Positions 1 to 64,000 of a stretch of 64,000 bases of DNA are shown piece by piece. The notes under the pieces are model-generated. The model searched no databases. It saw only the letters and a program-made list of their open reading frames with translations, and was not told the origin of the DNA. Location: positions 1-64,000 of the forward strand of contig JBCBZT010000010.1 in NCBI GenBank assembly GCA_039815185.1, read 5' to 3'. How positions within the stretch are numbered: the first letter of the stretch is position 1; the number at the start of each line of letters is the position of its first letter. The DNA comes from Cyanobacteria bacterium P01_A01_bin.123. GTDB taxonomy: Bacteria; Cyanobacteriota; Cyanobacteriia; Phormidesmidales; Phormidesmidaceae. Both the position numbers and the translations under genes were made by a program.

Positions 1-1
1 A

Positions 2-175
2 CTCACTCATAGCCTGACATTTGAGCAAGGAGAGGGGCTGGTTAATTTTCTGCCACAATTAGGAGTCGGTATCTTTGGTGGATGGAGCGCCGCAATCTTG
101 TTTACTCTGCTACTGAGTTCATCTCTATTTTTGCGATGGCGGTTTGGAGGCTGGCAAAAAATTAGTTCGAGATAG
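2..175 (+). CDS. C-terminal end of a membrane protein, probably a MATE-family efflux transporter (partial, runs off the window start)
   Basis: Open frame 2-175 reads LTHSLTFEQGEGLVNFLPQLGVGIFGGWSAAILFTLLLSSSLFLRWRFGGWQKISSR*. A last TM helix followed by RWRxxxW resembles MATE C-termini. Confidence 0.5.
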   Translation, partial: LTHSLTFEQGEGLVNFLPQLGVGIFGGWSAAILFTLLLSSSLFLRWRFGGWQKISSR

Positions 176-362
176 AGCACAGCCTACTGGTTAGGTGTAA
201 TTTTCTCACAAATATCCTCTGGATAATCACCTGAAGATTTAACTGAGGCAGTCCAACTACTATTAATTAGAGAGAAAGTTTCCACCTAAGCACCCTATAT
301 GGCAGATTAGGTGGAAAAATTTCAGCCTAATTCCCCTCTGGAGGTGATTAGGTGGAAAATCG

Positions 363-908
363 TCAGCCTAATTCCCCATATAGGTGCTCCACCCCTTGTG
401 GATCGACCTGTTGTAGCAAATCAGCGATCGCGTTACCAGATATCGGCTCAACCCAATCAGCGGCAATTTCGGCCAGGGGAACTAACACAAAAGCGCGATC
501 GCCCATACGCGGATGAGGCACCTCCAAAATCGGCGTCTTGAGGATCACGTCTCCATACAGCAGCAGATCTAAATCAAGGGTACGTGGCCCCCACTGCACT
601 CGTCGTTCGCGGCCAAAGTGGGCTTCGATCGCCAGCAGCGTTTTGAGTAAGGCTTCCGGAGCCAGATGGGTTGAAAACAGCACACAGGCATTCAGGTAGT
701 CCGGCTGGGGCGGGCCAACTGGGGCCGTGCGATACAGGCTGGAATAGGCTGTCAGGGCGACGCCTGGGGTTTGATTCAGCAGGACAACTGCGGATTGCAG
801 CGTGGCTAGAGAATCGCCCAGGTTGCTTCCCAACGCGATCGCCCCTGAAACCTGACCGATAAATTCTGCCCTGGATGCCCCGCCCTGCGCCCCCAAAGTA
901 GCCGTCAT
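363..908 (-). CDS. folK: 2-amino-4-hydroxy-6-hydroxymethyldihydropteridine diphosphokinase (HPPK)
   Basis: IALGSNLG, QPDYLNA, WGPRTLDLDLL and PHPRM..RAFVLVPL motifs. Confidence 0.95.
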   Translation of the reverse strand: MTATLGAQGGASRAEFIGQVSGAIALGSNLGDSLATLQSAVVLLNQTPGVALTAYSSLYRTAPVGPPQPDYLNACVLFSTHLAPEALLKTLLAIEAHFGRERRVQWGPRTLDLDLLLYGDVILKTPILEVPHPRMGDRAFVLVPLAEIAADWVEPISGNAIADLLQQVDPQGVEHLYGELG

Positions 909-910
909 TG

Positions 911-1537
911 TTATCCCTCGTGCAGAACCCGATAAACGTTGAGGGCAAGGCCAGAGATTTCAACCGTTGATGGCTCAGTCTCTAGGTTAGACGAGCAGTT
1001 GGCAAAAGCTGCTGCCGTCAACAGGATTTCGTTGTGCCCAGCCAGATCCTCCCCCAGTTTAGAAGCCAGATTCATCTCATGGCCAAACACATCTCGACCA
1101 CCCACAACCAGCACTTCCCCATGACCAATTCCGACACTGGCGCTGAGTCCAGCAGCGTTGAGCTGATCTAATACGTCACCCGCTGCACTCACAGCCTGAT
1201 CAGCATTCGGAAAGGTGACATAGATGTTATCGGCTTCAGCCTTAAGCAATTGACCCCCATGCTTAGCAACTAGAGGGGTCACAATTTTGCGCATCTGATA
1301 AATGTTGAGTAAGGCTGGAATAATCCCTTGCTGCTCGGTTTTGCGAGAAAACCCGGCAGAATCGAGAATCCAAACTGATCGAGTTTGCGCAAAGGTCTGA
1401 CGAATACGGGTATCAATTTCAGCTGCACGCTCAGGATATTGACTGCGATCGCGCAGCAATGACTCAAATACCGCAACGGTATCTTGCCGAATTTTGGGGC
1501 GAACCTGGGTCTCAGCCAGGCGCGTTTGGATAGACAT
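911..1537 (-). CDS. Stand-alone class III adenylate/guanylate cyclase-domain protein
   Basis: LDSAGFS and KAEADN metal-binding Asp motifs; VGIGHGEV...DVFGHEMNLASKL. Confidence 0.8.
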   Translation of the reverse strand: MSIQTRLAETQVRPKIRQDTVAVFESLLRDRSQYPERAAEIDTRIRQTFAQTRSVWILDSAGFSRKTEQQGIIPALLNIYQMRKIVTPLVAKHGGQLLKAEADNIYVTFPNADQAVSAAGDVLDQLNAAGLSASVGIGHGEVLVVGGRDVFGHEMNLASKLGEDLAGHNEILLTAAAFANCSSNLETEPSTVEISGLALNVYRVLHEG

Positions 1538-1539
1538 AA

Positions 1540-1857
1540 TTAAACAAAGGCACTTAGGCGCTCCACCATCTGCTCTACTGTCTGCACCCCTTCAATCCGA
1601 TCTACAGGCTGGCCTTGTTTAAACAGCACCAACGTGGGCAATGCATAAACGTTATGTTGGGAAGCCAGGTTTGGGTAACGATCGGTATCAATCTTAACCA
1701 CCTTGAGTCTGCCCTTAAGTTGGGCATTGACTTGTTCTAGAATACCCGCCATAAGCTGACATGGCCCACACCAGTGGGCATAAAAATCCACCAATACGGG
1801 TATTTGAGCTGCATCTAACATGTCTTGAAAGCTGCCAAAGGTCTGCTTTGTCGCCAT
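1540..1857 (-). CDS. trxA: Thioredoxin
   Basis: VLVDFYAHWCGPC active site; 105 aa. Confidence 0.93.
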   Translation of the reverse strand: MATKQTFGSFQDMLDAAQIPVLVDFYAHWCGPCQLMAGILEQVNAQLKGRLKVVKIDTDRYPNLASQHNVYALPTLVLFKQGQPVDRIEGVQTVEQMVERLSAFV

Positions 1858-1944
1858 AGCAACCTCTCCTATAAATGTGTGCCTAAGTATTTATCGAGGA
1901 AATGCCCTCGTGTCTCTAATGACTCGTATCAGAAAACTGTCTCG

Positions 1945-2001
1945 AAGTCAGGAGTCAGAATCCAGCTCTTGACTCACTTCTGATTTCTAGCTTCTGACTT
2001 C
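1945..2001. repeat. Short heptamer-type repeats in inverted arrangement (AGTCAGG/AGTCAGA ... TCTGATT/TCTGACT)
   Basis: Seen in the trxA-fabG divergent intergenic region; resembles cyanobacterial short tandem repeats. Confidence 0.45.
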
Positions 2002-2133
2002 CTCACCCGGCGAATTCTCTAAAACTTAAGTCATATTCCCTCATCCTAGCCTCACCGCTTTAAGGATTATGCTGACTTCCCACAATGACTTAAGATAATT
2101 GAGCAATTTGTAAACTTTTCAGGAATTTGTTGA

Positions 2134-2898
<765 letters not shown>

Positions 2899-2907
2899 TG
2901 GACCTGA

Positions 2908-5025
2908 TTACTTTCTGGCAACACTCTGGTGGACTTGTGCTTCCAGCTCTTGCCAAGTATGGGCGGGCAATTGACAGCTCAGTCCTTGGCAAATCAAGCC
3001 GACAGTATCGTTCTCCAGATCGGCTTCGAGGCGAGCCACAGCAGTCGGCAAATATTGGCTGCTTAAACGTTTAACAGTCTCAGCGTCAGCGCAAATCAGC
3101 GTTTGATTGTGAAACCAGTCAAGCGCGGTAAACAAGGTTGGGCAACGCTGGGGCGTATTGACCATGACACTGCTAAAAGCGTGCAGCGCCTGTTCCGCCC
3201 GATCGAGATAGGCCGTCTCCTCAGTGCAGAGAAAGAGGCGCACCAGATTGGCAATCGCCACCCCATTAGCTGAAGGCAGTGAGCTATCGTCGTAGCCCCG
3301 TTCCTGTATGGCTAAGCTGCTCCCGGTATCGGTATTGTAATACCCTCCCAAATCTGCGCTCCAGAGGGCGTGATCAAACGCTTGCTGTAGCCTTATAGCT
3401 TGGTCAAGCCAGGTTAGGGGAGGTGCATCCAGGCTCGCTGGCGGGAAAGCAGATTGCGCCTGTTCAAGATCCAGTAGGGCTTTGATCAGCAGGGCATAGT
3501 CTTCTGCCTGGGCAGTAATACTGGGGCGATCGCCGTAGTTGATCCGGTAGAAGCGTTGGGGTGATTCTGCTGCTGCATCAGTCATCCACTGATGCTTGAG
3601 GATAAACTGGGCTGCCACCGTCGCCAGATCGAAGTAGTCCACATTTTGAAACACGGTGGCAGCTCTGGCCAATCCTGAAATCATCAGGCTGTTCCAAGCT
3701 ACGATCATTTTGGTGTCGGTAACTGGCGGAATCCGTCCTGGCCAGGGATGGGTTTTGGCCATCTGGCGATCACGGGCAGGCGGGAATGGAGAAGCGCTTT
3801 CGGGTGCGGTTCCATAGCGGATGACGAAGAGCTTAGCCAATGCCGTGTCGATAAGATCGGAGAGTGGCCCCTGTTGATAGCGCTGTAGAACGATGTTGCC
3901 CGACTGCTGGGGCAATGTAGGCTCAACAAAATTTCCCGATTGCGTGACTGTAAACTGCTCTGTTAAGGCGTGTAGTTCCGCTGACGTAAGGGATTGTTCG
4001 AGTTCGCTGTAGCGCCAGATATAGAACGCCCCTTCCTCAGGTTCAACCGCTGCCGGGGTGACAAAACTATCGGCATCTTGGGCGGCGTAGAAATAGCCTT
4101 GGGGAGCGGTCATTTCCCGTTTGAGCCAGGTAACCGTTTGGGTGATCGCCCTTTCTATGGCAGGCTCATGTATGCCGGTGCTCCACAAATCCGCCAGGTA
4201 CTCGACAATCTGCCCATTGTCGTAGAGCATTTTCTCGAAGTGGGGCACCGTCCAAGTGGGATCTACGGTGTAGCGGTGGAATCCCCCACCAACATGGTCA
4301 AAAATGCCGCCGAGTGACAGGTCTAGCCCCCGCTGCTGACAAATGCCAGCGGCCCCATAGGGGGTATGGGGTGGATCAAACCGAGCTTTTCGCAGGGCAG
4401 CATTGGCGTAAGGAATCATCGGAAAACTGGGGCCGTTGCCCAGGGAAATCAGCGCCTCTGGATAGTGATCTAGCCCCCGGTGCAGCAGATCGGCAGATAG
4501 GTTGCGTTCTGTCGCAGTTGGGGTGGGTTGCAGGCGCTCGAAAATTTCAGCCTTAATGGCTGCAACCCTGTCAGCCCCGGTGTCGTAAACGTGGCGAATC
4601 TGATGCAGCACGTTGAGGAACCCAGGTTTGCCATACTTGGGTTCAAGGGGGAAATAGGTGCCGCCATAAAATGGCAGGTGATCGTGGGGTGAGAGAAAAA
4701 GATTGAGGGGCCAGCCTTTAGCGCCGGTCATGATCTGCAATGCCTGCATATAAAGGCTATCGAGATCAGGACGCTCTTCTCGATCCACCTTGATCGGCAG
4801 AAAGTTGTCATTCATGTAGGTAGCGATCGCCTGATCAGAAAAGGCCTCGCCTTCCATGACGGTGCACCAGTGGCAACTTGAATAACCAATCGACAAAAAG
4901 ATCGGCAGGTTTTCTTGTTTTGCGGTTTCCAGGGCGTCATCACACCAGGGCCACCAATTAATTGGGTTTTCCGCGTGCTTGCGGAGATAGAGGCTGTCAG
5001 CGTGGACAAGGCGATTCATGGGCAA
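2908..5025 (-). CDS. Thioredoxin-domain (DUF255)/six-hairpin glycosidase-like protein, YyaL/SPATA20 family
   Basis: N-terminal SLYLRKHAENPINW, GYSSCHWCTVM, KVDREERPD, PHFEKMLYDN. Confidence 0.9.
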   Translation of the reverse strand: MPMNRLVHADSLYLRKHAENPINWWPWCDDALETAKQENLPIFLSIGYSSCHWCTVMEGEAFSDQAIATYMNDNFLPIKVDREERPDLDSLYMQALQIMTGAKGWPLNLFLSPHDHLPFYGGTYFPLEPKYGKPGFLNVLHQIRHVYDTGADRVAAIKAEIFERLQPTPTATERNLSADLLHRGLDHYPEALISLGNGPSFPMIPYANAALRKARFDPPHTPYGAAGICQQRGLDLSLGGIFDHVGGGFHRYTVDPTWTVPHFEKMLYDNGQIVEYLADLWSTGIHEPAIERAITQTVTWLKREMTAPQGYFYAAQDADSFVTPAAVEPEEGAFYIWRYSELEQSLTSAELHALTEQFTVTQSGNFVEPTLPQQSGNIVLQRYQQGPLSDLIDTALAKLFVIRYGTAPESASPFPPARDRQMAKTHPWPGRIPPVTDTKMIVAWNSLMISGLARAATVFQNVDYFDLATVAAQFILKHQWMTDAAAESPQRFYRINYGDRPSITAQAEDYALLIKALLDLEQAQSAFPPASLDAPPLTWLDQAIRLQQAFDHALWSADLGGYYNTDTGSSLAIQERGYDDSSLPSANGVAIANLVRLFLCTEETAYLDRAEQALHAFSSVMVNTPQRCPTLFTALDWFHNQTLICADAETVKRLSSQYLPTAVARLEADLENDTVGLICQGLSCQLPAHTWQELEAQVHQSVARK

Positions 5026-5077
5026 CCCCGGTGAGATGCGAACAAACCTAATCCTAGAATTCAGTCATAGCCTGCTT

Positions 5078-5107
5078 TAAACCTTGTCCAGGTCTGGACT
5101 TGGTTTA
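5078..5107 (-). terminator. Hairpin just downstream of the amiE-led operon (candidate terminator)
   Basis: TAAACC-TT-GTCCAG-GT-CTGGAC-TT-GGTTTA inverted repeat about 30 bp after the DUF1636 stop. Confidence 0.45.
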
Positions 5108-5134
5108 GGCATTGGTCAGCGGGCACTTCCGCTG

Positions 5135-5551
5135 TTAATCACTAACCGCAACCGATTGGTCCGGCAGGGGTGGGAGTCGAGCTAAGGCTTTCTTTCTGAG
5201 CAAGTTGGGACACTGCATATGCTTGACAGTCCCATCTGTAGCCTTAAAGTACTGATCGGCATACTCCAAAACGGCACTGGCAATCGGCTCTAATTGGTCG
5301 CTGTCAACTGGCAAATTAGCCAGCAAATAAGTGTTTTTGCCCGGGGCACTGAGGGCAACGGCACAGTCTTGATTGCACACGCCGAAACAGTCAAAGGGAT
5401 GAATAGCAAACTCCGTTTGCAGAGACCACCCTTGATAGAGCAGTCTGAGCTTTTCTAACAGGCGATCGCCCCCGCTGACCCGAATCGGCTGCTTGGTACG
5501 ATGGGCACTCGCGCAGGTTGTGCAGACAAAAATGGTGTGTTGATAACCCAT
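5135..5551 (-). CDS. DUF1636-family Cys-rich metal-binding protein (thioredoxin-like ferredoxin fold)
   Basis: IFVCTTC ... DCFGVCNQDCAVAL ... LARLPP pattern; ATG at 5551 avoids overlap with the TPR gene. Confidence 0.8.
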   Translation of the reverse strand: MGYQHTIFVCTTCASAHRTKQPIRVSGGDRLLEKLRLLYQGWSLQTEFAIHPFDCFGVCNQDCAVALSAPGKNTYLLANLPVDSDQLEPIASAVLEYADQYFKATDGTVKHMQCPNLLRKKALARLPPLPDQSVAVSD

Positions 5552-5610
5552 GTTTATGCCCAATTGCTGTTTGAAATCACTTTTGGGGATGCCGATCACG
5601 CGAGTTCGGC

Positions 5611-5886
5611 CTAAGCTTCGCGGGTTAATTGGCTCAGCATTTTCAGCGCGTACTGGTGCTTTTTCAATTGGTCTTGTGCCAAGTAAAGCTGTGCGGCTTT
5701 CTGACAGTCTGCGATCGCGCCCGCTCGGTCTCCCAATTTGTGACGGGCTACACACCGATAGCCATAGCCATCAGCATTGTTGGGCACAAGCTCTAGCAAA
5801 CGGTTGAAGTTTTCAAGGGCGGCCTGAAAGTCACCGACTTGAGCAAGAGTCCGCCCCTGTTTAAAGATGGCTTCGGTCAGTGTCAT
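5611..5886 (-). CDS. Small tetratricopeptide-repeat protein
   Basis: Two TPR-like helix pairs (GDFQAALENFNRLLELVP; LGDRAGAIADCQKAAQLY). Confidence 0.8.
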   Translation of the reverse strand: MTLTEAIFKQGRTLAQVGDFQAALENFNRLLELVPNNADGYGYRCVARHKLGDRAGAIADCQKAAQLYLAQDQLKKHQYALKMLSQLTREA

Positions 5887-5935
5887 AGGTTGATATCAGA
5901 CCTCCATCGCCAGCATTAACCGCTAGCGCTAAGAC

Positions 5936-6925
5936 TTAGCCAGGGACAACACAATTGAAAAAGCCTTCGCTAAACTCATCGCGATTGAGATTGCGGCCAA
6001 TCACAACAAAGTCGCTGCGCTTGGTTTCATCAGGCTTCCATTGGCGATCGCGGCGCATGGAAGTGAGCATCCGTACGCTTTGAAATAGCACCCGCTCTGA
6101 AAAGCCCCGGGCGTAAAACAAACCCTTGGTGCGATAGAGATCTTCCCCTTTTTCCATCGCCACATTGTTCATCCACATCATGAATTTGTTGATGTCGATG
6201 GGCTGCTCAGAACTGAGGGCAAAGGAGCCGACTTCAGCATCGTGCTCATGATCCAGGTCTTCGAGAAAAGCCGGATCAACCTCTAGCTTGGCAGCCAGCT
6301 CAAAGGCATTGACGCCTAAAATTTTGGCCGGGTCAATCACGCTGTTTTCGGTGTGATGGATGGTGGCTAGGGGGTTAAGCGATCGCAACTTTTGCTCAAT
6401 CTCGGCCAGCTCCTCGGCATCTACCAAGTCGGTTTTGTTGAGCAAAATAATGTCGGCGAAGGCCACCTGCTCTTGGGCCTCGTGGCTGCGGTCTAAGCTG
6501 CGCTCCAGATTACAGGCATCCACCACGGTGATGAAGGAATCCAGCTGGATGCTGGGCTTGATTTCCTCAGATACAAAAAAGGTGGAAGCCACTGGGGCCG
6601 GGTCGGCCAAGCCTGTGGTTTCAATCAAAATGGCATCTAGCTCGGCCCGCTGGGTTAAACCCGTTAAGGTTTTGACTAGATCATCCCGAACGGTGCAGCA
6701 GAGGCAGCCGTTGTTGAATTCCACCAGTTGCTCATCGTCGTCTTCGACGACAATCTGACCGTCGATGCCGATTTCGCCAAACTCATTGACAATCACGGCG
6801 ATTTTCTTGCCGCGTTGCTCTTTCAGCAGGTAGTTAATCAAGGTGGTTTTGCCAGAACCCAGGAACCCGGTCACTACAGTGGCCGGAATGCGAGTTTTAG
6901 GCTGAGGCGGTGATGTCGTGACCAT
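5936..6925 (-). CDS. COG0523/CobW-family GTPase metallochaperone
   Basis: [11 protein letters not shown]alker [15 protein letters not shown] metal motif, [12 protein letters not shown], short HEH linker, CobW_C domain. Start at ATG 6925 with GAGG upstream. Confidence 0.92.
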
Positions 6926-6967
6926 ATGCGATTCCTCAAGGGACGGTTTTCGTTTCCGGCAGGGGCC

Positions 6968-6995
6968 GTAGGGGCGCACAGCCGTGCGCCCCTAC
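6968..6995. repeat. GTAG-type REP-like palindrome
   Basis: GTAGGGGCGCAC-AGCC-GTGCGCCCCTAC perfect 12-bp stem in the intergenic gap. Confidence 0.75.
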
Positions 6996-7002
6996 CATCC
7001 GG

Positions 7003-8652
7003 TTACGGGGTAGGCACAACGGTTTTAGTCATCGCTGCAATCCCTTCCTGCAAGATGTCGCGACGGGTGGACTCAACCACGGCATCGCCTCGAATTGCAT
7101 CGTAGGGAACCACCACCCAGCAGGCGCAGCCCCAGAGACATTCCCCGGCCATACCCTCAAAGCGGATCGCGGGCTCTGACATCATCACGCCCAGATCCAG
7201 CAGCCAGGAATGGTGCAGCAGCTTTTCTTCCCAGGTGAGGGTGTCGTACTTGTCACGACTCTCATAAAAGGCAACAAAGTCGGTCTTGGCCACGCCGGGC
7301 AGCATCACGTCGGCAAAGGCCGTCAGGTGATCAAAGAATTCCCGGTGGGTCACCTTGATGCCCGAGTCTTCAGAATCCACTAAGAAACTGGAGATGGTTT
7401 CCTTGAACTTTGCGTCCAGCTTTTCATTCCACATTTCCCGAGGGGAATGGATGATGCATTCGGCGTAGTCGGTCTTAAAGCTGGGCTTGAGCCCAGAGAA
7501 TTCAGGCATGTGATCGATCCACTGGCTGATCACTTGACGCCACTTGCTCAGGGGTTCACCGGGCAACACCTGTACCGCCGGGTGGGTGAACTTAGCAACG
7601 TTGTAGAGTGCCCAGCTGTGATCTTTGGGACTGATGGCCTCGTGGGGTGCGGTGGTCATACCAACTAGGCGCAGGGCCTTGAATAGGGTGCGACCGTAGT
7701 CATCTAGGGCGATGCGCATAAAGGCATCGGCCACAAACTTATGGGTGACCTGTAAACGCATGCGATCGCGCACTTTTTGCTCACCGGTATTGGTGTAGCG
7801 GGTGAGGCGCTGCCAGGAGTTTTCCGTAGATAGGGCGAAGAAGCCGCCAGTGAAGGGGTTGCGGTAGAGATCACCCCAGACCGTGACAACGCCCTGGTTC
7901 TTGTCGTCATCGAGCATGCAGTCCAGTTCGTTGAAGGTGGGGAAGAGATTACCGCTGCGATAGATTTCGGGATCTCCGCTGCAGGGTAGGGTACCCACAC
8001 CGACGACGGGAATGCGACGACCCAGCTTGATGTTGGCCAGATGTCGGGCTAGATCCACCACGATGCCGCTGCCAGTGCCGTCACCCATGCCGAAGGATAC
8101 TAGCACCATTGAGGGCAGTCTGGTCTGGTCAACGCTGGTGGCAAAGTCTTCTAGTTCTTTCTCTAGGGGTCTATCACCGTCGTAGTAGGCTTTGCCATAG
8201 ATCGCTTTGGCGATCGCCCGTGGGAAATAGTCACCCGCCTCAGGAATCTCCACATTGTCCGGTAGCCAGGGTTCGTAGTTGGGGTTCCAGTAGTAGCGGG
8301 GATACTCCAGCTTCAAAAATTCTCGGAAGCGCCGCAGCGAGGTGAACAGTTCATCGCGGCTCGGTACCGCCATGGGGGCAAAGCGAATTTGGACACGATC
8401 GGTCGGGATGTTGCGCTCTTTCAACCGCTCGATGAAGCCGTCAGCATAGTCCTTCGCCTGGTGCATATCCTGGTCGCCGATATCGACAACCAGCGCCGTG
8501 AACCGCGCCCGCGGATCTTCCAAAATGTCTTCTAACTCGCCCGTGCGCAGCATCGAATCCAACATGCCGGCTCCCGTCTTGCCAATGCCCACAAAGTGGA
8601 GGCAATGGGGGGACTGAGATCCCGAAGCGCTATGGTACATGGATAGTGGCAT
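7003..8652 (-). CDS. Tubulin/FtsZ-fold protein with C-terminal CLWGCAC motif; putative ANHase-type nitrile hydratase subunit
   Basis: VGIGKTG, VDIGD, FGMGDGTGSG (tubulin signature variant). Shares long near-identical blocks with 9267-10808. Lies in an amidase/COG0523 context. Confidence 0.7.
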   Translation of the reverse strand: MPLSMYHSASGSQSPHCLHFVGIGKTGAGMLDSMLRTGELEDILEDPRARFTALVVDIGDQDMHQAKDYADGFIERLKERNIPTDRVQIRFAPMAVPSRDELFTSLRRFREFLKLEYPRYYWNPNYEPWLPDNVEIPEAGDYFPRAIAKAIYGKAYYDGDRPLEKELEDFATSVDQTRLPSMVLVSFGMGDGTGSGIVVDLARHLANIKLGRRIPVVGVGTLPCSGDPEIYRSGNLFPTFNELDCMLDDDKNQGVVTVWGDLYRNPFTGGFFALSTENSWQRLTRYTNTGEQKVRDRMRLQVTHKFVADAFMRIALDDYGRTLFKALRLVGMTTAPHEAISPKDHSWALYNVAKFTHPAVQVLPGEPLSKWRQVISQWIDHMPEFSGLKPSFKTDYAECIIHSPREMWNEKLDAKFKETISSFLVDSEDSGIKVTHREFFDHLTAFADVMLPGVAKTDFVAFYESRDKYDTLTWEEKLLHHSWLLDLGVMMSEPAIRFEGMAGECLWGCACWVVVPYDAIRGDAVVESTRRDILQEGIAAMTKTVVPTP

Positions 8653-8818
8653 TATTCAGTCTCCTTTTTCGTACTTGACGTCGTGAAATTGCACGGTTGC
8701 TCAAAACTGGGGCACTCGCGAACGAGCCCCGATAAATCGCCTTAATAGCTAACTACCCATGACAGTTGTCGCTATGACCGTTATTGCTAAGACCATCACA
8801 GCCAAGGCACTAGCGGCC

Positions 8819-9145
8819 CTAGCACATGGGATAGAAACCCGTATCCTCAGTCAGAATGCCTAGATCTTTGAGAATGTGGGCAGCCGATGTCGCCCGCTCA
8901 TCAGCCACATAGATCCGGTAATCTTCGACGAACTGGCCAGGCTCCCGGCCGATGATCCCTTCTTCAATTAAGGTCACGCCCTTTTCAAGGTTTTCTCGAC
9001 TCAAGCTGGCCGACCAGAGGGGTGACTTGATGTAGATTTTTTCGTCATCCGCCCCGGTGACCTGAAGAATTTTGTTACCCGCAACGGTTGGTACCTGCGC
9101 CCCGTTGCCATACTTCTGTGTGACGATTGACCAGTCTAACGACAT
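8819..9145 (-). CDS. Small (108 aa) conserved-looking protein between the two paralogs; putative AnhE-like metallochaperone
   Basis: ATG 9145 with upstream AAGGGGG; alternative in-frame ATG 9253. Ends in ...YPMC. Function inferred from position and size only. Confidence 0.6.
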   Translation of the reverse strand: MSLDWSIVTQKYGNGAQVPTVAGNKILQVTGADDEKIYIKSPLWSASLSRENLEKGVTLIEEGIIGREPGQFVEDYRIYVADERATSAAHILKDLGILTEDTGFYPMC

Positions 9146-9266
9146 CTGTGTAGCCCCCTTATGTGGTTGACGCGATGACAGTTTGCTCAAGCTCGTCTCG
9201 ACTCTCTTCCAGGCTTTCGCCCCAAATTGAGCGATTGACCAATCTAGCGGCATGGGTAGAACTCCC

Positions 9267-10808
9267 TTAGGCGGTGACAATTTGCTCGAGTTTGTCTCGC
9301 ATGCCTTCCAGGTTTTCACCCCGAATGGCCTCGTAAGGGACGACAACCCAGCAGGCACAACCCCACAAACATTCCCCAGCCATTCCTTCAAAGCGAATAG
9401 CGGGTTCTGAGAGCATGACCCCCAACTCTAAGAGCCAGGAATGCTGCAATAGCTTTTCCTCCCAGAGTTTTGTGTCGTACTCAAGGCGAGCCTCAAAGAA
9501 GAGTTCCAGATCGGTTTTCTTGGCACCGGGAATCACGAACTGGATGTGGGTTTCACCATTGCTGGTAGACTGAACCACTTCTGGCTCCAGAATCGGCGAA
9601 AAAGCGCTGTTCATCTTGCTCGCCAAATCAGCCAGTTGTTCACCTAAATCGACAGTCTCTGGCACCGTAACCCGCAACTCAAAGAAGTCTGTGGTAAAGC
9701 TGTGGGCCATCAGACCGAGTTGATTGGGGAGGGTGTCCACCACACTGTCAGGGCTGACCGCTCCAAAGACATGCACCCAGCGTTCGCCATACTGACTGCG
9801 GGCGGCCATATGCTGAGACGGCGGCGCGCCGACCCAGTTCAGTAGTCGCAAGGACTCATAGATATCCAGGCCCTGATTGCGCGTGAAGAAGGACGCCAGC
9901 TCACTATCCACTTTTTGCCGGGTGGCTGCAAAATCCTGGGTTTCTTGCCAGGCCTGTTTTTGAGGCACCATCATAAACCCAGCAGTAAAGGGATTGCGAT
10001 AGAGATCCCCCCAGACCTGCACGACCCCCTTATTTTTCTCCTGATCTAGCATGCAGTCCAGCTCATTCAGCACGGGGAACAAAGCACCGTCTGATTGATA
10101 GTCCGGATCGCCCTCACAGGGGGCAATGCCGACCCCCAGCACCAAAGCCCGACGGCCAAACTTGACGTTGGCCAGATGGCGGGCCAGATCCATCACAATG
10201 CCGCTACCCGTACTGTCCCCCAGACCAAATACGATACAGACGATGGACTGGCAGGCCGTGGCATCGACGCTCTTGACGAACATCTCCAGTTCAGTATCTA
10301 GGGTCTTCTCGCCCTCGTAGTAAGCTTTGCCGTAAATCGCTTTAGCGATCGCCCGCGGGAAAGGCTCACCAGCTTTGGGAATCTGAATGTTGTCGGGTAA
10401 CCAGGGCTCGTAGTTGGGATTCCAGTAGTAGCGGGGATACTCTAGCTTGAGGTACTCTCGATAGCGGCGTAGGGAAGTGAATAACTCATCGCGAGTGGGC
10501 ACGGCCAAGCTGGCGGTTCTCACCTGGGCGCGATCGCTCGGCAAAGTCTTGGCCAGCTCTGCAACCTCTGCCAAATTCTGGTCACCAATGTCTACGGCGA
10601 GGGCAGTAAACCGCTTGCGATCGTCTGTCAAAAAATCGTCAGGGGCTTGTCGGATAGTCTGGGCAATCACATCAGCGCCCACCTTACCCAAACCCACCAT
10701 ATGGACGACTGACGGCATCGGATCTGCATCCTTGACCCGATGAACCCCACCCCGTTTCAGGGCTTCTAAGCGCTTTTTGATGCGGAGCATCTCTTGCTGT
10801 TCAGCCAT
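9267..10808 (-). CDS. Tubulin/FtsZ-fold protein with C-terminal CLWGCAC motif; putative ANHase-type nitrile hydratase subunit (paralog)
   Basis: VGLGKVG, VDIGD, FGLGDSTGSG; EPAIRFEGMAGECLWGCACWVVVPY. Likely start ATG 10808 (GAAGG upstream). Confidence 0.7.
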   Translation of the reverse strand: MAEQQEMLRIKKRLEALKRGGVHRVKDADPMPSVVHMVGLGKVGADVIAQTIRQAPDDFLTDDRKRFTALAVDIGDQNLAEVAELAKTLPSDRAQVRTASLAVPTRDELFTSLRRYREYLKLEYPRYYWNPNYEPWLPDNIQIPKAGEPFPRAIAKAIYGKAYYEGEKTLDTELEMFVKSVDATACQSIVCIVFGLGDSTGSGIVMDLARHLANVKFGRRALVLGVGIAPCEGDPDYQSDGALFPVLNELDCMLDQEKNKGVVQVWGDLYRNPFTAGFMMVPQKQAWQETQDFAATRQKVDSELASFFTRNQGLDIYESLRLLNWVGAPPSQHMAARSQYGERWVHVFGAVSPDSVVDTLPNQLGLMAHSFTTDFFELRVTVPETVDLGEQLADLASKMNSAFSPILEPEVVQSTSNGETHIQFVIPGAKKTDLELFFEARLEYDTKLWEEKLLQHSWLLELGVMLSEPAIRFEGMAGECLWGCACWVVVPYEAIRGENLEGMRDKLEQIVTA

Positions 10809-10995
10809 AATGAAACCTTCTAATAGGGAACCTGCTGCGGTTGCCGCTTTAGGAGGCAACCCTAAGCTTGTCGTTTTACCCAACTGTGTAGAAACCTCTC
10901 CCAACCTTTCCTGACGAAGGAGAGGAACCCGCTTCTCACCAACCTCTCTTGACGGTGACGAAGCTTGCCCCAAGGGTTGAAGAAGGGTGCCGCAG

Positions 10996-11031
10996 GCAGT
11001 GAGGTTTTTGGGTATTGGAAAACCTCACCGC
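10996..11031. other. Strong stem-loop between amiE and the first tubulin-fold gene
   Basis: GCAGTGAGGTTTT-N10-AAAACCTCACCGC inverted repeat. Confidence 0.5.
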
Positions 11032-11112
11032 TTAAGGTTTAGAGCCCCCATCACCTGAGATGGCCTTGCCATCACTGCCTGAGTCAGCGACCGGGAGACG
11101 CCAAACCCTTAC

Positions 11113-12204
11113 CTAGCCCTTAACGCTGACGGAAACTGTTTTTTCGGGTTGAGGCTTGACCACAGGCGTTGGCAACTCCCGCTTCGACGGGATGCCCTCA
11201 ATGGGACACTCCTCTGTACCCGCTGTCGTCCGGGTCAGGGCTTCGGCCCGCGCCTTGGCTTTCTCAGGATCAAGCACCCATTCCCGGTAGAAGTCGTAGG
11301 GGCATTCCATCATGCCGTCGTGGCCGTCATCTGACTTGCCCGTCCCGGTGTAGCCCCGATGCAGCAGCTTGAACAGGTGGTTCTGAGACTGGGCATGCTT
11401 GCGGAAATCGCGGATCGCAAACTTAGACAGGGCGGCATATTGCACTCCGTTTTCTTCTTCACCACATTCCCCTAGGGTGCGTCCATCGAACCCGACGATA
11501 GCAGAGTGGCCAAAGTAGCTGTAAACACCGTCAAAGCCAGCTGCATTGGCAACTGCCACGTAAGTGTTGTTCATCCAGGCCATAGCCTTCGACACAACGA
11601 TTTGCTGTTCCTTAGATGGATACATATAGCCCTGGCAGCGGACAATCAGCTCAGCTCCCTTCATGGCGCAGTCCCGCCAGATTTCAGGGTAGTTGCCGTC
11701 ATCACAGATAATCAGGCTGATTTTGAGTCCCTTAGGGCCTTCAGAAACGTAGGTGCAGCCCCCTGGATACCACCCTTCAATCGGGCACCACGGCATAATC
11801 TTGCGGTACTTTTGCACAATTTCGCCCTGATCATTCATCAGAATCAGCGTATTGTAAGGCACCTTATGGGGGTGGGCCTCATGCTTTTCACCCGTAAGCG
11901 AAAAGACGCCCCAAGTCCTGTTGCGAATGCAGGCTTCAGCAAAAATTTCGGTTTCTACCCCTGGAATATCCGCTGCCGTATCCATCATTTCTTGATGGTC
12001 GTACATGATGCCATGGGTAGAATATTCAGGGAAAATTACCAAATCCATCCCTGGTAAACCCAACTTCATGCCATCAATAACAGAGGCAATATTTTTGCAG
12101 TTTGCAATCACCTCTTCTTTAGTGTGCAGACGCGGCATCTTATAGTTGACCACTGCAACACCGACGGCATCTGCACTTGATGAAATATCGCCATGATAAG
12201 CCAT
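11113..12204 (-). CDS. amiE: Aliphatic amidase (nitrilase superfamily)
   Basis: N-terminus [22 protein letters not shown] typical of AmiE; catalytic Glu (FPEYS), Lys (YRKI), Cys ([10 protein letters not shown]). Confidence 0.93.
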
Positions 12205-12641
12205 GATTCACCTCTGGTTTTCAACAATCAGTAAAATTGGTTCAACGTATCCTGGTATCTTTTAACGCTCTGGTACTAAGCGACAAAGCCCCATAGTCTG
12301 ATGGTCTTGGCTTAAAAAGCCTGACACAAACATCGACAAATTTTTGACCGGAAATTATAGATTTGCTTCGCAAAAAAGAAGCAACCTAAGCTCTCGCCCA
12401 CCTAAATGGGTTAAATGAATTCAAACGTTGTAAAACCGATAAAGAGTTAGCCGGGTCAAACAAGTCGAAACGAGAAATCTGTGATTGATGTAAAGCTGCG
12501 CATCACCTGACCTCAGCTCGAATAAAACACAGTGGTGATGACAATTAACACTCAACACGATCGCAGTTCCCAGGAAAGCTTGGGAATAACCGAACTTATT
12601 TCAAGGTCTTTTAGATTGAAGACCCCTAACTCATGTGACAG

Positions 12642-12683
12642 ATATTAGTCAATGAACTAGAGGGAGTTTGTATCGAGCCCTAC
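12642..12683 (-). promoter_or_regulatory. Canonical NtcA-activated promoter for the amiE operon
   Basis: GTA-TCGAGCCC-TAC at 12670-12683, exactly 22 nt from a minus-strand TAATAT -10 element (12647-12642). Confidence 0.75.
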
Positions 12684-12932
12684 TATTTAGTTAACTACTT
12701 AACTATTCATTACTTAGCCAACTTCAGACGGCCCTTCTGTGCCCACGCCCTCGTCGCGTAAGGATAGCGCTGGCCAGATTGCCTAATGCACCGAATACCG
12801 CTGGGAGGCTCACTATACAAGCAATCTGGCTCGCAGCAGCGCACAAAGCTTTGTGGCTACTGCTATATCACTTGTCCCCGAGCAAAATTCGAGAAACCAC
12901 CTTCATGTGTAGGGATGCACAGATGTTTGCCC

Positions 12933-14105
12933 CTATGACTCATCAATGGGCTCAGGTTGATTGTCCAACAGTCGAATAAATTTCATGATCAGCTCAATCA
13001 GCGTTTGGCGTTCAATTGGATCCAGCATCTCCATCAGTTCAGACATCTGATACTGCTTGGGGGTAATCTGCTCTAGAAAATCTTGTCCAGATGGCATCAG
13101 CTTTACTACCAAAGCTCGGCGATCGGAAGGATGACTGTCCCGTTTGACATAGCCGTCTTGTTCCAGTCCGTCCAGCAAGCCCGTCATCGCAGCCCGCGAC
13201 ACACCACAATGTTGGGCCAAGGCAGAGGGTTTTGCACACAGTTCTGGTTCGCCACTCAGATACATCAACACCCCTAGCTTTGATTGGGAAAGTCCGAGTT
13301 GGGTAGATTGCCCGTCCATGATCCGCAACACCATCCGAGCAATGCGAGACACCATCGACATCATATGTAAAGTGCCCGTCCCGTTTGCGGTGCCGTTATT
13401 CAAGGTGGATGCAGGGGCTGCTAGGAGCTCTGGGTTCGGTTGAGACAATTGGCTTTGGAGTGATTGGAGTTTCCGCTCTAACTGATTAATCTTTGCCCGT
13501 TCCTGCGCCTCATCAGTTTGTTTGTCTTGGGCGAGTTGTAACGCTAAACTTTGACTGGCCTCCATCATTTGCATGATGGTCGAAAACGTTCTCAAAGCCG
13601 TAATCACGCTGATAAAGAGCTTGCGAGCGGTGAGCTCAGTCTTCGTCTTATAGTCGTTGATGCCGTAATTCACCGCGACAATATCCTCAGGAGCCTGACC
13701 AGGCTGCCCAGTGCGTAAGATAATTCGGGTGGTTAGATTTCCTAAGTCCCCTCGGATATAGTTGATCAACTGTAGACCAGCATCGTCGGTTTCCATCACC
13801 ACATCTAGAAAAACGATGGCAATATCGGGGCAATCCCGCATAATTTGTTGGGCCGCTTCAGCTGAGTAGGCGCTGAGAAAGGTGAGGCCACAGTCTTCGA
13901 AGGTGACATCACTCAGTGCCAGTTTTGTGATGTCGTGGACTTCTACCTCATCATCGACGATCAGAATCTTCCAGCTTTTCTCCGGTCGATTGGCTTCGGT
14001 TTCTTCAGCAAATTGGATTTCGTCATCATCAAGGGCTGCCTTGGTGCGCTCTATTTCAGCTTTGAGTCGAGAGTCGTCGTTCGTATGCTTTGGCTTTGAC
14101 ATCAC
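12933..14105 (-). CDS. Response regulator with N-terminal REC domain and C-terminal MarR-type winged HTH
   Basis: ILIVDDE, FLDVVME, LRTGQPG, DYKTK receiver; LSQSKLGVL...SRAAMTGLLDGLEQDGYVKR..HPSDRR MarR signature. Confidence 0.88.
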   Translation of the reverse strand: MMSKPKHTNDDSRLKAEIERTKAALDDDEIQFAEETEANRPEKSWKILIVDDEVEVHDITKLALSDVTFEDCGLTFLSAYSAEAAQQIMRDCPDIAIVFLDVVMETDDAGLQLINYIRGDLGNLTTRIILRTGQPGQAPEDIVAVNYGINDYKTKTELTARKLFISVITALRTFSTIMQMMEASQSLALQLAQDKQTDEAQERAKINQLERKLQSLQSQLSQPNPELLAAPASTLNNGTANGTGTLHMMSMVSRIARMVLRIMDGQSTQLGLSQSKLGVLMYLSGEPELCAKPSALAQHCGVSRAAMTGLLDGLEQDGYVKRDSHPSDRRALVVKLMPSGQDFLEQITPKQYQMSELMEMLDPIERQTLIELIMKFIRLLDNQPEPIDES

Positions 14106-14166
14106 TAAGTCTCAAACACAGTTTGTTCCCAATGAAATATGAGTCGATGGGGGCGGGCTAATGGGA

Positions 14167-16977
14167 TTACGCCAGGGGTAGCACAATGGTAAACTTCGTG
14201 CCCTCTGCCAATTGGCTTTCACAGCGGATCGTGCCGCCCAGCTTGCGGGTTACAAGGTTGTAGACAATATGTAGACCCAGCCCACTACCACCTTGCCCCC
14301 GTTTTGTTGTAAAGAATGGCTCAAAAATCTTACCCAAATTTTCTGCAGGGATGCCGCTACCTTCATCAGCGTAGACAAAGACGAACTGGCTACTGCACTG
14401 ATAGAAATCAAGCGTAATAAAACCGTGATCATCCATGGGGTAAGCATGGAGAATTGAGTTCATGACGAAGTTTGTCACAATCTGAGAAAATGCACCCGGA
14501 AAGCTATTGAGGCTAAGTGTCGGATCCCCTTGAATGACAACCTGATGCTGTGTGGCTTTGAGTTTGGGGCTCAGCTGCAACAGGATTTCTTCCAAATAGG
14601 ATTTGACGTTGAAAACCCGCTTAGATTCACTGGATTGGTCAACCGCCACCTGCTTAAAGCTCTGAATCAGTTCTGCGGCTCGTTCGAGATTTTTCAGCGC
14701 CATCTGGCTGCTTTGCTGGGCCGTCGACAAAAACTTTTCGAGTTCAGACCGTTTGATTAATCCCACCTTGAAGTGCAGTGCAAAGGCATCCGTTTTTTCG
14801 GCAAGCAGGGATGTTGCGGTTACGCCGATGCCAATGGGCGTGTTGATCTCATGGGCAATGCCTGCGACCAATCTACCCAGTGCAGCCATTTTTTCGGTTT
14901 GAATCAGCTGATCTTCGGCCTGTCGCAAACTGTCTAGGGTCTGCTCCAACTGCTGGGCTTTCTCATTGAGCTGGGTTTCTGCCAGCTGTCGCTCTGTCAC
15001 CTCTTGCTGCAATTGCAGATTTTGCTTGTCGAGTTCATCTTGGGCCAAGTGGCGACTTTCCTGAGTTAGGACTAGCCACCAGGCGCCAATGCCAATCAGC
15101 ACCAAGAAAACAGCATAGACTTCTATCAGGGTTGCGGTTAGCCGCTGAGCGGTAATCTCGGAAAGATTTGCAGTAGCGGTGACTTGCTGATAATAAATAC
15201 AGCCTAGCGTCGCCCCAACTAGGCTGGATAGTAGCAGGGCGACCAGGAAAAATCGTAGCAGTCGGGTGCCCAGTTGGGGCGAGAGCTTAGTGCGAAAGAT
15301 CCCTAGGGACGTACCCTGGGCCAGTTCCCCCTCTAGATCTGGACTATGGGGCTGGGGATGTTTACAAACGTCGTTGCAGCGGGCATCCAAGGTGCAACAT
15401 AGGGAACAAATCATGTCACTGTAGACCGGGCAAACGGCCATATCTTGAGGCTCATAGGTTTGCCGACAGATGCAGCATTGAATGGGTTCGGCGGTAGCGC
15501 GAGGCAGGATAGCTTCCTTGCGGGCGATGTAGTATTTGCCTTTCGTGATTAGAGCGATCGCGGGTGCAAGGAGCAAGGCTAGCCCCAGCGCAATGAAGGC
15601 GGCAAAGGCTTTAGCCCCAACGCCAAAGAGGCCCACAAAGGCAGCCATTGCGACCAGTGATGCAATTAAGGTAGAGCCCACCCCGACGGGGTTAATGTTA
15701 TAAAGATGGGCCCGCTTGAATTCGATGTAGGGTGGACTCAGCCCCAAGGGTTTGTTGATCAGCAGATCGGCGACTAGGGCACCGACCCAAGCGATCGCCA
15801 CATTAGAATACAGCCCGAGCACCGCTTCCAGGGTGGAAAAAATGCCCAGCTCCATCATCAACAGGGCGATCGCCACATTAAATACCAGCCACACCACCCG
15901 TCCTGGATGGTTGTGGGTCAATCGAGAAAAAAAGTTTGACCACGCGAGGGAGCCCGCATAGGCATTGGTGACGTTAATCTTCACCTGGGAAAGGATGACA
16001 AAAAAAACCGTGACCGCCAGCACCGTCTCTGGATTAGAAAACACATATTCAAATCCAATCCGGTACATGTGGGTGGGTTCATTGGCCTTTGCGAGGCTAA
16101 TGCCATGATCGAGCGCCAGGGTGGCTAGAAAGGCACCCCCTAACTGCTTTGCACAGCCGATAATAATCCAGCCGGGGCCGGCCGCAATCACCGCGAGCCA
16201 CCACCTGAAGGGATTAATATCTTCCGAATCTGGCAAAAATCGCAGGTAATCAACCTGTTCACCAATCTGAGCAATCAGCGAGAAGGAAACGGTCGTCGCC
16301 ACCCCAAACAGCAGGGGGTCAAACCCAGGGCTGCTACTCGATTCTCCCGCAAAGTGAATCCAGTTTGAAAATGCACTTGGTTCTCGATAGAGGATACAGA
16401 CGTAGGGCAAAATCAGCAGAATCAGCCAAATCGGTTGCGTCCAGAGCTGCAGCCGATTAATCAGGGTCATGCCAAAGAACACCAATGGAATGATCACCAA
16501 AGAACAAACAATGTAGCCAATCCAGAGCGGTAACTGAAAGTACAGCTCCAGGGCCTGCGCCATAATGGCGGCTTCTAGGGCAAAGAAAATAAAGGTGAAT
16601 GAGGCGTAGATCAGTGAGGTAATGGTGGAGCCAATGTAGCCAAAGCCAGCCCCTCGGGTCAGCAAGTCAATATCAACGTTGTACTTCGCTGCATAGTAGG
16701 AAATGGGCAAGCCGGTCAGAAAAATCACCAGGCCGACCACCATGATGGCCCAGAAAGCATTGGCAAAGCCATAGTTTATGGTTAGCGATCCACCGATCGC
16801 TTCTAGGGCTAAAAAGGACAACCCCCCCGCCGCCGTATTGGCCACGAGCCATTCGGGCCATTTGCGAAAGGATTTGGGGGCAAACCGCAGGGCATAGTCT
16901 TCCAGGGTTTCAGTGGCGACCCAGGTGTTGTAATCCCGTCTGGCTTTGACGATTTTGGAGTTGGGTTGACTGGCCAT
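14167..16977 (-). CDS. Sensor histidine kinase with N-terminal NCS1/cytosine-permease-like transporter domain and Cys-rich linker
   Basis: About 12 TM segments (RRDYNTWVATETLEDYALRF..., QVKINVTNAYAGSLAWSNF), Cys cluster, AHEINTP H-box, N/G1/F/G2 boxes. Start at 16977 or 16998. Confidence 0.88.
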   Translation of the reverse strand: MASQPNSKIVKARRDYNTWVATETLEDYALRFAPKSFRKWPEWLVANTAAGGLSFLALEAIGGSLTINYGFANAFWAIMVVGLVIFLTGLPISYYAAKYNVDIDLLTRGAGFGYIGSTITSLIYASFTFIFFALEAAIMAQALELYFQLPLWIGYIVCSLVIIPLVFFGMTLINRLQLWTQPIWLILLILPYVCILYREPSAFSNWIHFAGESSSSPGFDPLLFGVATTVSFSLIAQIGEQVDYLRFLPDSEDINPFRWWLAVIAAGPGWIIIGCAKQLGGAFLATLALDHGISLAKANEPTHMYRIGFEYVFSNPETVLAVTVFFVILSQVKINVTNAYAGSLAWSNFFSRLTHNHPGRVVWLVFNVAIALLMMELGIFSTLEAVLGLYSNVAIAWVGALVADLLINKPLGLSPPYIEFKRAHLYNINPVGVGSTLIASLVAMAAFVGLFGVGAKAFAAFIALGLALLLAPAIALITKGKYYIARKEAILPRATAEPIQCCICRQTYEPQDMAVCPVYSDMICSLCCTLDARCNDVCKHPQPHSPDLEGELAQGTSLGIFRTKLSPQLGTRLLRFFLVALLLSSLVGATLGCIYYQQVTATANLSEITAQRLTATLIEVYAVFLVLIGIGAWWLVLTQESRHLAQDELDKQNLQLQQEVTERQLAETQLNEKAQQLEQTLDSLRQAEDQLIQTEKMAALGRLVAGIAHEINTPIGIGVTATSLLAEKTDAFALHFKVGLIKRSELEKFLSTAQQSSQMALKNLERAAELIQSFKQVAVDQSSESKRVFNVKSYLEEILLQLSPKLKATQHQVVIQGDPTLSLNSFPGAFSQIVTNFVMNSILHAYPMDDHGFITLDFYQCSSQFVFVYADEGSGIPAENLGKIFEPFFTTKRGQGGSGLGLHIVYNLVTRKLGGTIRCESQLAEGTKFTIVLPLA

Positions 16978-16999
16978 AACTATGAATCTGTCATGCACG

Positions 17000-17033
17000 T
17001 TGCCGTCTCAAATAACTTGCCGTCTTAAATAAC
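17000..17033. repeat. 17-bp tandem direct repeat upstream of the sensor kinase
   Basis: TTGCCGTCTCAAATAAC / TTGCCGTCTTAAATAAC, one mismatch. Confidence 0.7.
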
Positions 17034-17181
17034 AATGACAGTTTGGTTTCTCAATGACTGAATCCGCGAATGCATTCAGAGCCGTCGCTACCAACAACCC
17101 ACCCCCGAGCGCCCCCTGAATCGTGAGGGAGGGTACATTTAATCGTTAAGTACTGTGAATTCATCAGCGAAAGCATGCACC

Positions 17182-17217
17182 AGTCTTGACATTAACATCC
17201 ATGTCAGGGTTTAGGCT
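17182..17217 (+). promoter_or_regulatory. MerR/CoaR-type operator-promoter
   Basis: TTGACA (17186-91) and TAGGCT (17212-17) are 20 nt apart; dyad CTTGACATT-N6-CATGTCAGG spans the spacer. Confidence 0.7.
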
Positions 17218-17242
17218 GAGGACGCTATTCAGTAAATTTACA

Positions 17243-19180
17243 ATGTCCATGGGTATCGTCCTGTTCAAGTGGGTCAATCAGGGTTTCCTGCTGCGAGGCT
17301 TGCGAGATAATCCTGACTTACTGGGGGCGATCGCCTGTGGTCTGTTGATTCTGCTGGGGGCGATCGCATTTCAATTCAACGGGTTGGGGCTGGGAATCGC
17401 CCTCCTCAGTATTGCCTATGTCGTCGGTGGCTATGGCAGTGCCCGCGAGGGACTGTCAACCCTGATCCAAGATCGAGAACTCGATGTTGATCTGCTGATG
17501 ATTGTGGCTGCTCTGGGGGCAGCCGGATTAGGCCTGTGGCACCGGGAGTACCCGCTGATCATTGATGGGGCCATTTTGATTTTGATCTTTGCCATCAGCG
17601 GTGCCCTGGAAGGCGTTGCGATGCGGCGAACTGAGCGCAGTATTCAGGCCTTGATGGGGGTCACGCCCGATACGGCGCGGGTGCTGCGCGGTGGTCAACC
17701 GCAGGTCATCGCTATTGATCAGTTGCAAGTCGGGGACGAGGTGCTGGTAAAGCCCGGCGAGTTAATCCCTACCGATTGCCTGGTGCTGGCGGGCAGCAGC
17801 ACGATCAACGAAGCTTCGATCACGGGAGAGTCGCTGCCGGTTGAAAAACGACCCGGCCAAGCGGTTTTTGGCGGTACGATTAACGGCAAAGGGGCCTTAA
17901 CCCTACGGGTACATCAGCCGCCGCAGAGTAGCTTGATTCGGCGAATCATTCAGCTGGTGCAGCAGGCCCAAACCACTGCACCCCCATCCCAACGCTTCAT
18001 CGAACGCTTTGAACATGGCTATGCCCGAGTGGTGGTTGGGGTGGGCCTTTTTCTGGCGATCGCGCCGCCATTTCTCTGGCAGTGGGATTGGGAAACCACG
18101 ATCTATCGAGCGCTGATCTTTTTAGTGGTGGCGTCCCCCTGTGCCCTGATGGCCTCGATCATGCCGACGCTGCTATCAGGAATCGCCCGGGGTGCCCGAT
18201 GCGGCATTCTATTCAAAAGTGGAGCAGATCTAGAAACGCTGGGTCAGGTACGCGCGATCGCGTTTGATAAGACGGGCACGCTGACCCAAGGGCGACTTCA
18301 GGTGACTCAGATATTGCCCAACAATGACATCTCAGCCCATCATCTGCTAGCAGTGGCAGCGGCTTTGGAAACCTACTCAGAGCACCCCATTGGGGCCGCG
18401 ATCGCCCATTTAGCCCAGCAAAAGGACTTAACATTACCGCTGGCGACAGCAATACAGGCTGCAACAGGTCATGGCATTCGGGGACTGATCCAAGGAAAAC
18501 CGACTTGGGTTGGCAAATTGGCCCAAGACTCTTCAATACCAGTTCCATCACTACTCTCCCAGCAGAGTCAGAGTTTGGAGGCGGAAGGCCACACTGTCGT
18601 TTGGGTCATACAGGCGGCTCGGGTTCTAGGCTTGATTGCCGTGGCTGATACCATTCGACCCGAGGCCCGCCAACTGATCCATCGATTAAAGCAGTTGGGC
18701 ATCGAACAAATCGTCATGCTAACTGGCGATAACCCCCGTACTGCCCAGCAAATTGCCCAGGCAGTGGGTATCGACCGCATCTATGCTGAGCTGCTACCCG
18801 AAGACAAAATCCACATTTTGCAGCAGCTTCAACAGCAATACCAGACCGTCGCCATGATCGGTGATGGCGTCAACGATGCCCCAGCCTTGGCCCAAGCATC
18901 AGTAGGTATCGCCATGGGCACAACTGGGGCAGACGCAGCCCTAGAAACCGCTGACATTGTGCTAATGGCTGACCGATTAGACAAATTAGAGCAGGCGATT
19001 CGCTTGGGGCGGCGATCGCAGCGAATTGTAAAACAAAATATTGCATTTTCCATTAGTTGCATCGTGCTGCTGCTGCTGGCCAACTTCGTGGGTCAGATCA
19101 GTTTGCCTATGGGGGTTGTTGGCCACGAAGGTTCGACCTTGATTGTCACCTTAAGTGGCTTACGACTCCTGCGCAACTAG
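17243..19180 (+). CDS. coaT: Heavy-metal P1B-4-type ATPase (CoaT-like Co2+/Zn2+ exporter)
   Basis: TGES, SPC, DKTGTLT, SEHP, TGDN, GDGVNDAP, HEGST motifs; no N-terminal metal-binding domain. Start moved to ATG 17243/17249 because the TTG at 17186 is the -35 box. Confidence 0.8.
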   Translation: MSMGIVLFKWVNQGFLLRGLRDNPDLLGAIACGLLILLGAIAFQFNGLGLGIALLSIAYVVGGYGSAREGLSTLIQDRELDVDLLMIVAALGAAGLGLWHREYPLIIDGAILILIFAISGALEGVAMRRTERSIQALMGVTPDTARVLRGGQPQVIAIDQLQVGDEVLVKPGELIPTDCLVLAGSSTINEASITGESLPVEKRPGQAVFGGTINGKGALTLRVHQPPQSSLIRRIIQLVQQAQTTAPPSQRFIERFEHGYARVVVGVGLFLAIAPPFLWQWDWETTIYRALIFLVVASPCALMASIMPTLLSGIARGARCGILFKSGADLETLGQVRAIAFDKTGTLTQGRLQVTQILPNNDISAHHLLAVAAALETYSEHPIGAAIAHLAQQKDLTLPLATAIQAATGHGIRGLIQGKPTWVGKLAQDSSIPVPSLLSQQSQSLEAEGHTVVWVIQAARVLGLIAVADTIRPEARQLIHRLKQLGIEQIVMLTGDNPRTAQQIAQAVGIDRIYAELLPEDKIHILQQLQQQYQTVAMIGDGVNDAPALAQASVGIAMGTTGADAALETADIVLMADRLDKLEQAIRLGRRSQRIVKQNIAFSISCIVLLLLANFVGQISLPMGVVGHEGSTLIVTLSGLRLLRN

Positions 19181-19250
19181 ACAAACAATCAGCCAAAAGC
19201 ATGAGATCTGTACACCCCCAACCAAATTTGATTAACCAGTTAACAGTTTA

Positions 19251-19292
19251 GTATTGAAACATACAAAATATATCAGATTCATTCTTTATGAT
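19251..19292 (+). promoter_or_regulatory. Canonical NtcA-activated promoter for the urt/fmd operon
   Basis: GTA-TTGAAACA-TAC (19251-19264), N22, TATGAT (19287-19292). Confidence 0.8.
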
Positions 19293-19703
19293 TCACCCAT
19301 AGAAATGGCTTATGTGTCTTAGAAAAATACTCATTCAGGCCGTTTCTTGAGGATTCAATTTAGGGGCAGGCGCCCAGTGTTTGTTGCGCTTATTGTTCTT
19401 AAATGCACAAGTTACTTACCTGAGGGAACCCAATCCTTGACAGGTATTTGGTTCTCCTAGACATATCTTGGTTGACAGTATTTGCGAGGTAGTTTCTGGC
19501 TTTATGGCTTTAGGCTGCCGGGTTTGAAATGCTGGCCTAGAATCTTTCACACTTCTAAGGTTGCATATATTTCGGATGGGTTTAGTTTTGAACCTGTTCT
19601 ACGTTGTGCTGTTAATCAGTAGATCTGGTTTTCTCCCTTGAAATTTAGGGTTAGGCCTCTATTTGTGTTCTCTGAACATTGACCGACTGCAAGTTTTTAC
19701 ATT

Positions 19704-21092
19704 ATGAGGAAGTTGAGGAAATCGCAGATGTTAAATGACTTTATCCGCAAAACAAGTCGTCGTAAGTTTCTTCAATACGGTTCCTTAACCTTAGGAGCCA
19801 GTGTGATCGCGGCTTGCAGTGGCGAAAGTTCATCAGATGGTGCCTCTGGGGAGGAAACTGCTGACCTAGGAGAAAACCCAATTAAGGTTGGGGTGATGTA
19901 TTCCACCACCGGAACGATTGCCATTGTTGAAAAGTCTCTTCAGGATGCCACTTTCCTCGCCATTGAGCAGATCAACACAGGCACAGGGCCTTGGGAAGGC
20001 AACGGTGAAGGCATTGCCGGGCGAATGATTGAAAAAGTGGTTGTTAACCCCAACTCTGATTGGGATCTTTATAACCAGATGTCTAAACGCCTGATTGATG
20101 AAGATCAAGTGGTCTGCGTCCTCGGTTGCTACACCTCCGCCAGTCGAAAATCCGTACTGCCTGTGTTTGAGGAGAAAGATTCCCTCCTTTATTACCCGGT
20201 TTACTACGAGGGCAACGAGTGCAGCTCGAATGTTTTCTACACCGGGGCAGCACCTAACCAGCAAATCACCGACTCCATTCCCTATGCCTACGAAAACTTT
20301 GGTCCCAAGGGTTTCTTCATCGGGTCTGATTATATCTATCCCAAAGAGAGTAACCGAATTGCCAGGGCTGAGTTGGAGAGCACTGGCGGTGAAGTCGTCG
20401 GTGACGAATACGCTGCACTAGGAACCACGGAATTCATTACTATCATCAATAAAATTAAGGCCGCCAAGCCTGACTTTGTATTGAGCAACTTGGTAGGAGA
20501 TAGTATCCCCGCCTTCTATCGGCAATATAAGGACGCCGGGATTACCGCAGACGACATTCCGATCATGGCCTATCCTACAACGGAAGAAGAAATTCAGGCC
20601 ATGGGCCCTGAATTTTCAACCGGTCACTATACCAGTTTTAACTATTTCCAAACCGTTGATACACCTGAAAACCAAGCCTTTGTAGAGCAATTCAAAGCCA
20701 TGTTTGGGGACGATCGCGTCACCAATGGGGTGATGGAAGCGGCTTACTTACAAACATTCTTCATGGCCCAAGCGATGAAAGATGTCTTGGAAGGCGGCGG
20801 TGAGCTGAGCACAGAAACAATCAGAGAAGCGACTCGCGGACAAGAGTTTAGCGCCCCCCAAGGTCGAGTCAAGATTGACCCTGATAACTACCACACCTAT
20901 CTCTATTCTCGAATTGGCCGCTGGAAGGAAGATGGTCAAGCTGAGATTGTATTTGCCACGGATGCAGCAGTAAAGCCCATCGCCTGGAGTCAAGCGCTTT
21001 ACAAAGGCCGCGTATGCGAACACGCCACACCGGATGATCGCAGCGACCCCACCAAAGAAACAGGTGAGGATCTCGAGCCTCAGTTCCTCTAG
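19704..21092 (+). CDS. urtA: Amide/urea ABC transporter substrate-binding lipoprotein (UrtA/AmiC/FmdD-like), Tat signal
   Basis: SRRKFL twin-arginine plus IAAC lipobox; GCYTSASRKSVLP, YPVYYEG, GAAPNQQ, GSDYIYPK. Start may be 19728. Confidence 0.85.
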   Translation: MRKLRKSQMLNDFIRKTSRRKFLQYGSLTLGASVIAACSGESSSDGASGEETADLGENPIKVGVMYSTTGTIAIVEKSLQDATFLAIEQINTGTGPWEGNGEGIAGRMIEKVVVNPNSDWDLYNQMSKRLIDEDQVVCVLGCYTSASRKSVLPVFEEKDSLLYYPVYYEGNECSSNVFYTGAAPNQQITDSIPYAYENFGPKGFFIGSDYIYPKESNRIARAELESTGGEVVGDEYAALGTTEFITIINKIKAAKPDFVLSNLVGDSIPAFYRQYKDAGITADDIPIMAYPTTEEEIQAMGPEFSTGHYTSFNYFQTVDTPENQAFVEQFKAMFGDDRVTNGVMEAAYLQTFFMAQAMKDVLEGGGELSTETIREATRGQEFSAPQGRVKIDPDNYHTYLYSRIGRWKEDGQAEIVFATDAAVKPIAWSQALYKGRVCEHATPDDRSDPTKETGEDLEPQFL

Positions 21093-21116
21093 GACAGGAG
21101 CCACCGTATCTGGTTT

Positions 21117-21152
21117 AAGCGGGAAAGATTCTGTGGAGATAATTTCCCGCTT
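21117..21152 (+). terminator. Stem-loop after the substrate-binding gene (partial terminator or mRNA stabiliser)
   Basis: AAGCGGGAAA...TTTCCCGCTT inverted repeat. Confidence 0.55.
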
Positions 21153-21191
21153 TGATGAATAAGCCTTTAGTTCACAGTTGTAGAGCCAATT

Positions 21192-22160
21192 TTGATCATG
21201 CTAGATTCCGCCCTGTCTTTGATATCACCCTCGTTTTTTCTACTGGCCCAAGAGGAGACTGAAGCGGCTGCGGGGTTTGATTTCGCGACGATCTTAAACC
21301 AGGCGTTGAACGGGATTGGCATCGTTGGCATTTTGCTTTTAACCGGTTTAGGATTGGCCATCACCTTTGGCGTGATGCGAATTATCAACCTGGCCCATGG
21401 GGAATTCATCATGCTGGGAGCCTACGTCACTTTTTTGATGCAGGATCTTTTCAAGATGGATTTGCTGATGACCATCCCCTTTGCCTTCGTCGGAACTGCC
21501 ATTATCGGTGCTGTCGTCGAACTCACCATTATTCGTCGGCTGTATGGTCGTCCCCTAGAAACCTTGCTGGCGACCTGGGGGTTAAGCATTGTGCTGCAAG
21601 GGGTCATTAAGCTGATCTTTACAGCGGAGCTGAAGTATGTGAAGTCTCCGGCCTATCTATCCGGCAACATACAGCTTGTGTCGGATGGTTCGATTGCCAT
21701 TTCTTACTACAGGCTTTTCATCATCTGCATGGCCTTAGCTTTGCTAGGGCTGACCATGTTCTTGTTCTACGGCACTTCGTGGGGACGCCAAATTCGGGCT
21801 GTCACCCAGAACCGAGATATGGCGAAGTGTTTAGGGGTCAACACCAAGCTGATTGATATGGGCACCTTTGCCTACGGTTGCGGCTTAGCGGGGGTAGCCG
21901 GTGCCGTCATCTCAGCCTTAAAAACGGTGGCTCCACCCATGGGACAGGATTACTTAGTAGATGCCTGGATGGTTGTGGTCACAGGTGGTGTTGATAAGCT
22001 GATTGGCATTTTGGCAGGGTCACTCTTGATTGGTGAAGCCAACGCCATTATTGCCTTTATGTTGAACGATCCCCTTGCTAGGGTGATTGTTTTGGGCGCT
22101 GTGATTGTACTGATTAGATATCGGCCTGAAGGCTTATTTACGGTACAGAAGCGAGCATAA
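21192..22160 (+). CDS. urtB: Amide/urea ABC transporter permease
   Basis: GLAITFGVMRIINLAHGEFIMLG, RPLETLLATWG, IRAVTQNR, RPEGLF. Confidence 0.88.
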   Translation: MIMLDSALSLISPSFFLLAQEETEAAAGFDFATILNQALNGIGIVGILLLTGLGLAITFGVMRIINLAHGEFIMLGAYVTFLMQDLFKMDLLMTIPFAFVGTAIIGAVVELTIIRRLYGRPLETLLATWGLSIVLQGVIKLIFTAELKYVKSPAYLSGNIQLVSDGSIAISYYRLFIICMALALLGLTMFLFYGTSWGRQIRAVTQNRDMAKCLGVNTKLIDMGTFAYGCGLAGVAGAVISALKTVAPPMGQDYLVDAWMVVVTGGVDKLIGILAGSLLIGEANAIIAFMLNDPLARVIVLGAVIVLIRYRPEGLFTVQKRA

Positions 22161-22206
22161 ACCCATCCGACTTGAAAGCGTTATAGAACCGATAGGGATT
22201 TGAGGT

Positions 22207-23319
22207 ATGGCGAATGTAGTCCTGGGGTATAAGCAGTCAACATTCCCAACTAAGCTAGCTTTAATTAGCGGTGTTGGTCTGTTAGTTTTTGCAATTTTAC
22301 CCTTTGTATTGGGAGACTTCCAACTCTCCCTCATGTCTAAGCTGCTGCTGTTTGGTGCACTGGCCGTTTCCTTAGATCTGGTTTGGGGATTTACCGGGAT
22401 TCTGAGCTTTGCCCATGGTGTTTTCTTTACACTAGGAGGCTATGCTTCAGCCTACTATCTCAAGTTAAATCTTTCCTCTGCTTCAAATACCTATGGTGGG
22501 GAAATACCTGACTTCATGGTATGGAATGGCTTAGAGGCGCTACCCTGGTTCATCGCTCCCCTAAAATATTTTCCCATTGCGCTGTTTGCGACCGTTGCTG
22601 TTCCGGCGCTGTTTGCCTACGTGATTGGATATTTTATCTTTCGGTCTAAGGTGAGCGGTGTTTATATCACCATTATCACTCTGGCAATCTCATCAGCACT
22701 CACCACTTTTTTCGTGAGTCAGCAGGCGTATACCGGGGGCACGAATGGTATCACTGATGTCAGCAAACTGAGCTTCTTTGGAACTCCGATTCCGCCGATT
22801 GGCCTTTATTTTCTGATCTTGGCCTACACCGCTTTTGTACTCGTTGTGAGTTGGTGGCTCACCCAATCAAATTTCGGTTTGATTTTGCGCTCAATTAATG
22901 AGAATGAGAAGCGAATACAGTTCTTGGGCTACGACGTTGCTCAATATAAGATTTTCATCTGGACGCTATCTGCCGCGCTCGCCGGTATGGCAGGGGGGTT
23001 GTTTGTTCCGCTCAATCGGTTTATTTCCCCAGTGTACTTGGCGGTTGCCTTTGGCACTCAAGTTGTTATCTGGGTTGCGATCGGCGGTCGTGGAACCTTG
23101 ATCGGCCCGCTTTTAGCGGCATTGTTGTTGGGCCAGGTACAGAACTATGCCGAGAAAGTCACTCAGGATTGGCAATTAGTCGTGGGTATTCTGCTTTTGA
23201 TTGTCGTCCTATTTGTACCTAATGGATTAATGAGTTTGCTACCCAAACGGTTTAGCTTGGCTAACTTGTCTAAGCCCAAACCGCTTGCGCCGCGTCCCCA
23301 GTCTGAGCAAAAGGTGTGA
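22207..23319 (+). CDS. urtC: Amide/urea ABC transporter permease
   Basis: DLVWGFTGILSFAHG, IPDFM.W, TGGTNG, VIWVAIGGRGTL. Confidence 0.88.
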   Translation: MANVVLGYKQSTFPTKLALISGVGLLVFAILPFVLGDFQLSLMSKLLLFGALAVSLDLVWGFTGILSFAHGVFFTLGGYASAYYLKLNLSSASNTYGGEIPDFMVWNGLEALPWFIAPLKYFPIALFATVAVPALFAYVIGYFIFRSKVSGVYITIITLAISSALTTFFVSQQAYTGGTNGITDVSKLSFFGTPIPPIGLYFLILAYTAFVLVVSWWLTQSNFGLILRSINENEKRIQFLGYDVAQYKIFIWTLSAALAGMAGGLFVPLNRFISPVYLAVAFGTQVVIWVAIGGRGTLIGPLLAALLLGQVQNYAEKVTQDWQLVVGILLLIVVLFVPNGLMSLLPKRFSLANLSKPKPLAPRPQSEQKV

Positions 23320-23394
23320 CGTTTGCCATGTTGCCATGCGATCGCAACTGACATCATCTCACTTATATCTGTTGAATTTCTGAGGCCTTAGTTC

Positions 23395-24150
23395 ATGAAT
23401 TCGGTCTTGTCGGTAAAAGGTTTAGGGGTCGTTTTTTCAGGATTCAAAGCCCTGAAAGGGGTTGACCTGGACGTTTATGACAATGAAATTGTCACCATCA
23501 TTGGACCCAATGGGGCTGGAAAAAGCACACTGCTAGATGCCATTGTCGGCAAGTCGCCCATTGCCTCCGGCCATGTCTTTTATCAAGGCAAAGAGATTAC
23601 CAACCGGAGCCCCCACGAAATTGCCCGGATGGGCATTGGTCGAAAGTTTCAGAACCCTAATGTCTACAACAAACTCACGGTATTTGAAAATATCCTGCTA
23701 GCCCTGAAAGGCTCCCACGGTATTTTGGCTTCAATCACAGCAAAGCTAACCAAGGCTAAGAAGGGGAAAATCTATGACGTTCTAGAGCGGACTGCTTTAC
23801 TGGATCAGGCCTTTGATCAAGTTGCTTCGCTTTCCCATGGCCAAAAGCAGTGGGTAGAAATTGCCATGGTTCTAGCCCAAGATCCCGCTATTGTTTTGCT
23901 AGATGAACCGACCGCTGGCATGACGGCAAAAGAAACCCACATGACCGGCGAAATCATTCAAAGCATTGCTCAAGCTCACTCTATTGTGGTCATTGAGCAT
24001 GATATGGAATTTGTGAAGCAAATTGCTGAGCGTATTGTTGTTTTGCACCAAGGCAGTGTGCTGGCAGAAGGGTCAGTCCAAGACGTTCAAAGTAATCCTG
24101 ATGTGATAGAGGTTTATTTAGGTCGTGAAACAATCAACGCCGCTGCTTGA
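23395..24150 (+). CDS. urtD: Amide/urea ABC transporter ATP-binding subunit
   Basis: GPNGAGKS, GIGRKFQ, LSHGQKQW, LLDEP, IEHDM, VYLG. Confidence 0.9.
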   Translation: MNSVLSVKGLGVVFSGFKALKGVDLDVYDNEIVTIIGPNGAGKSTLLDAIVGKSPIASGHVFYQGKEITNRSPHEIARMGIGRKFQNPNVYNKLTVFENILLALKGSHGILASITAKLTKAKKGKIYDVLERTALLDQAFDQVASLSHGQKQWVEIAMVLAQDPAIVLLDEPTAGMTAKETHMTGEIIQSIAQAHSIVVIEHDMEFVKQIAERIVVLHQGSVLAEGSVQDVQSNPDVIEVYLGRETINAAA

Positions 24151-24874
24151 GCGAGAGGGTAATGTGGCTGCTAGGCCAATCCTTGAGATGCGTAATGTAA
24201 CCTCTGGCTATGGTCAGACACCTGTGCTGTTTGATATCAGCTTGGCCATCAACCGGGGAGAAATTGCCTGCTTGTTAGGCCGTAACGGTGTGGGCAAAAC
24301 AACCCTGTTGAGAAATATTATTGGTCTCAATCAACCCACATCGGGCGCGATCGCGTTTGATGGCAAAGAGATTACCAAAGCACCCACCTTTAAACGGGCT
24401 CGTCAAGGCATTGCCTACATTCCCCAAGGACGAGAGATTATTCCATACTTGTCTGTGCTCGATAATCTCAAGATGGGATTTGCCGCCAGTGGTAAGAAAG
24501 GCAACCGAATTCCCAGCGAAATATTTGAGTTTTTCCCAATGTTGTCTGACCATTTAAGTCGTCAAGGGGGACTGTTGAGTGGCGGGCAACAGCAACAGCT
24601 CGCGATCGCCCGTGGTCTCATGTGCAATCCTAAAATCATGCTGTTAGATGAGCCGACAGAAGGCATTCAACCTTCCATCGTTCAAGAAATTGAAGACACC
24701 CTCAGGCGCATCAATCAAGAGAAGGGAATCACGATTGTTGTGGTTGAGCAAAAAATTGAATTTGCCCGTAAGCTGGCCCAAAAGTTTTTCATCATGGAAA
24801 AAGGATCCATTGTTGAAAAAGGTGATACTCACCAGCTCACGAATGATTTGTTACATCGTTATCTGGCTGTTTAA
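24125..24874 (+). CDS. urtE: Amide/urea ABC transporter ATP-binding subunit
   Basis: GRNGVGKTT, PQGREI, LSGGQQQQLAIAR, LLDEPTEGIQPSI. Confidence 0.9.
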   Translation: MKQSTPLLEREGNVAARPILEMRNVTSGYGQTPVLFDISLAINRGEIACLLGRNGVGKTTLLRNIIGLNQPTSGAIAFDGKEITKAPTFKRARQGIAYIPQGREIIPYLSVLDNLKMGFAASGKKGNRIPSEIFEFFPMLSDHLSRQGGLLSGGQQQQLAIARGLMCNPKIMLLDEPTEGIQPSIVQEIEDTLRRINQEKGITIVVVEQKIEFARKLAQKFFIMEKGSIVEKGDTHQLTNDLLHRYLAV

Positions 24875-24949
24875 ACTTACGCGCATTTCCGGTTCGAAAT
24901 ACATAATCTGCGCAGATATATTCTGGTGAATCCATGAGGAGCGAGCATC

Positions 24950-26155
24950 ATGCCCAAAACATTATTTGAAGTTGATCTAACGAAGCCCATGAATGAACAG
25001 GCGCTGCCTGGTCATAATCGTTGGCATCCTGATATTCCCGCAGTGGTTTCTGTGAATCCAGGCGATATTTTTCGCATCGAGTGTAAAGACTGGACTGACG
25101 GGCAAATCAAAAATAATGACGATCCCAGCGACATTCAAGACGTTGATCTGACCGTTGTTCACGTGTTGAGTGGCCCGATCCATGTCAATGGAGCTGAACC
25201 TGGCGATATCTTAGTGGTTGACCTACTCGACATCGGTGCGCTGCAAGGGGACGAGTGGGGCTTTACAGGGATTTTCTCCAAAAATAATGGGGGCGGTTTT
25301 CTGACCGATCATTATCCTGAAGCGGCAAAAGCAATTTGGGACTTGCAAGGCATTTACACGTCTTCACGGCATATCCCTGGCGTGAAATTCGCTGGGATTA
25401 CCCACCCTGGTTTGATTGGTTGCGCACCCTCCCACGAGCTATTAGCCAAGTGGAATAAGCGAGAGGCAGAGCTGGTGGCGACTGCCCCCGATCTGCGCAC
25501 GTATGGGGCTGGCCTTTCGGGTGACCAACCGGTGTTAGCCGCATTACCCAACCCGACCAACGCGATTTTGGGCAAGTTGCCTGCCTCTGAGTATGAACGT
25601 GTGGCGGCTGAGGGTGCCCGCACCGTTCCGCCCCGAGAACATGGCGGTAACTGCGATATCAAGAATCTCTCCAAAGGAACACGGATTTACTTCCCGGTTT
25701 ATGTGGAAGGCGCCAAACTCTCCATGGGAGATATTCACTTTTCCCAGGGAGACGGTGAGATTTCTTTCTGTGGTGCGATCGAGATGTCTGGTTACATTGA
25801 TCTCCATGTCGACATTATCAAAGGGGGTGTAGAAAAGTATGGGATGGTTAACCCCATCTTCAAACCGGGTCCCGTTGAACCTCAATATTCAGAATATTTG
25901 GTATTCGAGGGGATATCGGTGGATGAGTTTACCGGTAAGCAACATTATATGGATGTCCATATTGCTTATCGACAAGCCTGCCTCAACGCGATCGAATACC
26001 TGAAAAAGTTTGGCTTTACCGGTGAGCAAGCCTATCTGCTTTTGAGCTGTGCTCCGGTTGAAGGCCGGGTTAGTGGTATTGTCGATATTCCTAATGCCTG
26101 CTGTACGTTGGCGCTGCCCACTGAAATTTTTGACAAGGACATTCTGCCCGCTTAA
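24950..26155 (+). CDS. fmdA: Formamidase/acetamidase (FmdA_AmdA family)
   Basis: HNRWHPDIP, ECKDWT, ARTVPPREHGGNCDIK, GDIHFSQGDGEI..CGAIE, SGIVDIPNAC. Confidence 0.93.
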   Translation: MPKTLFEVDLTKPMNEQALPGHNRWHPDIPAVVSVNPGDIFRIECKDWTDGQIKNNDDPSDIQDVDLTVVHVLSGPIHVNGAEPGDILVVDLLDIGALQGDEWGFTGIFSKNNGGGFLTDHYPEAAKAIWDLQGIYTSSRHIPGVKFAGITHPGLIGCAPSHELLAKWNKREAELVATAPDLRTYGAGLSGDQPVLAALPNPTNAILGKLPASEYERVAAEGARTVPPREHGGNCDIKNLSKGTRIYFPVYVEGAKLSMGDIHFSQGDGEISFCGAIEMSGYIDLHVDIIKGGVEKYGMVNPIFKPGPVEPQYSEYLVFEGISVDEFTGKQHYMDVHIAYRQACLNAIEYLKKFGFTGEQAYLLLSCAPVEGRVSGIVDIPNACCTLALPTEIFDKDILPA

Positions 26156-26174
26156 ACAGGGTGTTAAAACTTTT

Positions 26175-26210
26175 GTCGTGGGTGATACTCTCACTCCACC
26201 CACGGCTTTT
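26175..26210 (+). terminator. Rho-independent terminator-like hairpin after fmdA
   Basis: GTCGTGGGTG-N12-CACCCACGGC followed by TTTT. Confidence 0.55.
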
Positions 26211-26233
26211 CTAATTTGAGGGATGTTAGTATA

Positions 26234-26521
26234 GTGCCACTCTACGATTATCGATGTGACGCCTGTGGTGTTTTTGAAGCCTGGCGTCGATTAGCAGAGT
26301 TAGATGTGCCAATGTCATGTCTCACTTGTGGGTCAAGCGTTCAACGCCTTTTTTCTCCCCCTAATATCAATTTGAACTCTGGTCGGTTTCCAACCCGCAG
26401 CAAGTCTTTAGAATCGCCTAAAATTGTCAAACGAAAAACTTGGGAAACGTCGAAATCTGAAAGCCAGATTTCGAAAACGAGTCGTCCCTGGATGATTGGC
26501 CATGCCCCTGAGAGACTTTAA
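26234..26521 (+). CDS. fmdB: FmdB-family zinc-ribbon protein
   Basis: (M)PLYDYRCDACG...CLTCG...RPWMIGH; directly after fmdA; GTG start. Confidence 0.85.
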   Translation: MPLYDYRCDACGVFEAWRRLAELDVPMSCLTCGSSVQRLFSPPNINLNSGRFPTRSKSLESPKIVKRKTWETSKSESQISKTSRPWMIGHAPERL

Positions 26522-26653
26522 TCAACGGCCCAATCTCAATAAGCCGTTCTACCAGATTCCTACTAAACGACTTGTTCTTCCTCTTACTCAAGACCAGGTT
26601 GACTGCTGTTGCTGTTCGCTAAAATGAGTAGTGTCTCAATCTGCTGACTTAAG

Positions 26654-27241
26654 ATGGCCACGACAACTCAGCGGTTCACGCTCAGTGAATACCTTAATCA
26701 TGACGACGTTACAGACACGACGTATGAGCTCGTCAACGGAGAGCTTGTCCCAATGACCCTTGGCAAGGGACAGCATGGCGAAATCGCTGACTTCATCAAC
26801 ACCTGCTTCCGCAATGAAATCAAGCGGCTAGGGCAAGACTGGGTTTCAAAGCAGATGGTCATTGGCATCCAATCTCCACGAGGCGATCGCTGGGATACTG
26901 TTCGTATTCCAGATGTTGTGGTCTTACCTCTGCCCCAGTGGAAAGAACTGCAAAACCGTGAGGCTGTTATTCCTCTCAATGAGCCTCCCCCATTACTGGT
27001 TGTGGAAGTTGTCAGCGAATCCACCAAAGTAGCCGACTACCGCGCTAAACGGGCTGAATATAGTGTTCTTGACATCCCTGAATATTGGATAGTTGATCCG
27101 CTCTCTGCAAAAGTTACCGTTCTCATACTCACTGAAGGCTGGTATGACGCCACTGAATTTACCAGCAGTGAAGTCGTACAGTCGCCGACCTTTCCCGAAC
27201 TTGAGCTAACCGTAGAGGCTCTTCTGAAAGGCGATTTGTAG
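26654..27241 (+). CDS. Uma2-family (DUF820) PD-(D/E)XK endonuclease
   Basis: [36 protein letters not shown]. Confidence 0.9.
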
Positions 27242-27244
27242 CGC

Positions 27245-27460
27245 TATGGTACACAGATTTGCTTCTTGAAGATCAGATCTAGGTCTACCATCAGCACATC
27301 GATAGATGTGCGACGCAATCGTGCTAAATCAGCAATAGCCTGAATATAGTTAATGTTGGCCTCCTCCAATGGCTCGAAGGAGGAAAATCAACGTTTCTTG
27401 TTCATCTGGTGTGAGTGTTTCAGCCTGACGCTCTTCAATAAGTGCATCGTAGTTTCGTAA
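27245..27460 (-). pseudogene. Frameshifted remnant of a small cyanobacterial helical protein (STAS/SEC14-annotated family)
   Basis: RNYDALIEERQAETLTPDEQETLI in one frame continues as LEEANINYIQAIADLARLRRTSIDVLMVDL in another; no intact start. Confidence 0.5.
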
Positions 27461-27597
27461 AATCTCAACCTGCTAACAATTCACATTGGCTATGGATGCG
27501 ATGGTCGTTCGACCTGCCCAGTACGGGTTGATTACCCGACAGCAACTCGACCAAATCTTTTCCTTGTTAGCCATGATCTACTGATGAGAAACCGGAT

Positions 27598-28971
27598 CTA
27601 CGTTTCGATAGTGTAGGGTTGTGCCAGCAAGTCTTGTTCTCCCACCTGGTTAGCCGCAGCTGTTTGTCGCCAGTGGTACTGAGCCAGTTTGATAAACAGC
27701 CATTGCCATACCCTTGGCGGCAGTAGGGGAATGGGAGGCTTGGCCAGGAGTTGGGCTGCTTTGGGGGGCACATTTTGCCCTGAGGCCAAAGCTTCGCTGG
27801 CCATGTCCAACGCCTGGATCACTGATTTGACGGGAAGTCGCCCGGCGGATTGAGGGGTCTCAAGGGGGTGACCGCCGATCATGGCTTCTCCCGCGCCTAA
27901 GGCTAACCCGCCGTGCCAAGTCATATTGGTGTCAATGGCAAATCGTTGACAGATGGCGAGGGCGAGGGCGTTGTGGTGGACTTCAGGAAAGCCATTATTC
28001 GCGATCGCAAACAGTCGCTTTGGCTTGCTCTGGGGGTGGGTGGCAAAGTGTTTTGCCATGACCTCAAGCGATTTCATCATCAGGTAGGGCAGTGAATCGA
28101 TATAGAGCGGAAAGGCAAACAAGATCAGATCGGCCTGATCCACTATCGCCAGAAATTTAGTCTGGCCTTGGCCGTTGAGCAGATGACCCCGCAGCGTGAG
28201 TGACGCTGTTTCCCATCCCCGCTGTTTGAGTTGTTGCAGCACATATCCACCCAAGACACTGGAATTGCTGGGGGATTTGACCTTAGGGCTACCGACAATC
28301 AGTAAGGCTTGACCTGAGAGATTTTGGGGTGAGGCATCTAGAGTGGTTGGCTCTGCCGTTGGCATGAGCGACGTCACGGTTTGACCCACCGGAAATGTAT
28401 CTTGCCGAACCAGGACGGTTTGCAGTTGCTGACGCATTTTGCTGGGGGAAGCGGTGCTCAAGATCACTTCTGCCGCATAGGTGGGGGCATGGAAGTTGAT
28501 GGCGTTGCGCCCCACCAATACCTTGAACAGATGGGCTTCTGCATCGTTGGGCTGACGTTGGATGCCAATGCCCACGAGGCGAGGATATTTTGAATATCGG
28601 GGCAGGTGATGAATTTCGCCTTGGTAGTGCTTAAAGTCGGGCAGCACCAAGGGGAGCCAGCGATCTTGAATTTTTTTGATTTCTGAGGAGTATCCGCCAA
28701 AGGTGACAGGGGTCAAGAGTATGGTCAGGTCACTCTGGACGATGGCTTGGGCAATATCACGGCCTGCGTCAGGTTCTAGGCAGTGCCCTGGGGTTTCCAG
28801 CCAGCAGCCAAAGCAACCGACACAGGACCCCATCTGGAGGGTGCTCAAGGGGAAAGTCTGCACTGTTGCGGCGTTGTTTTGCAGTTCCTGCATGAGCAGG
28901 TCTACTACAGGGGACAGGTCTTGATCAGCTGCCCCCCTGCCATCTAAGAGCACCACGGTTTGATTTGACAT
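27598..28971 (-). CDS. Two-domain flavodoxin/NADPH-dependent FMN reductase-like protein (iron-sulfur flavoprotein-like N-domain)
   Basis: CVGCFGCW...C, TPVTFGGYS; second domain IVGSPK...SNS, FPLYIDSLP, NNGFPE. Confidence 0.8.
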   Translation of the reverse strand: MSNQTVVLLDGRGAADQDLSPVVDLLMQELQNNAATVQTFPLSTLQMGSCVGCFGCWLETPGHCLEPDAGRDIAQAIVQSDLTILLTPVTFGGYSSEIKKIQDRWLPLVLPDFKHYQGEIHHLPRYSKYPRLVGIGIQRQPNDAEAHLFKVLVGRNAINFHAPTYAAEVILSTASPSKMRQQLQTVLVRQDTFPVGQTVTSLMPTAEPTTLDASPQNLSGQALLIVGSPKVKSPSNSSVLGGYVLQQLKQRGWETASLTLRGHLLNGQGQTKFLAIVDQADLILFAFPLYIDSLPYLMMKSLEVMAKHFATHPQSKPKRLFAIANNGFPEVHHNALALAICQRFAIDTNMTWHGGLALGAGEAMIGGHPLETPQSAGRLPVKSVIQALDMASEALASGQNVPPKAAQLLAKPPIPLLPPRVWQWLFIKLAQYHWRQTAAANQVGEQDLLAQPYTIET

Positions 28972-29373
28972 CAGGAATCTTCTATAAAACGCGACTATTG
29001 AGTTCCTAACGATTTTCGACTCAAAAGTTGAGGAACTTATGAGGTGGCGGTGTCAATTGTGTAGGATTACCTGACTTACTGAGTCATCCTATTGGGATAA
29101 GGATCTATTTGATTGTTTACTGATTTTTTTAATTCGGAGGGAACTGCTAATGCGGTCGCTCACTTCGCAGATTAGACCTCTTGCATACATTGAAAACTAC
29201 AACGAAACCATAGGGATTTTAGCCTTCAGATCGGGGTTCGTACAAGAAGTCTATTGGGTTGGCAATCGCATAATCCAACAAGAACCATTGAATAACCAGT
29301 CAAATGGTTATCTTAAAAGTAGACATTTCAATATATAGAAAGAATAAATCAGGCATAGAAATCTCCTAATTAG

Positions 29374-29400
29374 TGGGTTTCTTTCCTCAACCCACCCTAC
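29374..29400. repeat. GTAG-type REP-like element (minus strand GTAGGGTGGGTTGAGGAAAGAAACCCA)
   Basis: GTAG head plus TGGGTT...AACCCA stem; a second hairpin GGTGCGTT...AACGCACC lies at 29472-29497. Confidence 0.5.
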
Positions 29401-29511
29401 AGCAGGGGCGATCGCACTGGGGAAGCGGTAATCTCAATATCTCAATTGATGAGCGTCGATACGATATTTACGGTGCGTTTTCTTGATGCAACGCACCCGA
29501 CAAGAGAGAGA

Positions 29512-29667
29512 GGAGTCAGAATCAGGATGACTGAATTCGTAACTTGCTTCTCATTGAGTACAAGCGGCCCAGGGGGACGCGGCAAGATTGGAGTCAGAAT
29601 CGGGTGACTGGATTCGTAGCTTGCTTCTCATCGAGTACCAGCGGCCTGAGGAGACGCGGCAGAGTTG
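29512..29667 (-). repeat. Two tandem approximately 78-bp repeats derived from the tRNA-Pro 3' end
   Basis: AATC(A/G)GG(A)TGACTG(A/G)ATTCG...AC(A/C)AGCGGCC recurs at 29520, 29598 and in the tRNA itself at 29675. Confidence 0.8.
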
Positions 29668-29676
29668 CAATTAAAA

Positions 29677-29750
29677 TCGGGATGACTGGATTCGAACCAG
29701 CGGCCCCTTCGTCCCGAACGAAGTGCGCTACCAAGCTGCGCTACATCCCG
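29677..29750 (-). tRNA. tRNA-Pro (CGG)
   Basis: CGGGATGTAGCGCAGCTTGGTAGCGCACTTCGTTCGGGACGAAGGGGCCGCTGGTTCGAATCCAGTCATCCCGA folds as a cloverleaf; anticodon CGG; CCA not encoded. Confidence 0.97.
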
Positions 29751-29812
29751 TTAGCGTTACCAGCATAGACTAGCACAGATAGTTTTAGCCACGGGCTGCC
29801 CCTATTTAATCC

Positions 29813-30616
29813 TTAAACAACTTGCTTGCCATACCGTTCGATAACGTAATGGTGAGCATTGAATTCTTCGGTATCTGGCAATGGGTTTAGGCGAAGGCCG
29901 GGGTCTTGATATTTGCGCACCAAGGCCAGCCAGATTAAATAATCGGCAAAGTGGGGATTTTTGGGCAACAGGGAGCCGTGCATGTAGCTACCAAACACAT
30001 TTTTGAACCGCGCCCCTTCATATTCGGCTTCGGCGTTATTGCCAAAGCCAGCGCGGGTTCTTGCTAACGGTTCAACGTCTGACCCGAGATAGGTTTGACC
30101 CGAATGGTTTTCAAAACCCACCAGCGTATTGGGAACTGTTTTGGGTTGGGCGTAGAGGGTTTTGAGCTCCTGATAGATGTCGGGCATCAAGTCAGCAATC
30201 AGGTTACCGGTACAGCGTTCTTTGACCGTAGGGCCAGGGGCTTTGGTGTCAACATCAATGATGCCAAGGCCACGGGTTGATTGGCCGTCGCCCATTAAAA
30301 AGGTGTTGCCCATGAGCTGATAGCCACCACATACGCCCAGAAACACAACGCCACTGTGGGTGTCGGCTTGAATGGCGTCCCGCTTGAGTTGATGGAAGTC
30401 ATCGACGACGGCGAGTTGATCTTTGTCTTGGCCGCCACCCATAAAGTACAAATCGGTTTGACCCGATGTGGCGCGATCGCCCAAGTTTAACCCCACGACC
30501 TGGCAATCAATCCCTAGCCATTGACAGCGCCGCTTCAGCGCAATGATATTGCCTAAATCCCCATAGAGATTTAGGTGTTCAGGGTAGAGGTGAGTGAGGG
30601 TTAAAGACAGCGTCAT
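29813..30616 (-). CDS. gatD: GatD-like class I glutamine amidotransferase (CobB/CobQ-like)
   Basis: LYPEHLNLYGDLGN, GGGQD, GVCGGYQL, GFENHSG, YMHGSLLPKNP. Confidence 0.85.
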   Translation of the reverse strand: MTLSLTLTHLYPEHLNLYGDLGNIIALKRRCQWLGIDCQVVGLNLGDRATSGQTDLYFMGGGQDKDQLAVVDDFHQLKRDAIQADTHSGVVFLGVCGGYQLMGNTFLMGDGQSTRGLGIIDVDTKAPGPTVKERCTGNLIADLMPDIYQELKTLYAQPKTVPNTLVGFENHSGQTYLGSDVEPLARTRAGFGNNAEAEYEGARFKNVFGSYMHGSLLPKNPHFADYLIWLALVRKYQDPGLRLNPLPDTEEFNAHHYVIERYGKQVV

Positions 30617-30706
30617 GTGGATTTTAGATTTTGAATTTTAGATTAAGTGATAGGCCATTCGTAATTGGATTGCACACATCTTGTCTCGAACCAGCCAATA
30701 TTCTGT

Positions 30707-30783
30707 TCTCCCTATCTCCCCATCTCCCTCTATCTCCCCATCTCCCCCTGCTCCCCATCTCCCCCTGCCTCCATCTCCACATC
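30707..30783. repeat. Pyrimidine-rich short tandem repeat (CCCCATCT-like units)
   Basis: ctccctatctccccatctccctctatctccccatctccccctgctccccatctccccctgcctccatctccacatc between murT and gatD. Confidence 0.8.
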
Positions 30784-30785
30784 CT

Positions 30786-32123
30786 CTACTCCGGCAACGT
30801 ATCCAGCGTTTTGCCCATCACCTGGCGAAATTCCAGCATGGCGGTGTAGGTGGGTAACACGTAAACAGTGTCACCATTTTGGGCGCGGTTGAAGGTTTGG
30901 GCGATCGCGTCTGCGATATGCTCCTCAGTGGCAATAGCTCGAGTGTCATAGACATCAGGCTCTAGGGCATACTTGAGTCGCACAGCCATGTCTTTGGCCC
31001 GAATGCCCGTGCACACAATCCAATCGATATTCGCTTTATTCAAGATTTCAAGCTGACTGTCCCAAAGCCAAGATACGTCCTTGCTATCGGCAATATTGTC
31101 GTTAATGGCAAAGAGGATTTTTAAGTGAGACACATTGGTCAATAAATCCAGACTCAGGGAAAGCCCCACAGGATTTTTCACCAATAGCACTTGGTAGTTG
31201 ACAAACTTTTGGCCAGGTAACTCAGAAACCAATACTTCCCCTCGACCAAAGGCGGGTTTGAACTGCTGGAAACCCTGGCTAATTTCGTCGTCGCTGACAT
31301 TGAGGAGCTTGGCGATCGCGATCGCACTCAGGGCGTTATACACATGAAAAAAGCCCGGAGAAGCAACATTCACCTGCAAATTTTTCACCGCTGTCTGAGC
31401 CAACGTGCCATTAATCGTGACATCGGTGGTGAGGTTGTCGCGCACCTGAATATCTTGGGCCCGCAAGATATTAGTAACCATGTGCTCCGTGCCGCGAAAC
31501 TCGCCTTCGTAGGGTACGGTTTCAGAATAGGTGCTAGGTAAAGACGTGTAATAGGTAGGATTAGGCAAACCCTGGGTTAATCGGGATGTGCGTGGATCAT
31601 CACCGTTGCTAACGACATCAGCTTGGGGGCATTGGGTGATGCCGTCACGAATTAGTTTTTCGGTAATGTCTACTTCGCCGTAAGCATCGAGCTGGTCGCG
31701 GTAGAGGTTAGTCACGGCAATGATATCGGGCCTCAACAGACGGGCAATGCGCGGCAGCGTCGCTTCTTCTACTTCAAAGACGGCGTGGGTAAAGTTGAGC
31801 CGTCCAGCCCAATCAGCCTCTCGTAAGAGTTGTGACAAGATACCCTGGCTCAGATTGGCCCCCGATTTGTTGCGCAACAATGTCAATCCACTCACTTGGC
31901 TTAAGATGGCGCTCAGCATCGTTTGAGTGGTAGTTTTGCCGTTAGTGCCTGTGACAACAACAATGCTAGGAATTTGAGCCACCAGAGCTTCAAAGGCGAA
32001 GGGAAAGTAGCGACTCACCAAAAGTCCGGGTAGAGCTGTACCGGAACCCCGCCCGGTGAGTTTGAGCAGGCTGACAAGGAGTTTGGCAAACAGGATAACG
32101 GGAATGAGGCGGAAGCGAATCAT
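30786..32123 (-). CDS. murT: MurT-like Mur ligase with DUF1727 C-domain
   Basis: GTALPG, TGTNGKTTT, NLYRDQLDAYGE, NGDDP, AFGRGE, LVKNP, DSKDVSWLWD, LPTYTAML. Confidence 0.85.
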   Translation of the reverse strand: MIRFRLIPVILFAKLLVSLLKLTGRGSGTALPGLLVSRYFPFAFEALVAQIPSIVVVTGTNGKTTTQTMLSAILSQVSGLTLLRNKSGANLSQGILSQLLREADWAGRLNFTHAVFEVEEATLPRIARLLRPDIIAVTNLYRDQLDAYGEVDITEKLIRDGITQCPQADVVSNGDDPRTSRLTQGLPNPTYYTSLPSTYSETVPYEGEFRGTEHMVTNILRAQDIQVRDNLTTDVTINGTLAQTAVKNLQVNVASPGFFHVYNALSAIAIAKLLNVSDDEISQGFQQFKPAFGRGEVLVSELPGQKFVNYQVLLVKNPVGLSLSLDLLTNVSHLKILFAINDNIADSKDVSWLWDSQLEILNKANIDWIVCTGIRAKDMAVRLKYALEPDVYDTRAIATEEHIADAIAQTFNRAQNGDTVYVLPTYTAMLEFRQVMGKTLDTLPE

Positions 32124-32385
32124 GGATGGGAGAAAGGAGTAGCGCACAGACTAGGGAAGTCCCAGATTGACCTAAAGCATACTATTGTTCAACAGCAGCT
32201 TGTCGCCTGCCTCCTTTTTTATCAACCTTGGAAGAACCGCTCAATCGCAACATCAAAATTTGGACAGGTAATGAAGCTGTCCAAATCTATGTCAGCGTCG
32301 GTTGGAGTTGATCAATCTTGCTATTCACTGAACGAACAACAATTACTCGTCAACTCACCAGCATGGGTGCTTGGCTTTTGACTTA

Positions 32386-32817
32386 TCAACGCTTAAACAA
32401 TCCAGTGATGCTACCTTTTACACCCGCGATCGCATTTTGTAAGCCATTTCCTGAGACCGTTGCGGGAGGAGTTGCTAGCTGAATCGGGTCGTCCTTAAAT
32501 TCTTTAAGACGGTAGCCATATTCCAGCTGGTGTTGGTTTTTGCGCAAGATGGGATACAGGCGAAACGCCCCTTCGTGGAGCTGCTCTAAACTGCTGTAGA
32601 TAGCGCGGTTGATTTCGCCAGAGCGTTTCACAGCAACGACACCCACGGGGTACCAGTGTTTTGCGGCTCGAATGCGGATGTAAATTTCGTAGTCAGGCGT
32701 ACCGTTAGACGTAAGCTGTTCATATTGTTTAGCGGCTGAAGCCCGCTCCAATGAACCCTTAGACGTTTTGGGCTTCGCTTTCGTTTTCTTGGGGCCAAAA
32801 CCGAGACCTGTAGACAT
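32386..32817 (-). CDS. HHL1-like conserved cyanobacterial protein
   Basis: GFG...K-rich N-terminus, W.PVG..V.RS, AI...L..GAFRLYP, LEYGYRLKEF.D. Confidence 0.75.
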   Translation of the reverse strand: MSTGLGFGPKKTKAKPKTSKGSLERASAAKQYEQLTSNGTPDYEIYIRIRAAKHWYPVGVVAVKRSGEINRAIYSSLEQLHEGAFRLYPILRKNQHQLEYGYRLKEFKDDPIQLATPPATVSGNGLQNAIAGVKGSITGLFKR

Positions 32818-32885
32818 GGGTACCCTCCTAATCGCACTTTATAAAAGTTTACACTCTTCTCAGCAAGAGCAACACCCCAGCCAAT

Positions 32886-33803
32886 ATGAAACCTGAGTCT
32901 CTTTCACCATCTGTTACAGCTCAAACGCCCATACCCTTTAATAGCGGCTGGATTTATGCCATGCTGGCCTATTCCAGCTGGGGGTTACTGCCGATTTATT
33001 GGAAATTTTTTCAGCAGATTTCAGCGGTGGAGGTGTTAACCCAGCGGATTATCTGGTCGATGATGTTCCTCAGTGGGTTGCTTTTAATCCAGGGGCGACG
33101 AACCGAACTAGCTGAACTGCGTCAGCGACCACGGCAGATTTTGGGGCTGTTGTTAACGGCATCTTTGTTGACGTTTAACTGGGGACTCTATATCTATGGC
33201 GTCAATACCGATCGCGTGATTGAAACCAGCCTGGGCTATTTCATTAATCCCCTGGTGACCGTGCTGCTGGGGTTCGTGTTCTTGAAAGAAAGGTTGCGAT
33301 GGGGCCAGCGGATTGCTGTGGGACTCGCAGTGATTGGGGTGGCCTATTTTGTCTGGCAGTTTGGCGCTGTGCCCTGGATTGGCTTGGGGTTGGCCTTTTC
33401 TTTTGCCTTTTATGGACTGTTGCGCAAACTGGTGCAGGTGAGCCCGATGGTGGGTTTGGCGGTGGAAACAGGATTGATTACCCCAATCGCGATCGCGTTA
33501 GTGGGTCACTGGGCCGTACAGGGTACTGGGCATTTGGGGATCGACTGGCGCTTAACCCTGCTGTTTATTGGCGCGGGGGTTGTAACCTCGATGCCGCTGC
33601 TGTGGTTTAACAACGCGGCTAAACGACTACAGCTCTCAACCCTGGGCTTTTTTCAATATATGGCACCGTCGATTCAGTTAGTTTTGGGCGTGTTTTTGTA
33701 TCGTGAACCGTTTACGATCATTCACGCGGTCACCTTTGGCTTCATTTGGACGGCGCTACTGCTGTATTCCACAACATCGCTACGCCAGCGGTCAGCATCT
33801 TAA
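32886..33803 (+). CDS. rarD: EamA/RarD-family DMT transporter
   Basis: WGLLPIYWK, NWGLYIY, SLGYFINPL, YGLLRK, LGFFQY.AP. Confidence 0.9.
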   Translation: MKPESLSPSVTAQTPIPFNSGWIYAMLAYSSWGLLPIYWKFFQQISAVEVLTQRIIWSMMFLSGLLLIQGRRTELAELRQRPRQILGLLLTASLLTFNWGLYIYGVNTDRVIETSLGYFINPLVTVLLGFVFLKERLRWGQRIAVGLAVIGVAYFVWQFGAVPWIGLGLAFSFAFYGLLRKLVQVSPMVGLAVETGLITPIAIALVGHWAVQGTGHLGIDWRLTLLFIGAGVVTSMPLLWFNNAAKRLQLSTLGFFQYMAPSIQLVLGVFLYREPFTIIHAVTFGFIWTALLLYSTTSLRQRSAS

Positions 33804-34091
33804 CGCCGGCTCCAAAGGAGAGGACACCAATTATCTCAAAACCTAGTGATTATCCTCTCAACACTCTGAATATGAGGGTATGAGGACAAAGACTATTGAG
33901 CTAAAATTTGGACGAAATTGCTTCCTGGCTGCATCTTGACAAGATTGGCAACGGCCAATTTTTTCCTGTTTCGGCAAGCTATGGCATGGTGTAATGAGTT
34001 TGTTGGATGCCACCTATTGACCATGGCCTATGGCTATTGCCCCCGTTTGTTAATACGCCTAGTATCCCTCCTGTTGTTCCAATCTGATGCC

Positions 34092-34475
34092 GTGGTTTTT
34101 CGTCTTATCTTGGCTGTTCCAATGACAGTAATTACGATCGGTCTGAGTTGGGGACTACCTCAGTCTCCTAGCTGGGCCAATGAGTGTTGGGATTTGGGCT
34201 TGGGCGACTTGCTCGAATCAGCCAACACCGAAACCGTTGATGGCGCGATTGTGCTGGGGCAGGTTCCGGGGCGACCTTATGTAGTTGCCGTACCCGGTAG
34301 CGACAGGGCAACGCTAGCCCAAATCAAAGTCTGTATTCGAGATGCATTTGTCACGCGCTCTACCGCCGGCGAATATATTCAAGCGGGTGCGTTTAATAAT
34401 CGTCTAGAGGCAGAAAGCATTAATCACTTTTTACGATCCCAAGGGTATGATTCACGTGTAATTTATTTACCCTGA
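34092..34475 (+). CDS. Conserved cyanobacterial exported protein with SPOR-like C-terminus (start uncertain)
   Basis: Signal-like N-terminus; RPYVVAVP ... DAF ... YIQAGAF..R..AE...LR..G.D.RV.Y. Confidence 0.65.
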   Translation: MVFRLILAVPMTVITIGLSWGLPQSPSWANECWDLGLGDLLESANTETVDGAIVLGQVPGRPYVVAVPGSDRATLAQIKVCIRDAFVTRSTAGEYIQAGAFNNRLEAESINHFLRSQGYDSRVIYLP

Positions 34476-34594
34476 GGGCACGATAGGCTAGGTTGTCCTT
34501 AAAGACTTCCTTATCCCCATCTGTGATCGCAGATGGGGATGGCAAGCGAAAGAGATACTGAGTTACAACGGATACATAGATTGAGACGGATACT

Positions 34595-35434
34595 GTGTTG
34601 AAAAGAAGAATTTTTGCGATTGCCCTACTGACTTTTCTCATCACCTCAGTGTGGGCATCAGGTTTAGGAGCACAGTCTTCGTTTCCGGTGCGGGTCGATC
34701 GATGGCTGGAGGTGCGTCGGTTGTCAGGGCAGGTATTTCTGCTACAGGGGAACCAGCAACAAACGGCACGCATTGGGCAACGGTTGCAGTCTATTGGGGA
34801 TGGGGTGCGAACGCGTAGCAACTCTGAGGTGACCCTAGCAATTGATAGCACTGTGGGATTTGTTCAAGTGTCTGAGAATACAGATTTACAGATTACTGAA
34901 CTGCGCGGGACAGCCCGGGGCGGTCGAGTCACAGAACTCACGGTAAACCGAGGCCAAGCTCGAGTCCAAACTCGGCCATTTACCAATCCTGATACCCGCT
35001 TAGATCTGCGTACGCCAGCGGGGATTAGTGGTGTCCGGGGAACTGTGTTTGGCGTTACAATTCAACCCAATGGGCGTACGGGTGTTGCTACTGAGGAAGG
35101 GACTGTGGTCTCTGAAGCCCAAGGGGTAGCAGTTGACGTTAACGCGGGCTTTCAAACGTTGATTGTACCGGGAGAAGCGCCACAGCAGCCCATGCCTTTA
35201 AGGGATGATCCGAGCCTAGACTTACAAGTCTTGCGAGAGATAGATGAGGCAAAGGTAGAGATCGAAGGTCAAATCGACCCGGTTAATTTACTGATATTTG
35301 ACGGCGAAACACAGCAAGTCGAAGAATCAGGAGCGTTTCGGCTAGTGTTTGATTTGCCGGACAATCGCCGGATTTTGCTCTCTGTGCGCACACCCCTGGG
35401 TACAGAACAAGTTTATGAACTGGTCTCTCCCTAA
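34595..35434 (+). CDS. FecR-domain exported protein
   Basis: Signal peptide, GDGVRT, TPAGISGVRGTVF motif. Confidence 0.85.
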   Translation: MLKRRIFAIALLTFLITSVWASGLGAQSSFPVRVDRWLEVRRLSGQVFLLQGNQQQTARIGQRLQSIGDGVRTRSNSEVTLAIDSTVGFVQVSENTDLQITELRGTARGGRVTELTVNRGQARVQTRPFTNPDTRLDLRTPAGISGVRGTVFGVTIQPNGRTGVATEEGTVVSEAQGVAVDVNAGFQTLIVPGEAPQQPMPLRDDPSLDLQVLREIDEAKVEIEGQIDPVNLLIFDGETQQVEESGAFRLVFDLPDNRRILLSVRTPLGTEQVYELVSP

Positions 35435-38180
35435 ACGTTTTCGCTATAAAGCGGCCAGATCCCATCGGTGGCGATGGCTATTGCCGGGTTTAGTGTTGGG
35501 TTGCTTTGTGGTTAGCCTATGGGGCTTAGGGTTGCTGACATCTTTAGATCAGCTAACGTTGAACGGCCTGTTGCGGGCTCGAGGACCGATTGATTGGGAT
35601 ACACGAGTGGTCGTGGTCACTGTGGATGATGGCACCCTAGGGGAACTAGGGCGGTTCCCCATTGATCGGCGTTACTACACGCGCTTGACTGAACAACTCA
35701 CTGCAGCAAAGTCCAGTGTCATTGGTTTCAATATCTTGTTTCCTGATAGCAGCCCCGACGATCAGGACTTTGCCAAGGCAATAGCGGCCCATGGCCGTGT
35801 CGTGCTGGGGCAAATTTGGGATGTTCAAGGCGCTGATATCTTGCCTAACCCAACCTTGCGGAATGTCGCGGCTGCGGTGGGACACTTACGCCAGCTGCTT
35901 GACAATGATGGCATTACCCGCAGGGTCGAATTGACTTCGGGGGAAGTCGTGGCTTTTGGGGTAGAGGTTGCCCAAGTTTATAGCTTGGTGTCAGAGCGGC
36001 TGACGATTCCAAACCTGGACGAAATGTGGGTCAACTGGCCAGGGGATGTGGCCAACGTGGCCCAATATTCTATGGCCCAAGTGCTAGCAGGCACAGTGCC
36101 GCTGCAAGCGTTTCAAGACAAAATCGTGCTGGTAGGGGTTACTGCTACGGGACTTGATCCCCTGTCAACCCCTTACAACTTCCAACCCCCAGTCGGGGGA
36201 GTATATCTCCATGCAGCTGTCATCAATACTCTGCTCCACGAAAATTGGCTGCGTCAAATTCGGCCAGGGATCTATATATTTCTAGTGGGAACGACGGGCG
36301 TATTGTTGGGGTATGGCCTGCGCGATCGCAGCTTTGGGTTTCAGATTGGCATTGGCATTGCCATTGCAGTCGGTTGGCTAGGGCTCAGCTTTATCCTGCT
36401 GCTGTTTAATGTTTGGTTCCCAGCGGTCGCGTTGGTACTGCTCAGTCTCTTATTGGTCACTTTCCTGATTGGTCTTGACCGACTCCAAGCCAGGGCCTTG
36501 CTGCAAGTCCGCAATGAATTTTTTAGCACGATGAGCCATGAAATTCGCACACCGATGAACGCCATTATCGGCATGGCAGAATTACTCAGGGAAACCCCCA
36601 TGACCGCAGATCAGCGAGAGTTTACCGAAACGATTTATACCAGTGGTCAAACCCTACTCACCCTAATCAACGACATCCTTGATTTTTCCAAAATTGAATC
36701 AGGCAAATTCGAACTCGAATATCGTCCAGTCCAGCTCTCTATCTGTATCGAGCAAAGTCTGGAACTGGTCACCCGTCGTGCTAGCGAAAAACAGTTAGAA
36801 CTGGCCTATCTGATCGAACCTGCGATCCAACCTATGTTTTTGGGAGATGACACACGACTGCGGCAAATTTTGATCAACCTGCTGAGTAATGCTGTAAAGT
36901 TCACCTCGACTGGCGCAGTCACCATTCACGCCCGCATCAATCGCCTCAAACCCCTGCCCCGGCAACGCCAGCTCCAAACCTCAACGTCTAGTATCAGCCA
37001 GAGACCTAAACCAGACTCGACCCCACACATCAACAAGGGATCACCGCTGTACGCCTTAAGAATTGATGTCAAAGACACCGGCATCGGCATCGATTCAGAA
37101 CAGATTGAAACCCTGTTTCAACCGTACACGCAAGCCAGTCAGTCAACCAGTCGCCGCTATGGTGGAACAGGATTGGGCCTGGCTATTTGTCGGCAATTAG
37201 TAAAAGCTATGGGGGGAAAGATTTGGGCCGACAGTATAGTGGGACAAGGCACCACCTTTTCTTTTGCAATTCCCGTTTTGACTGACGATACTACTGTAGT
37301 CAAGTCACTTGACCAACCCGATGCCAGGCTACTGGGCCATAGTTTGGGAGTAATTGAACCTCATCCCGTACGTCAGTCATTCCTCACCCAACAGGCCACC
37401 CTGTGGGGTATGGACGTGCAAATCTTGGCGTCTGACAAAACGGGGTGGGCCGCCCTGTCCCAAGCGCCTGCTTTATCCGCAGTGATTATTAATATCGATG
37501 CGATCGCGGCCCTAGATCCTCACTGGATGACCCAGCTCCGCCAAGCCAGCCAAAAACCTGCCCTACCCGTGTTGATGTTAAGTTACAGCCAGCCCTCGGC
37601 AGCAATCCTAACCCTGACCCCAATTACGGTGCTGCACAAACCCCTGAAACGCCAGGTCTTATTTGACGCCTTGGTGCAGGCCGTTCAGCAGCCATCTGGT
37701 GAACGAGCAGCTGGTGAACTGGCCTCACCTCTCCCTGTTACCTCAGCCCTAACTTCGACCCTGCATCTAAGCCTGACCCTTGATCGGCCGCTCAAAATTT
37801 TGTTGGCTGAAGACAACTTGGTCAATCAAAAAGTAACCCTGCGGATGTTGCAACGACTAGACTTGAGCGCTGATATTGTGGCTTCGGGTAAGCAGGCGTT
37901 AGAGGCGCTGTCGCAGACAAGCTATGACCTGATTTTGATGGACATGCGGATGCCAGAGATGGATGGGATCGAAGCGACTCGAAAAATCCGCGATCGCGGA
38001 GACGATACCCCCTACCCCTGGATTATCGCGATGACAGCTAACGCCGCTGACTCTGACCGCCAAAGCTGTCTAGCTGCAGGCATGAATGACTATTTGAGCA
38101 AACCGATTCGGCTCAACCGCTTGACCAAAGTTCTACAACACGCAGCTGATTCCCTCGGAGCACTTGAGCGGGCTGACTAA
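35415..38180 (+). CDS. CHASE2-domain hybrid sensor histidine kinase with C-terminal receiver
   Basis: VVVVTVDD...DGITR...KIVLVG..A.G.D..TP CHASE2 plus 3 TM; MSHEIRTPMN; GTGLGL; LLAEDNLVNQ receiver. Confidence 0.9.
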   Translation: MNWSLPKRFRYKAARSHRWRWLLPGLVLGCFVVSLWGLGLLTSLDQLTLNGLLRARGPIDWDTRVVVVTVDDGTLGELGRFPIDRRYYTRLTEQLTAAKSSVIGFNILFPDSSPDDQDFAKAIAAHGRVVLGQIWDVQGADILPNPTLRNVAAAVGHLRQLLDNDGITRRVELTSGEVVAFGVEVAQVYSLVSERLTIPNLDEMWVNWPGDVANVAQYSMAQVLAGTVPLQAFQDKIVLVGVTATGLDPLSTPYNFQPPVGGVYLHAAVINTLLHENWLRQIRPGIYIFLVGTTGVLLGYGLRDRSFGFQIGIGIAIAVGWLGLSFILLLFNVWFPAVALVLLSLLLVTFLIGLDRLQARALLQVRNEFFSTMSHEIRTPMNAIIGMAELLRETPMTADQREFTETIYTSGQTLLTLINDILDFSKIESGKFELEYRPVQLSICIEQSLELVTRRASEKQLELAYLIEPAIQPMFLGDDTRLRQILINLLSNAVKFTSTGAVTIHARINRLKPLPRQRQLQTSTSSISQRPKPDSTPHINKGSPLYALRIDVKDTGIGIDSEQIETLFQPYTQASQSTSRRYGGTGLGLAICRQLVKAMGGKIWADSIVGQGTTFSFAIPVLTDDTTVVKSLDQPDARLLGHSLGVIEPHPVRQSFLTQQATLWGMDVQILASDKTGWAALSQAPALSAVIINIDAIAALDPHWMTQLRQASQKPALPVLMLSYSQPSAAILTLTPITVLHKPLKRQVLFDALVQAVQQPSGERAAGELASPLPVTSALTSTLHLSLTLDRPLKILLAEDNLVNQKVTLRMLQRLDLSADIVASGKQALEALSQTSYDLILMDMRMPEMDGIEATRKIRDRGDDTPYPWIIAMTANAADSDRQSCLAAGMNDYLSKPIRLNRLTKVLQHAADSLGALERAD

Positions 38181-38461
38181 GCGGGCCAACGAAGAAGAGC
38201 CGTAAAAGCTAGACTGATATATTGAAGTGTTCGTGTTTACGGGGGTTACAACCCTAGCCTCACTGAATTAAAGCTCCCTAGTGTTTGCCGAATCAGTTTA
38301 CTAGTGCAACAGTGTCGCTGATCACCGCATAAGTCTTATGGCGGTTGCTATAACTGAGCGGTATGCAGCCCAGCCTGGTAAATTTGGTAGGCACTCGTGA
38401 TCCTGAGTGCAACCGAAGCACGGCATATGCCCTTTCCCAGAACGGAACCCCTAACCTGACA

Positions 38462-41131
38462 ATGCAGCCGACAGACCCCGACAAGTTTACCGCTAAGGCA
38501 TGGGAAGCGATCGTTGAAGCCCAAAACGTGGCTCGTCGCTTTAAGCAACAGTATCTTGAGGCTGAGCATGTCATGGTGGCGCTGCTAGAACAAGCGGGTC
38601 TGGCAAACACCCTATTAAAGCGCGTCGAACTTGACCCAGCCGTGATCAGCCGAGAACTTGAAACCTTTGCCCAACGACAAGCACGAGTCCGGGTTTCCAC
38701 CGACAATAATCTTTATCTGGGCCAAAGTCTCGACAAAATGCTCGATCAGGCCGAAGCCTGCCGCGAAGCGCTCAAAGATAAATTCATTTCCGTAGAGCAC
38801 TTGCTGTTAGGGTTTGTGGAAGACGAACGCATTGGCCAACGATTGCTACGGGGCTTTAAGGTCGAGTCCGCAACCCTGATGGCAGCGATTAATGCCGTAC
38901 GGGGTAGCCAGAGCGTCACCGATCAAAATCCTGAATCTCGCTACGAAGCCCTAGAAAAATATGGTCGCGACCTGACCGAACAGGCCAAAGTGGGCAAGCT
39001 GGATCCGGTGATTGGTCGGGATGAAGAAATTCGTCGGGTGGTACAGGTACTGTCCCGCCGGACTAAAAACAATCCGGTGCTAATCGGGGAGCCTGGGGTG
39101 GGCAAAACCGCGATCGCAGAAGGGCTAGCCCAGCGCATCATCAATGGTGATGTGCCCGAATCCTTGAAGAACCGTCGCCTGATTACCCTCGACATCGGTG
39201 GTTTGATTGCCGGAGCCAAGTATCGCGGGGAATTTGAAGATCGCCTGCGTTCGGTGCTCAAAGAAGTCACCAGTTCTGATGGTCAAATTGTGCTGTTTAT
39301 TGACGAACTGCACACCGTTGTTGGGGCTGGCGCTGGCCAGGGCACCATGGACGCGGGCAATCTGCTCAAACCCATGCTGGCCAGAGGCGAACTGCGCTGT
39401 ATCGGGGCCACCACTTTAGACGAATACCGCAAACACATCGAAAAAGATGCCGCTCTAGAACGGCGATTTCAGCAAGTGTATGTGGGCCAACCCAGTGTAG
39501 AAGACGCCATTTCGATCTTGCGGGGACTCAAAGAACGCTACGAAGTGCACCACGGGGTAAAAATTTCCGATTCAGCCCTAGTTGCAGCAGCTACCTTGTC
39601 TGATCGGTACATCAGCGATCGCTTTTTGCCCGACAAAGCCATCGATTTGGTAGATGAAGCGGCTGCCAAACTGAAGATGGAAATTACCTCCAAACCCGAA
39701 GAGTTGGAATCCATCGATCGCCGCCTCATGCAGCTCGAAATGGAAAAGCTCTCCCTAGAAGGAGAAGAGCAGCTATCAGGGGTTGCCTACCGCACTGCTC
39801 AAGAACGGCTGACCCGGATCAACCGAGAAATTGAAGTATTGGCAGACAAACAAAAAGACTTTAACGACCAATGGCAAAGCGAAAAACAAACCCTTGATGC
39901 GATTAATACCCTAAAAGAAAAAGAAGACCAGCTCAGGGTACAAATTGAGCAGGCGGAACGAGCCTACGATCTCAACAAAGCAGCTCAGCTCAAATATGGG
40001 GAACTAGAAGGCTTACAGCGCGATCGCGAAACCAAAGAAGTCAAACTGATGGAGATTCAATCCCGGGGGTCAACCCTATTGCGCGAACAGGTGATTGAAT
40101 CGGACATCGCCGAGATTGTTGCCAAGTGGACTGGTATTCCCGTCAATCGCTTAATGGAATCTGAACGGCAGAAGCTGCTCCAGCTTGAATCTCACCTGCA
40201 TCAAAAGGTGATTGGGCAAGAAGAAGCCATATCCGCTGTCTCTGCCGCCATTCGTCGAGCTAGGGCCGGGATGAAAGATCCGGGACGGCCGATTGGTTCA
40301 TTTTTGTTTATGGGGCCAACAGGGGTTGGTAAAACCGAACTCGCCCGTGCTCTGGCAGATTTTTTATTTGATACCGAAACCGCCTTGGTTCGTATCGATA
40401 TGTCCGAATATATGGAGAAGCATGCTGTCGCTAGACTCGTCGGTGCACCACCAGGATATGTGGGCTATGAAGAAGGGGGGCAATTGTCTGAAGCGATTCG
40501 ACGTCACCCCTATTCCGTCGTGTTGCTAGACGAAGTCGAAAAAGCTCATCCCGATGTCTTCAATATCTTGCTACAGGTGCTGGATGATGGCCGCATTACC
40601 GATTCCCAGGGACATCAAGTAGATTTCCGCAACACGGTGATAGTGATGACTAGCAATATCGGCAGCGATTACATTTTAGACGTTGCTGGCGACGACACCC
40701 AATATAGCGAAATGCAGCGACGGGTGATGAATGCCTTGCGTAAGCATTTCCGCCCCGAATTTCTCAACCGAGTTGATGACATGATTTTGTTCCATGCCCT
40801 GAGTCGAGTCGAGCTACGCAAGATTGTCGGCATCCAGATTCAGCGCATTCATCGTTTACTAAGGGAACAAAAAATTACGCTAGAACTCAGCGAAAAGGCT
40901 TTAGATCATGTCGCCGAAGTTGGCTACGATCCAGTGTACGGTGCACGTCCCTTAAAACGTGCCATTCAACGGGAGCTCGAAGATCCGATTGCAACCAAAA
41001 TCTTAGAGAACACATTGATAGCAGGTACAACCCTCCGGGTTAATCTGCATCAGGGGAAAGGTCTCATATTTGAGACTGATTCAGAAGATGCTGACGTTGA
41101 AACAGCCCTGATTGAATCTCAGGCAAGCTAA
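38462..41131 (+). CDS. clpB: ATP-dependent chaperone ClpB
   Basis: Two AAA+ modules ([16 protein letters not shown]), coiled-coil middle domain, YGARPLKR; start MQPTDP typical of cyanobacteria. Confidence 0.96.
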
Positions 41132-41277
41132 CAGTACACAGAAGACTTAATTTGTCAGCGTTCACAGCGCTTAAATTGTTCACCAGGAGAGATAAATTGC
41201 CATGACCAAGGAAACTGAGTTTGCTCCTTTCACGTCGATCTGAACTGAGTCTATAAATTTTGTGTAAAGATTACAAC

Positions 41278-41364
41278 ATTGAAATTTATGGAGCTATGGA
41301 ATGCCGATTGAAATTTATGGAGCTATGGAATGCCGATTGAAATTCATGGAGCTATGCAATACCG
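41278..41364. repeat. Three tandem 29-bp repeats
   Basis: ATTGAAATTTATGGAGCTATGGAATGCCG x2 plus a third copy with 3 mismatches; no spacers. Confidence 0.9.
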
Positions 41365-41484
41365 ATATCAATGCAATAGTAAGTCGCTGGTGTCTATAGG
41401 CTGAGTCTGGCTACAGGTTGATCTTAGGCCAAATTCTAGTTCTCTCAAGTATCGTTGCCCACGCACTTTTTAGGATGAAGGCCT

Positions 41485-42510
41485 ATGGTTCGTGCCCATT
41501 ATTCCCCCGCGGGTGCTTTGAGTACTACTACTGCTAGGTTAAAGGAAGTTTCTCCAATCCTCGATTTTACCGTTGTAATTTGCACTTATAACGGCGCTAA
41601 TCGCATTCCTGAAGTGCTAGCCCAACTCCAACGACAAGTGGATGTCGAAGGTTTGCGTTGGGAAGTTTTAGTAGTGGATAACAACAGCACTGACAACCTT
41701 ACCGACGTGTTTCAGAGGTTTCAATCTGATTGGGGCGAAGACTCTACGCTGCACTATTTGTTTGAATCTAAGCAGGGGCCTGCCTACGCTCGCCAACAGG
41801 CTATTCGGGCAGCCAAGAGTGAACTCATTGGTTTTTTAGATGATGACAATATTCCGGCAGACAACTGGGTGGCGGCGGCCTATCGATTTGGCCAGGCCCA
41901 TCCTCAGGCGGGAGCCTATGGTAGCCGGGTTCAGGGGCAATTTGAGGTAAACCCGCCGGAGGAGTTTGATCGCATTCGAGCCTTCTTTGCCCTAACCCAA
42001 CGAGGAGATTTCCCCCTGCGCTATGAAAGGCAACGCAAAGTTTTGCCGCCAGGCGCGGGGTTAGTCGTCAGACGCAAGGCCTGGTTAGAGAGTGTACCCA
42101 AACAGTGCATCTTATCTGGGCCGATTGCTAACATACGGATTGGCGGTGAAGATTTAGAAGCAGTTTCCCACATCCAAAATAGTCCCTGGGAAGTTTGGTA
42201 TAACCCTGAGATGGAAATCTCCCATAAAATTGCGGCTGAACGCATTACCCGAGACTACCTTTTGCGGTTTTTTAGAGGGATTGGGCTCAGCCGCCACGTT
42301 ACCCGAATGTTAGGGTGTGACCCTTGGCAACGACCATTTTGGTTCCTGTTATATATTGCCAATGATCTTCGCCGCATCCTGGCCCATTTCTTCAAGTACC
42401 GAACCCAGCTTCGCTCTGATTTAGTTGCAGCGTGCGAATTTCAGCTTTATGTTTCTAGTTTGATTAGCCCGTTGTATATCTGGAGGATGCGACTTCTGAA
42501 TCGATCATGA
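41485..42510 (+). CDS. hpsE: GT2 glycosyltransferase, HpsE-like (hormogonium polysaccharide)
   Basis: VVICTYNG, VVDNNS, GFLDDD, LPPGAGLVVRR, GEDLE, W.VWYNP.M.I.H.I. Confidence 0.8.
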   Translation: MVRAHYSPAGALSTTTARLKEVSPILDFTVVICTYNGANRIPEVLAQLQRQVDVEGLRWEVLVVDNNSTDNLTDVFQRFQSDWGEDSTLHYLFESKQGPAYARQQAIRAAKSELIGFLDDDNIPADNWVAAAYRFGQAHPQAGAYGSRVQGQFEVNPPEEFDRIRAFFALTQRGDFPLRYERQRKVLPPGAGLVVRRKAWLESVPKQCILSGPIANIRIGGEDLEAVSHIQNSPWEVWYNPEMEISHKIAAERITRDYLLRFFRGIGLSRHVTRMLGCDPWQRPFWFLLYIANDLRRILAHFFKYRTQLRSDLVAACEFQLYVSSLISPLYIWRMRLLNRS

Positions 42511-42571
42511 CTTCTGATCGGATGTGGTTTACGTCCGCTGAATGAAGCGATAAGTTGCCTGCGTTTTTCCT

Positions 42572-43522
42572 ATGGCCATTGACCTGACCGTTGCCATCCC
42601 GACCTATAATGGTGCCCCACGTTTGGCACTAGTTCTAGAACACTTACGGGCTCAAACTGGGACTGAAACCCTTGATTGGGAAATCCTGGTGGTTGACAAC
42701 AACAGCAGTGATGATACGGCTGAGCGGGTGCGGCAATGTCAAGCAGATTGGCTCCTTCAGGTTCCCCTCAAGTATTACTTTGAACCCCAACAGGGTGCCG
42801 CTTATGCCCGACAGCGAGCTGTGCAGGAGGCTGAGGGCAACTGGGTTGCTTTTTTGGATGATGATGTGTTGCCGATGGCAGATTGGGTTGAAAACGCGAT
42901 CGCGTTTGGCCGGGCTCATCCTCATGCGGGGGCCTACAGTGGCCAGATTCACGCCAAGTTTGACGAACCGCCGCCGCCAGAGTTTAAGCACATCAAAGCC
43001 TTTTTAGCCGTGCGGGAAGAGGGTAATTTGGCCTATCGCTACCAACCTGAGCGGCTCAATACGCCCCCAGCAGCAGCCCTGGTCGTGCGACGGCAAGCTT
43101 GGTTAGATTGGATGCCACCAGAACCTTACTTGGCAGGGCGGGTTGGGGAGTCAATGGTGGGCGGCGAAGATATCGAAATTTCGGTGCATTTGCACCACGG
43201 CGGCTGGGAAGTCTGGTATTGCCCTGAAATGCATGTTTCCCACCACATTCCGCCCCATCGCTTAGAGCGTGATTACTTGATGGGGTTGGCTCAGGGCTGT
43301 GGCCTCTCAGCTTGTCAACTGCAACTGTTAAACAAACCCCTTTGGCAAAAGCCATTGGTGACTGGCCGGATACTGTTGGGGAGTACTCGCCGGGTTATAT
43401 TCCATTACTGGCGACATCGCCGCGAACTCGGGACGGATTTGGTAGCGGCGTTCCGCCTCAGGTTTTATCTGGGCAACCTAATGAGTGTGCGTTATGCACT
43501 GCACCACAAGTTTTGGCGTTGA
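42572..43522 (+). CDS. GT2 glycosyltransferase, HpsE-like paralog
   Basis: VAIPTYNG, VVDNNS, AFLDDD, GGEDIE; tandem paralog of the upstream gene. Confidence 0.8.
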   Translation: MAIDLTVAIPTYNGAPRLALVLEHLRAQTGTETLDWEILVVDNNSSDDTAERVRQCQADWLLQVPLKYYFEPQQGAAYARQRAVQEAEGNWVAFLDDDVLPMADWVENAIAFGRAHPHAGAYSGQIHAKFDEPPPPEFKHIKAFLAVREEGNLAYRYQPERLNTPPAAALVVRRQAWLDWMPPEPYLAGRVGESMVGGEDIEISVHLHHGGWEVWYCPEMHVSHHIPPHRLERDYLMGLAQGCGLSACQLQLLNKPLWQKPLVTGRILLGSTRRVIFHYWRHRRELGTDLVAAFRLRFYLGNLMSVRYALHHKFWR

Positions 43523-43590
43523 TGCTGCCGATTTTGGATCGTAGGCATTAAAAGCCTAAGTTTTCGCAAATCAGGCATTTGAGCTTACCC

Positions 43591-44742
43591 ATGCATGTCA
43601 TTGTGTTAGAAAACGAACCGTCTTCTGAGCGGGGGGGACAAGAACGGAGCTTACTCGATGTTTGCAGAGGACTGGCCCAGCGCGGCCATCGCCTGAGTTT
43701 GCTGTATGTCCAGTCAGGGGATTTATTAGCGCAGTATCAGACGTTTTGTGCTGATTGGTATGCCGTTTCAGGTTATCGCTTTTATCCGCGTTACCCATTG
43801 CGGTCACTGCAGCAATGGCGTCGAGACATCTTCAAAATTCCAATCACTCGTGACAGTGTCATTTACAGCAATCAGTATCACGACAGCTTATTTGGAACAA
43901 CCTTTGCGCGCCTCCGTCGAGTGCCGTTTGTTTGTCATCTGCGGCTGCCGCCGGGTCTACCCTTGGGGGTGCAGTGCAATTGGGGGATGGGCGGTACCGA
44001 TCGTTTGATTGCCGTATCTCGACAAACCCAAGTAGACTGGCAAACTGCTGGATTTGAACGCAAACCAATTGATGTCGTTTACAACGCGATTGATGTGGAT
44101 CAGTTTCAACCCACCACTGATCTAGTCGCCTGTCGGCATCGCTGGGGACTAGCGGCGGGCGATCGCGCGATCGCCTATGTCGGTCGGCTCGATCAGGTTA
44201 AGGGGGTTGAAACACTGCTGCGGGCCTTTGCTCAAATGACCCCCATAAATTCGAAAAATCCAGATGCTGGCAAAGCCCAAATCCATCTGTTAATTGCTGG
44301 CAAACCGTTGATCACCCAATCTGACTATGGTGAACATCTAAAGCGCTTGACAAAGCACCTGGGAATTGAAACCCAGGTGCATTTTCTAGGTCACGTTAAC
44401 GATCCCCGTTGGGTTTACCAAGCCAGCGATGTGGTGGTGTTGCCCAGTGAATGGTCAGAACCCTTTGGACGCGTTTTGATAGAAGGAATGGCCTGTGCCA
44501 TTCCGGCGGTGGGTAGCGCCATTGGCGGGATTCCGGAGGTATTGGCTGACTTGCCCTATAACGCCCTGTTTCAACCGGGTAACCAGGCTGAATTAGCCAA
44601 TCGCTTGGAGATGCTAATCGATTGGCGATCGCACCAACCAGACTTGGGCCAACAGTGCCGTCAGCATGTCAAAGTAAAGTTTTTACTATCACACACGATT
44701 GATGGGGTAGAAACTGCCTTACATAGGGCGCTTAAAGGTTAG
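43591..44742 (+). CDS. GT4 glycosyltransferase
   Basis: GGQERS, YVGRLD..KG, EPFGRVLIEGMA motif. Confidence 0.88.
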   Translation: MHVIVLENEPSSERGGQERSLLDVCRGLAQRGHRLSLLYVQSGDLLAQYQTFCADWYAVSGYRFYPRYPLRSLQQWRRDIFKIPITRDSVIYSNQYHDSLFGTTFARLRRVPFVCHLRLPPGLPLGVQCNWGMGGTDRLIAVSRQTQVDWQTAGFERKPIDVVYNAIDVDQFQPTTDLVACRHRWGLAAGDRAIAYVGRLDQVKGVETLLRAFAQMTPINSKNPDAGKAQIHLLIAGKPLITQSDYGEHLKRLTKHLGIETQVHFLGHVNDPRWVYQASDVVVLPSEWSEPFGRVLIEGMACAIPAVGSAIGGIPEVLADLPYNALFQPGNQAELANRLEMLIDWRSHQPDLGQQCRQHVKVKFLLSHTIDGVETALHRALKG

Positions 44743-44761
44743 TGCGGGTTCAGTCGCCCAA

Positions 44762-45718
44762 TCAGCGTAACAGCGCACTCCAAGTGGCTGGCCCTACCAC
44801 CCCATCGGGGGATAGTTGATAATGGCGTTGGGCCTGTTGCACAGCCGCTTCAGTATCTGGGCCAAAAATACCGTCCAGAGAACCCTGATAAAAGTCCAGG
44901 GATTTGAGCCGTTCTTGCAAACGCACGATCGCCGGCCCGTGCATGCCCCGTCGCAAAATGGGGAAATCAGTCGGTGCAGTTGTTTGATTGTTGCCAGTTG
45001 CGTCAGTATTGCTTGGGTTGTCTTGGGACGGATTGCCAGCAGATGGAGGAGTCTCCTCTGGTATGGGAGTGGATTGAGCACTTGCCTCAGGTGGAAATGC
45101 AGCAGCGGGGTCGGCGGAGGCAGCATTGTCTGAACTTGTCGAGGGGGGTAAGGCTGCTGGTTCTGAGGCGTTTGATGCGGTTGTCGTAGCTGGCGGATTA
45201 GCAGCAGCCGGCGGATCAGGAAAAAGGCGATTCCAAGTGGCCGGGCCTACAATGCCATCTGTGCTTAACCCAGCAGCCTGCTGAAATTGAGCCACTGCGG
45301 ACTGGGTTGAGTCTTGGTATATCCCGTCTACAGCATCATCAAAGTAGCCCATGAGCTTGAGCATGGCTTGGAGCTCAGAGACGGCAGTCCCTTCACTCCC
45401 CAATCTCAGCGTGGGGCGAGAAACCCGCTGAGGTGAGGATATGACTTCTGTTGGGTCCGTGGTCATGGGAGCAGACTGCTCAGGAGTAGGCTGCTCGGGG
45501 GGAGCCTGCTGGGCAACTCTGATCTGGAGCGGCTCTGCCAACGCAGCGGCAGGAGTCCACCCCATGGGAAGCAAACTCAAGAGTAGCCCCATCACCCAGC
45601 TGGGCATAGGCACGTTGCGAATTACCCGCTGGGTCTGATAATGGGGCTGGATTTTCCCACAAGTTAAGATCCTGCGGATGACATTCCTGCTATTGATATC
45701 GTCTCCCATGTACTCCAT
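44762..45718 (-). CDS. Secreted protein with two PG_binding_1 peptidoglycan-binding domains
   Basis: LRLGSEG..V..LQ..L...DGIVGPATW twice, with a Pro/Ala/Ser linker; start may be 45607. Confidence 0.85.
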   Translation of the reverse strand: MEYMGDDINSRNVIRRILTCGKIQPHYQTQRVIRNVPMPSWVMGLLLSLLPMGWTPAAALAEPLQIRVAQQAPPEQPTPEQSAPMTTDPTEVISSPQRVSRPTLRLGSEGTAVSELQAMLKLMGYFDDAVDGIYQDSTQSAVAQFQQAAGLSTDGIVGPATWNRLFPDPPAAANPPATTTASNASEPAALPPSTSSDNAASADPAAAFPPEASAQSTPIPEETPPSAGNPSQDNPSNTDATGNNQTTAPTDFPILRRGMHGPAIVRLQERLKSLDFYQGSLDGIFGPDTEAAVQQAQRHYQLSPDGVVGPATWSALLR

Positions 45719-45892
45719 TTGACTTGCTGCGCTCCCTAACTGGGTGTGGTATCGATTTTTGTAACGGGCTCACCCTGGGAAGCTGCTTCTGTTAACCATT
45801 AACCAATAGCTAACAGACAGCTCATTTTGGGGAACCGCTCATTTTGTTCTTAAACAGGGTAGCGTGTGTTTAGCCGATGAAAAAAAAAATCT

Positions 45893-46918
45893 ATGCAATT
45901 TTCATGGTTGAGCTGTTTTAGAGGCGCGATTTGGGGCGTTGTAATTGCTGATGCCCTCGCTGCAGGCGAGCTACCATGGGAGTTTGGACCACTGGGCCAC
46001 TGCCCAAAGAGGTCTACAAATTTGATATCCCCAATGTCAGACTTACCCCAGGAAACATCGACTTGGGGCACTGCCTTGATTGCCTGTGGCCAGCAGGTTT
46101 TATCTACATCTAGTCTGGGATCGCCTTTTCTGAAAGGATCAGAGATTGAGGTTAGTCTCAGTAAGACACCTGCTGCTGCTGCAATCGCTTATTTGCCGAT
46201 GCTGTTGCGCTATCAGCGATCGCCCCTAGAAGTAGTCTTGAGCGGGAATAGCATCAGACAGGAAACAGAGGCCTCGATGGTCTTGCAAGACCAGTCTTTG
46301 ACCATCGCTTGGTATGCCCATCAATTAGTCTTGGGCTGGATTCAGATTGTTGCCCAAAATGCCGTTCCCCTATCCCCAAAAGAGAGGCTTGAGGCACTCC
46401 AACATCACTTAAAACAATCGGTCAAATCCGTAAACCGGACTTCTCACCCTGAGGTTAAGTTCAGCCTTGAGCCACTACTGGCGGCTTTAGATGATCTCAA
46501 GTGCTTGCTTGATCAGCCCCAGTTGATCATGGCGAATAAAACTGGAACAGCGTTGTCCCTACCGCTGTTATCCCCTTTAATCTGGGCGCTGTATTTTAGC
46601 TTGACTGCTGTTGAGAATTATCCAGTTGCGGTGATCCGAGCGCTAAGATTAAGGCATTCCCCACCATTAGTCGTCAGTTTGACTGGGCTCTTTAGTGGCA
46701 TTGTGGCCAGTTCAATCGGGTTGCCTCCCGTTTGGTTAGCGCCCATCTTGGCCAAACCTAAGACACCGCTGGTGACCCAGGAGGAATTTCCCTCCTCAAA
46801 AGCACTGCGACAGTTGCCTGATCAGTTATATGCTGCCTGCATTGGAATTGATTGGGCCTATGCCCCCACCTCACTCACTGCTGATTGGCCCACAGCGTTG
46901 CCCATTGTTCACAGTTAG
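45893..46918 (+). CDS. Divergent ADP-ribosylglycohydrolase-like protein (probably catalytically degenerate)
   Basis: FRGAIWG..IADAL N-terminus and TG..SG...GLP..W C-terminus; TDD/DxD metal motifs not visible. Confidence 0.55.
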   Translation: MQFSWLSCFRGAIWGVVIADALAAGELPWEFGPLGHCPKRSTNLISPMSDLPQETSTWGTALIACGQQVLSTSSLGSPFLKGSEIEVSLSKTPAAAAIAYLPMLLRYQRSPLEVVLSGNSIRQETEASMVLQDQSLTIAWYAHQLVLGWIQIVAQNAVPLSPKERLEALQHHLKQSVKSVNRTSHPEVKFSLEPLLAALDDLKCLLDQPQLIMANKTGTALSLPLLSPLIWALYFSLTAVENYPVAVIRALRLRHSPPLVVSLTGLFSGIVASSIGLPPVWLAPILAKPKTPLVTQEEFPSSKALRQLPDQLYAACIGIDWAYAPTSLTADWPTALPIVHS

Positions 46919-46993
46919 TTCATTAAACGTTTGATATTGCATCACCTGACATAATTTGCGATTGGGATTCAGAAATCGGATTAGACCTCAGCT

Positions 46994-49540
46994 ATGAAGT
47001 TATTCAAACTCTTCACACAGCAAATTGATCACTGGTGGCACGGTTACTTCGTCATCGGGAATCGACAATCCGATCATTTTAGGCTGCGCCGACTGGCGCT
47101 GCAGTCTGGGCTCAGGTCTAATCGCGTGGGTAACTTCCTCCGCGGCCAACTTTCGCCCATCCTCTCTAGTCAGACACCCGATCGGAGTCCGGGCGAAACA
47201 GTGGTTCGCAAACGATGTAAACGCCAGAAGGGTGTTCAACCCCCAACCTTGTTTGCGGTAGCAATGCTGACTCTGACGGCTTCCATGGGTCAACGGTTTT
47301 ACAACCAACCTGTGTTGCAAGTGGCAACCCGATCGCCGCAGGTGGTGATTGCCCCTGACTCGGCCACGGTAATCGACGAACAGAGTACTGAGGAAAGACG
47401 CATCGCCGCGCGCAATGGGGCTTTGCCCGTATTCATGATGGACGATGAAGCCAATCAGCAAACCAGCGATGGGGTGAACAATTGGTTAGAACAGGGTGAT
47501 GATCTCTGGCAACAAGCAGGGACGGTTCCTTTTGTAGAAACTGATCAGCTCTCAACCGCAAGCCAGCAATACATCCGCACAATTGACGCCTCAGAGTGGG
47601 AGACCCTCCTCCGTCAAGTGCGCAGTCGCAGTGAGCCCTTTATTCTCCCTGACGGTATTGCTCGCGCTCAAACCACCCCTTTAGTATTGACCGATCTCTC
47701 GCCTACTCAATCTGCAGTTGTACGAGAACTGCTCACCTACCGTCAGACCACCTCCCCGGCGGCCTTTACGTTGCTAACCTCCACTGTTGAACGGACACAA
47801 AGGGGGTATCGTCAAGCGATCGCAGAGATTGAGGCCCTGATGCGACAAAATTCTGAGTTGCCCCTGACTCCCGAGTTGCTTGAGTTATCTGCTGCAGACT
47901 GGCGTCAGACCCAGCGAGGCGTTCGCGCTGTTGTCAAACGCATGACGGCCCAAGGCATTGCCCAGGGATTACCGCCTGATTTATTGGAGCGCGCGATCCG
48001 CATCCAAGTTAAGGGAGAGGTTCCGGCAGCGGCAGAAGATATGGCGGTGCAGCTATTACTGGTGACTTTGCAACCCAACCTCGTGGAGGATGTAGAACGA
48101 ACCCGGGAGCAGGCAGAACAAGTCGCACAAGCGGTCGAACCCGTCATGGTTTCGGTGAGTTCTGGGGAAGTCATTGTCGCCGAGGGGGAAGAAATTACCC
48201 CGTCAGATTTTGCCTTGCTCGATCACTTTAACTTGAGCCGTCGGCGATTCAACTGGTTAGGGTTTACCGGATTTGGTGTCTTAGTCGGCGGTGGCATGTG
48301 TGTCTTTTTGCTGGTCGAAAACTTCTACCATCCAGGGTTGCGTCGTCGAGACTATGGCTTGATTGTGCTGTTGACTTGGGGAGCGGCGGGCGTGATTGCG
48401 GTGGGCATCCCCGCGATCAGTCTGGTGGCGGTAGGCCTATTGGTGGGCAGCTTTTACGGAGCAGCTTTAGGGGGTACCGTCGTCGCCCTGTTGGGGATTA
48501 TCTTGCCCATTGGCACAGCCGTCAGCGGGATTCCTCTAGCCGCCAGTGCCGCTGGCGCACTTGTGGGGGCATTGGTGGCGGCGCGACTGCGATCGCGTGA
48601 AGAATTGGCTTTGCTGGGCGGTGCCGTAGGCGTTACCCAGGGGGTAGTGCACTTGATTTTGACCTTAATGCTGAGTCCGGTGTCGAGTGCAGCCTGGTTA
48701 AATATTTTATCAGTCTCGGCGCTGCAAGCGGTATACGGCATTGCCTGCAGTATTGTCGCGATTGGCATCAGCCCCTACCTTGAACACCTATTTGATCTGG
48801 TAACCCCAATTCGCCTGGCCGAACTGTCAAACCCCAACCGTCCACTGCTTAAGCGGTTGGCCTCCGTTGCACCAGGCACATTTCAACACACGCTATTTGT
48901 ATCTTCCTTAGCCGAAGCCGCTGCCCGTGCCCTGGGGTGCAATGTGGAACTGGTGCGTGCCGGGACGCTCTACCATGACATTGGCAAAATGCATGACCCG
49001 GAAGGCTTTATTGAGAATCAGATGGGGGGTGTCAACAAGCACGACGTGATTGATGATCCCTGGGTGAGTTCAGACATCATCAAAAAGCACGTGACCAAGG
49101 GAATTGAGATGGCTCGCAAGCATCGCCTACCCAAAGCGCTGCGAGCGTTTATTCCTGAGCATCAGGGCACTATGCCAATTAGTTACTTTTATCACCAAGC
49201 CAAAGAGCGGGCAAAAGCCGATGCCAGTATCGTGGCAAGAGAGCAGGATTTCCGCTACGACGGTCCGATTCCACAAACGCCAGAAACCGGGATTGTCATG
49301 TTGGCGGATTCTTGTGAGGCTGCCCTGCGATCGCTAAAAGATGCCACTCCGGAAGAAGCCCTTGCCATGGTCAACAAGATTCTGCGAGCCCGATGGAAAG
49401 ATCAGCAATTGATCGATTCTTGCCTTACCCGCGAAAATATGGCTACGATTGCGGAGATTTTTGTACAGGTTTGGCAGCAGTATAACCACAAGCGTATTGC
49501 CTATCCTAAAGCCGCTCTGAGTGGTCGTGCTGGCGGATGA
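46994..49540 (+). CDS. 7TM-HD (HDIG) membrane phosphohydrolase, PgpH-like cyclic-dinucleotide phosphodiesterase family
   Basis: Extracellular domain, about 7 TM, APGTFQH, YHDIGK, FIENQ, H.GT, MLADSCEAA. Confidence 0.88.
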   Translation: MKLFKLFTQQIDHWWHGYFVIGNRQSDHFRLRRLALQSGLRSNRVGNFLRGQLSPILSSQTPDRSPGETVVRKRCKRQKGVQPPTLFAVAMLTLTASMGQRFYNQPVLQVATRSPQVVIAPDSATVIDEQSTEERRIAARNGALPVFMMDDEANQQTSDGVNNWLEQGDDLWQQAGTVPFVETDQLSTASQQYIRTIDASEWETLLRQVRSRSEPFILPDGIARAQTTPLVLTDLSPTQSAVVRELLTYRQTTSPAAFTLLTSTVERTQRGYRQAIAEIEALMRQNSELPLTPELLELSAADWRQTQRGVRAVVKRMTAQGIAQGLPPDLLERAIRIQVKGEVPAAAEDMAVQLLLVTLQPNLVEDVERTREQAEQVAQAVEPVMVSVSSGEVIVAEGEEITPSDFALLDHFNLSRRRFNWLGFTGFGVLVGGGMCVFLLVENFYHPGLRRRDYGLIVLLTWGAAGVIAVGIPAISLVAVGLLVGSFYGAALGGTVVALLGIILPIGTAVSGIPLAASAAGALVGALVAARLRSREELALLGGAVGVTQGVVHLILTLMLSPVSSAAWLNILSVSALQAVYGIACSIVAIGISPYLEHLFDLVTPIRLAELSNPNRPLLKRLASVAPGTFQHTLFVSSLAEAAARALGCNVELVRAGTLYHDIGKMHDPEGFIENQMGGVNKHDVIDDPWVSSDIIKKHVTKGIEMARKHRLPKALRAFIPEHQGTMPISYFYHQAKERAKADASIVAREQDFRYDGPIPQTPETGIVMLADSCEAALRSLKDATPEEALAMVNKILRARWKDQQLIDSCLTRENMATIAEIFVQVWQQYNHKRIAYPKAALSGRAGG

Positions 49541-49563
49541 TTGGTGATCACGCCTGGCAAAAG

Positions 49564-52089
49564 TTAACTGCCCGCTTCCTTTTCCTCAACATCCGCTGCC
49601 AATGCTGCCAACCTGAGGCCAATGATCTTTTCACCGCGATTAGGCGTTAGCAAGCGATCGCTGGGGGTATCTTTGCCTTGGCGGGGAATGTCTGACATCG
49701 AGAGATAAGCAATGCGATCGTTAGAGGTCATTAAGGTTGCTTGTCTTTGGGGAGCGGCTACTGCGATCGCGGCGAGGGTATCCGTTTTGGCCGTGAATTT
49801 GAAAGCTTGGGTGCCAATCCCGCCTCGTTTGGCCAGCCGCAGCGCTTTGACGGGTAGACGTTTGCAATACCCCAAGGCTGAAACCAGCATCAGCATATCT
49901 GACTCAGTCACAGAGACACAGCCCACTAACTGCTCTTGCTTCCTCAGACGTAGGGCTTGGGGGCCTTGGGCGTTGCGACCCATGATGGGTAATTCGTCGT
50001 CATCGATAGTAAAGCGTAGGATTCGCCCACCGGAAGTAGCCAGGACTAAGGTTTCCCCAGCGTTGGCCAGGGTGACAAACTGCAACTGGTCATCGCCTTT
50101 AAGCTTAAGGGCAGTCAGGCCCCGGCCCGTCAGCTGAGTAAAGTCAGCCAGGGACGAGCGCTTAATACGCCCTTGGGTGGTCACCAAAATCAAGTCTTTT
50201 GTCAGCGTGTCTTCAGACAAAACCATTTGAGCCGTAATTACATCGGGATCGGCGGACACTGAATCAGGGAGTAGATTAATCAGAGGTACGCCTTTTGCTT
50301 GCCGATGAGCTTGGGGAATATCATCAACCCGCACGGTATAGGCTTTGCCGTCTTTGGTTAGGGTCAGCAGTTCTTGATTGGTTTGAGCTGCTTCCACCTG
50401 GACAGGAAAATCCTCGACCGCTTCAAAAGCTAAAGTCTCTGGCGTTTCCTGGCGGGCTTGGCGACGTTGAAAAGCCTTTGGAGAAGACCGCTTAACATAT
50501 CCTTTTTGGGTAAATTCGAGGATGGCCGCTTCTTCTACCACTTCGGCTGCGATCTCGGCTAGCGTCTCACTTTCTGCTTGCCGTTCTGCCTCTGACTGAA
50601 TCCGTGTGCGCCGGGGATCGCCAAATTTCTTCTTCAGTGTGCGCAGTTCTTTTTTCAGCGCTTTGAGTAGTTCTCGTCGTTCTGAGAGTAGCCGTTGCAG
50701 CTGGGCCATGCGAACCGTTAGCTCGTCGTACTCAGTTTGCAGATTCTGCCGCTCTAATCCGGTTAAACGGCGTAGGGGCATAGAAAGGATAGAATCTGCC
50801 TGGCGATCGCTGAAGCCAAAGCGCCCTTGAAAACTGACCTTGGCCGTGGTGCCATCAGGAGATTGGCGCAAAATCTCAATCACCGCATCCAAATTTTCTA
50901 GTGCCATCAGCTGCCCTTCTAGGATGTGCAGCCGATTTTCAGCGCGTTCAAACTCATGGCGATACTGGCGAGTCAGGGTTTCTTCCCGGAAGTTTAAAAA
51001 CGCCTGCAGCATCTCCCGCAGCGGTAGCTGATGCGGTTGCCCTTCGTCTAAGGCGAGTAAAATGGCACCGAAGTTACTTTGCAACGCCGTTTGCTTGTAA
51101 AGGGCATTGAGTACCCGTTGGGGTTGGACTTCGCGCTTGAGTTCAATAACAACGCGCATGCCGTCGCGATCGCTTTCGTCACGAATATCGGCGATGCCGT
51201 CGATTTTGTCGTTGTTGACCAAATCCGCAATTTTTTCAATCCAGCCCGCTTTGTTGACCTGGAAGGGCAATTCCGTTACCACAATGGCATTACGTCGCTG
51301 TCGTCCCCGTCCGGGATGAATTTCTTCAAAGGTGGCAATTCCCCGCACCGGAATGCTGCCGCGTCCAGTGCGATAGGCATCTTGAACACCGCTACAGTCA
51401 ATAATTTCGCCCCCAGTGGGGAAATCCGGTCCCGGAATCAGTTCAAACAGCCGCTCATCTGAGAGATCTGGGCGATCAACCAGGGCAACTAACCCGTCTA
51501 CGACTTCCCCTAAATTGTGGGGGGGGATGTTGGTTGCCATACCCACGGCAATCCCTGAACTACCGTTGAGCAGTAGATTAGGCAATTGAGCCGGCAACAC
51601 GACCGGTTCCTGCTGAGAATTATCAAAATTATCGCTAAAATCGACCGTCGCTTCACCAATTTCACTCAGCAGAGCTTCGTGACTCATTTCGGCCAGACGG
51701 GTTTCGGTGTACCGCATAGCCGCAGGTGGGTCATTATCGACTGAGCCAAAATTGCCGTGGCCTGCCAGCAGTGGATAGCGACTGGAAAAGCTCTGTACCA
51801 TGCGCACCAGGGCGTCGTATACTGCCTGATCGCCATGGGGGTGATATTTACCGAGCACATCCCCAACCACGCGAGCACATTTTCGAAAGGGGCGGTCTGG
51901 GGTTAGGCCCAACTCATGCATGGCATAGATAATGCGGCGATGCACGGGTTTCAGCCCGTCACGGACATCGGGTAGGGCACGCCCGACAATCACGCTCATG
52001 GCATATTCCAGGTAAGAACGCTGCACCTCCGAATGTAGTGAGGTAACGATAACTTGCCCTGGGGAAAGCATATTGAGCTGTCTGGCCAT
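49564..52089 (-). CDS. gyrA: Type IIA topoisomerase subunit A (cyanobacterial second GyrA/ParC-like paralog)
   Basis: [29 protein letters not shown] active Tyr, beta-pinwheel repeats; canonical GyrA-box not seen. Confidence 0.9.
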
Positions 52090-52261
52090 GAGTTGAGTTC
52101 CTTGAAATTAACCGTGATTCCCGAATCGCTTTTAACAATGCTGTAACTTATATACAAAAGCAGAAAAATGGCACAACTAGGCAAGGTAAGCTTGCTTACT
52201 TTACGGTAGTATTTGGCTGTTCTGCTGGAGACGTCGCTGACTATATTTCACAAAAAGTACT

Positions 52262-52663
52262 ATGAAAACCGTTTTGATTGTGGAAGATGACATGATTAAT
52301 GCTCGTGTCTTTTCCAAAATTTTGACCAAGCGTGGGGGACTGACGGTAAAGCATACCGAAAATGTGGAAGAAGTCATGCAGATTGCCCAAAACCATGAGG
52401 CTGATGTCATTTTGATGGATGTTTCCCTCTCTCATAGTGTGTACCAAGGTAAACCTGTGGATGGCATCAAGATTACCCAAATGCTGAAATCAGACCCGAA
52501 TACGGCCAGTTTGCCCGTAATTTTAGTTACCGCACATGCTATGGACGGCGATCGCGAGAATTTCCTCCAACAGAGCGGCGCTGATGGTTACATCTCTAAA
52601 CCCGTGGTCGATCATCAGAAGTTTGTTGATCAAATTACAGCCATGATTCCCGATGTGGGGTGA
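52262..52663 (+). CDS. Single-domain response regulator (DivK/CheY-like)
   Basis: LIVEDD, LMDVSL, VTAHAM, YISKP. Confidence 0.9.
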   Translation: MKTVLIVEDDMINARVFSKILTKRGGLTVKHTENVEEVMQIAQNHEADVILMDVSLSHSVYQGKPVDGIKITQMLKSDPNTASLPVILVTAHAMDGDRENFLQQSGADGYISKPVVDHQKFVDQITAMIPDVG

Positions 52664-52959
52664 TGGAAGATAAATACATTTGTACTGTAAATTCAGCGAA
52701 TGATCCAGTTTTCGCCTAAGGATAAGAGCACTAGCGATGCCAGCATGATCTAGTTCTGAAATCAGGACAGGTAATTATCAACTCAGTAGCTAATCGGATT
52801 GATGTGAGGTAAGGGCACGAAAAATTTCATCAAAGGCAGCAATGCCCTACTGCTTGGCAGTGTTTACGAGCGACCACACCTGAACGAACAATTCGGCCAG
52901 TCGACGTGAAAGTCATGACTCCAAATCTATACTTCTGGCTTAGTCTCCTCACTTCTGGG

Positions 52960-54744
52960 TTAGTCTCCCCTAACGATTCCCTCCCGACGCGGATCCGCAC
53001 CTCCCTCCAGTCCATTCGGTGTCACCACAATGCCGTGCAACCCACTATTCAAGTCTCGAACGCTGACGGTGTAACCCAACGCTTCTAGTTCAGTCGCTTC
53101 AGCAGCTGCAATTGTATCCTGCTCTAGATCGTAGGTGCCAAACCGATTTACCCGGTGGGGGAGATCAATTGCAGCTTGAATATCGAGTCCCCAATCGAGG
53201 TGGGCAATCAAAGTTTTAGCCACGTAACCGATAATGCGGCTACCCCCCGGTGAACCCACCACAAGATAGAGATCGTCGTTGCCATCCAAAACAATTGTGG
53301 GTGCCATTGAAGAACGGGGCCGCTTGCCCGACTCCACTCGATTGGCGACGGGCAAGCCGTCGGCTATGGGCTCAAAGGCAAAGTCAGTCAGCTGGTTGTT
53401 GAGCAGAAACCCCCGCACCATCACCCGCGACCCAAACACATTTTCAATGCTTGAGGTCATGGAGACCGCATTGCCTTCGCTATCAACAATCGATAGGTGA
53501 CTGGTGGATGGTAACTCTAGTGCGGTTCCGGAACCGAAGGACTGGGCCTCAGGTGGTGTCCCAGCAGAAACGGTTTCAAGGGCAGGGCCTTGGGGATCGA
53601 TCAAACGAGCGCGATCGCGCAAATAATCCCTATCCAACAATCCCGCCACTGGCACATCTACAAAATCCGCATCGGCCATATACACCCCCCGATCGGCGAA
53701 GGCCAATCGAGACGCCTCGCCAATCAGGTGCCAAGCTTGAGCCGAGGTTGATCCCAAAGTCGCCAGATCAAAGTGGTTGAGCATACCTAAAATTTGACCT
53801 ATCGTTAGCCCCCCCGAACTGGGTGGCCCCATACCGCAAACTTGATAGCGCCGATAGGGGATACAAACAGGGTCTCGAACTTTGGCTTCGTAGTTGGCCA
53901 AGTCATCGAGGCTCAGCAAACCGGGATTGTCAGAAACCCCTTGCACAGCCGCAACCAAGTCTGCAGCCACCGCGCCTTGATAAAACCCTGCTGATCCCTG
54001 CTCAGCAATTAGTCTCAGGGTTTGGGCGAGTTCGGGATTTTGTAGGCGATCGCCTGCCTGCAAAGGCTCGCCATCAGCGTGAAAGAAGTAGGCTTGGGTG
54101 GTGGGATAACGCCGCAGTCGGTCTTGATCTAGCGCAATTAAAGTTGCTAGACGCGGGGACACGATAAATCCGTCCTCTGCTAACTGAATGGCAGGTTCAA
54201 ACAGCTCAGCCCAAGCAAGGTTGCCATGGTGTTGATGAACCGTTTCTAAGAGCTTGACGACGCCTGGCACACCAACTGAACGGCCACCAACGACGGCATC
54301 AAAAAAGTCGAGGGGCTGACCATTAGCTTCTAAAAACAAGTCCGATGTTGCTAATTGAGGTGCGGTTTCGCGACCATCATAGGCCGTGAGTTCAGCTGCT
54401 GCTGCGTCAAAATACAGCAGGAATGCACCGCCGCCAATACCCGAAGATTGGGGCTCAACCAGGTTGAGGACGATCTGTGTGGCAATCGCGGCGTCAATCG
54501 CACTCCCCCCAGCCCGCAAAATTTTATAGCCTGCATCGACGGCGTAGGGATTGGCTGCGGCCACCATAAATGAATCTGCCCGAGTCAGCGGTTGTGCCTG
54601 ATAGCCTGTCCCTGATTCTGGCGCGATTTGCTCCGAGGGGGCCGGACTTTGTGCCCAAACGGGCAGGATAGTATGAATCCCGACGAAGCTGACCCAACTC
54701 AAAAGGGCGAGCATCAAAACTAACCCAAGCTGCGATCGCTTCAT
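52960..54744 (-). CDS. ggt: Gamma-glutamyltransferase
   Basis: GGSAIDAA, EPQSSGIGGG, DGRETAP, STSH autocleavage Thr, NNQLTDF, KRPRSSM, GSPGG, GADPRR. Confidence 0.95.
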   Translation of the reverse strand: MKRSQLGLVLMLALLSWVSFVGIHTILPVWAQSPAPSEQIAPESGTGYQAQPLTRADSFMVAAANPYAVDAGYKILRAGGSAIDAAIATQIVLNLVEPQSSGIGGGAFLLYFDAAAAELTAYDGRETAPQLATSDLFLEANGQPLDFFDAVVGGRSVGVPGVVKLLETVHQHHGNLAWAELFEPAIQLAEDGFIVSPRLATLIALDQDRLRRYPTTQAYFFHADGEPLQAGDRLQNPELAQTLRLIAEQGSAGFYQGAVAADLVAAVQGVSDNPGLLSLDDLANYEAKVRDPVCIPYRRYQVCGMGPPSSGGLTIGQILGMLNHFDLATLGSTSAQAWHLIGEASRLAFADRGVYMADADFVDVPVAGLLDRDYLRDRARLIDPQGPALETVSAGTPPEAQSFGSGTALELPSTSHLSIVDSEGNAVSMTSSIENVFGSRVMVRGFLLNNQLTDFAFEPIADGLPVANRVESGKRPRSSMAPTIVLDGNDDLYLVVGSPGGSRIIGYVAKTLIAHLDWGLDIQAAIDLPHRVNRFGTYDLEQDTIAAAEATELEALGYTVSVRDLNSGLHGIVVTPNGLEGGADPRREGIVRGD

Positions 54745-54926
54745 AACACCCCATGCTGTCCAAAATGAATTTCAAATCGAAGTCTCCCTTGCCGTCGTCA
54801 ACTGATTTTATAGCAGTTGCTAACTTGATTTGGATGACCTCAAAGATAGATTCCTAAATCTCCTCAACAATCATTGAGAGAGATTGTAGGGGATCTTCAA
54901 ATTTGGATTAACGGTGCAACTGACGC

Positions 54927-55775
54927 CTATAGCTGAGCGATCAGCGCTGTCATCTCGGGGATATTGAAGAATGTTTGGGTGGCGGTCAGTAGGTCGCTGC
55001 CCCACAGGTTTTCATCTAAAAAGTCAATGTCGGCATAGCGGCTGTCTCGCTCTAGGGCCTCTGTACCCATCTCAATCGCAGTGGTGCGATCGCCTTGAGC
55101 AAAGAGTGCTACTGCGATCGCGAGTCTGGGTTCTGACTCACCGTCGCTCATTTCTAGGGCTTCCTGCCATTTTTGAATCGCACCATCCACATCACCCTGC
55201 TCATAAAGCACCAAGCCGATATTATTGACCGCAGGCCAAAAGTCTTCTTCTAAATCAGCGGCTTGCTGATATCGAGCGATCGCGTCTTCATAGCGCTCTA
55301 GCTTGTAATAGGCATTACCTAAATCAAATAATGCCCCTGGGTTATCGGCTTCAAGTTGTAAGCCAGCTTCCAAAGAGTTGGCCGCCTGCAAATATTGCCC
55401 TTGGCGAAAATAGACAGTTCCCAAGGCAAACAGTACCGGGATATTGTCAGATTCAAGGCTTTTGGCGCGTTCTAGAGCAGTCGCAGCATTATCTAAGTCC
55501 TCAATCTGGAGATAAAGACTCCCGAGCAAACCCCATACGTTAGCGTTATCTGGCAACAGCTGAGTGGCTAATTGAGCCCGTGATAGCGCTGCTTGGACTT
55601 GCTGAAACTGGGCGAGTTGAGCGGCTTCACTGGCGAGTTGTAATCCTGCTTGGTCAAGCTGATCTTGATCCAAGGGCAAGGTGTAGGGCAACAGCGCTTG
55701 GGAAAAGGCCGGACGCTGAGTCCCCAGAAACGTAGCCGCAATCAGCAAAGAAACAATATAAAGACGCTTCAGCAC
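54927..55775 (-). CDS. Exported tetratricopeptide-repeat protein
   Basis: Signal peptide, multiple TPRs, FWPAVNNIGL, conserved NLWG..L. Confidence 0.85.
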   Translation of the reverse strand: MLKRLYIVSLLIAATFLGTQRPAFSQALLPYTLPLDQDQLDQAGLQLASEAAQLAQFQQVQAALSRAQLATQLLPDNANVWGLLGSLYLQIEDLDNAATALERAKSLESDNIPVLFALGTVYFRQGQYLQAANSLEAGLQLEADNPGALFDLGNAYYKLERYEDAIARYQQAADLEEDFWPAVNNIGLVLYEQGDVDGAIQKWQEALEMSDGESEPRLAIAVALFAQGDRTTAIEMGTEALERDSRYADIDFLDENLWGSDLLTATQTFFNIPEMTALIAQL

Positions 55776-55824
55776 AGGATTCCGCTTGATAATTGAGTAA
55801 CCATTCTCTTGCAGTCAGCTTAGC

Positions 55825-56802
55825 TTATCTAGAGTCTTTTGCGGCAGCCGCTGCATTCCGCCGCCACATCTCAGGTTTAATCCGTCGCAGAGCTGAAGCA
55901 GGAAATCGTTGATTCCACTCTGCTTCAGACAAGTTAGCTAAATCTGTGAGGGCTGGCGCGACATTCCAAGGATAGGGCTGAAAATCTTCCAGGTCTGTAG
56001 ATTGGGCAAACCGCTGATTCCAGGGGCAAACGTCCTGGCAGATATCGCAGCCTGCGACCCAGCCGTTAAGGTTAGCCGCGATCGCAGGGGGTAGGGTATC
56101 ACTACGGTTTTCAATCGTGTGGTAAGCGATGCAGCGGTTGGCGTCCACGACGGTAGGGGCTCGAATCGCCTGGGTCGGGCAAGCCGCTAGACATTGGGTA
56201 CAGGTGCCGCAGTGGGCTGTATGGGGGCGATCGGCTTCCAGCACTAAATTAGTCAAAACTTCCCCCAACACGACCCAAGAGCCATAGTCGCGGGTGATCA
56301 GGTTACCATTCTTGGCGATCCAGCCGAGCCCTGCGGTCTGGGCCCAAAACTTGTCCTGCACTGGGCCCGTGTCAGCGTAATGGCGAGTTACAACGGCGAT
56401 GTTCTGGTCAGCGGCTTGGGCTGTTAACCATTGGGCCAAGGCTTTGAGCCGTTTCTGCAAAATTTTGTGGTAATCACGTCCCCAGCCGTAGCGGGCAATT
56501 TTGCCGTATGCGGCATCATCCGGTCGTTCATGGGGGGTGTAATAGTTGAGCGCCACACAAATGACTGAGCGCACCGCAGGCATCACCTGACGAATGTTGT
56601 GCCGCTTGGGGTTATGCATCCAGGCCATGTCAGCGTCATAACCCTGGTTGAGCCAGTGCAGTAGCGCGGCTTGGGTGGCAGCTTCATCGGGCGGCAATGC
56701 AGCATCAGAATCCAGGGGTTCAACCCGAGCAATACCCACTTTCTGAAATCCCAGTTCCAGGGCTTTTTGCTTGACTTGCGGCGCGGTAATGGGTGTGACC
56801 AT
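55825..56802 (-). CDS. queG: Epoxyqueuosine reductase
   Basis: YGWGRDYH, DTGPV, CGTCTQCLAACPT, CIAYHTIE, GCDICQDVCPWN. Confidence 0.95.
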   Translation of the reverse strand: MVTPITAPQVKQKALELGFQKVGIARVEPLDSDAALPPDEAATQAALLHWLNQGYDADMAWMHNPKRHNIRQVMPAVRSVICVALNYYTPHERPDDAAYGKIARYGWGRDYHKILQKRLKALAQWLTAQAADQNIAVVTRHYADTGPVQDKFWAQTAGLGWIAKNGNLITRDYGSWVVLGEVLTNLVLEADRPHTAHCGTCTQCLAACPTQAIRAPTVVDANRCIAYHTIENRSDTLPPAIAANLNGWVAGCDICQDVCPWNQRFAQSTDLEDFQPYPWNVAPALTDLANLSEAEWNQRFPASALRRIKPEMWRRNAAAAAKDSR

Positions 56803-56855
56803 AGAGACTGCCTAAATTCCCGCCCATGGGGCACGGGTTCGATATCCGGTAACGC

Positions 56856-57401
56856 CTATGGATTTAAGGGCGCAACATTAACCCGCCTGGGGTCACCGCG
56901 ACGAAGGACGCGAGTATTTTGAATAATTGTGTTGGAGTAGCTTGGCGTCACCGCTCCAGGATGATTGTGGATAACGACACCGGAATACCCATAAGCACTG
57001 GGATGACGATAAACCTGGGGATTGGTAATCACCAGTGTCGATTGCCCCCCGTTCACAGAGTATGTGGTGGTGCTGTATGTGGTTTGAGGGAACCGATAAG
57101 TCGTCGAATAAGGGGGATAACCATGGTGGCCCCGATGGTGAGGTGTACCAAGAGAGAGACCAAAGCCAGGGGTTTGAATCGTGAGTCTACCATTGCCACC
57201 AACTACCACTACCCCATCGGCTTGGGCCGGTTGACTGCCCAGCGTGGTCATTAAAGCCACAGCGGATATCAACGCAGCACTTAAGATGGTTAGCGTAGTG
57301 ATAGGGGACTGCTGCTTTGTCTGAAGCCGTTGCTTTGCAGCTATCTCAGCGGGCCGAGCTGCCAGGCCTGAAGCGTTTTGGGCGATAGGGATGTTAGCCA
57401 T
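56856..57401 (-). CDS. Hypothetical secreted/low-complexity protein
   Basis: Hydrophobic segment ending AQA, then a Gly/His/Tyr/Thr-rich region. Confidence 0.55.
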   Translation of the reverse strand: MANIPIAQNASGLAARPAEIAAKQRLQTKQQSPITTLTILSAALISAVALMTTLGSQPAQADGVVVVGGNGRLTIQTPGFGLSLGTPHHRGHHGYPPYSTTYRFPQTTYSTTTYSVNGGQSTLVITNPQVYRHPSAYGYSGVVIHNHPGAVTPSYSNTIIQNTRVLRRGDPRRVNVAPLNP

Positions 57402-57539
57402 GGATCTGGGTCTCAAACTCTAAGGAACGTCACTCGAATCAGTTGCCAAGGATTGATATTAGTAGACGCTTGACCTTTCCTCTAGCATAGCCAGTTTTTT
57501 AGAATCAATGAGTATGGTGTTACGTAGGCAAACAGACTC

Positions 57540-58154
57540 GTGAGTTCTGAACAATTTAGTGATGCGACCCCCAATGCTTCCCCGCCGGAACCGCTCCAGC
57601 CAGCTTCTTCCTTGACGTCGAACGATGATACAGAAAACCTGGATACTGCCAAGGTAGAATTTGCAGCCGGGCTAGATGCGTTTGAGCGGGGTAATTACCG
57701 TCAGTCCATCCAGCATTTGGAGGAGGCAATGGCCCTCTCGAACCGAATCTCTCGGTTTGGGGGTGAGGTGCAGACTTGGTTGGTGAATGCTTATGCCGCA
57801 GGCGATCGCGCCCAAGATGCCGTTACCCTGTGTGAAAAGCTGAGCCGCCATCCCGATATTGAAACTCGTAAGCAGGGCAAACGGCTGCTGTATATCCTCA
57901 AAGCGCCAAAACTCAAAAGCCGCCCAGAATGGTTGACCCAAATTCCGGACTTAGACGCGATTCATGAAAATGGTAAAGATCTAACGCCGCGATCGCGGCC
58001 TGCCAATCTACCCCGACCCAATCGACGCAAAGCGCCTGATCCTGATCTCACCCCTATCGACTGGAGCCAGATTAACACGGGAGATAACGCTTTTTTGTGG
58101 CTAGCCTTGGGTGCTGCCGTCATAATTTTGGGAGGCTTGTGGTGGTTTAGTTAA
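57540..58154 (+). CDS. TPR-containing membrane-anchored conserved cyanobacterial protein
   Basis: AFERGNYRQS, GGEVQ.WLV.AY, LLYIL.APKL..RPEWLT.IP, C-terminal TM. Confidence 0.75.
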   Translation: MSSEQFSDATPNASPPEPLQPASSLTSNDDTENLDTAKVEFAAGLDAFERGNYRQSIQHLEEAMALSNRISRFGGEVQTWLVNAYAAGDRAQDAVTLCEKLSRHPDIETRKQGKRLLYILKAPKLKSRPEWLTQIPDLDAIHENGKDLTPRSRPANLPRPNRRKAPDPDLTPIDWSQINTGDNAFLWLALGAAVIILGGLWWFS

Positions 58155-58405
58155 GGCGAACATTCAATAAATTGACTCAACCCGGGCAAATCTTCAGGGT
58201 GTCTGGTGCTAGCCTTGAAAGGCTTAAATAAGCCCCTGCGCCATTGGCAACGCAGATTTAGACAGGGCTGTCAGTTGTGAATCTCACTTGGGCACACTTC
58301 AAGGGAGATGGATGTGTCAGATTTTGGGGGGTGCGATCCAAGTCAGTTGAGGCTTATCAACTGGATTACAGCGTCGCCTTACCATCATGGGTAGCACGAG
58401 ACAGC

Positions 58406-60148
58406 ATGAAGCTCTCTTCTTTATTTCAAAAAACACTCATTGGGCAAATTATTCTGTTTGGCTTGATTGCTGCCAGCATGTCTGTCGCATCAGCCTACAG
58501 TCTGCGGTGGTATCTGACCGGAGAATACACTAGCAAAGGCAGCGCGATCGCCAAAAGTGTAGCCGGCTCTCAGTCTAATCTGACGGGTACCAATGCTCCC
58601 GAAATTTTGCAAACCATCATCGATGAGTTTGCTGAAGTCAAAGGGGTGGCCTATGTAGTGGTGCTCGATGCCGACGGTAACTCGGTAGCCCATACCTTTG
58701 AGACAGAAGTGCCTAGCCAGTTTATCAAAACCCCGATCGCCAGTATTGCTGAGAATAACCCTCAAAACGATCGGGGTCTCCGCCGCTTCACCCACTCTCC
58801 CAACTTTGAAGATGCTGATGAGGATGTGGTCGTTAACTACCGCCGGGGAAGTGAGTTCGGATATACCATCAATATTGCTAAACCGATTCAAAACGGAGAT
58901 GCTGGCATTGTCCATGTGGGCATGAATCAAGCCCTGATGATTCAGCAGATTCGGGCAGCCATTAGATTTCAGCTGCTGGTGATGACGCTGCTGTTTGGGA
59001 TTAGTGTATTAGCCACCTATCTTATGGCTAACCGCATTTCCCGTCCGCTCAACCAACTCACAGATTACGCTGAACGACTCGCAGCCCGAGATTTTTCAGC
59101 CAGCGTCAACATTCGCTCCCACGATGAGATTGGACTATTGGCTCGCACCATGGAGACGATGGCCACCGATACCCAAAGCTTCATTAATCAACTCGAATGC
59201 ACCCTAGAAGAACTTAAGCAAACCCAGGCTCAACTGATTCAAAGTGCCAAGATGTCGAGTCTAGGGCAGCTGGTTGCTGGGATGGCCCACGAAATTAACA
59301 ATCCAGTCAATTTTATTGCCGGTAATATCCGCTACACGGCACGTTACGCTGAGAACTTAGTGGATTTGTTGAAACTCCATGACCGCCACAGTCAACCCTT
59401 TCATACCCAAATTGCCGAAAAGGCTGAAGATGTGGATTTGGACTTCATTATGGAAGATTTTCCAAAAGTGATTGCCTCTATGCAGGTTGGTGCCGAACGC
59501 ATTGGCGATATTATTAAATCCCTACAAAGTTTTTCCCGCCTTGACCAAGCCGAACTGAAAACCGTTAATCTCCACGATGGCCTCGACAGTACCTTACTGA
59601 TTCTCAGCAGTCGCCTCAAAAAAACCACCACCCTTAGCGCCATCAATGTGGTGAAGCAGTATGGTGATTTACCCACGATTGAATGCTATGCCGGACAGCT
59701 GAACCAGGTGTTTATGAATGTAATCGGGAATGCAATCGATGCCTTAGAAGATAAACGCCGGGTTGCAGCGAGTGCTGCATCAGAGATCCCGACCTTGACT
59801 TTGCAAACGCGACTCAAAGACGATACCGTTGAAATTCAAATTACAGATAATGGTTGCGGCATATCTGACGACGTCCGACAGCGGCTGTTTGACCCGTTTT
59901 TTACCACCAAAGCAGTGGGCGAAGGCACGGGGCTAGGGCTCTCTATTAGCTATCAAATCGTTGTCCAGCGCCACGGCGGCCAGATTGACTGTTTGTCAGA
60001 GCTGGATCAGGGCAGCACGTTTGTGATTTCGATTCCAATGGCTAAGGTAGAACCGGATCTGGAAGCAATGCCAAAAGAACCGACTCAAGCTATCCCAGTC
60101 AGCCCAGGACGTTCAATGCAGATCCCTAACACTGTATCAAATCCTTAG
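58406..60148 (+). CDS. HAMP-domain sensor histidine kinase
   Basis: 2 TM, HAMP (RPLNQL...DEIG.L), AHEINNP, LNQVFMN, DNGCG, GTGLGL. Confidence 0.9.
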   Translation: MKLSSLFQKTLIGQIILFGLIAASMSVASAYSLRWYLTGEYTSKGSAIAKSVAGSQSNLTGTNAPEILQTIIDEFAEVKGVAYVVVLDADGNSVAHTFETEVPSQFIKTPIASIAENNPQNDRGLRRFTHSPNFEDADEDVVVNYRRGSEFGYTINIAKPIQNGDAGIVHVGMNQALMIQQIRAAIRFQLLVMTLLFGISVLATYLMANRISRPLNQLTDYAERLAARDFSASVNIRSHDEIGLLARTMETMATDTQSFINQLECTLEELKQTQAQLIQSAKMSSLGQLVAGMAHEINNPVNFIAGNIRYTARYAENLVDLLKLHDRHSQPFHTQIAEKAEDVDLDFIMEDFPKVIASMQVGAERIGDIIKSLQSFSRLDQAELKTVNLHDGLDSTLLILSSRLKKTTTLSAINVVKQYGDLPTIECYAGQLNQVFMNVIGNAIDALEDKRRVAASAASEIPTLTLQTRLKDDTVEIQITDNGCGISDDVRQRLFDPFFTTKAVGEGTGLGLSISYQIVVQRHGGQIDCLSELDQGSTFVISIPMAKVEPDLEAMPKEPTQAIPVSPGRSMQIPNTVSNP

Positions 60149-60156
60149 GAACCGAA

Positions 60157-62061
60157 TCAATTCAGCCGTTTTGAGGACGTGCCATGGACTTGAAAGCGCC
60201 AGATTTTGAGGGTTTCGTCTTGGCTACTGCTGATTAGATGGGTACCGTCGGGTGTAAACGCGATCGCAGTTATGGCCCAACCATGATTCAGCTTCAATAG
60301 CAGTTCGCCTGTGGCCAGGTGCCAAATTCTTAAGGTGCTGTCAGCGCTGCCCGTGACCAGCAGTTTACCGTCAGGACTGAGCGCGATCGCGGTAATTTCG
60401 TCCCCATGAGCATCAAGGGTGCGGCAGCGAAAGTTGTGACTGAGATTCCATAGGCTGACTGTGCCGCCTGCGCTACCGCCAACTAAGGTAATCCCGTCAG
60501 GCGTTAAGGCAAGGCTGGTGATGCAATCGCTGAGGTCGCTTAACGTCTGGAGTAAACGACCACTGGGCAAATGCCACAAGCGTACTGTGCCATCTCTGCT
60601 GCTGCTAAATAAGCGATCGCCTGCAGTGTTAATGATCAGCGCGCTAATCCAATCTTGATGCTGCACTAGCGTCACTAGTCGCTGTCGATTCACCAGATCC
60701 CAAATCGTGATTTTGCCGTCAGTGCCACCGCTGGCTAAGATTTGGGAATTGGGCGCCAGCGCGATCGTGGCAGTGCCCCAACCCTGGCTGGGTAGCGTCG
60801 CGATTAATCGGTAATGACTTAAATCCCAAAGCTTGAGGGTGCCATCTAGGCTACTGCTATAGAGGGTACGACCATCGACCCTAAAGGCGACGCTAGTCAC
60901 CTGGTCGCGGTGTCCAGCCCCAAGCCCCAACCGTTTGCGAAAGCAATGCAGACAGTCTCCGGTGGCCCAATCCCACAGGCGCACGCCATGGTCGGTACTG
61001 CCCGTGGCGATCGCCTTGCCATCTGGACTCACGGCTAGTTGATTGACCACGCTGCCCATGGGTTGATTTAGGGTGCGGAGATACTGGATATCGAGTTTGG
61101 GTAACGGTCGCGATCGCATCAAGGCTTTTCCCCCCCGCTCAGAACGGCTTAGGAATTTCTGAGCTGCAGATTTAAGGGCGGGCACAGGAGCCTGCAAATC
61201 CGCCAAGGCCTGATCTGCATGCTGATAGCGCTGGCGCAACGGACGACTCAGCAGTCGATCGATTAGCTGCCCCAATTGCCCGCTCACCTCACCGTCTACA
61301 TAGGGTCGCCAAACCCAGCGATCTTCCCCGAGAGAATAGAGATCAAAGGGATGCTGCCCCGTCATGAGATGGATGCAGGTCACGCCCAAGCTATAGAGAT
61401 CGCTAGCAAACACCGCCTTGCCCACGGCCTGTTCGGGCGCCACATATCCGGCACTGCCAATTACCGTCCCCGTATTTTGCAGCGCCTCTGGCGACATCAG
61501 CTTAGACGCGCCAAAATCGACCAGCACATAGCGATTAGTCACCCGTTCGCGAATGATATTGGCAGGCTTAATATCACGGTGTATCAGCTGTGCCCCGTGG
61601 ATAAACTGCAGCACGGGCAACAGTTGATGCAGCAAATCACGAATCTTAGCTTCGTTAAACGGGCCTTGGTGCTGAAGCAGTTGCGCCAAGGTTGGCCCGG
61701 CGATCAAGGTTTGGATTAAATAGCTGCCATTGGCGTCTTCGCCGTAATCCAGGAGTTGAGGGATTTGGGGGTGCTGCCCCAGTTTGCGTAGCCGCTGGAC
61801 CTCTTGATGAAACCGTTGCTGAAAATTGGTTGGGTCAGCCTGAGTGCCCCCCCGCAGCAAGAGTTGCTTAATTACGCAGGCCCCATCTTCTAGCGCTTGT
61901 TCATCCTGAGCCCGAAATGTGCGGCCAAACCCGCCCTGACCAATTGCCACTAGCGGTCGGTAGCGATCGCCTACCAGCAGCCCCCTACCACAAGCCACAC
62001 AATACAAGCGGGAATCTGCATTCTCGGGGGACGGACAGGCTGGGTTGAGACAAAGCGTCAT
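60157..62061 (-). CDS. Ser/Thr protein kinase with C-terminal WD40 repeats
   Basis: CLNP.C zinc ribbon, GQGGFG, HRDIKPAN, DFG, APE; about 7 WD repeats. Confidence 0.93.
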   Translation of the reverse strand: MTLCLNPACPSPENADSRLYCVACGRGLLVGDRYRPLVAIGQGGFGRTFRAQDEQALEDGACVIKQLLLRGGTQADPTNFQQRFHQEVQRLRKLGQHPQIPQLLDYGEDANGSYLIQTLIAGPTLAQLLQHQGPFNEAKIRDLLHQLLPVLQFIHGAQLIHRDIKPANIIRERVTNRYVLVDFGASKLMSPEALQNTGTVIGSAGYVAPEQAVGKAVFASDLYSLGVTCIHLMTGQHPFDLYSLGEDRWVWRPYVDGEVSGQLGQLIDRLLSRPLRQRYQHADQALADLQAPVPALKSAAQKFLSRSERGGKALMRSRPLPKLDIQYLRTLNQPMGSVVNQLAVSPDGKAIATGSTDHGVRLWDWATGDCLHCFRKRLGLGAGHRDQVTSVAFRVDGRTLYSSSLDGTLKLWDLSHYRLIATLPSQGWGTATIALAPNSQILASGGTDGKITIWDLVNRQRLVTLVQHQDWISALIINTAGDRLFSSSRDGTVRLWHLPSGRLLQTLSDLSDCITSLALTPDGITLVGGSAGGTVSLWNLSHNFRCRTLDAHGDEITAIALSPDGKLLVTGSADSTLRIWHLATGELLLKLNHGWAITAIAFTPDGTHLISSSQDETLKIWRFQVHGTSSKRLN

Positions 62062-62132
62062 GCTAACCCCATCCGATTTAAAAACTTGAGGAGAGCTGTG
62101 GGTTTAGATATGACCCAGATCTAAACGGGGGG

Positions 62133-62414
62133 TTAAGTGGGCACTAACTCACCCGGACGCAGCTTAGCCCATTTGCCCATTTCTTGCTTGAAGCTGTCGC
62201 AGCCAACGACGTCATATTCAAAGCCAAATTCATCTTCTTGTATGATCTGGTCGCCTTCAACGCGGACTTTAGGCGGCATGATGTTGGCGTTGATTGTTGG
62301 ACTCAAGGGCTCAAAATCAGGCGCATCAGTCAAATGGGGTTGTTGATGCTGTGTTTCGACCGCGTGGTAAGTAATGCAGCGATCGACATAATGGCAATTA
62401 ATGCAAATGCACAT
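62133..62414 (-). CDS. ycf34: Ycf34 family Fe-S protein
   Basis: MCICINCHYVDRC.TYH.VE..H ... DVVGC.SF..E.GKW..LRP...VPT. Confidence 0.92.
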   Translation of the reverse strand: MCICINCHYVDRCITYHAVETQHQQPHLTDAPDFEPLSPTINANIMPPKVRVEGDQIIQEDEFGFEYDVVGCDSFKQEMGKWAKLRPGELVPT

Positions 62415-62567
62415 GGCAAATCTGTTTCCTCAGGAATGCGATGTAGCTAAAAGCGCCTTGGGAATCTTAAAGTTAGGCATAGTGTACAAGCAGTGGCGCA
62501 GCTGTTTCTGCTACTCTAGCTCAATTTTTTAACCAAAGCTTTCCCTTCCTGGGGGAGATGTTGCAAA

Positions 62568-63911
62568 ATGAAAGGCTGCGTCGTTTATCCAAGGGTTAAA
62601 GTCCCCCTTACGTTTTCATTGCAGTTGTTAGACCATGCTCCCCTTGTCGCATCGGTATTGTCTCCGCAGACATGGCCGTTCGATTTAAAACTTTTGCCCC
62701 AGTCTGCACATTTAGTGGGGGGCAGTGTTCGTGATGCCCTATTGGGACGCCAAGCCGACTACCTCGATTTAGATTTTGTTTTATCCGATCACGCCATCGA
62801 AACCGCCCGTGCGATTGCCCATCACCATAACGCTGGGTTTGTGGTACTGGATGCCAAACACCAAATTGCCCGAGTGGTGTTTGAACAGGCTACGCTCGAT
62901 TTTGCCCAACAGGTGGGCGACAGTTTAGAAACTGATCTGCATCGGCGGGATTTTACCGTTAACGCGATCGCGTATCATCCCCATACTGAAGTTCTGCTTG
63001 ATCCCTTAGGGGGCTATGCCGACCTACAGCGACAACAGCTGAGAATGATCTCGGTTAAAAACCTGCGTCAAGATCCACTGCGGCTGTTGCGAGCTTATCG
63101 CCAAGCAGCTCAACTTCATTTCACAGTCGAGGCTAAGACCCAAGCAACCATTAAACAGTTAGCAGGCCTGTTGAGCCAGGTCGCAGCTGAGCGGGTGCGG
63201 GGTGAATTAGATGCCCTACTCAGCACCGCGGCTGGTACGCCACAGTTAAGCGTTTGCTGGCGTGACGGATTGTTGCAAAACTGGCTCCCTGACATCACCC
63301 TTGACGGGTTGCACAGACTCGCGGCCATGGATCAAGTCTACGCCCAGTTAAAAACGACGCGTCCTGCCCTGGCGCTGCCCCTCCGGGGTTGGCTCAAAGA
63401 ACAAACGATTCCAGGGATGCATCGCAGCTGGATCAAAGCGGCCAAATTGAGCCAATTGCTCACGGTGGATCTCGACCAAGCCGAAGCCACGTTGACGCAT
63501 CTCAAATACAGCCGGGCTGAACAACAGTCGGTGCTGGCTATTTTGCGCGGGATGGCATTGATCCGCCAAGGAACAAGGCTCGAGAATGGGGCATTGTCCA
63601 TCCGCGATCGCTATCGACTCTTTCAAAGTGTTGGCTCCAGTTTCTTAGGATTAGCCCTACTGGCGTTGGCCAACGGTACCGAACCCCAACTGATCGAACC
63701 GCTGATCCAGCATTATCTAAACCCGGATGATCCAGTTGCTTATCCCAAAGCTTTGGTGTCAGGGCGGGACTTGATGAAAGCGCTTGATCTCCGCCCCGGC
63801 CCTAGCATTGGAGAGTTGCTTGCGGCCATTCAACTGGCCCATGCTGAAGGTAAGCTTGACACCGCTTCAGAAGCCTTGATTTGGGCCAAGCACTGGTTGG
63901 CAGACGAATGA
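62568..63911 (+). CDS. tRNA nucleotidyltransferase (CCA/poly(A) polymerase family; start uncertain)
   Basis: LVGGSVRDALL, DLDF, DLHRRDFTVNA, DPLRLLR, ERVRGEL, PGP.IG.LL. Confidence 0.9.
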   Translation: MKGCVVYPRVKVPLTFSLQLLDHAPLVASVLSPQTWPFDLKLLPQSAHLVGGSVRDALLGRQADYLDLDFVLSDHAIETARAIAHHHNAGFVVLDAKHQIARVVFEQATLDFAQQVGDSLETDLHRRDFTVNAIAYHPHTEVLLDPLGGYADLQRQQLRMISVKNLRQDPLRLLRAYRQAAQLHFTVEAKTQATIKQLAGLLSQVAAERVRGELDALLSTAAGTPQLSVCWRDGLLQNWLPDITLDGLHRLAAMDQVYAQLKTTRPALALPLRGWLKEQTIPGMHRSWIKAAKLSQLLTVDLDQAEATLTHLKYSRAEQQSVLAILRGMALIRQGTRLENGALSIRDRYRLFQSVGSSFLGLALLALANGTEPQLIEPLIQHYLNPDDPVAYPKALVSGRDLMKALDLRPGPSIGELLAAIQLAHAEGKLDTASEALIWAKHWLADE

Positions 63912-64000
63912 ACTGACTGGATGAAATCAGCGGTCGAGACTATGCTAGAGTGAACCCTTGGACATAGTGCAAAAGCTGTGCTGCTTGTTTGCCCAATTGC

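Follow-up and report, generated by a model that had tools for sequence, protein, structure and literature searches.

The window analysed in this study, the whole stretch of 64 kb, carries on its reverse strand two genes for large paralogous proteins, subunit A (9267..10808; 513 aa, 57.5 kDa) and subunit B (7003..8652; 549 aa, 62.3 kDa), which share 48 % identity across 536 columns (E 3e-169). All motifs of A and B given below lie on this strand. Between the two lies a small gene, E (8819..9145, reverse strand; 108 aa), whose product matched no Pfam family. On the same strand the pair is preceded by an aliphatic amidase of the AmiE type (11113..12204; NCBIfam NF009802, 697 bits against a cut-off of 427), which converts amide to acid and ammonium, and is followed by a CobW/COG0523 metallochaperone GTPase with a GCLCC motif (5936..6925; Pfam cobW E 3e-61, and CobW_C). 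Further downstream, also in reverse orientation, Pfam identified a TPR protein (5611-5886) and a DUF1636 protein (5135-5755), whose genes accompany the cluster in cyanobacteria at no fewer than 16 and 13 of 82 loci, respectively. Across these 82 loci, A was present in at least 77, E in at least 78, CobW in at least 72 and the amidase in at least 42, alongside AmiC-like (at least 21), ANTAR (at least 20), NiCoT (at least 10) and CbtA (at least 9) genes; the counts are lower bounds, many of the loci being incomplete. Cbi ECF cobalt transporters adjoin two further Rhodococcus copies. A phylum sample of 400 other genomes gave no match at E 1e-20, yet about 20 cyanobacterial loci were found in the collection scan, and the cluster is thus rare and patchy.

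Regulation and genomic surroundings

Upstream of the run amidase-anhA-anhE-anhB-cobW (A, E and B being anhA, anhE and anhB, as argued below) lies an NtcA-type class II promoter (12642..12683, reverse strand) composed of GTA-N8-TAC, a 22-nt spacer and TAN3T, the consensus being taken from PMC3898017. The pattern occurred twice in the window against 0.04 matches expected, and the same architecture was seen in all nine of the tested cyanobacterial loci that have the amidase upstream; a scan of sigma-70 promoters and terminators found no excess over shuffles. The second match (19251-19292) heads a divergent companion operon on the forward strand (19251..26155) with a Urt-like ABC transporter and a formamidase, FmdA; profile scores in this operon were 421 bits for TIGR03407, below the cut-off of 493, and 679 bits for NF045496, above the cut-off of 500. 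A histidine kinase whose N-terminal part is a long membrane region (14167-16998) and a receiver-MarR protein (12933-14105), both reverse strand and identified by Pfam, are probable regulators of the cluster, and the same two genes stand upstream of the amidase in loci L001, L002, L003, L007 and L010.

A tubulin/FtsZ fold in both subunits

Proteins of the tubulin/FtsZ fold are known as filament formers. A preliminary description of this DNA had proposed that fold for both paralogues, and the AlphaFold2 models (mean pLDDT 89.8 for A and 91.4 for B) bear the proposal out. Among the matches listed by Foldseek, both models met FtsZ, CetZ, TubZ or tubulin chains throughout (best E 2e-10 and 5e-10 for the two models), and the non-tubulin Rossmann fold named in that description as the contrary outcome did not appear. 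When B was compared by VIA-align with 48,161 chains, the top 16-17 were all of the tubulin superfamily (Z 14-20.8), including CetZ 3zid (Z 20.8, rmsd 4.9, 312 aligned) and Asgard AtubB2 (Z 18.6, 379 aligned), whereas the first non-tubulin fold, an SDR, reached Z 9.6. The two-domain fold was recovered by Foldseek for A and B and by VIA-align for B. Pfam Tubulin matches (E 7e-5 for A and 8e-6 for B; 23.6 and 26.8 bits) fell below the curated cut-off of 33 bits. The N-terminal loops were found as described, VGLGKVG of A at 10677-10697 (placed from the translation) and FVGIGKTG of B at 8572-8595, as was the VDIGD strand of both (10581-10595 in A, 8473-8487 in B). The tubulin resemblance of A and B is not due to chance. 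A PDB sequence search returned weak CetZ and Asgard tubulin matches for B and nothing useful for A or E, and the solved structures searched included no close homologue of either subunit. Cluster names in the ESM Atlas were solely 'tubulin-like' and 'hypothetical'.

Orthology to the probable acetonitrile hydratase genes of Rhodococcus jostii RHA1

Subunits A, E and B match three consecutive genes of the R. jostii RHA1 plasmid pRHL2 as reciprocal best matches, with gene order kept and an aliphatic amidase upstream (identity 48 % for A, 48 % for E, 52 % for B and 69 % for the amidase). The counterparts are WP_011600030 for A (514 aa, computed 55.8 kDa), WP_011600031 for E (99 aa, computed 11.1 kDa; 48 % across 98 aa, E 7e-34) and WP_011600032 for B (568 aa, computed 63.0 kDa). 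A scored 458 bits to the first RHA1 gene versus 317 to the third, B scored 597 bits to the third versus 375 to the first, E matched the middle gene, and the quick tree split B from A at support 100, which together establish one-to-one orthology. RefSeq already calls one RHA1 subunit 'tubulin-like'.

We take this pRHL2 cluster (RHA1_ro10170-10172) to be that of acetonitrile hydratase (ANHase), AnhA-AnhE-AnhB. The masses of ANHase and AnhE, which we assume to be 56, 11.1 and 63 kDa, equal the values computed for the RHA1 genes, and the 57.5 and 62.3 kDa of A and B likewise fit two large homologous subunits of about these sizes. The ANHase genes presumably lie on a plasmid of RHA1, and the amidase, metal transporter and acetyl-CoA hydrolase of the RHA1 cluster agree with what we presume to be the surroundings of ANHase. 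Okamoto and Eltis reportedly purified the ANHase of RHA1, a cobalt enzyme, in 2007, and a second primary paper on ANHase (AnhA, AnhE, AnhB) of R. jostii RHA1 is said to have come from Okamoto et al. in 2010. The RHA1 enzyme is reportedly a simple alpha-beta dimer, and to our knowledge none of its metal ligands has been assigned. Our literature search found no paper with ANHase locus tags, nor one that mentions '56 kDa' for a nitrile hydratase of RHA1, so these pRHL2 genes are probable, and not certain, anh genes. Published accounts give the ANHase gene order as alpha-AnhE-beta, the order of A-E-B, with AnhE as cobalt chaperone (PMC3511329, PMC3680314, PMC7193024), and report 1 Co, 2 Cu and 1 Zn per enzyme (PMC3766881).

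The likeness extends to large-small-large genes behind an aliphatic amidase (here above its NF009802 cut-off), similar masses, an adjacent cobalt-supply gene (here CobW), a CxxxCxC motif in the first subunit and a Glu versus Arg/Lys asymmetry. The cyanobacterial cluster differs from that of RHA1 in having the Cys motif in both subunits instead of the first only, an acidic residue in the T4 loop of each subunit, CobW where RHA1 has a NiCoT transporter, an A without the His-rich N-terminus, and no match in cyanobacterial loci to the acetyl-CoA hydrolase. It also has the NtcA promoter and the two-component pair in place of MarR/AmiC-like genes, which argues for nitrogen scavenging and not for growth on nitrile carbon. 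We consider it likely that the pair represents alpha (A) and beta (B) of an ANHase-type cobalt nitrile hydratase built on a tubulin/FtsZ fold.

Classical Co/Fe nitrile hydratases (PF02979, PF02211) share with the proposed enzyme cobalt, a three-cysteine motif ending in CxC, chaperones including CobW and, for RHA1, the reaction itself; they differ in fold, in having CxxCxC instead of CxxxCxC, and in subunit length, A and B being more than twice as long. Profile searches of A and B gave no PF02979, PF02211 or PF21006 match at E up to 10. The classical alpha gene was not found on pRHL2 by a profile search, and the same profile did match in the cyanobacterial genome studied, which elsewhere encodes a separate nitrile hydratase of the classical kind (CTLCSC), along with its beta, accessory and CobW genes. 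The tubulin-fold enzyme may thus serve another substrate.

The cysteine tail, a putative cobalt site and ancestry

Both cyanobacterial subunits carry a C-terminal CLWGCAC (CxxxCxC), at 9351..9371 in A, where it is a putative cobalt-binding motif present also in the RHA1 first subunit, and at 7120..7140 in B, a second putative site, which the B orthologue of RHA1 lacks. Among 70 complete pairs the Cys tail was found in both subunits in 39, in B only in 29, in A only in 2 and in neither in 0, the last count being biased by the use of B as query and of the tail as one of six seed peptides; 13 of the 82 loci, being incomplete, were left out. To counter this query bias, metagenomes were also scanned with the B of RHA1, which has no tail; this gave two loci without an A partner, and two further Rhodococcus plasmid copies, close kin of RHA1, are A-only. 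Tail loss occurred in about two or three independent events on a quick tree and accompanies loss of the YPRYYWNPNYE segment, V258/W259 and W474. In the same co-variation analysis, the REYLKLEYPRYYWNPNYE segment of A (10407..10460) was conserved only in subunits retaining the tail, and the REFLKLEYPRYYWNPNYE segment of B (8272..8325) was likewise identified.

This pattern makes the C-terminal CxxxCxC a likely cobalt site, and the single motif of RHA1 agrees with one cobalt per ANHase. Presence in both subunits is probably ancestral, and the cyanobacterial enzyme, having kept both, may possess two sites against a single one in RHA1. The two motifs, the roughly 50 % identity to RHA1, which leaves the substrate unfixed, the classical enzyme already in the genome and the formamidase of the companion operon would all suit the same scaffold and cobalt-thiolate site performing another reaction, still in nitrogen scavenging, on some other nitrile, cyanide, cyanamide or thiocyanate. 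We regard this as unlikely, given that the putative pocket segments hardly differ from those in the first subunit of RHA1 (EYPRYYWNPNYEPWLP; ECLLGCACWVV versus ECLWGCACWVV) and that the partner amidase is of the short-chain aliphatic type.

The nearest non-ANHase relatives found for A and B are Tubulin_2 proteins of 858-916 aa from archaea and Dehalococcoidia (hhalign probability 100, E 4e-52). A and B score 15 and 12.5 bits against PF13809 (Tubulin_2), below its cut-off of 27, and show a strong profile match to proteins above it. In an outgroup of 13 such proteins the N-domain matched in 13, the C-domain in 12 and CxxxCxC in none, with about 450 extra residues between the two domain matches. 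Matches of 860-920 aa were considered as fused A-B pseudodimers and this was ruled out, each having a single GTPase domain and a single C-domain along with a long insert. In Additional file 1 of Makarova and Koonin 2010, RHA1_ro10170 and ro10172 figure under FtsZl1 as 'hypothetical proteins', and neither text nor supplements mention nitrile or hydratase (PMC2875224); our literature search found no paper joining the RHA1 nitrile hydratase to that FtsZ-like listing. Compared with FtsZl1/Tubulin_2, A and B lack the coiled coil and are about 450 aa shorter, have a C-terminal Cys extension and a duplication into two subunits, and stand in a metabolic context, in contrast to the vWA/kinase/GTPase/OmpA membrane-remodelling context of FtsZl1 (PMC2875224).

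T4 loops and inferred T7 motifs

The tubulin/FtsZ signature GGGTG(S/T)G binds GTP phosphates. The T4 loops here, FGLGDSTGSG in A (10200..10229) and FGMGDGTGSG in B (8065..8094), lie exactly where previously described and depart from the exact form (GDSTGSG and GDGTGSG), which the RHA1 B orthologue has. We therefore file A and B as superfamily descendants by fold and homology and do not count them among the cytomotive families (FtsZ, CetZ, TubZ, tubulin). The preliminary description had read the Asp as a sign of lost or changed GTP binding, in a fold apparently repurposed as an enzyme scaffold. The scaffold stands, because the pair matches the RHA1 cluster identified as ANHase; the Asp as its explanation is not supported. 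Acidic T4 residues are mainly a cyanobacterial trait (12/17 A and 15/17 B, against 4/53 A and 2/53 B elsewhere), and Gly occupies the position in 85 of 119 aligned A and 104 of 120 aligned B sequences; it is also kept by both RHA1 subunits (SLAGGTGSG and GIGGGTGSG). The solved Asgard tubulin AtubB2 also has GDGTG, in a structure titled GTP-bound. That this Asp abolished GTP binding and turned the fold into an enzyme is accordingly very improbable, even though acidic residues are common in cyanobacterial A and B alike, as is additional drift (GDSVGNG, GESTGSG); such drift may instead mark relaxed nucleotide (phosphate) binding in the cyanobacterial lineage only.

At the inferred T7 position, D-I-Y-E of A (9855..9866) ends in Glu in 119/119 and 70/70 sequences, and T-L-F-K of B (7678..7689) in Lys or Arg in 120/120 and 70/70. 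TLFK aligns without gaps to DIYE, which in turn aligns with the invariant DxxD of the outgroup, giving DxxE in A, xxx(K/R) in B and DxxD in the outgroup; T7 was assigned by motif and position, as the profile alignment of the outgroup to the FtsZ of the same genome spanned T4 only. The T3 loop reads AG(D/E)xFPR in the subunits versus GGVGR in the outgroup. The earlier analogy to alpha- and beta-tubulin thereby gains one piece of sequence support, the Glu versus Lys/Arg pairing resembling alpha E254 and beta K254 (PMC13394414). Like alpha/beta-tubulin and Asgard AtubA/B, A and B are a paralogous tubulin-fold pair; they differ in showing 8-15 % identity in structural alignments, a separate duplication (quick tree) and a degenerate T3 loop, and are not known to form filaments. 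When A(14-498) and B(12-524) were modelled as a complex, the score was 0.00 (mark 0.32; controls not folded), which speaks neither for nor against binding.

An ordinary GTP-hydrolysing, alpha/beta-like cytomotive heteropolymer or scaffold with no catalysis in nitrile use would explain the complete two-domain fold, the invariant T7 asymmetry and the GGTG(S/T)G intact in most non-cyanobacterial subunits (50/53 B, 37/53 A). It would leave unexplained the orthology and synteny with RHA1, the context of amidase, cobalt chaperone and cobalt transporter, the altered T3 loop and a conserved Cys motif missing in the outgroup, and a normal FtsZ is encoded elsewhere in the genome; we give it almost no credence.

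Proposed function and significance

For the ANHase-type nitrile hydratase favoured here, nitrogen shortage would lead NtcA to turn on amidase-A-E-B-cobW, as the promoter sequence suggests. Cobalt loading would fall to CobW and to AnhE, the small chaperone, as orthology and gene context suggest, and the metal would be held by the C-terminal C-L-W-G-C-A-C, a putative, independently evolved look-alike of the classical CxxCSC, in a pocket that co-variation suggests is shaped by the REFLKLEYPRYYWNPNYE insert and a V-W patch. A and B would convert small aliphatic nitriles to amides, an activity shown for RHA1 only, and amidase and formamidase would then release ammonium. The homologous ancestor was probably FtsZl1-like and would have shed its coiled coil, acquired the Cys tail and duplicated, a direction of descent that depends on midpoint rooting.

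More speculatively, and in our view rather doubtfully, ANHase could be a working alpha/beta-like tubulin pair as well as a metalloenzyme, in which the invariant Lys/Arg of B caps a nucleotide trapped on A and the invariant Glu of A is able to activate the one bound by another B. Head-to-tail assembly driven by GTP, whether transient or filamentous, would then gate the convergent CxxxCxC site, either its cobalt loading or its activity. If true, alpha/beta asymmetry would have originated independently once more, here from an FtsZl1-like ancestor, and the cyanobacterial two-site, acidic-T4 form would be a lineage with a relaxed nucleotide step.

Novelty is limited by the RefSeq label and by the enzyme itself having been described in 2007; new here are the conserved NtcA promoter, the FtsZl1-like coiled-coil relatives without the tail, and the invariant Glu (A) versus Lys/Arg (B). 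The candidate metal ligands and pocket residues named here are testable. About 1,000 database entries that now go by 'hypothetical' or 'tubulin-like' (971 and 1,005 matches, overlapping) would become nitrile hydratase subunits, not cytoskeleton. In summary, the tubulin/FtsZ fold here appears to carry a cobalt-thiolate active site, by which an industrially interesting reaction would have arisen twice, with similar three-cysteine motifs on folds that are unrelated. The NtcA promoter suggests that scattered cyanobacteria scavenge nitriles for their nitrogen, and these genes, one of the few instances in which a tubulin fold serves metabolism, most likely allow small nitriles to be used as nitrogen.

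Fold and composition of the gene cluster

Three genes on the minus strand make up the feature: A at 9267-10808 (513 aa), E at 8819-9145 (108 aa) and B at 7003-8652 (549 aa). A and B share 48 % identity. The motifs named in the preliminary description were each found in A and B where it had placed them. Both proteins scored significantly against the Pfam Tubulin profile, yet below its curated cut-off. AlphaFold2 models based on alignments of 119 (A) and 120 (B) homologues were confident (pLDDT 89.8 and 91.4, respectively), and only FtsZ, CetZ, TubZ and tubulin chains were among the Foldseek matches listed for the two models. A VIA-align comparison of B with 48,161 chains placed 17 superfamily chains on top (best Z 20.8, rmsd 4.9, 312 residues), with an unrelated fold first appearing at Z 9.6. 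AlphaFold2, Foldseek and VIA-align bear out the proposed tubulin/FtsZ fold, which is predicted to span both tubulin domains in A and B.

Just 5′ of its start, E is preceded by an imperfect in-frame repeat of its opening codons (MPLDWSIAQ as against MSLDWSIVTQ; 9146-9253, minus strand). The A-E gap contains 108 extra bases at this position that are absent from the closest related locus, L001, and this stretch could yield a 144-aa form of E.

Proposed correspondence to acetonitrile hydratase

Searching plasmids with B by tblastn returned 16 records, 12 of them from Rhodococcus, including pRHL2 of Rhodococcus jostii RHA1. On pRHL2 an amidase gene is followed by genes for products of 514, 99 and 568 aa and then by those for a NiCoT transporter and an acetyl-CoA hydrolase, and the match is one-to-one (identities of 48 % for A, 48 % for E, 52 % for B and 69 % for the amidase). 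The computed masses of the three RHA1 products are 55.8, 11.1 and 63.0 kDa. We take the RHA1 acetonitrile hydratase (ANHase) to be encoded by pRHL2, to consist of two subunits, of 56 and 63 kDa, that show no relationship to other nitrile hydratases, and to require the 11.1 kDa protein AnhE. No classical nitrile hydratase alpha gene was found on pRHL2. There is a strong case that the matched pRHL2 genes are those of ANHase, the link from locus tag to enzyme being presumed. Earlier reports describe the order alpha-AnhE-beta, AnhE as a cobalt chaperone and small aliphatic nitriles as substrates (PMC3511329, PMC3680314, PMC7193024, PMC7329996, PMC6941271), and a metal content of a single cobalt along with two copper and one zinc (PMC3766881).

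The first RHA1 subunit has a His-rich N-terminal stretch (L081, 10118-10160), which A of the window lacks and which is a candidate ligand for part of the copper or zinc reported for RHA1. An A-E-B cluster with an amidase and cobalt ECF genes was also seen on plasmid pNit from Rhodococcus rhodochrous strain ATCC BAA-870, a nitrile biocatalyst (L090, 6130-9710); the accessible part of that strain's genome paper does not mention the cluster.

Relationship to FtsZl1-like proteins

When 1.84 billion representatives were searched with a profile, 216 matched at E ≤0.001, and the best 150 of these, as listed, contain 13 proteins of 858-916 aa. The Tubulin_2 cut-off was passed by all eight that were scanned, and the named members (10 of the 13 were looked up) belong to Saccharolobus, Bathyarchaeota, Geothermarchaeales and Dehalococcoidia. 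They match the N-domain in 13/13 cases and the C-domain in 12/13, with ~450 extra residues between, and none of the 13 carries the Cys tail. This tubulin-like family of archaea and Dehalococcoidia (P0282, P0284, P0287, P0288, P0293, P0299, P0300, P0302, P0307, P0308, P0309, P0311, P0322), whose T4 loop is intact (GGG(T/S)GSG) and which has DxxD as well as a long insert of helical character, is the nearest outgroup of ANHase among the matches listed. In Makarova and Koonin 2010, FtsZl1 has the same architecture, and RHA1_ro10170 and ro10172 appear in Additional file 1 as FtsZl1 hypothetical proteins (PMC2875224). A term search of the whole text and six supplements found neither 'nitrile' nor 'hydratase' (PMC2875224). 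Judged from tag spacing, ro10170 and ro10172 would be the two large pRHL2 genes.

The components were already on record: the enzyme, reportedly described in 2007, its chaperone, reportedly in 2010, the FtsZl1 listing in a 2010 supplement, and a RefSeq label 'tubulin-like' for one RHA1 subunit. No work joining ANHase with the tubulin/FtsZl1 link was found in titles and abstract openings of the papers listed; subscription journals, the primary ANHase papers and bioRxiv supplements may give the Cys motif or the fold.

Nucleotide-site loops

Related loci numbered 82 (two plasmid regions and, out of 244 genome stretches, the 80 best), many of them short; 69 of these and the window supplied 70 complete pairs, the 13 incomplete loci being left out. 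The preliminary description took the Asp in the T4 loop to suggest lost or changed GTP binding; as an explanation of the enzymatic role, the Asp is not supported. The RHA1 T4 loops read SLAGGTGSG and GIGGGTGSG, Gly occupies the Asp position in 104/120 B and 85/119 A sequences, and Asgard AtubB2 has GDGTG. Among the complete pairs, an acidic T4 residue was found mostly in cyanobacterial subunits (12/17 A, 15/17 B) and in few non-cyanobacterial ones (4/53 A, 2/53 B). The T4 Asp is lineage drift, later than the switch to catalysis. More telling for altered nucleotide handling than the T4 Asp is a presumed T3 loop, where the outgroup has GGVGR and where A and B have AG(D/E)xFPR throughout the family. 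In the T1 loop, Lys/Arg replaces a Gly in 70/70 B and 50/70 A.

The outgroup has an invariant DxxD after the long core helix. The position aligned to it is Glu in 70/70 A and Lys/Arg in 70/70 B, with or without the Cys tail, and likewise in the larger alignments (119/119 and 120/120). In the numbering adopted, the residues are Glu317 of A and Lys325 of B. The Glu versus Lys/Arg difference parallels E254 of alpha-tubulin versus K254 of beta-tubulin, as given in PMC13394414. Direct profile alignment to FtsZ extends only to T4, and by motif and position the site would correspond to T7. It is on account of this asymmetry that ANHase might be read as a working alpha/beta-like tubulin pair, with GTP-dependent assembly, that is also a metalloenzyme. 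The Glu of A and the Lys/Arg of B could equally form a plain structural salt bridge, and we consider the working tubulin pair unlikely.

Putative cobalt site

ECLWGCAC lies near the C-terminus of both A and B. In a search seeded with B, its tail included, CxxxCxC was present in both subunits of 39 complete pairs, in B only in 29, and in A only in two (RHA1 and L041); no pair lacked it in both subunits. Tail-less subunits also lack REFLKLEYPRYYWNPNYE, V258/W259 and W474; across the 109 tail-bearing subunits, conservation of these reaches 95 % or more. The active site is likely to be the C-terminal CxxxCxC together with these co-varying residues. The RHA1 enzyme has a single CxxxCxC motif, and one cobalt is reported for it in PMC3766881. 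CLWGCAC resembles CTLCSC of the classical nitrile hydratase of the same genome, but is one residue longer. That classical cobalt-type cluster (G000:C39:146124-149681, L086) comprises cobW, beta, alpha with CTLCSC, and an accessory protein.

In a quick tree of 70 rows hand-picked from the set, tail-less A sequences formed one long-branched clade and the tail was absent from only two B sequences, which suggests about two or three independent losses. A third, B-derived paralogue of 382-463 aa, which has neither a Cys tail nor a YPRYYWNPNY segment, was seen at L023 12255, L024 12265, L029 12330, L030 12287, L032 14529, L040 12230, L073 2323, L082 14619-15767 and L091 9968-11116, and had two origins inside the B clade of the quick tree.

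Gene neighbourhood and probable regulation

An aliphatic amidase lies upstream of A, and downstream of B are the metallochaperone CobW and two further proteins, one TPR and one DUF1636. Farther upstream of the amidase is a pair formed by a histidine kinase and a receiver-MarR protein, and the opposite strand carries an Urt-like ABC transporter and a formamidase. As lower bounds in the 82 loci, two of which (the plasmid loci) supplied some of the queries, the loci with each gene numbered at least 77 (A), 78 (E), 72 (CobW), 42 (amidase), 27 (CbbQ), 21 (AmiC-like), 20 (ANTAR), 10 (NiCoT) and 9 (CbtA).

Several neighbours were observed in their own right. In proteobacteria, a CbbQ/NorQ AAA+ ATPase and its vWA partner, absent from the window's cluster, lie within the cluster (at least 27/82 loci, e.g. 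L082 11754-14572) and are a probable maturation or reactivation chaperone. The N-terminal two thirds of the histidine kinase (14167-16998, minus strand) resemble a multi-pass permease, including a Cys-rich segment, and gave no Pfam match; the kinase is possibly an amide or nitrile sensor. A P-type heavy-metal ATPase (17186-19180, plus strand; CPC and DKTGT motifs by eye) lies between two NtcA-type operons and possibly has a role in cobalt or zinc balance. Directly 3′ of the formamidase is a small CxxC/CxxC zinc-ribbon protein (26216-26521, plus strand), presumably FmdB-like.

The NtcA class II promoter has a 22-nt spacer. The pattern GTA-N8-TAC-N22-TAN3T occurs upstream of the amidase (12683-12642, minus strand) and before the transporter (19251-19292, plus strand), two occurrences in the window versus 0.04 expected, for a pattern set after the first site had been seen. 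With a spacer of 21-23, the architecture was present in 9/9 tested cyanobacterial loci with the amidase upstream, which are kin and so indicate conservation rather than nine independent trials, and in 2/8 with A first; it arises in a shuffled region 1.5 % of the time. PMC3898017 gives GTA-N8-TAC with TAN3T as the canonical form that the NtcA class II promoter takes at nitrogen-scavenging genes. Transcription from the amidase promoter would be expected to begin some 41 nt downstream of the centre of its NtcA box. The window cluster is probably a cyanobacterial, NtcA-controlled, two-motif variant of the RHA1-type acetonitrile hydratase, an enzyme with a tubulin/FtsZ fold.
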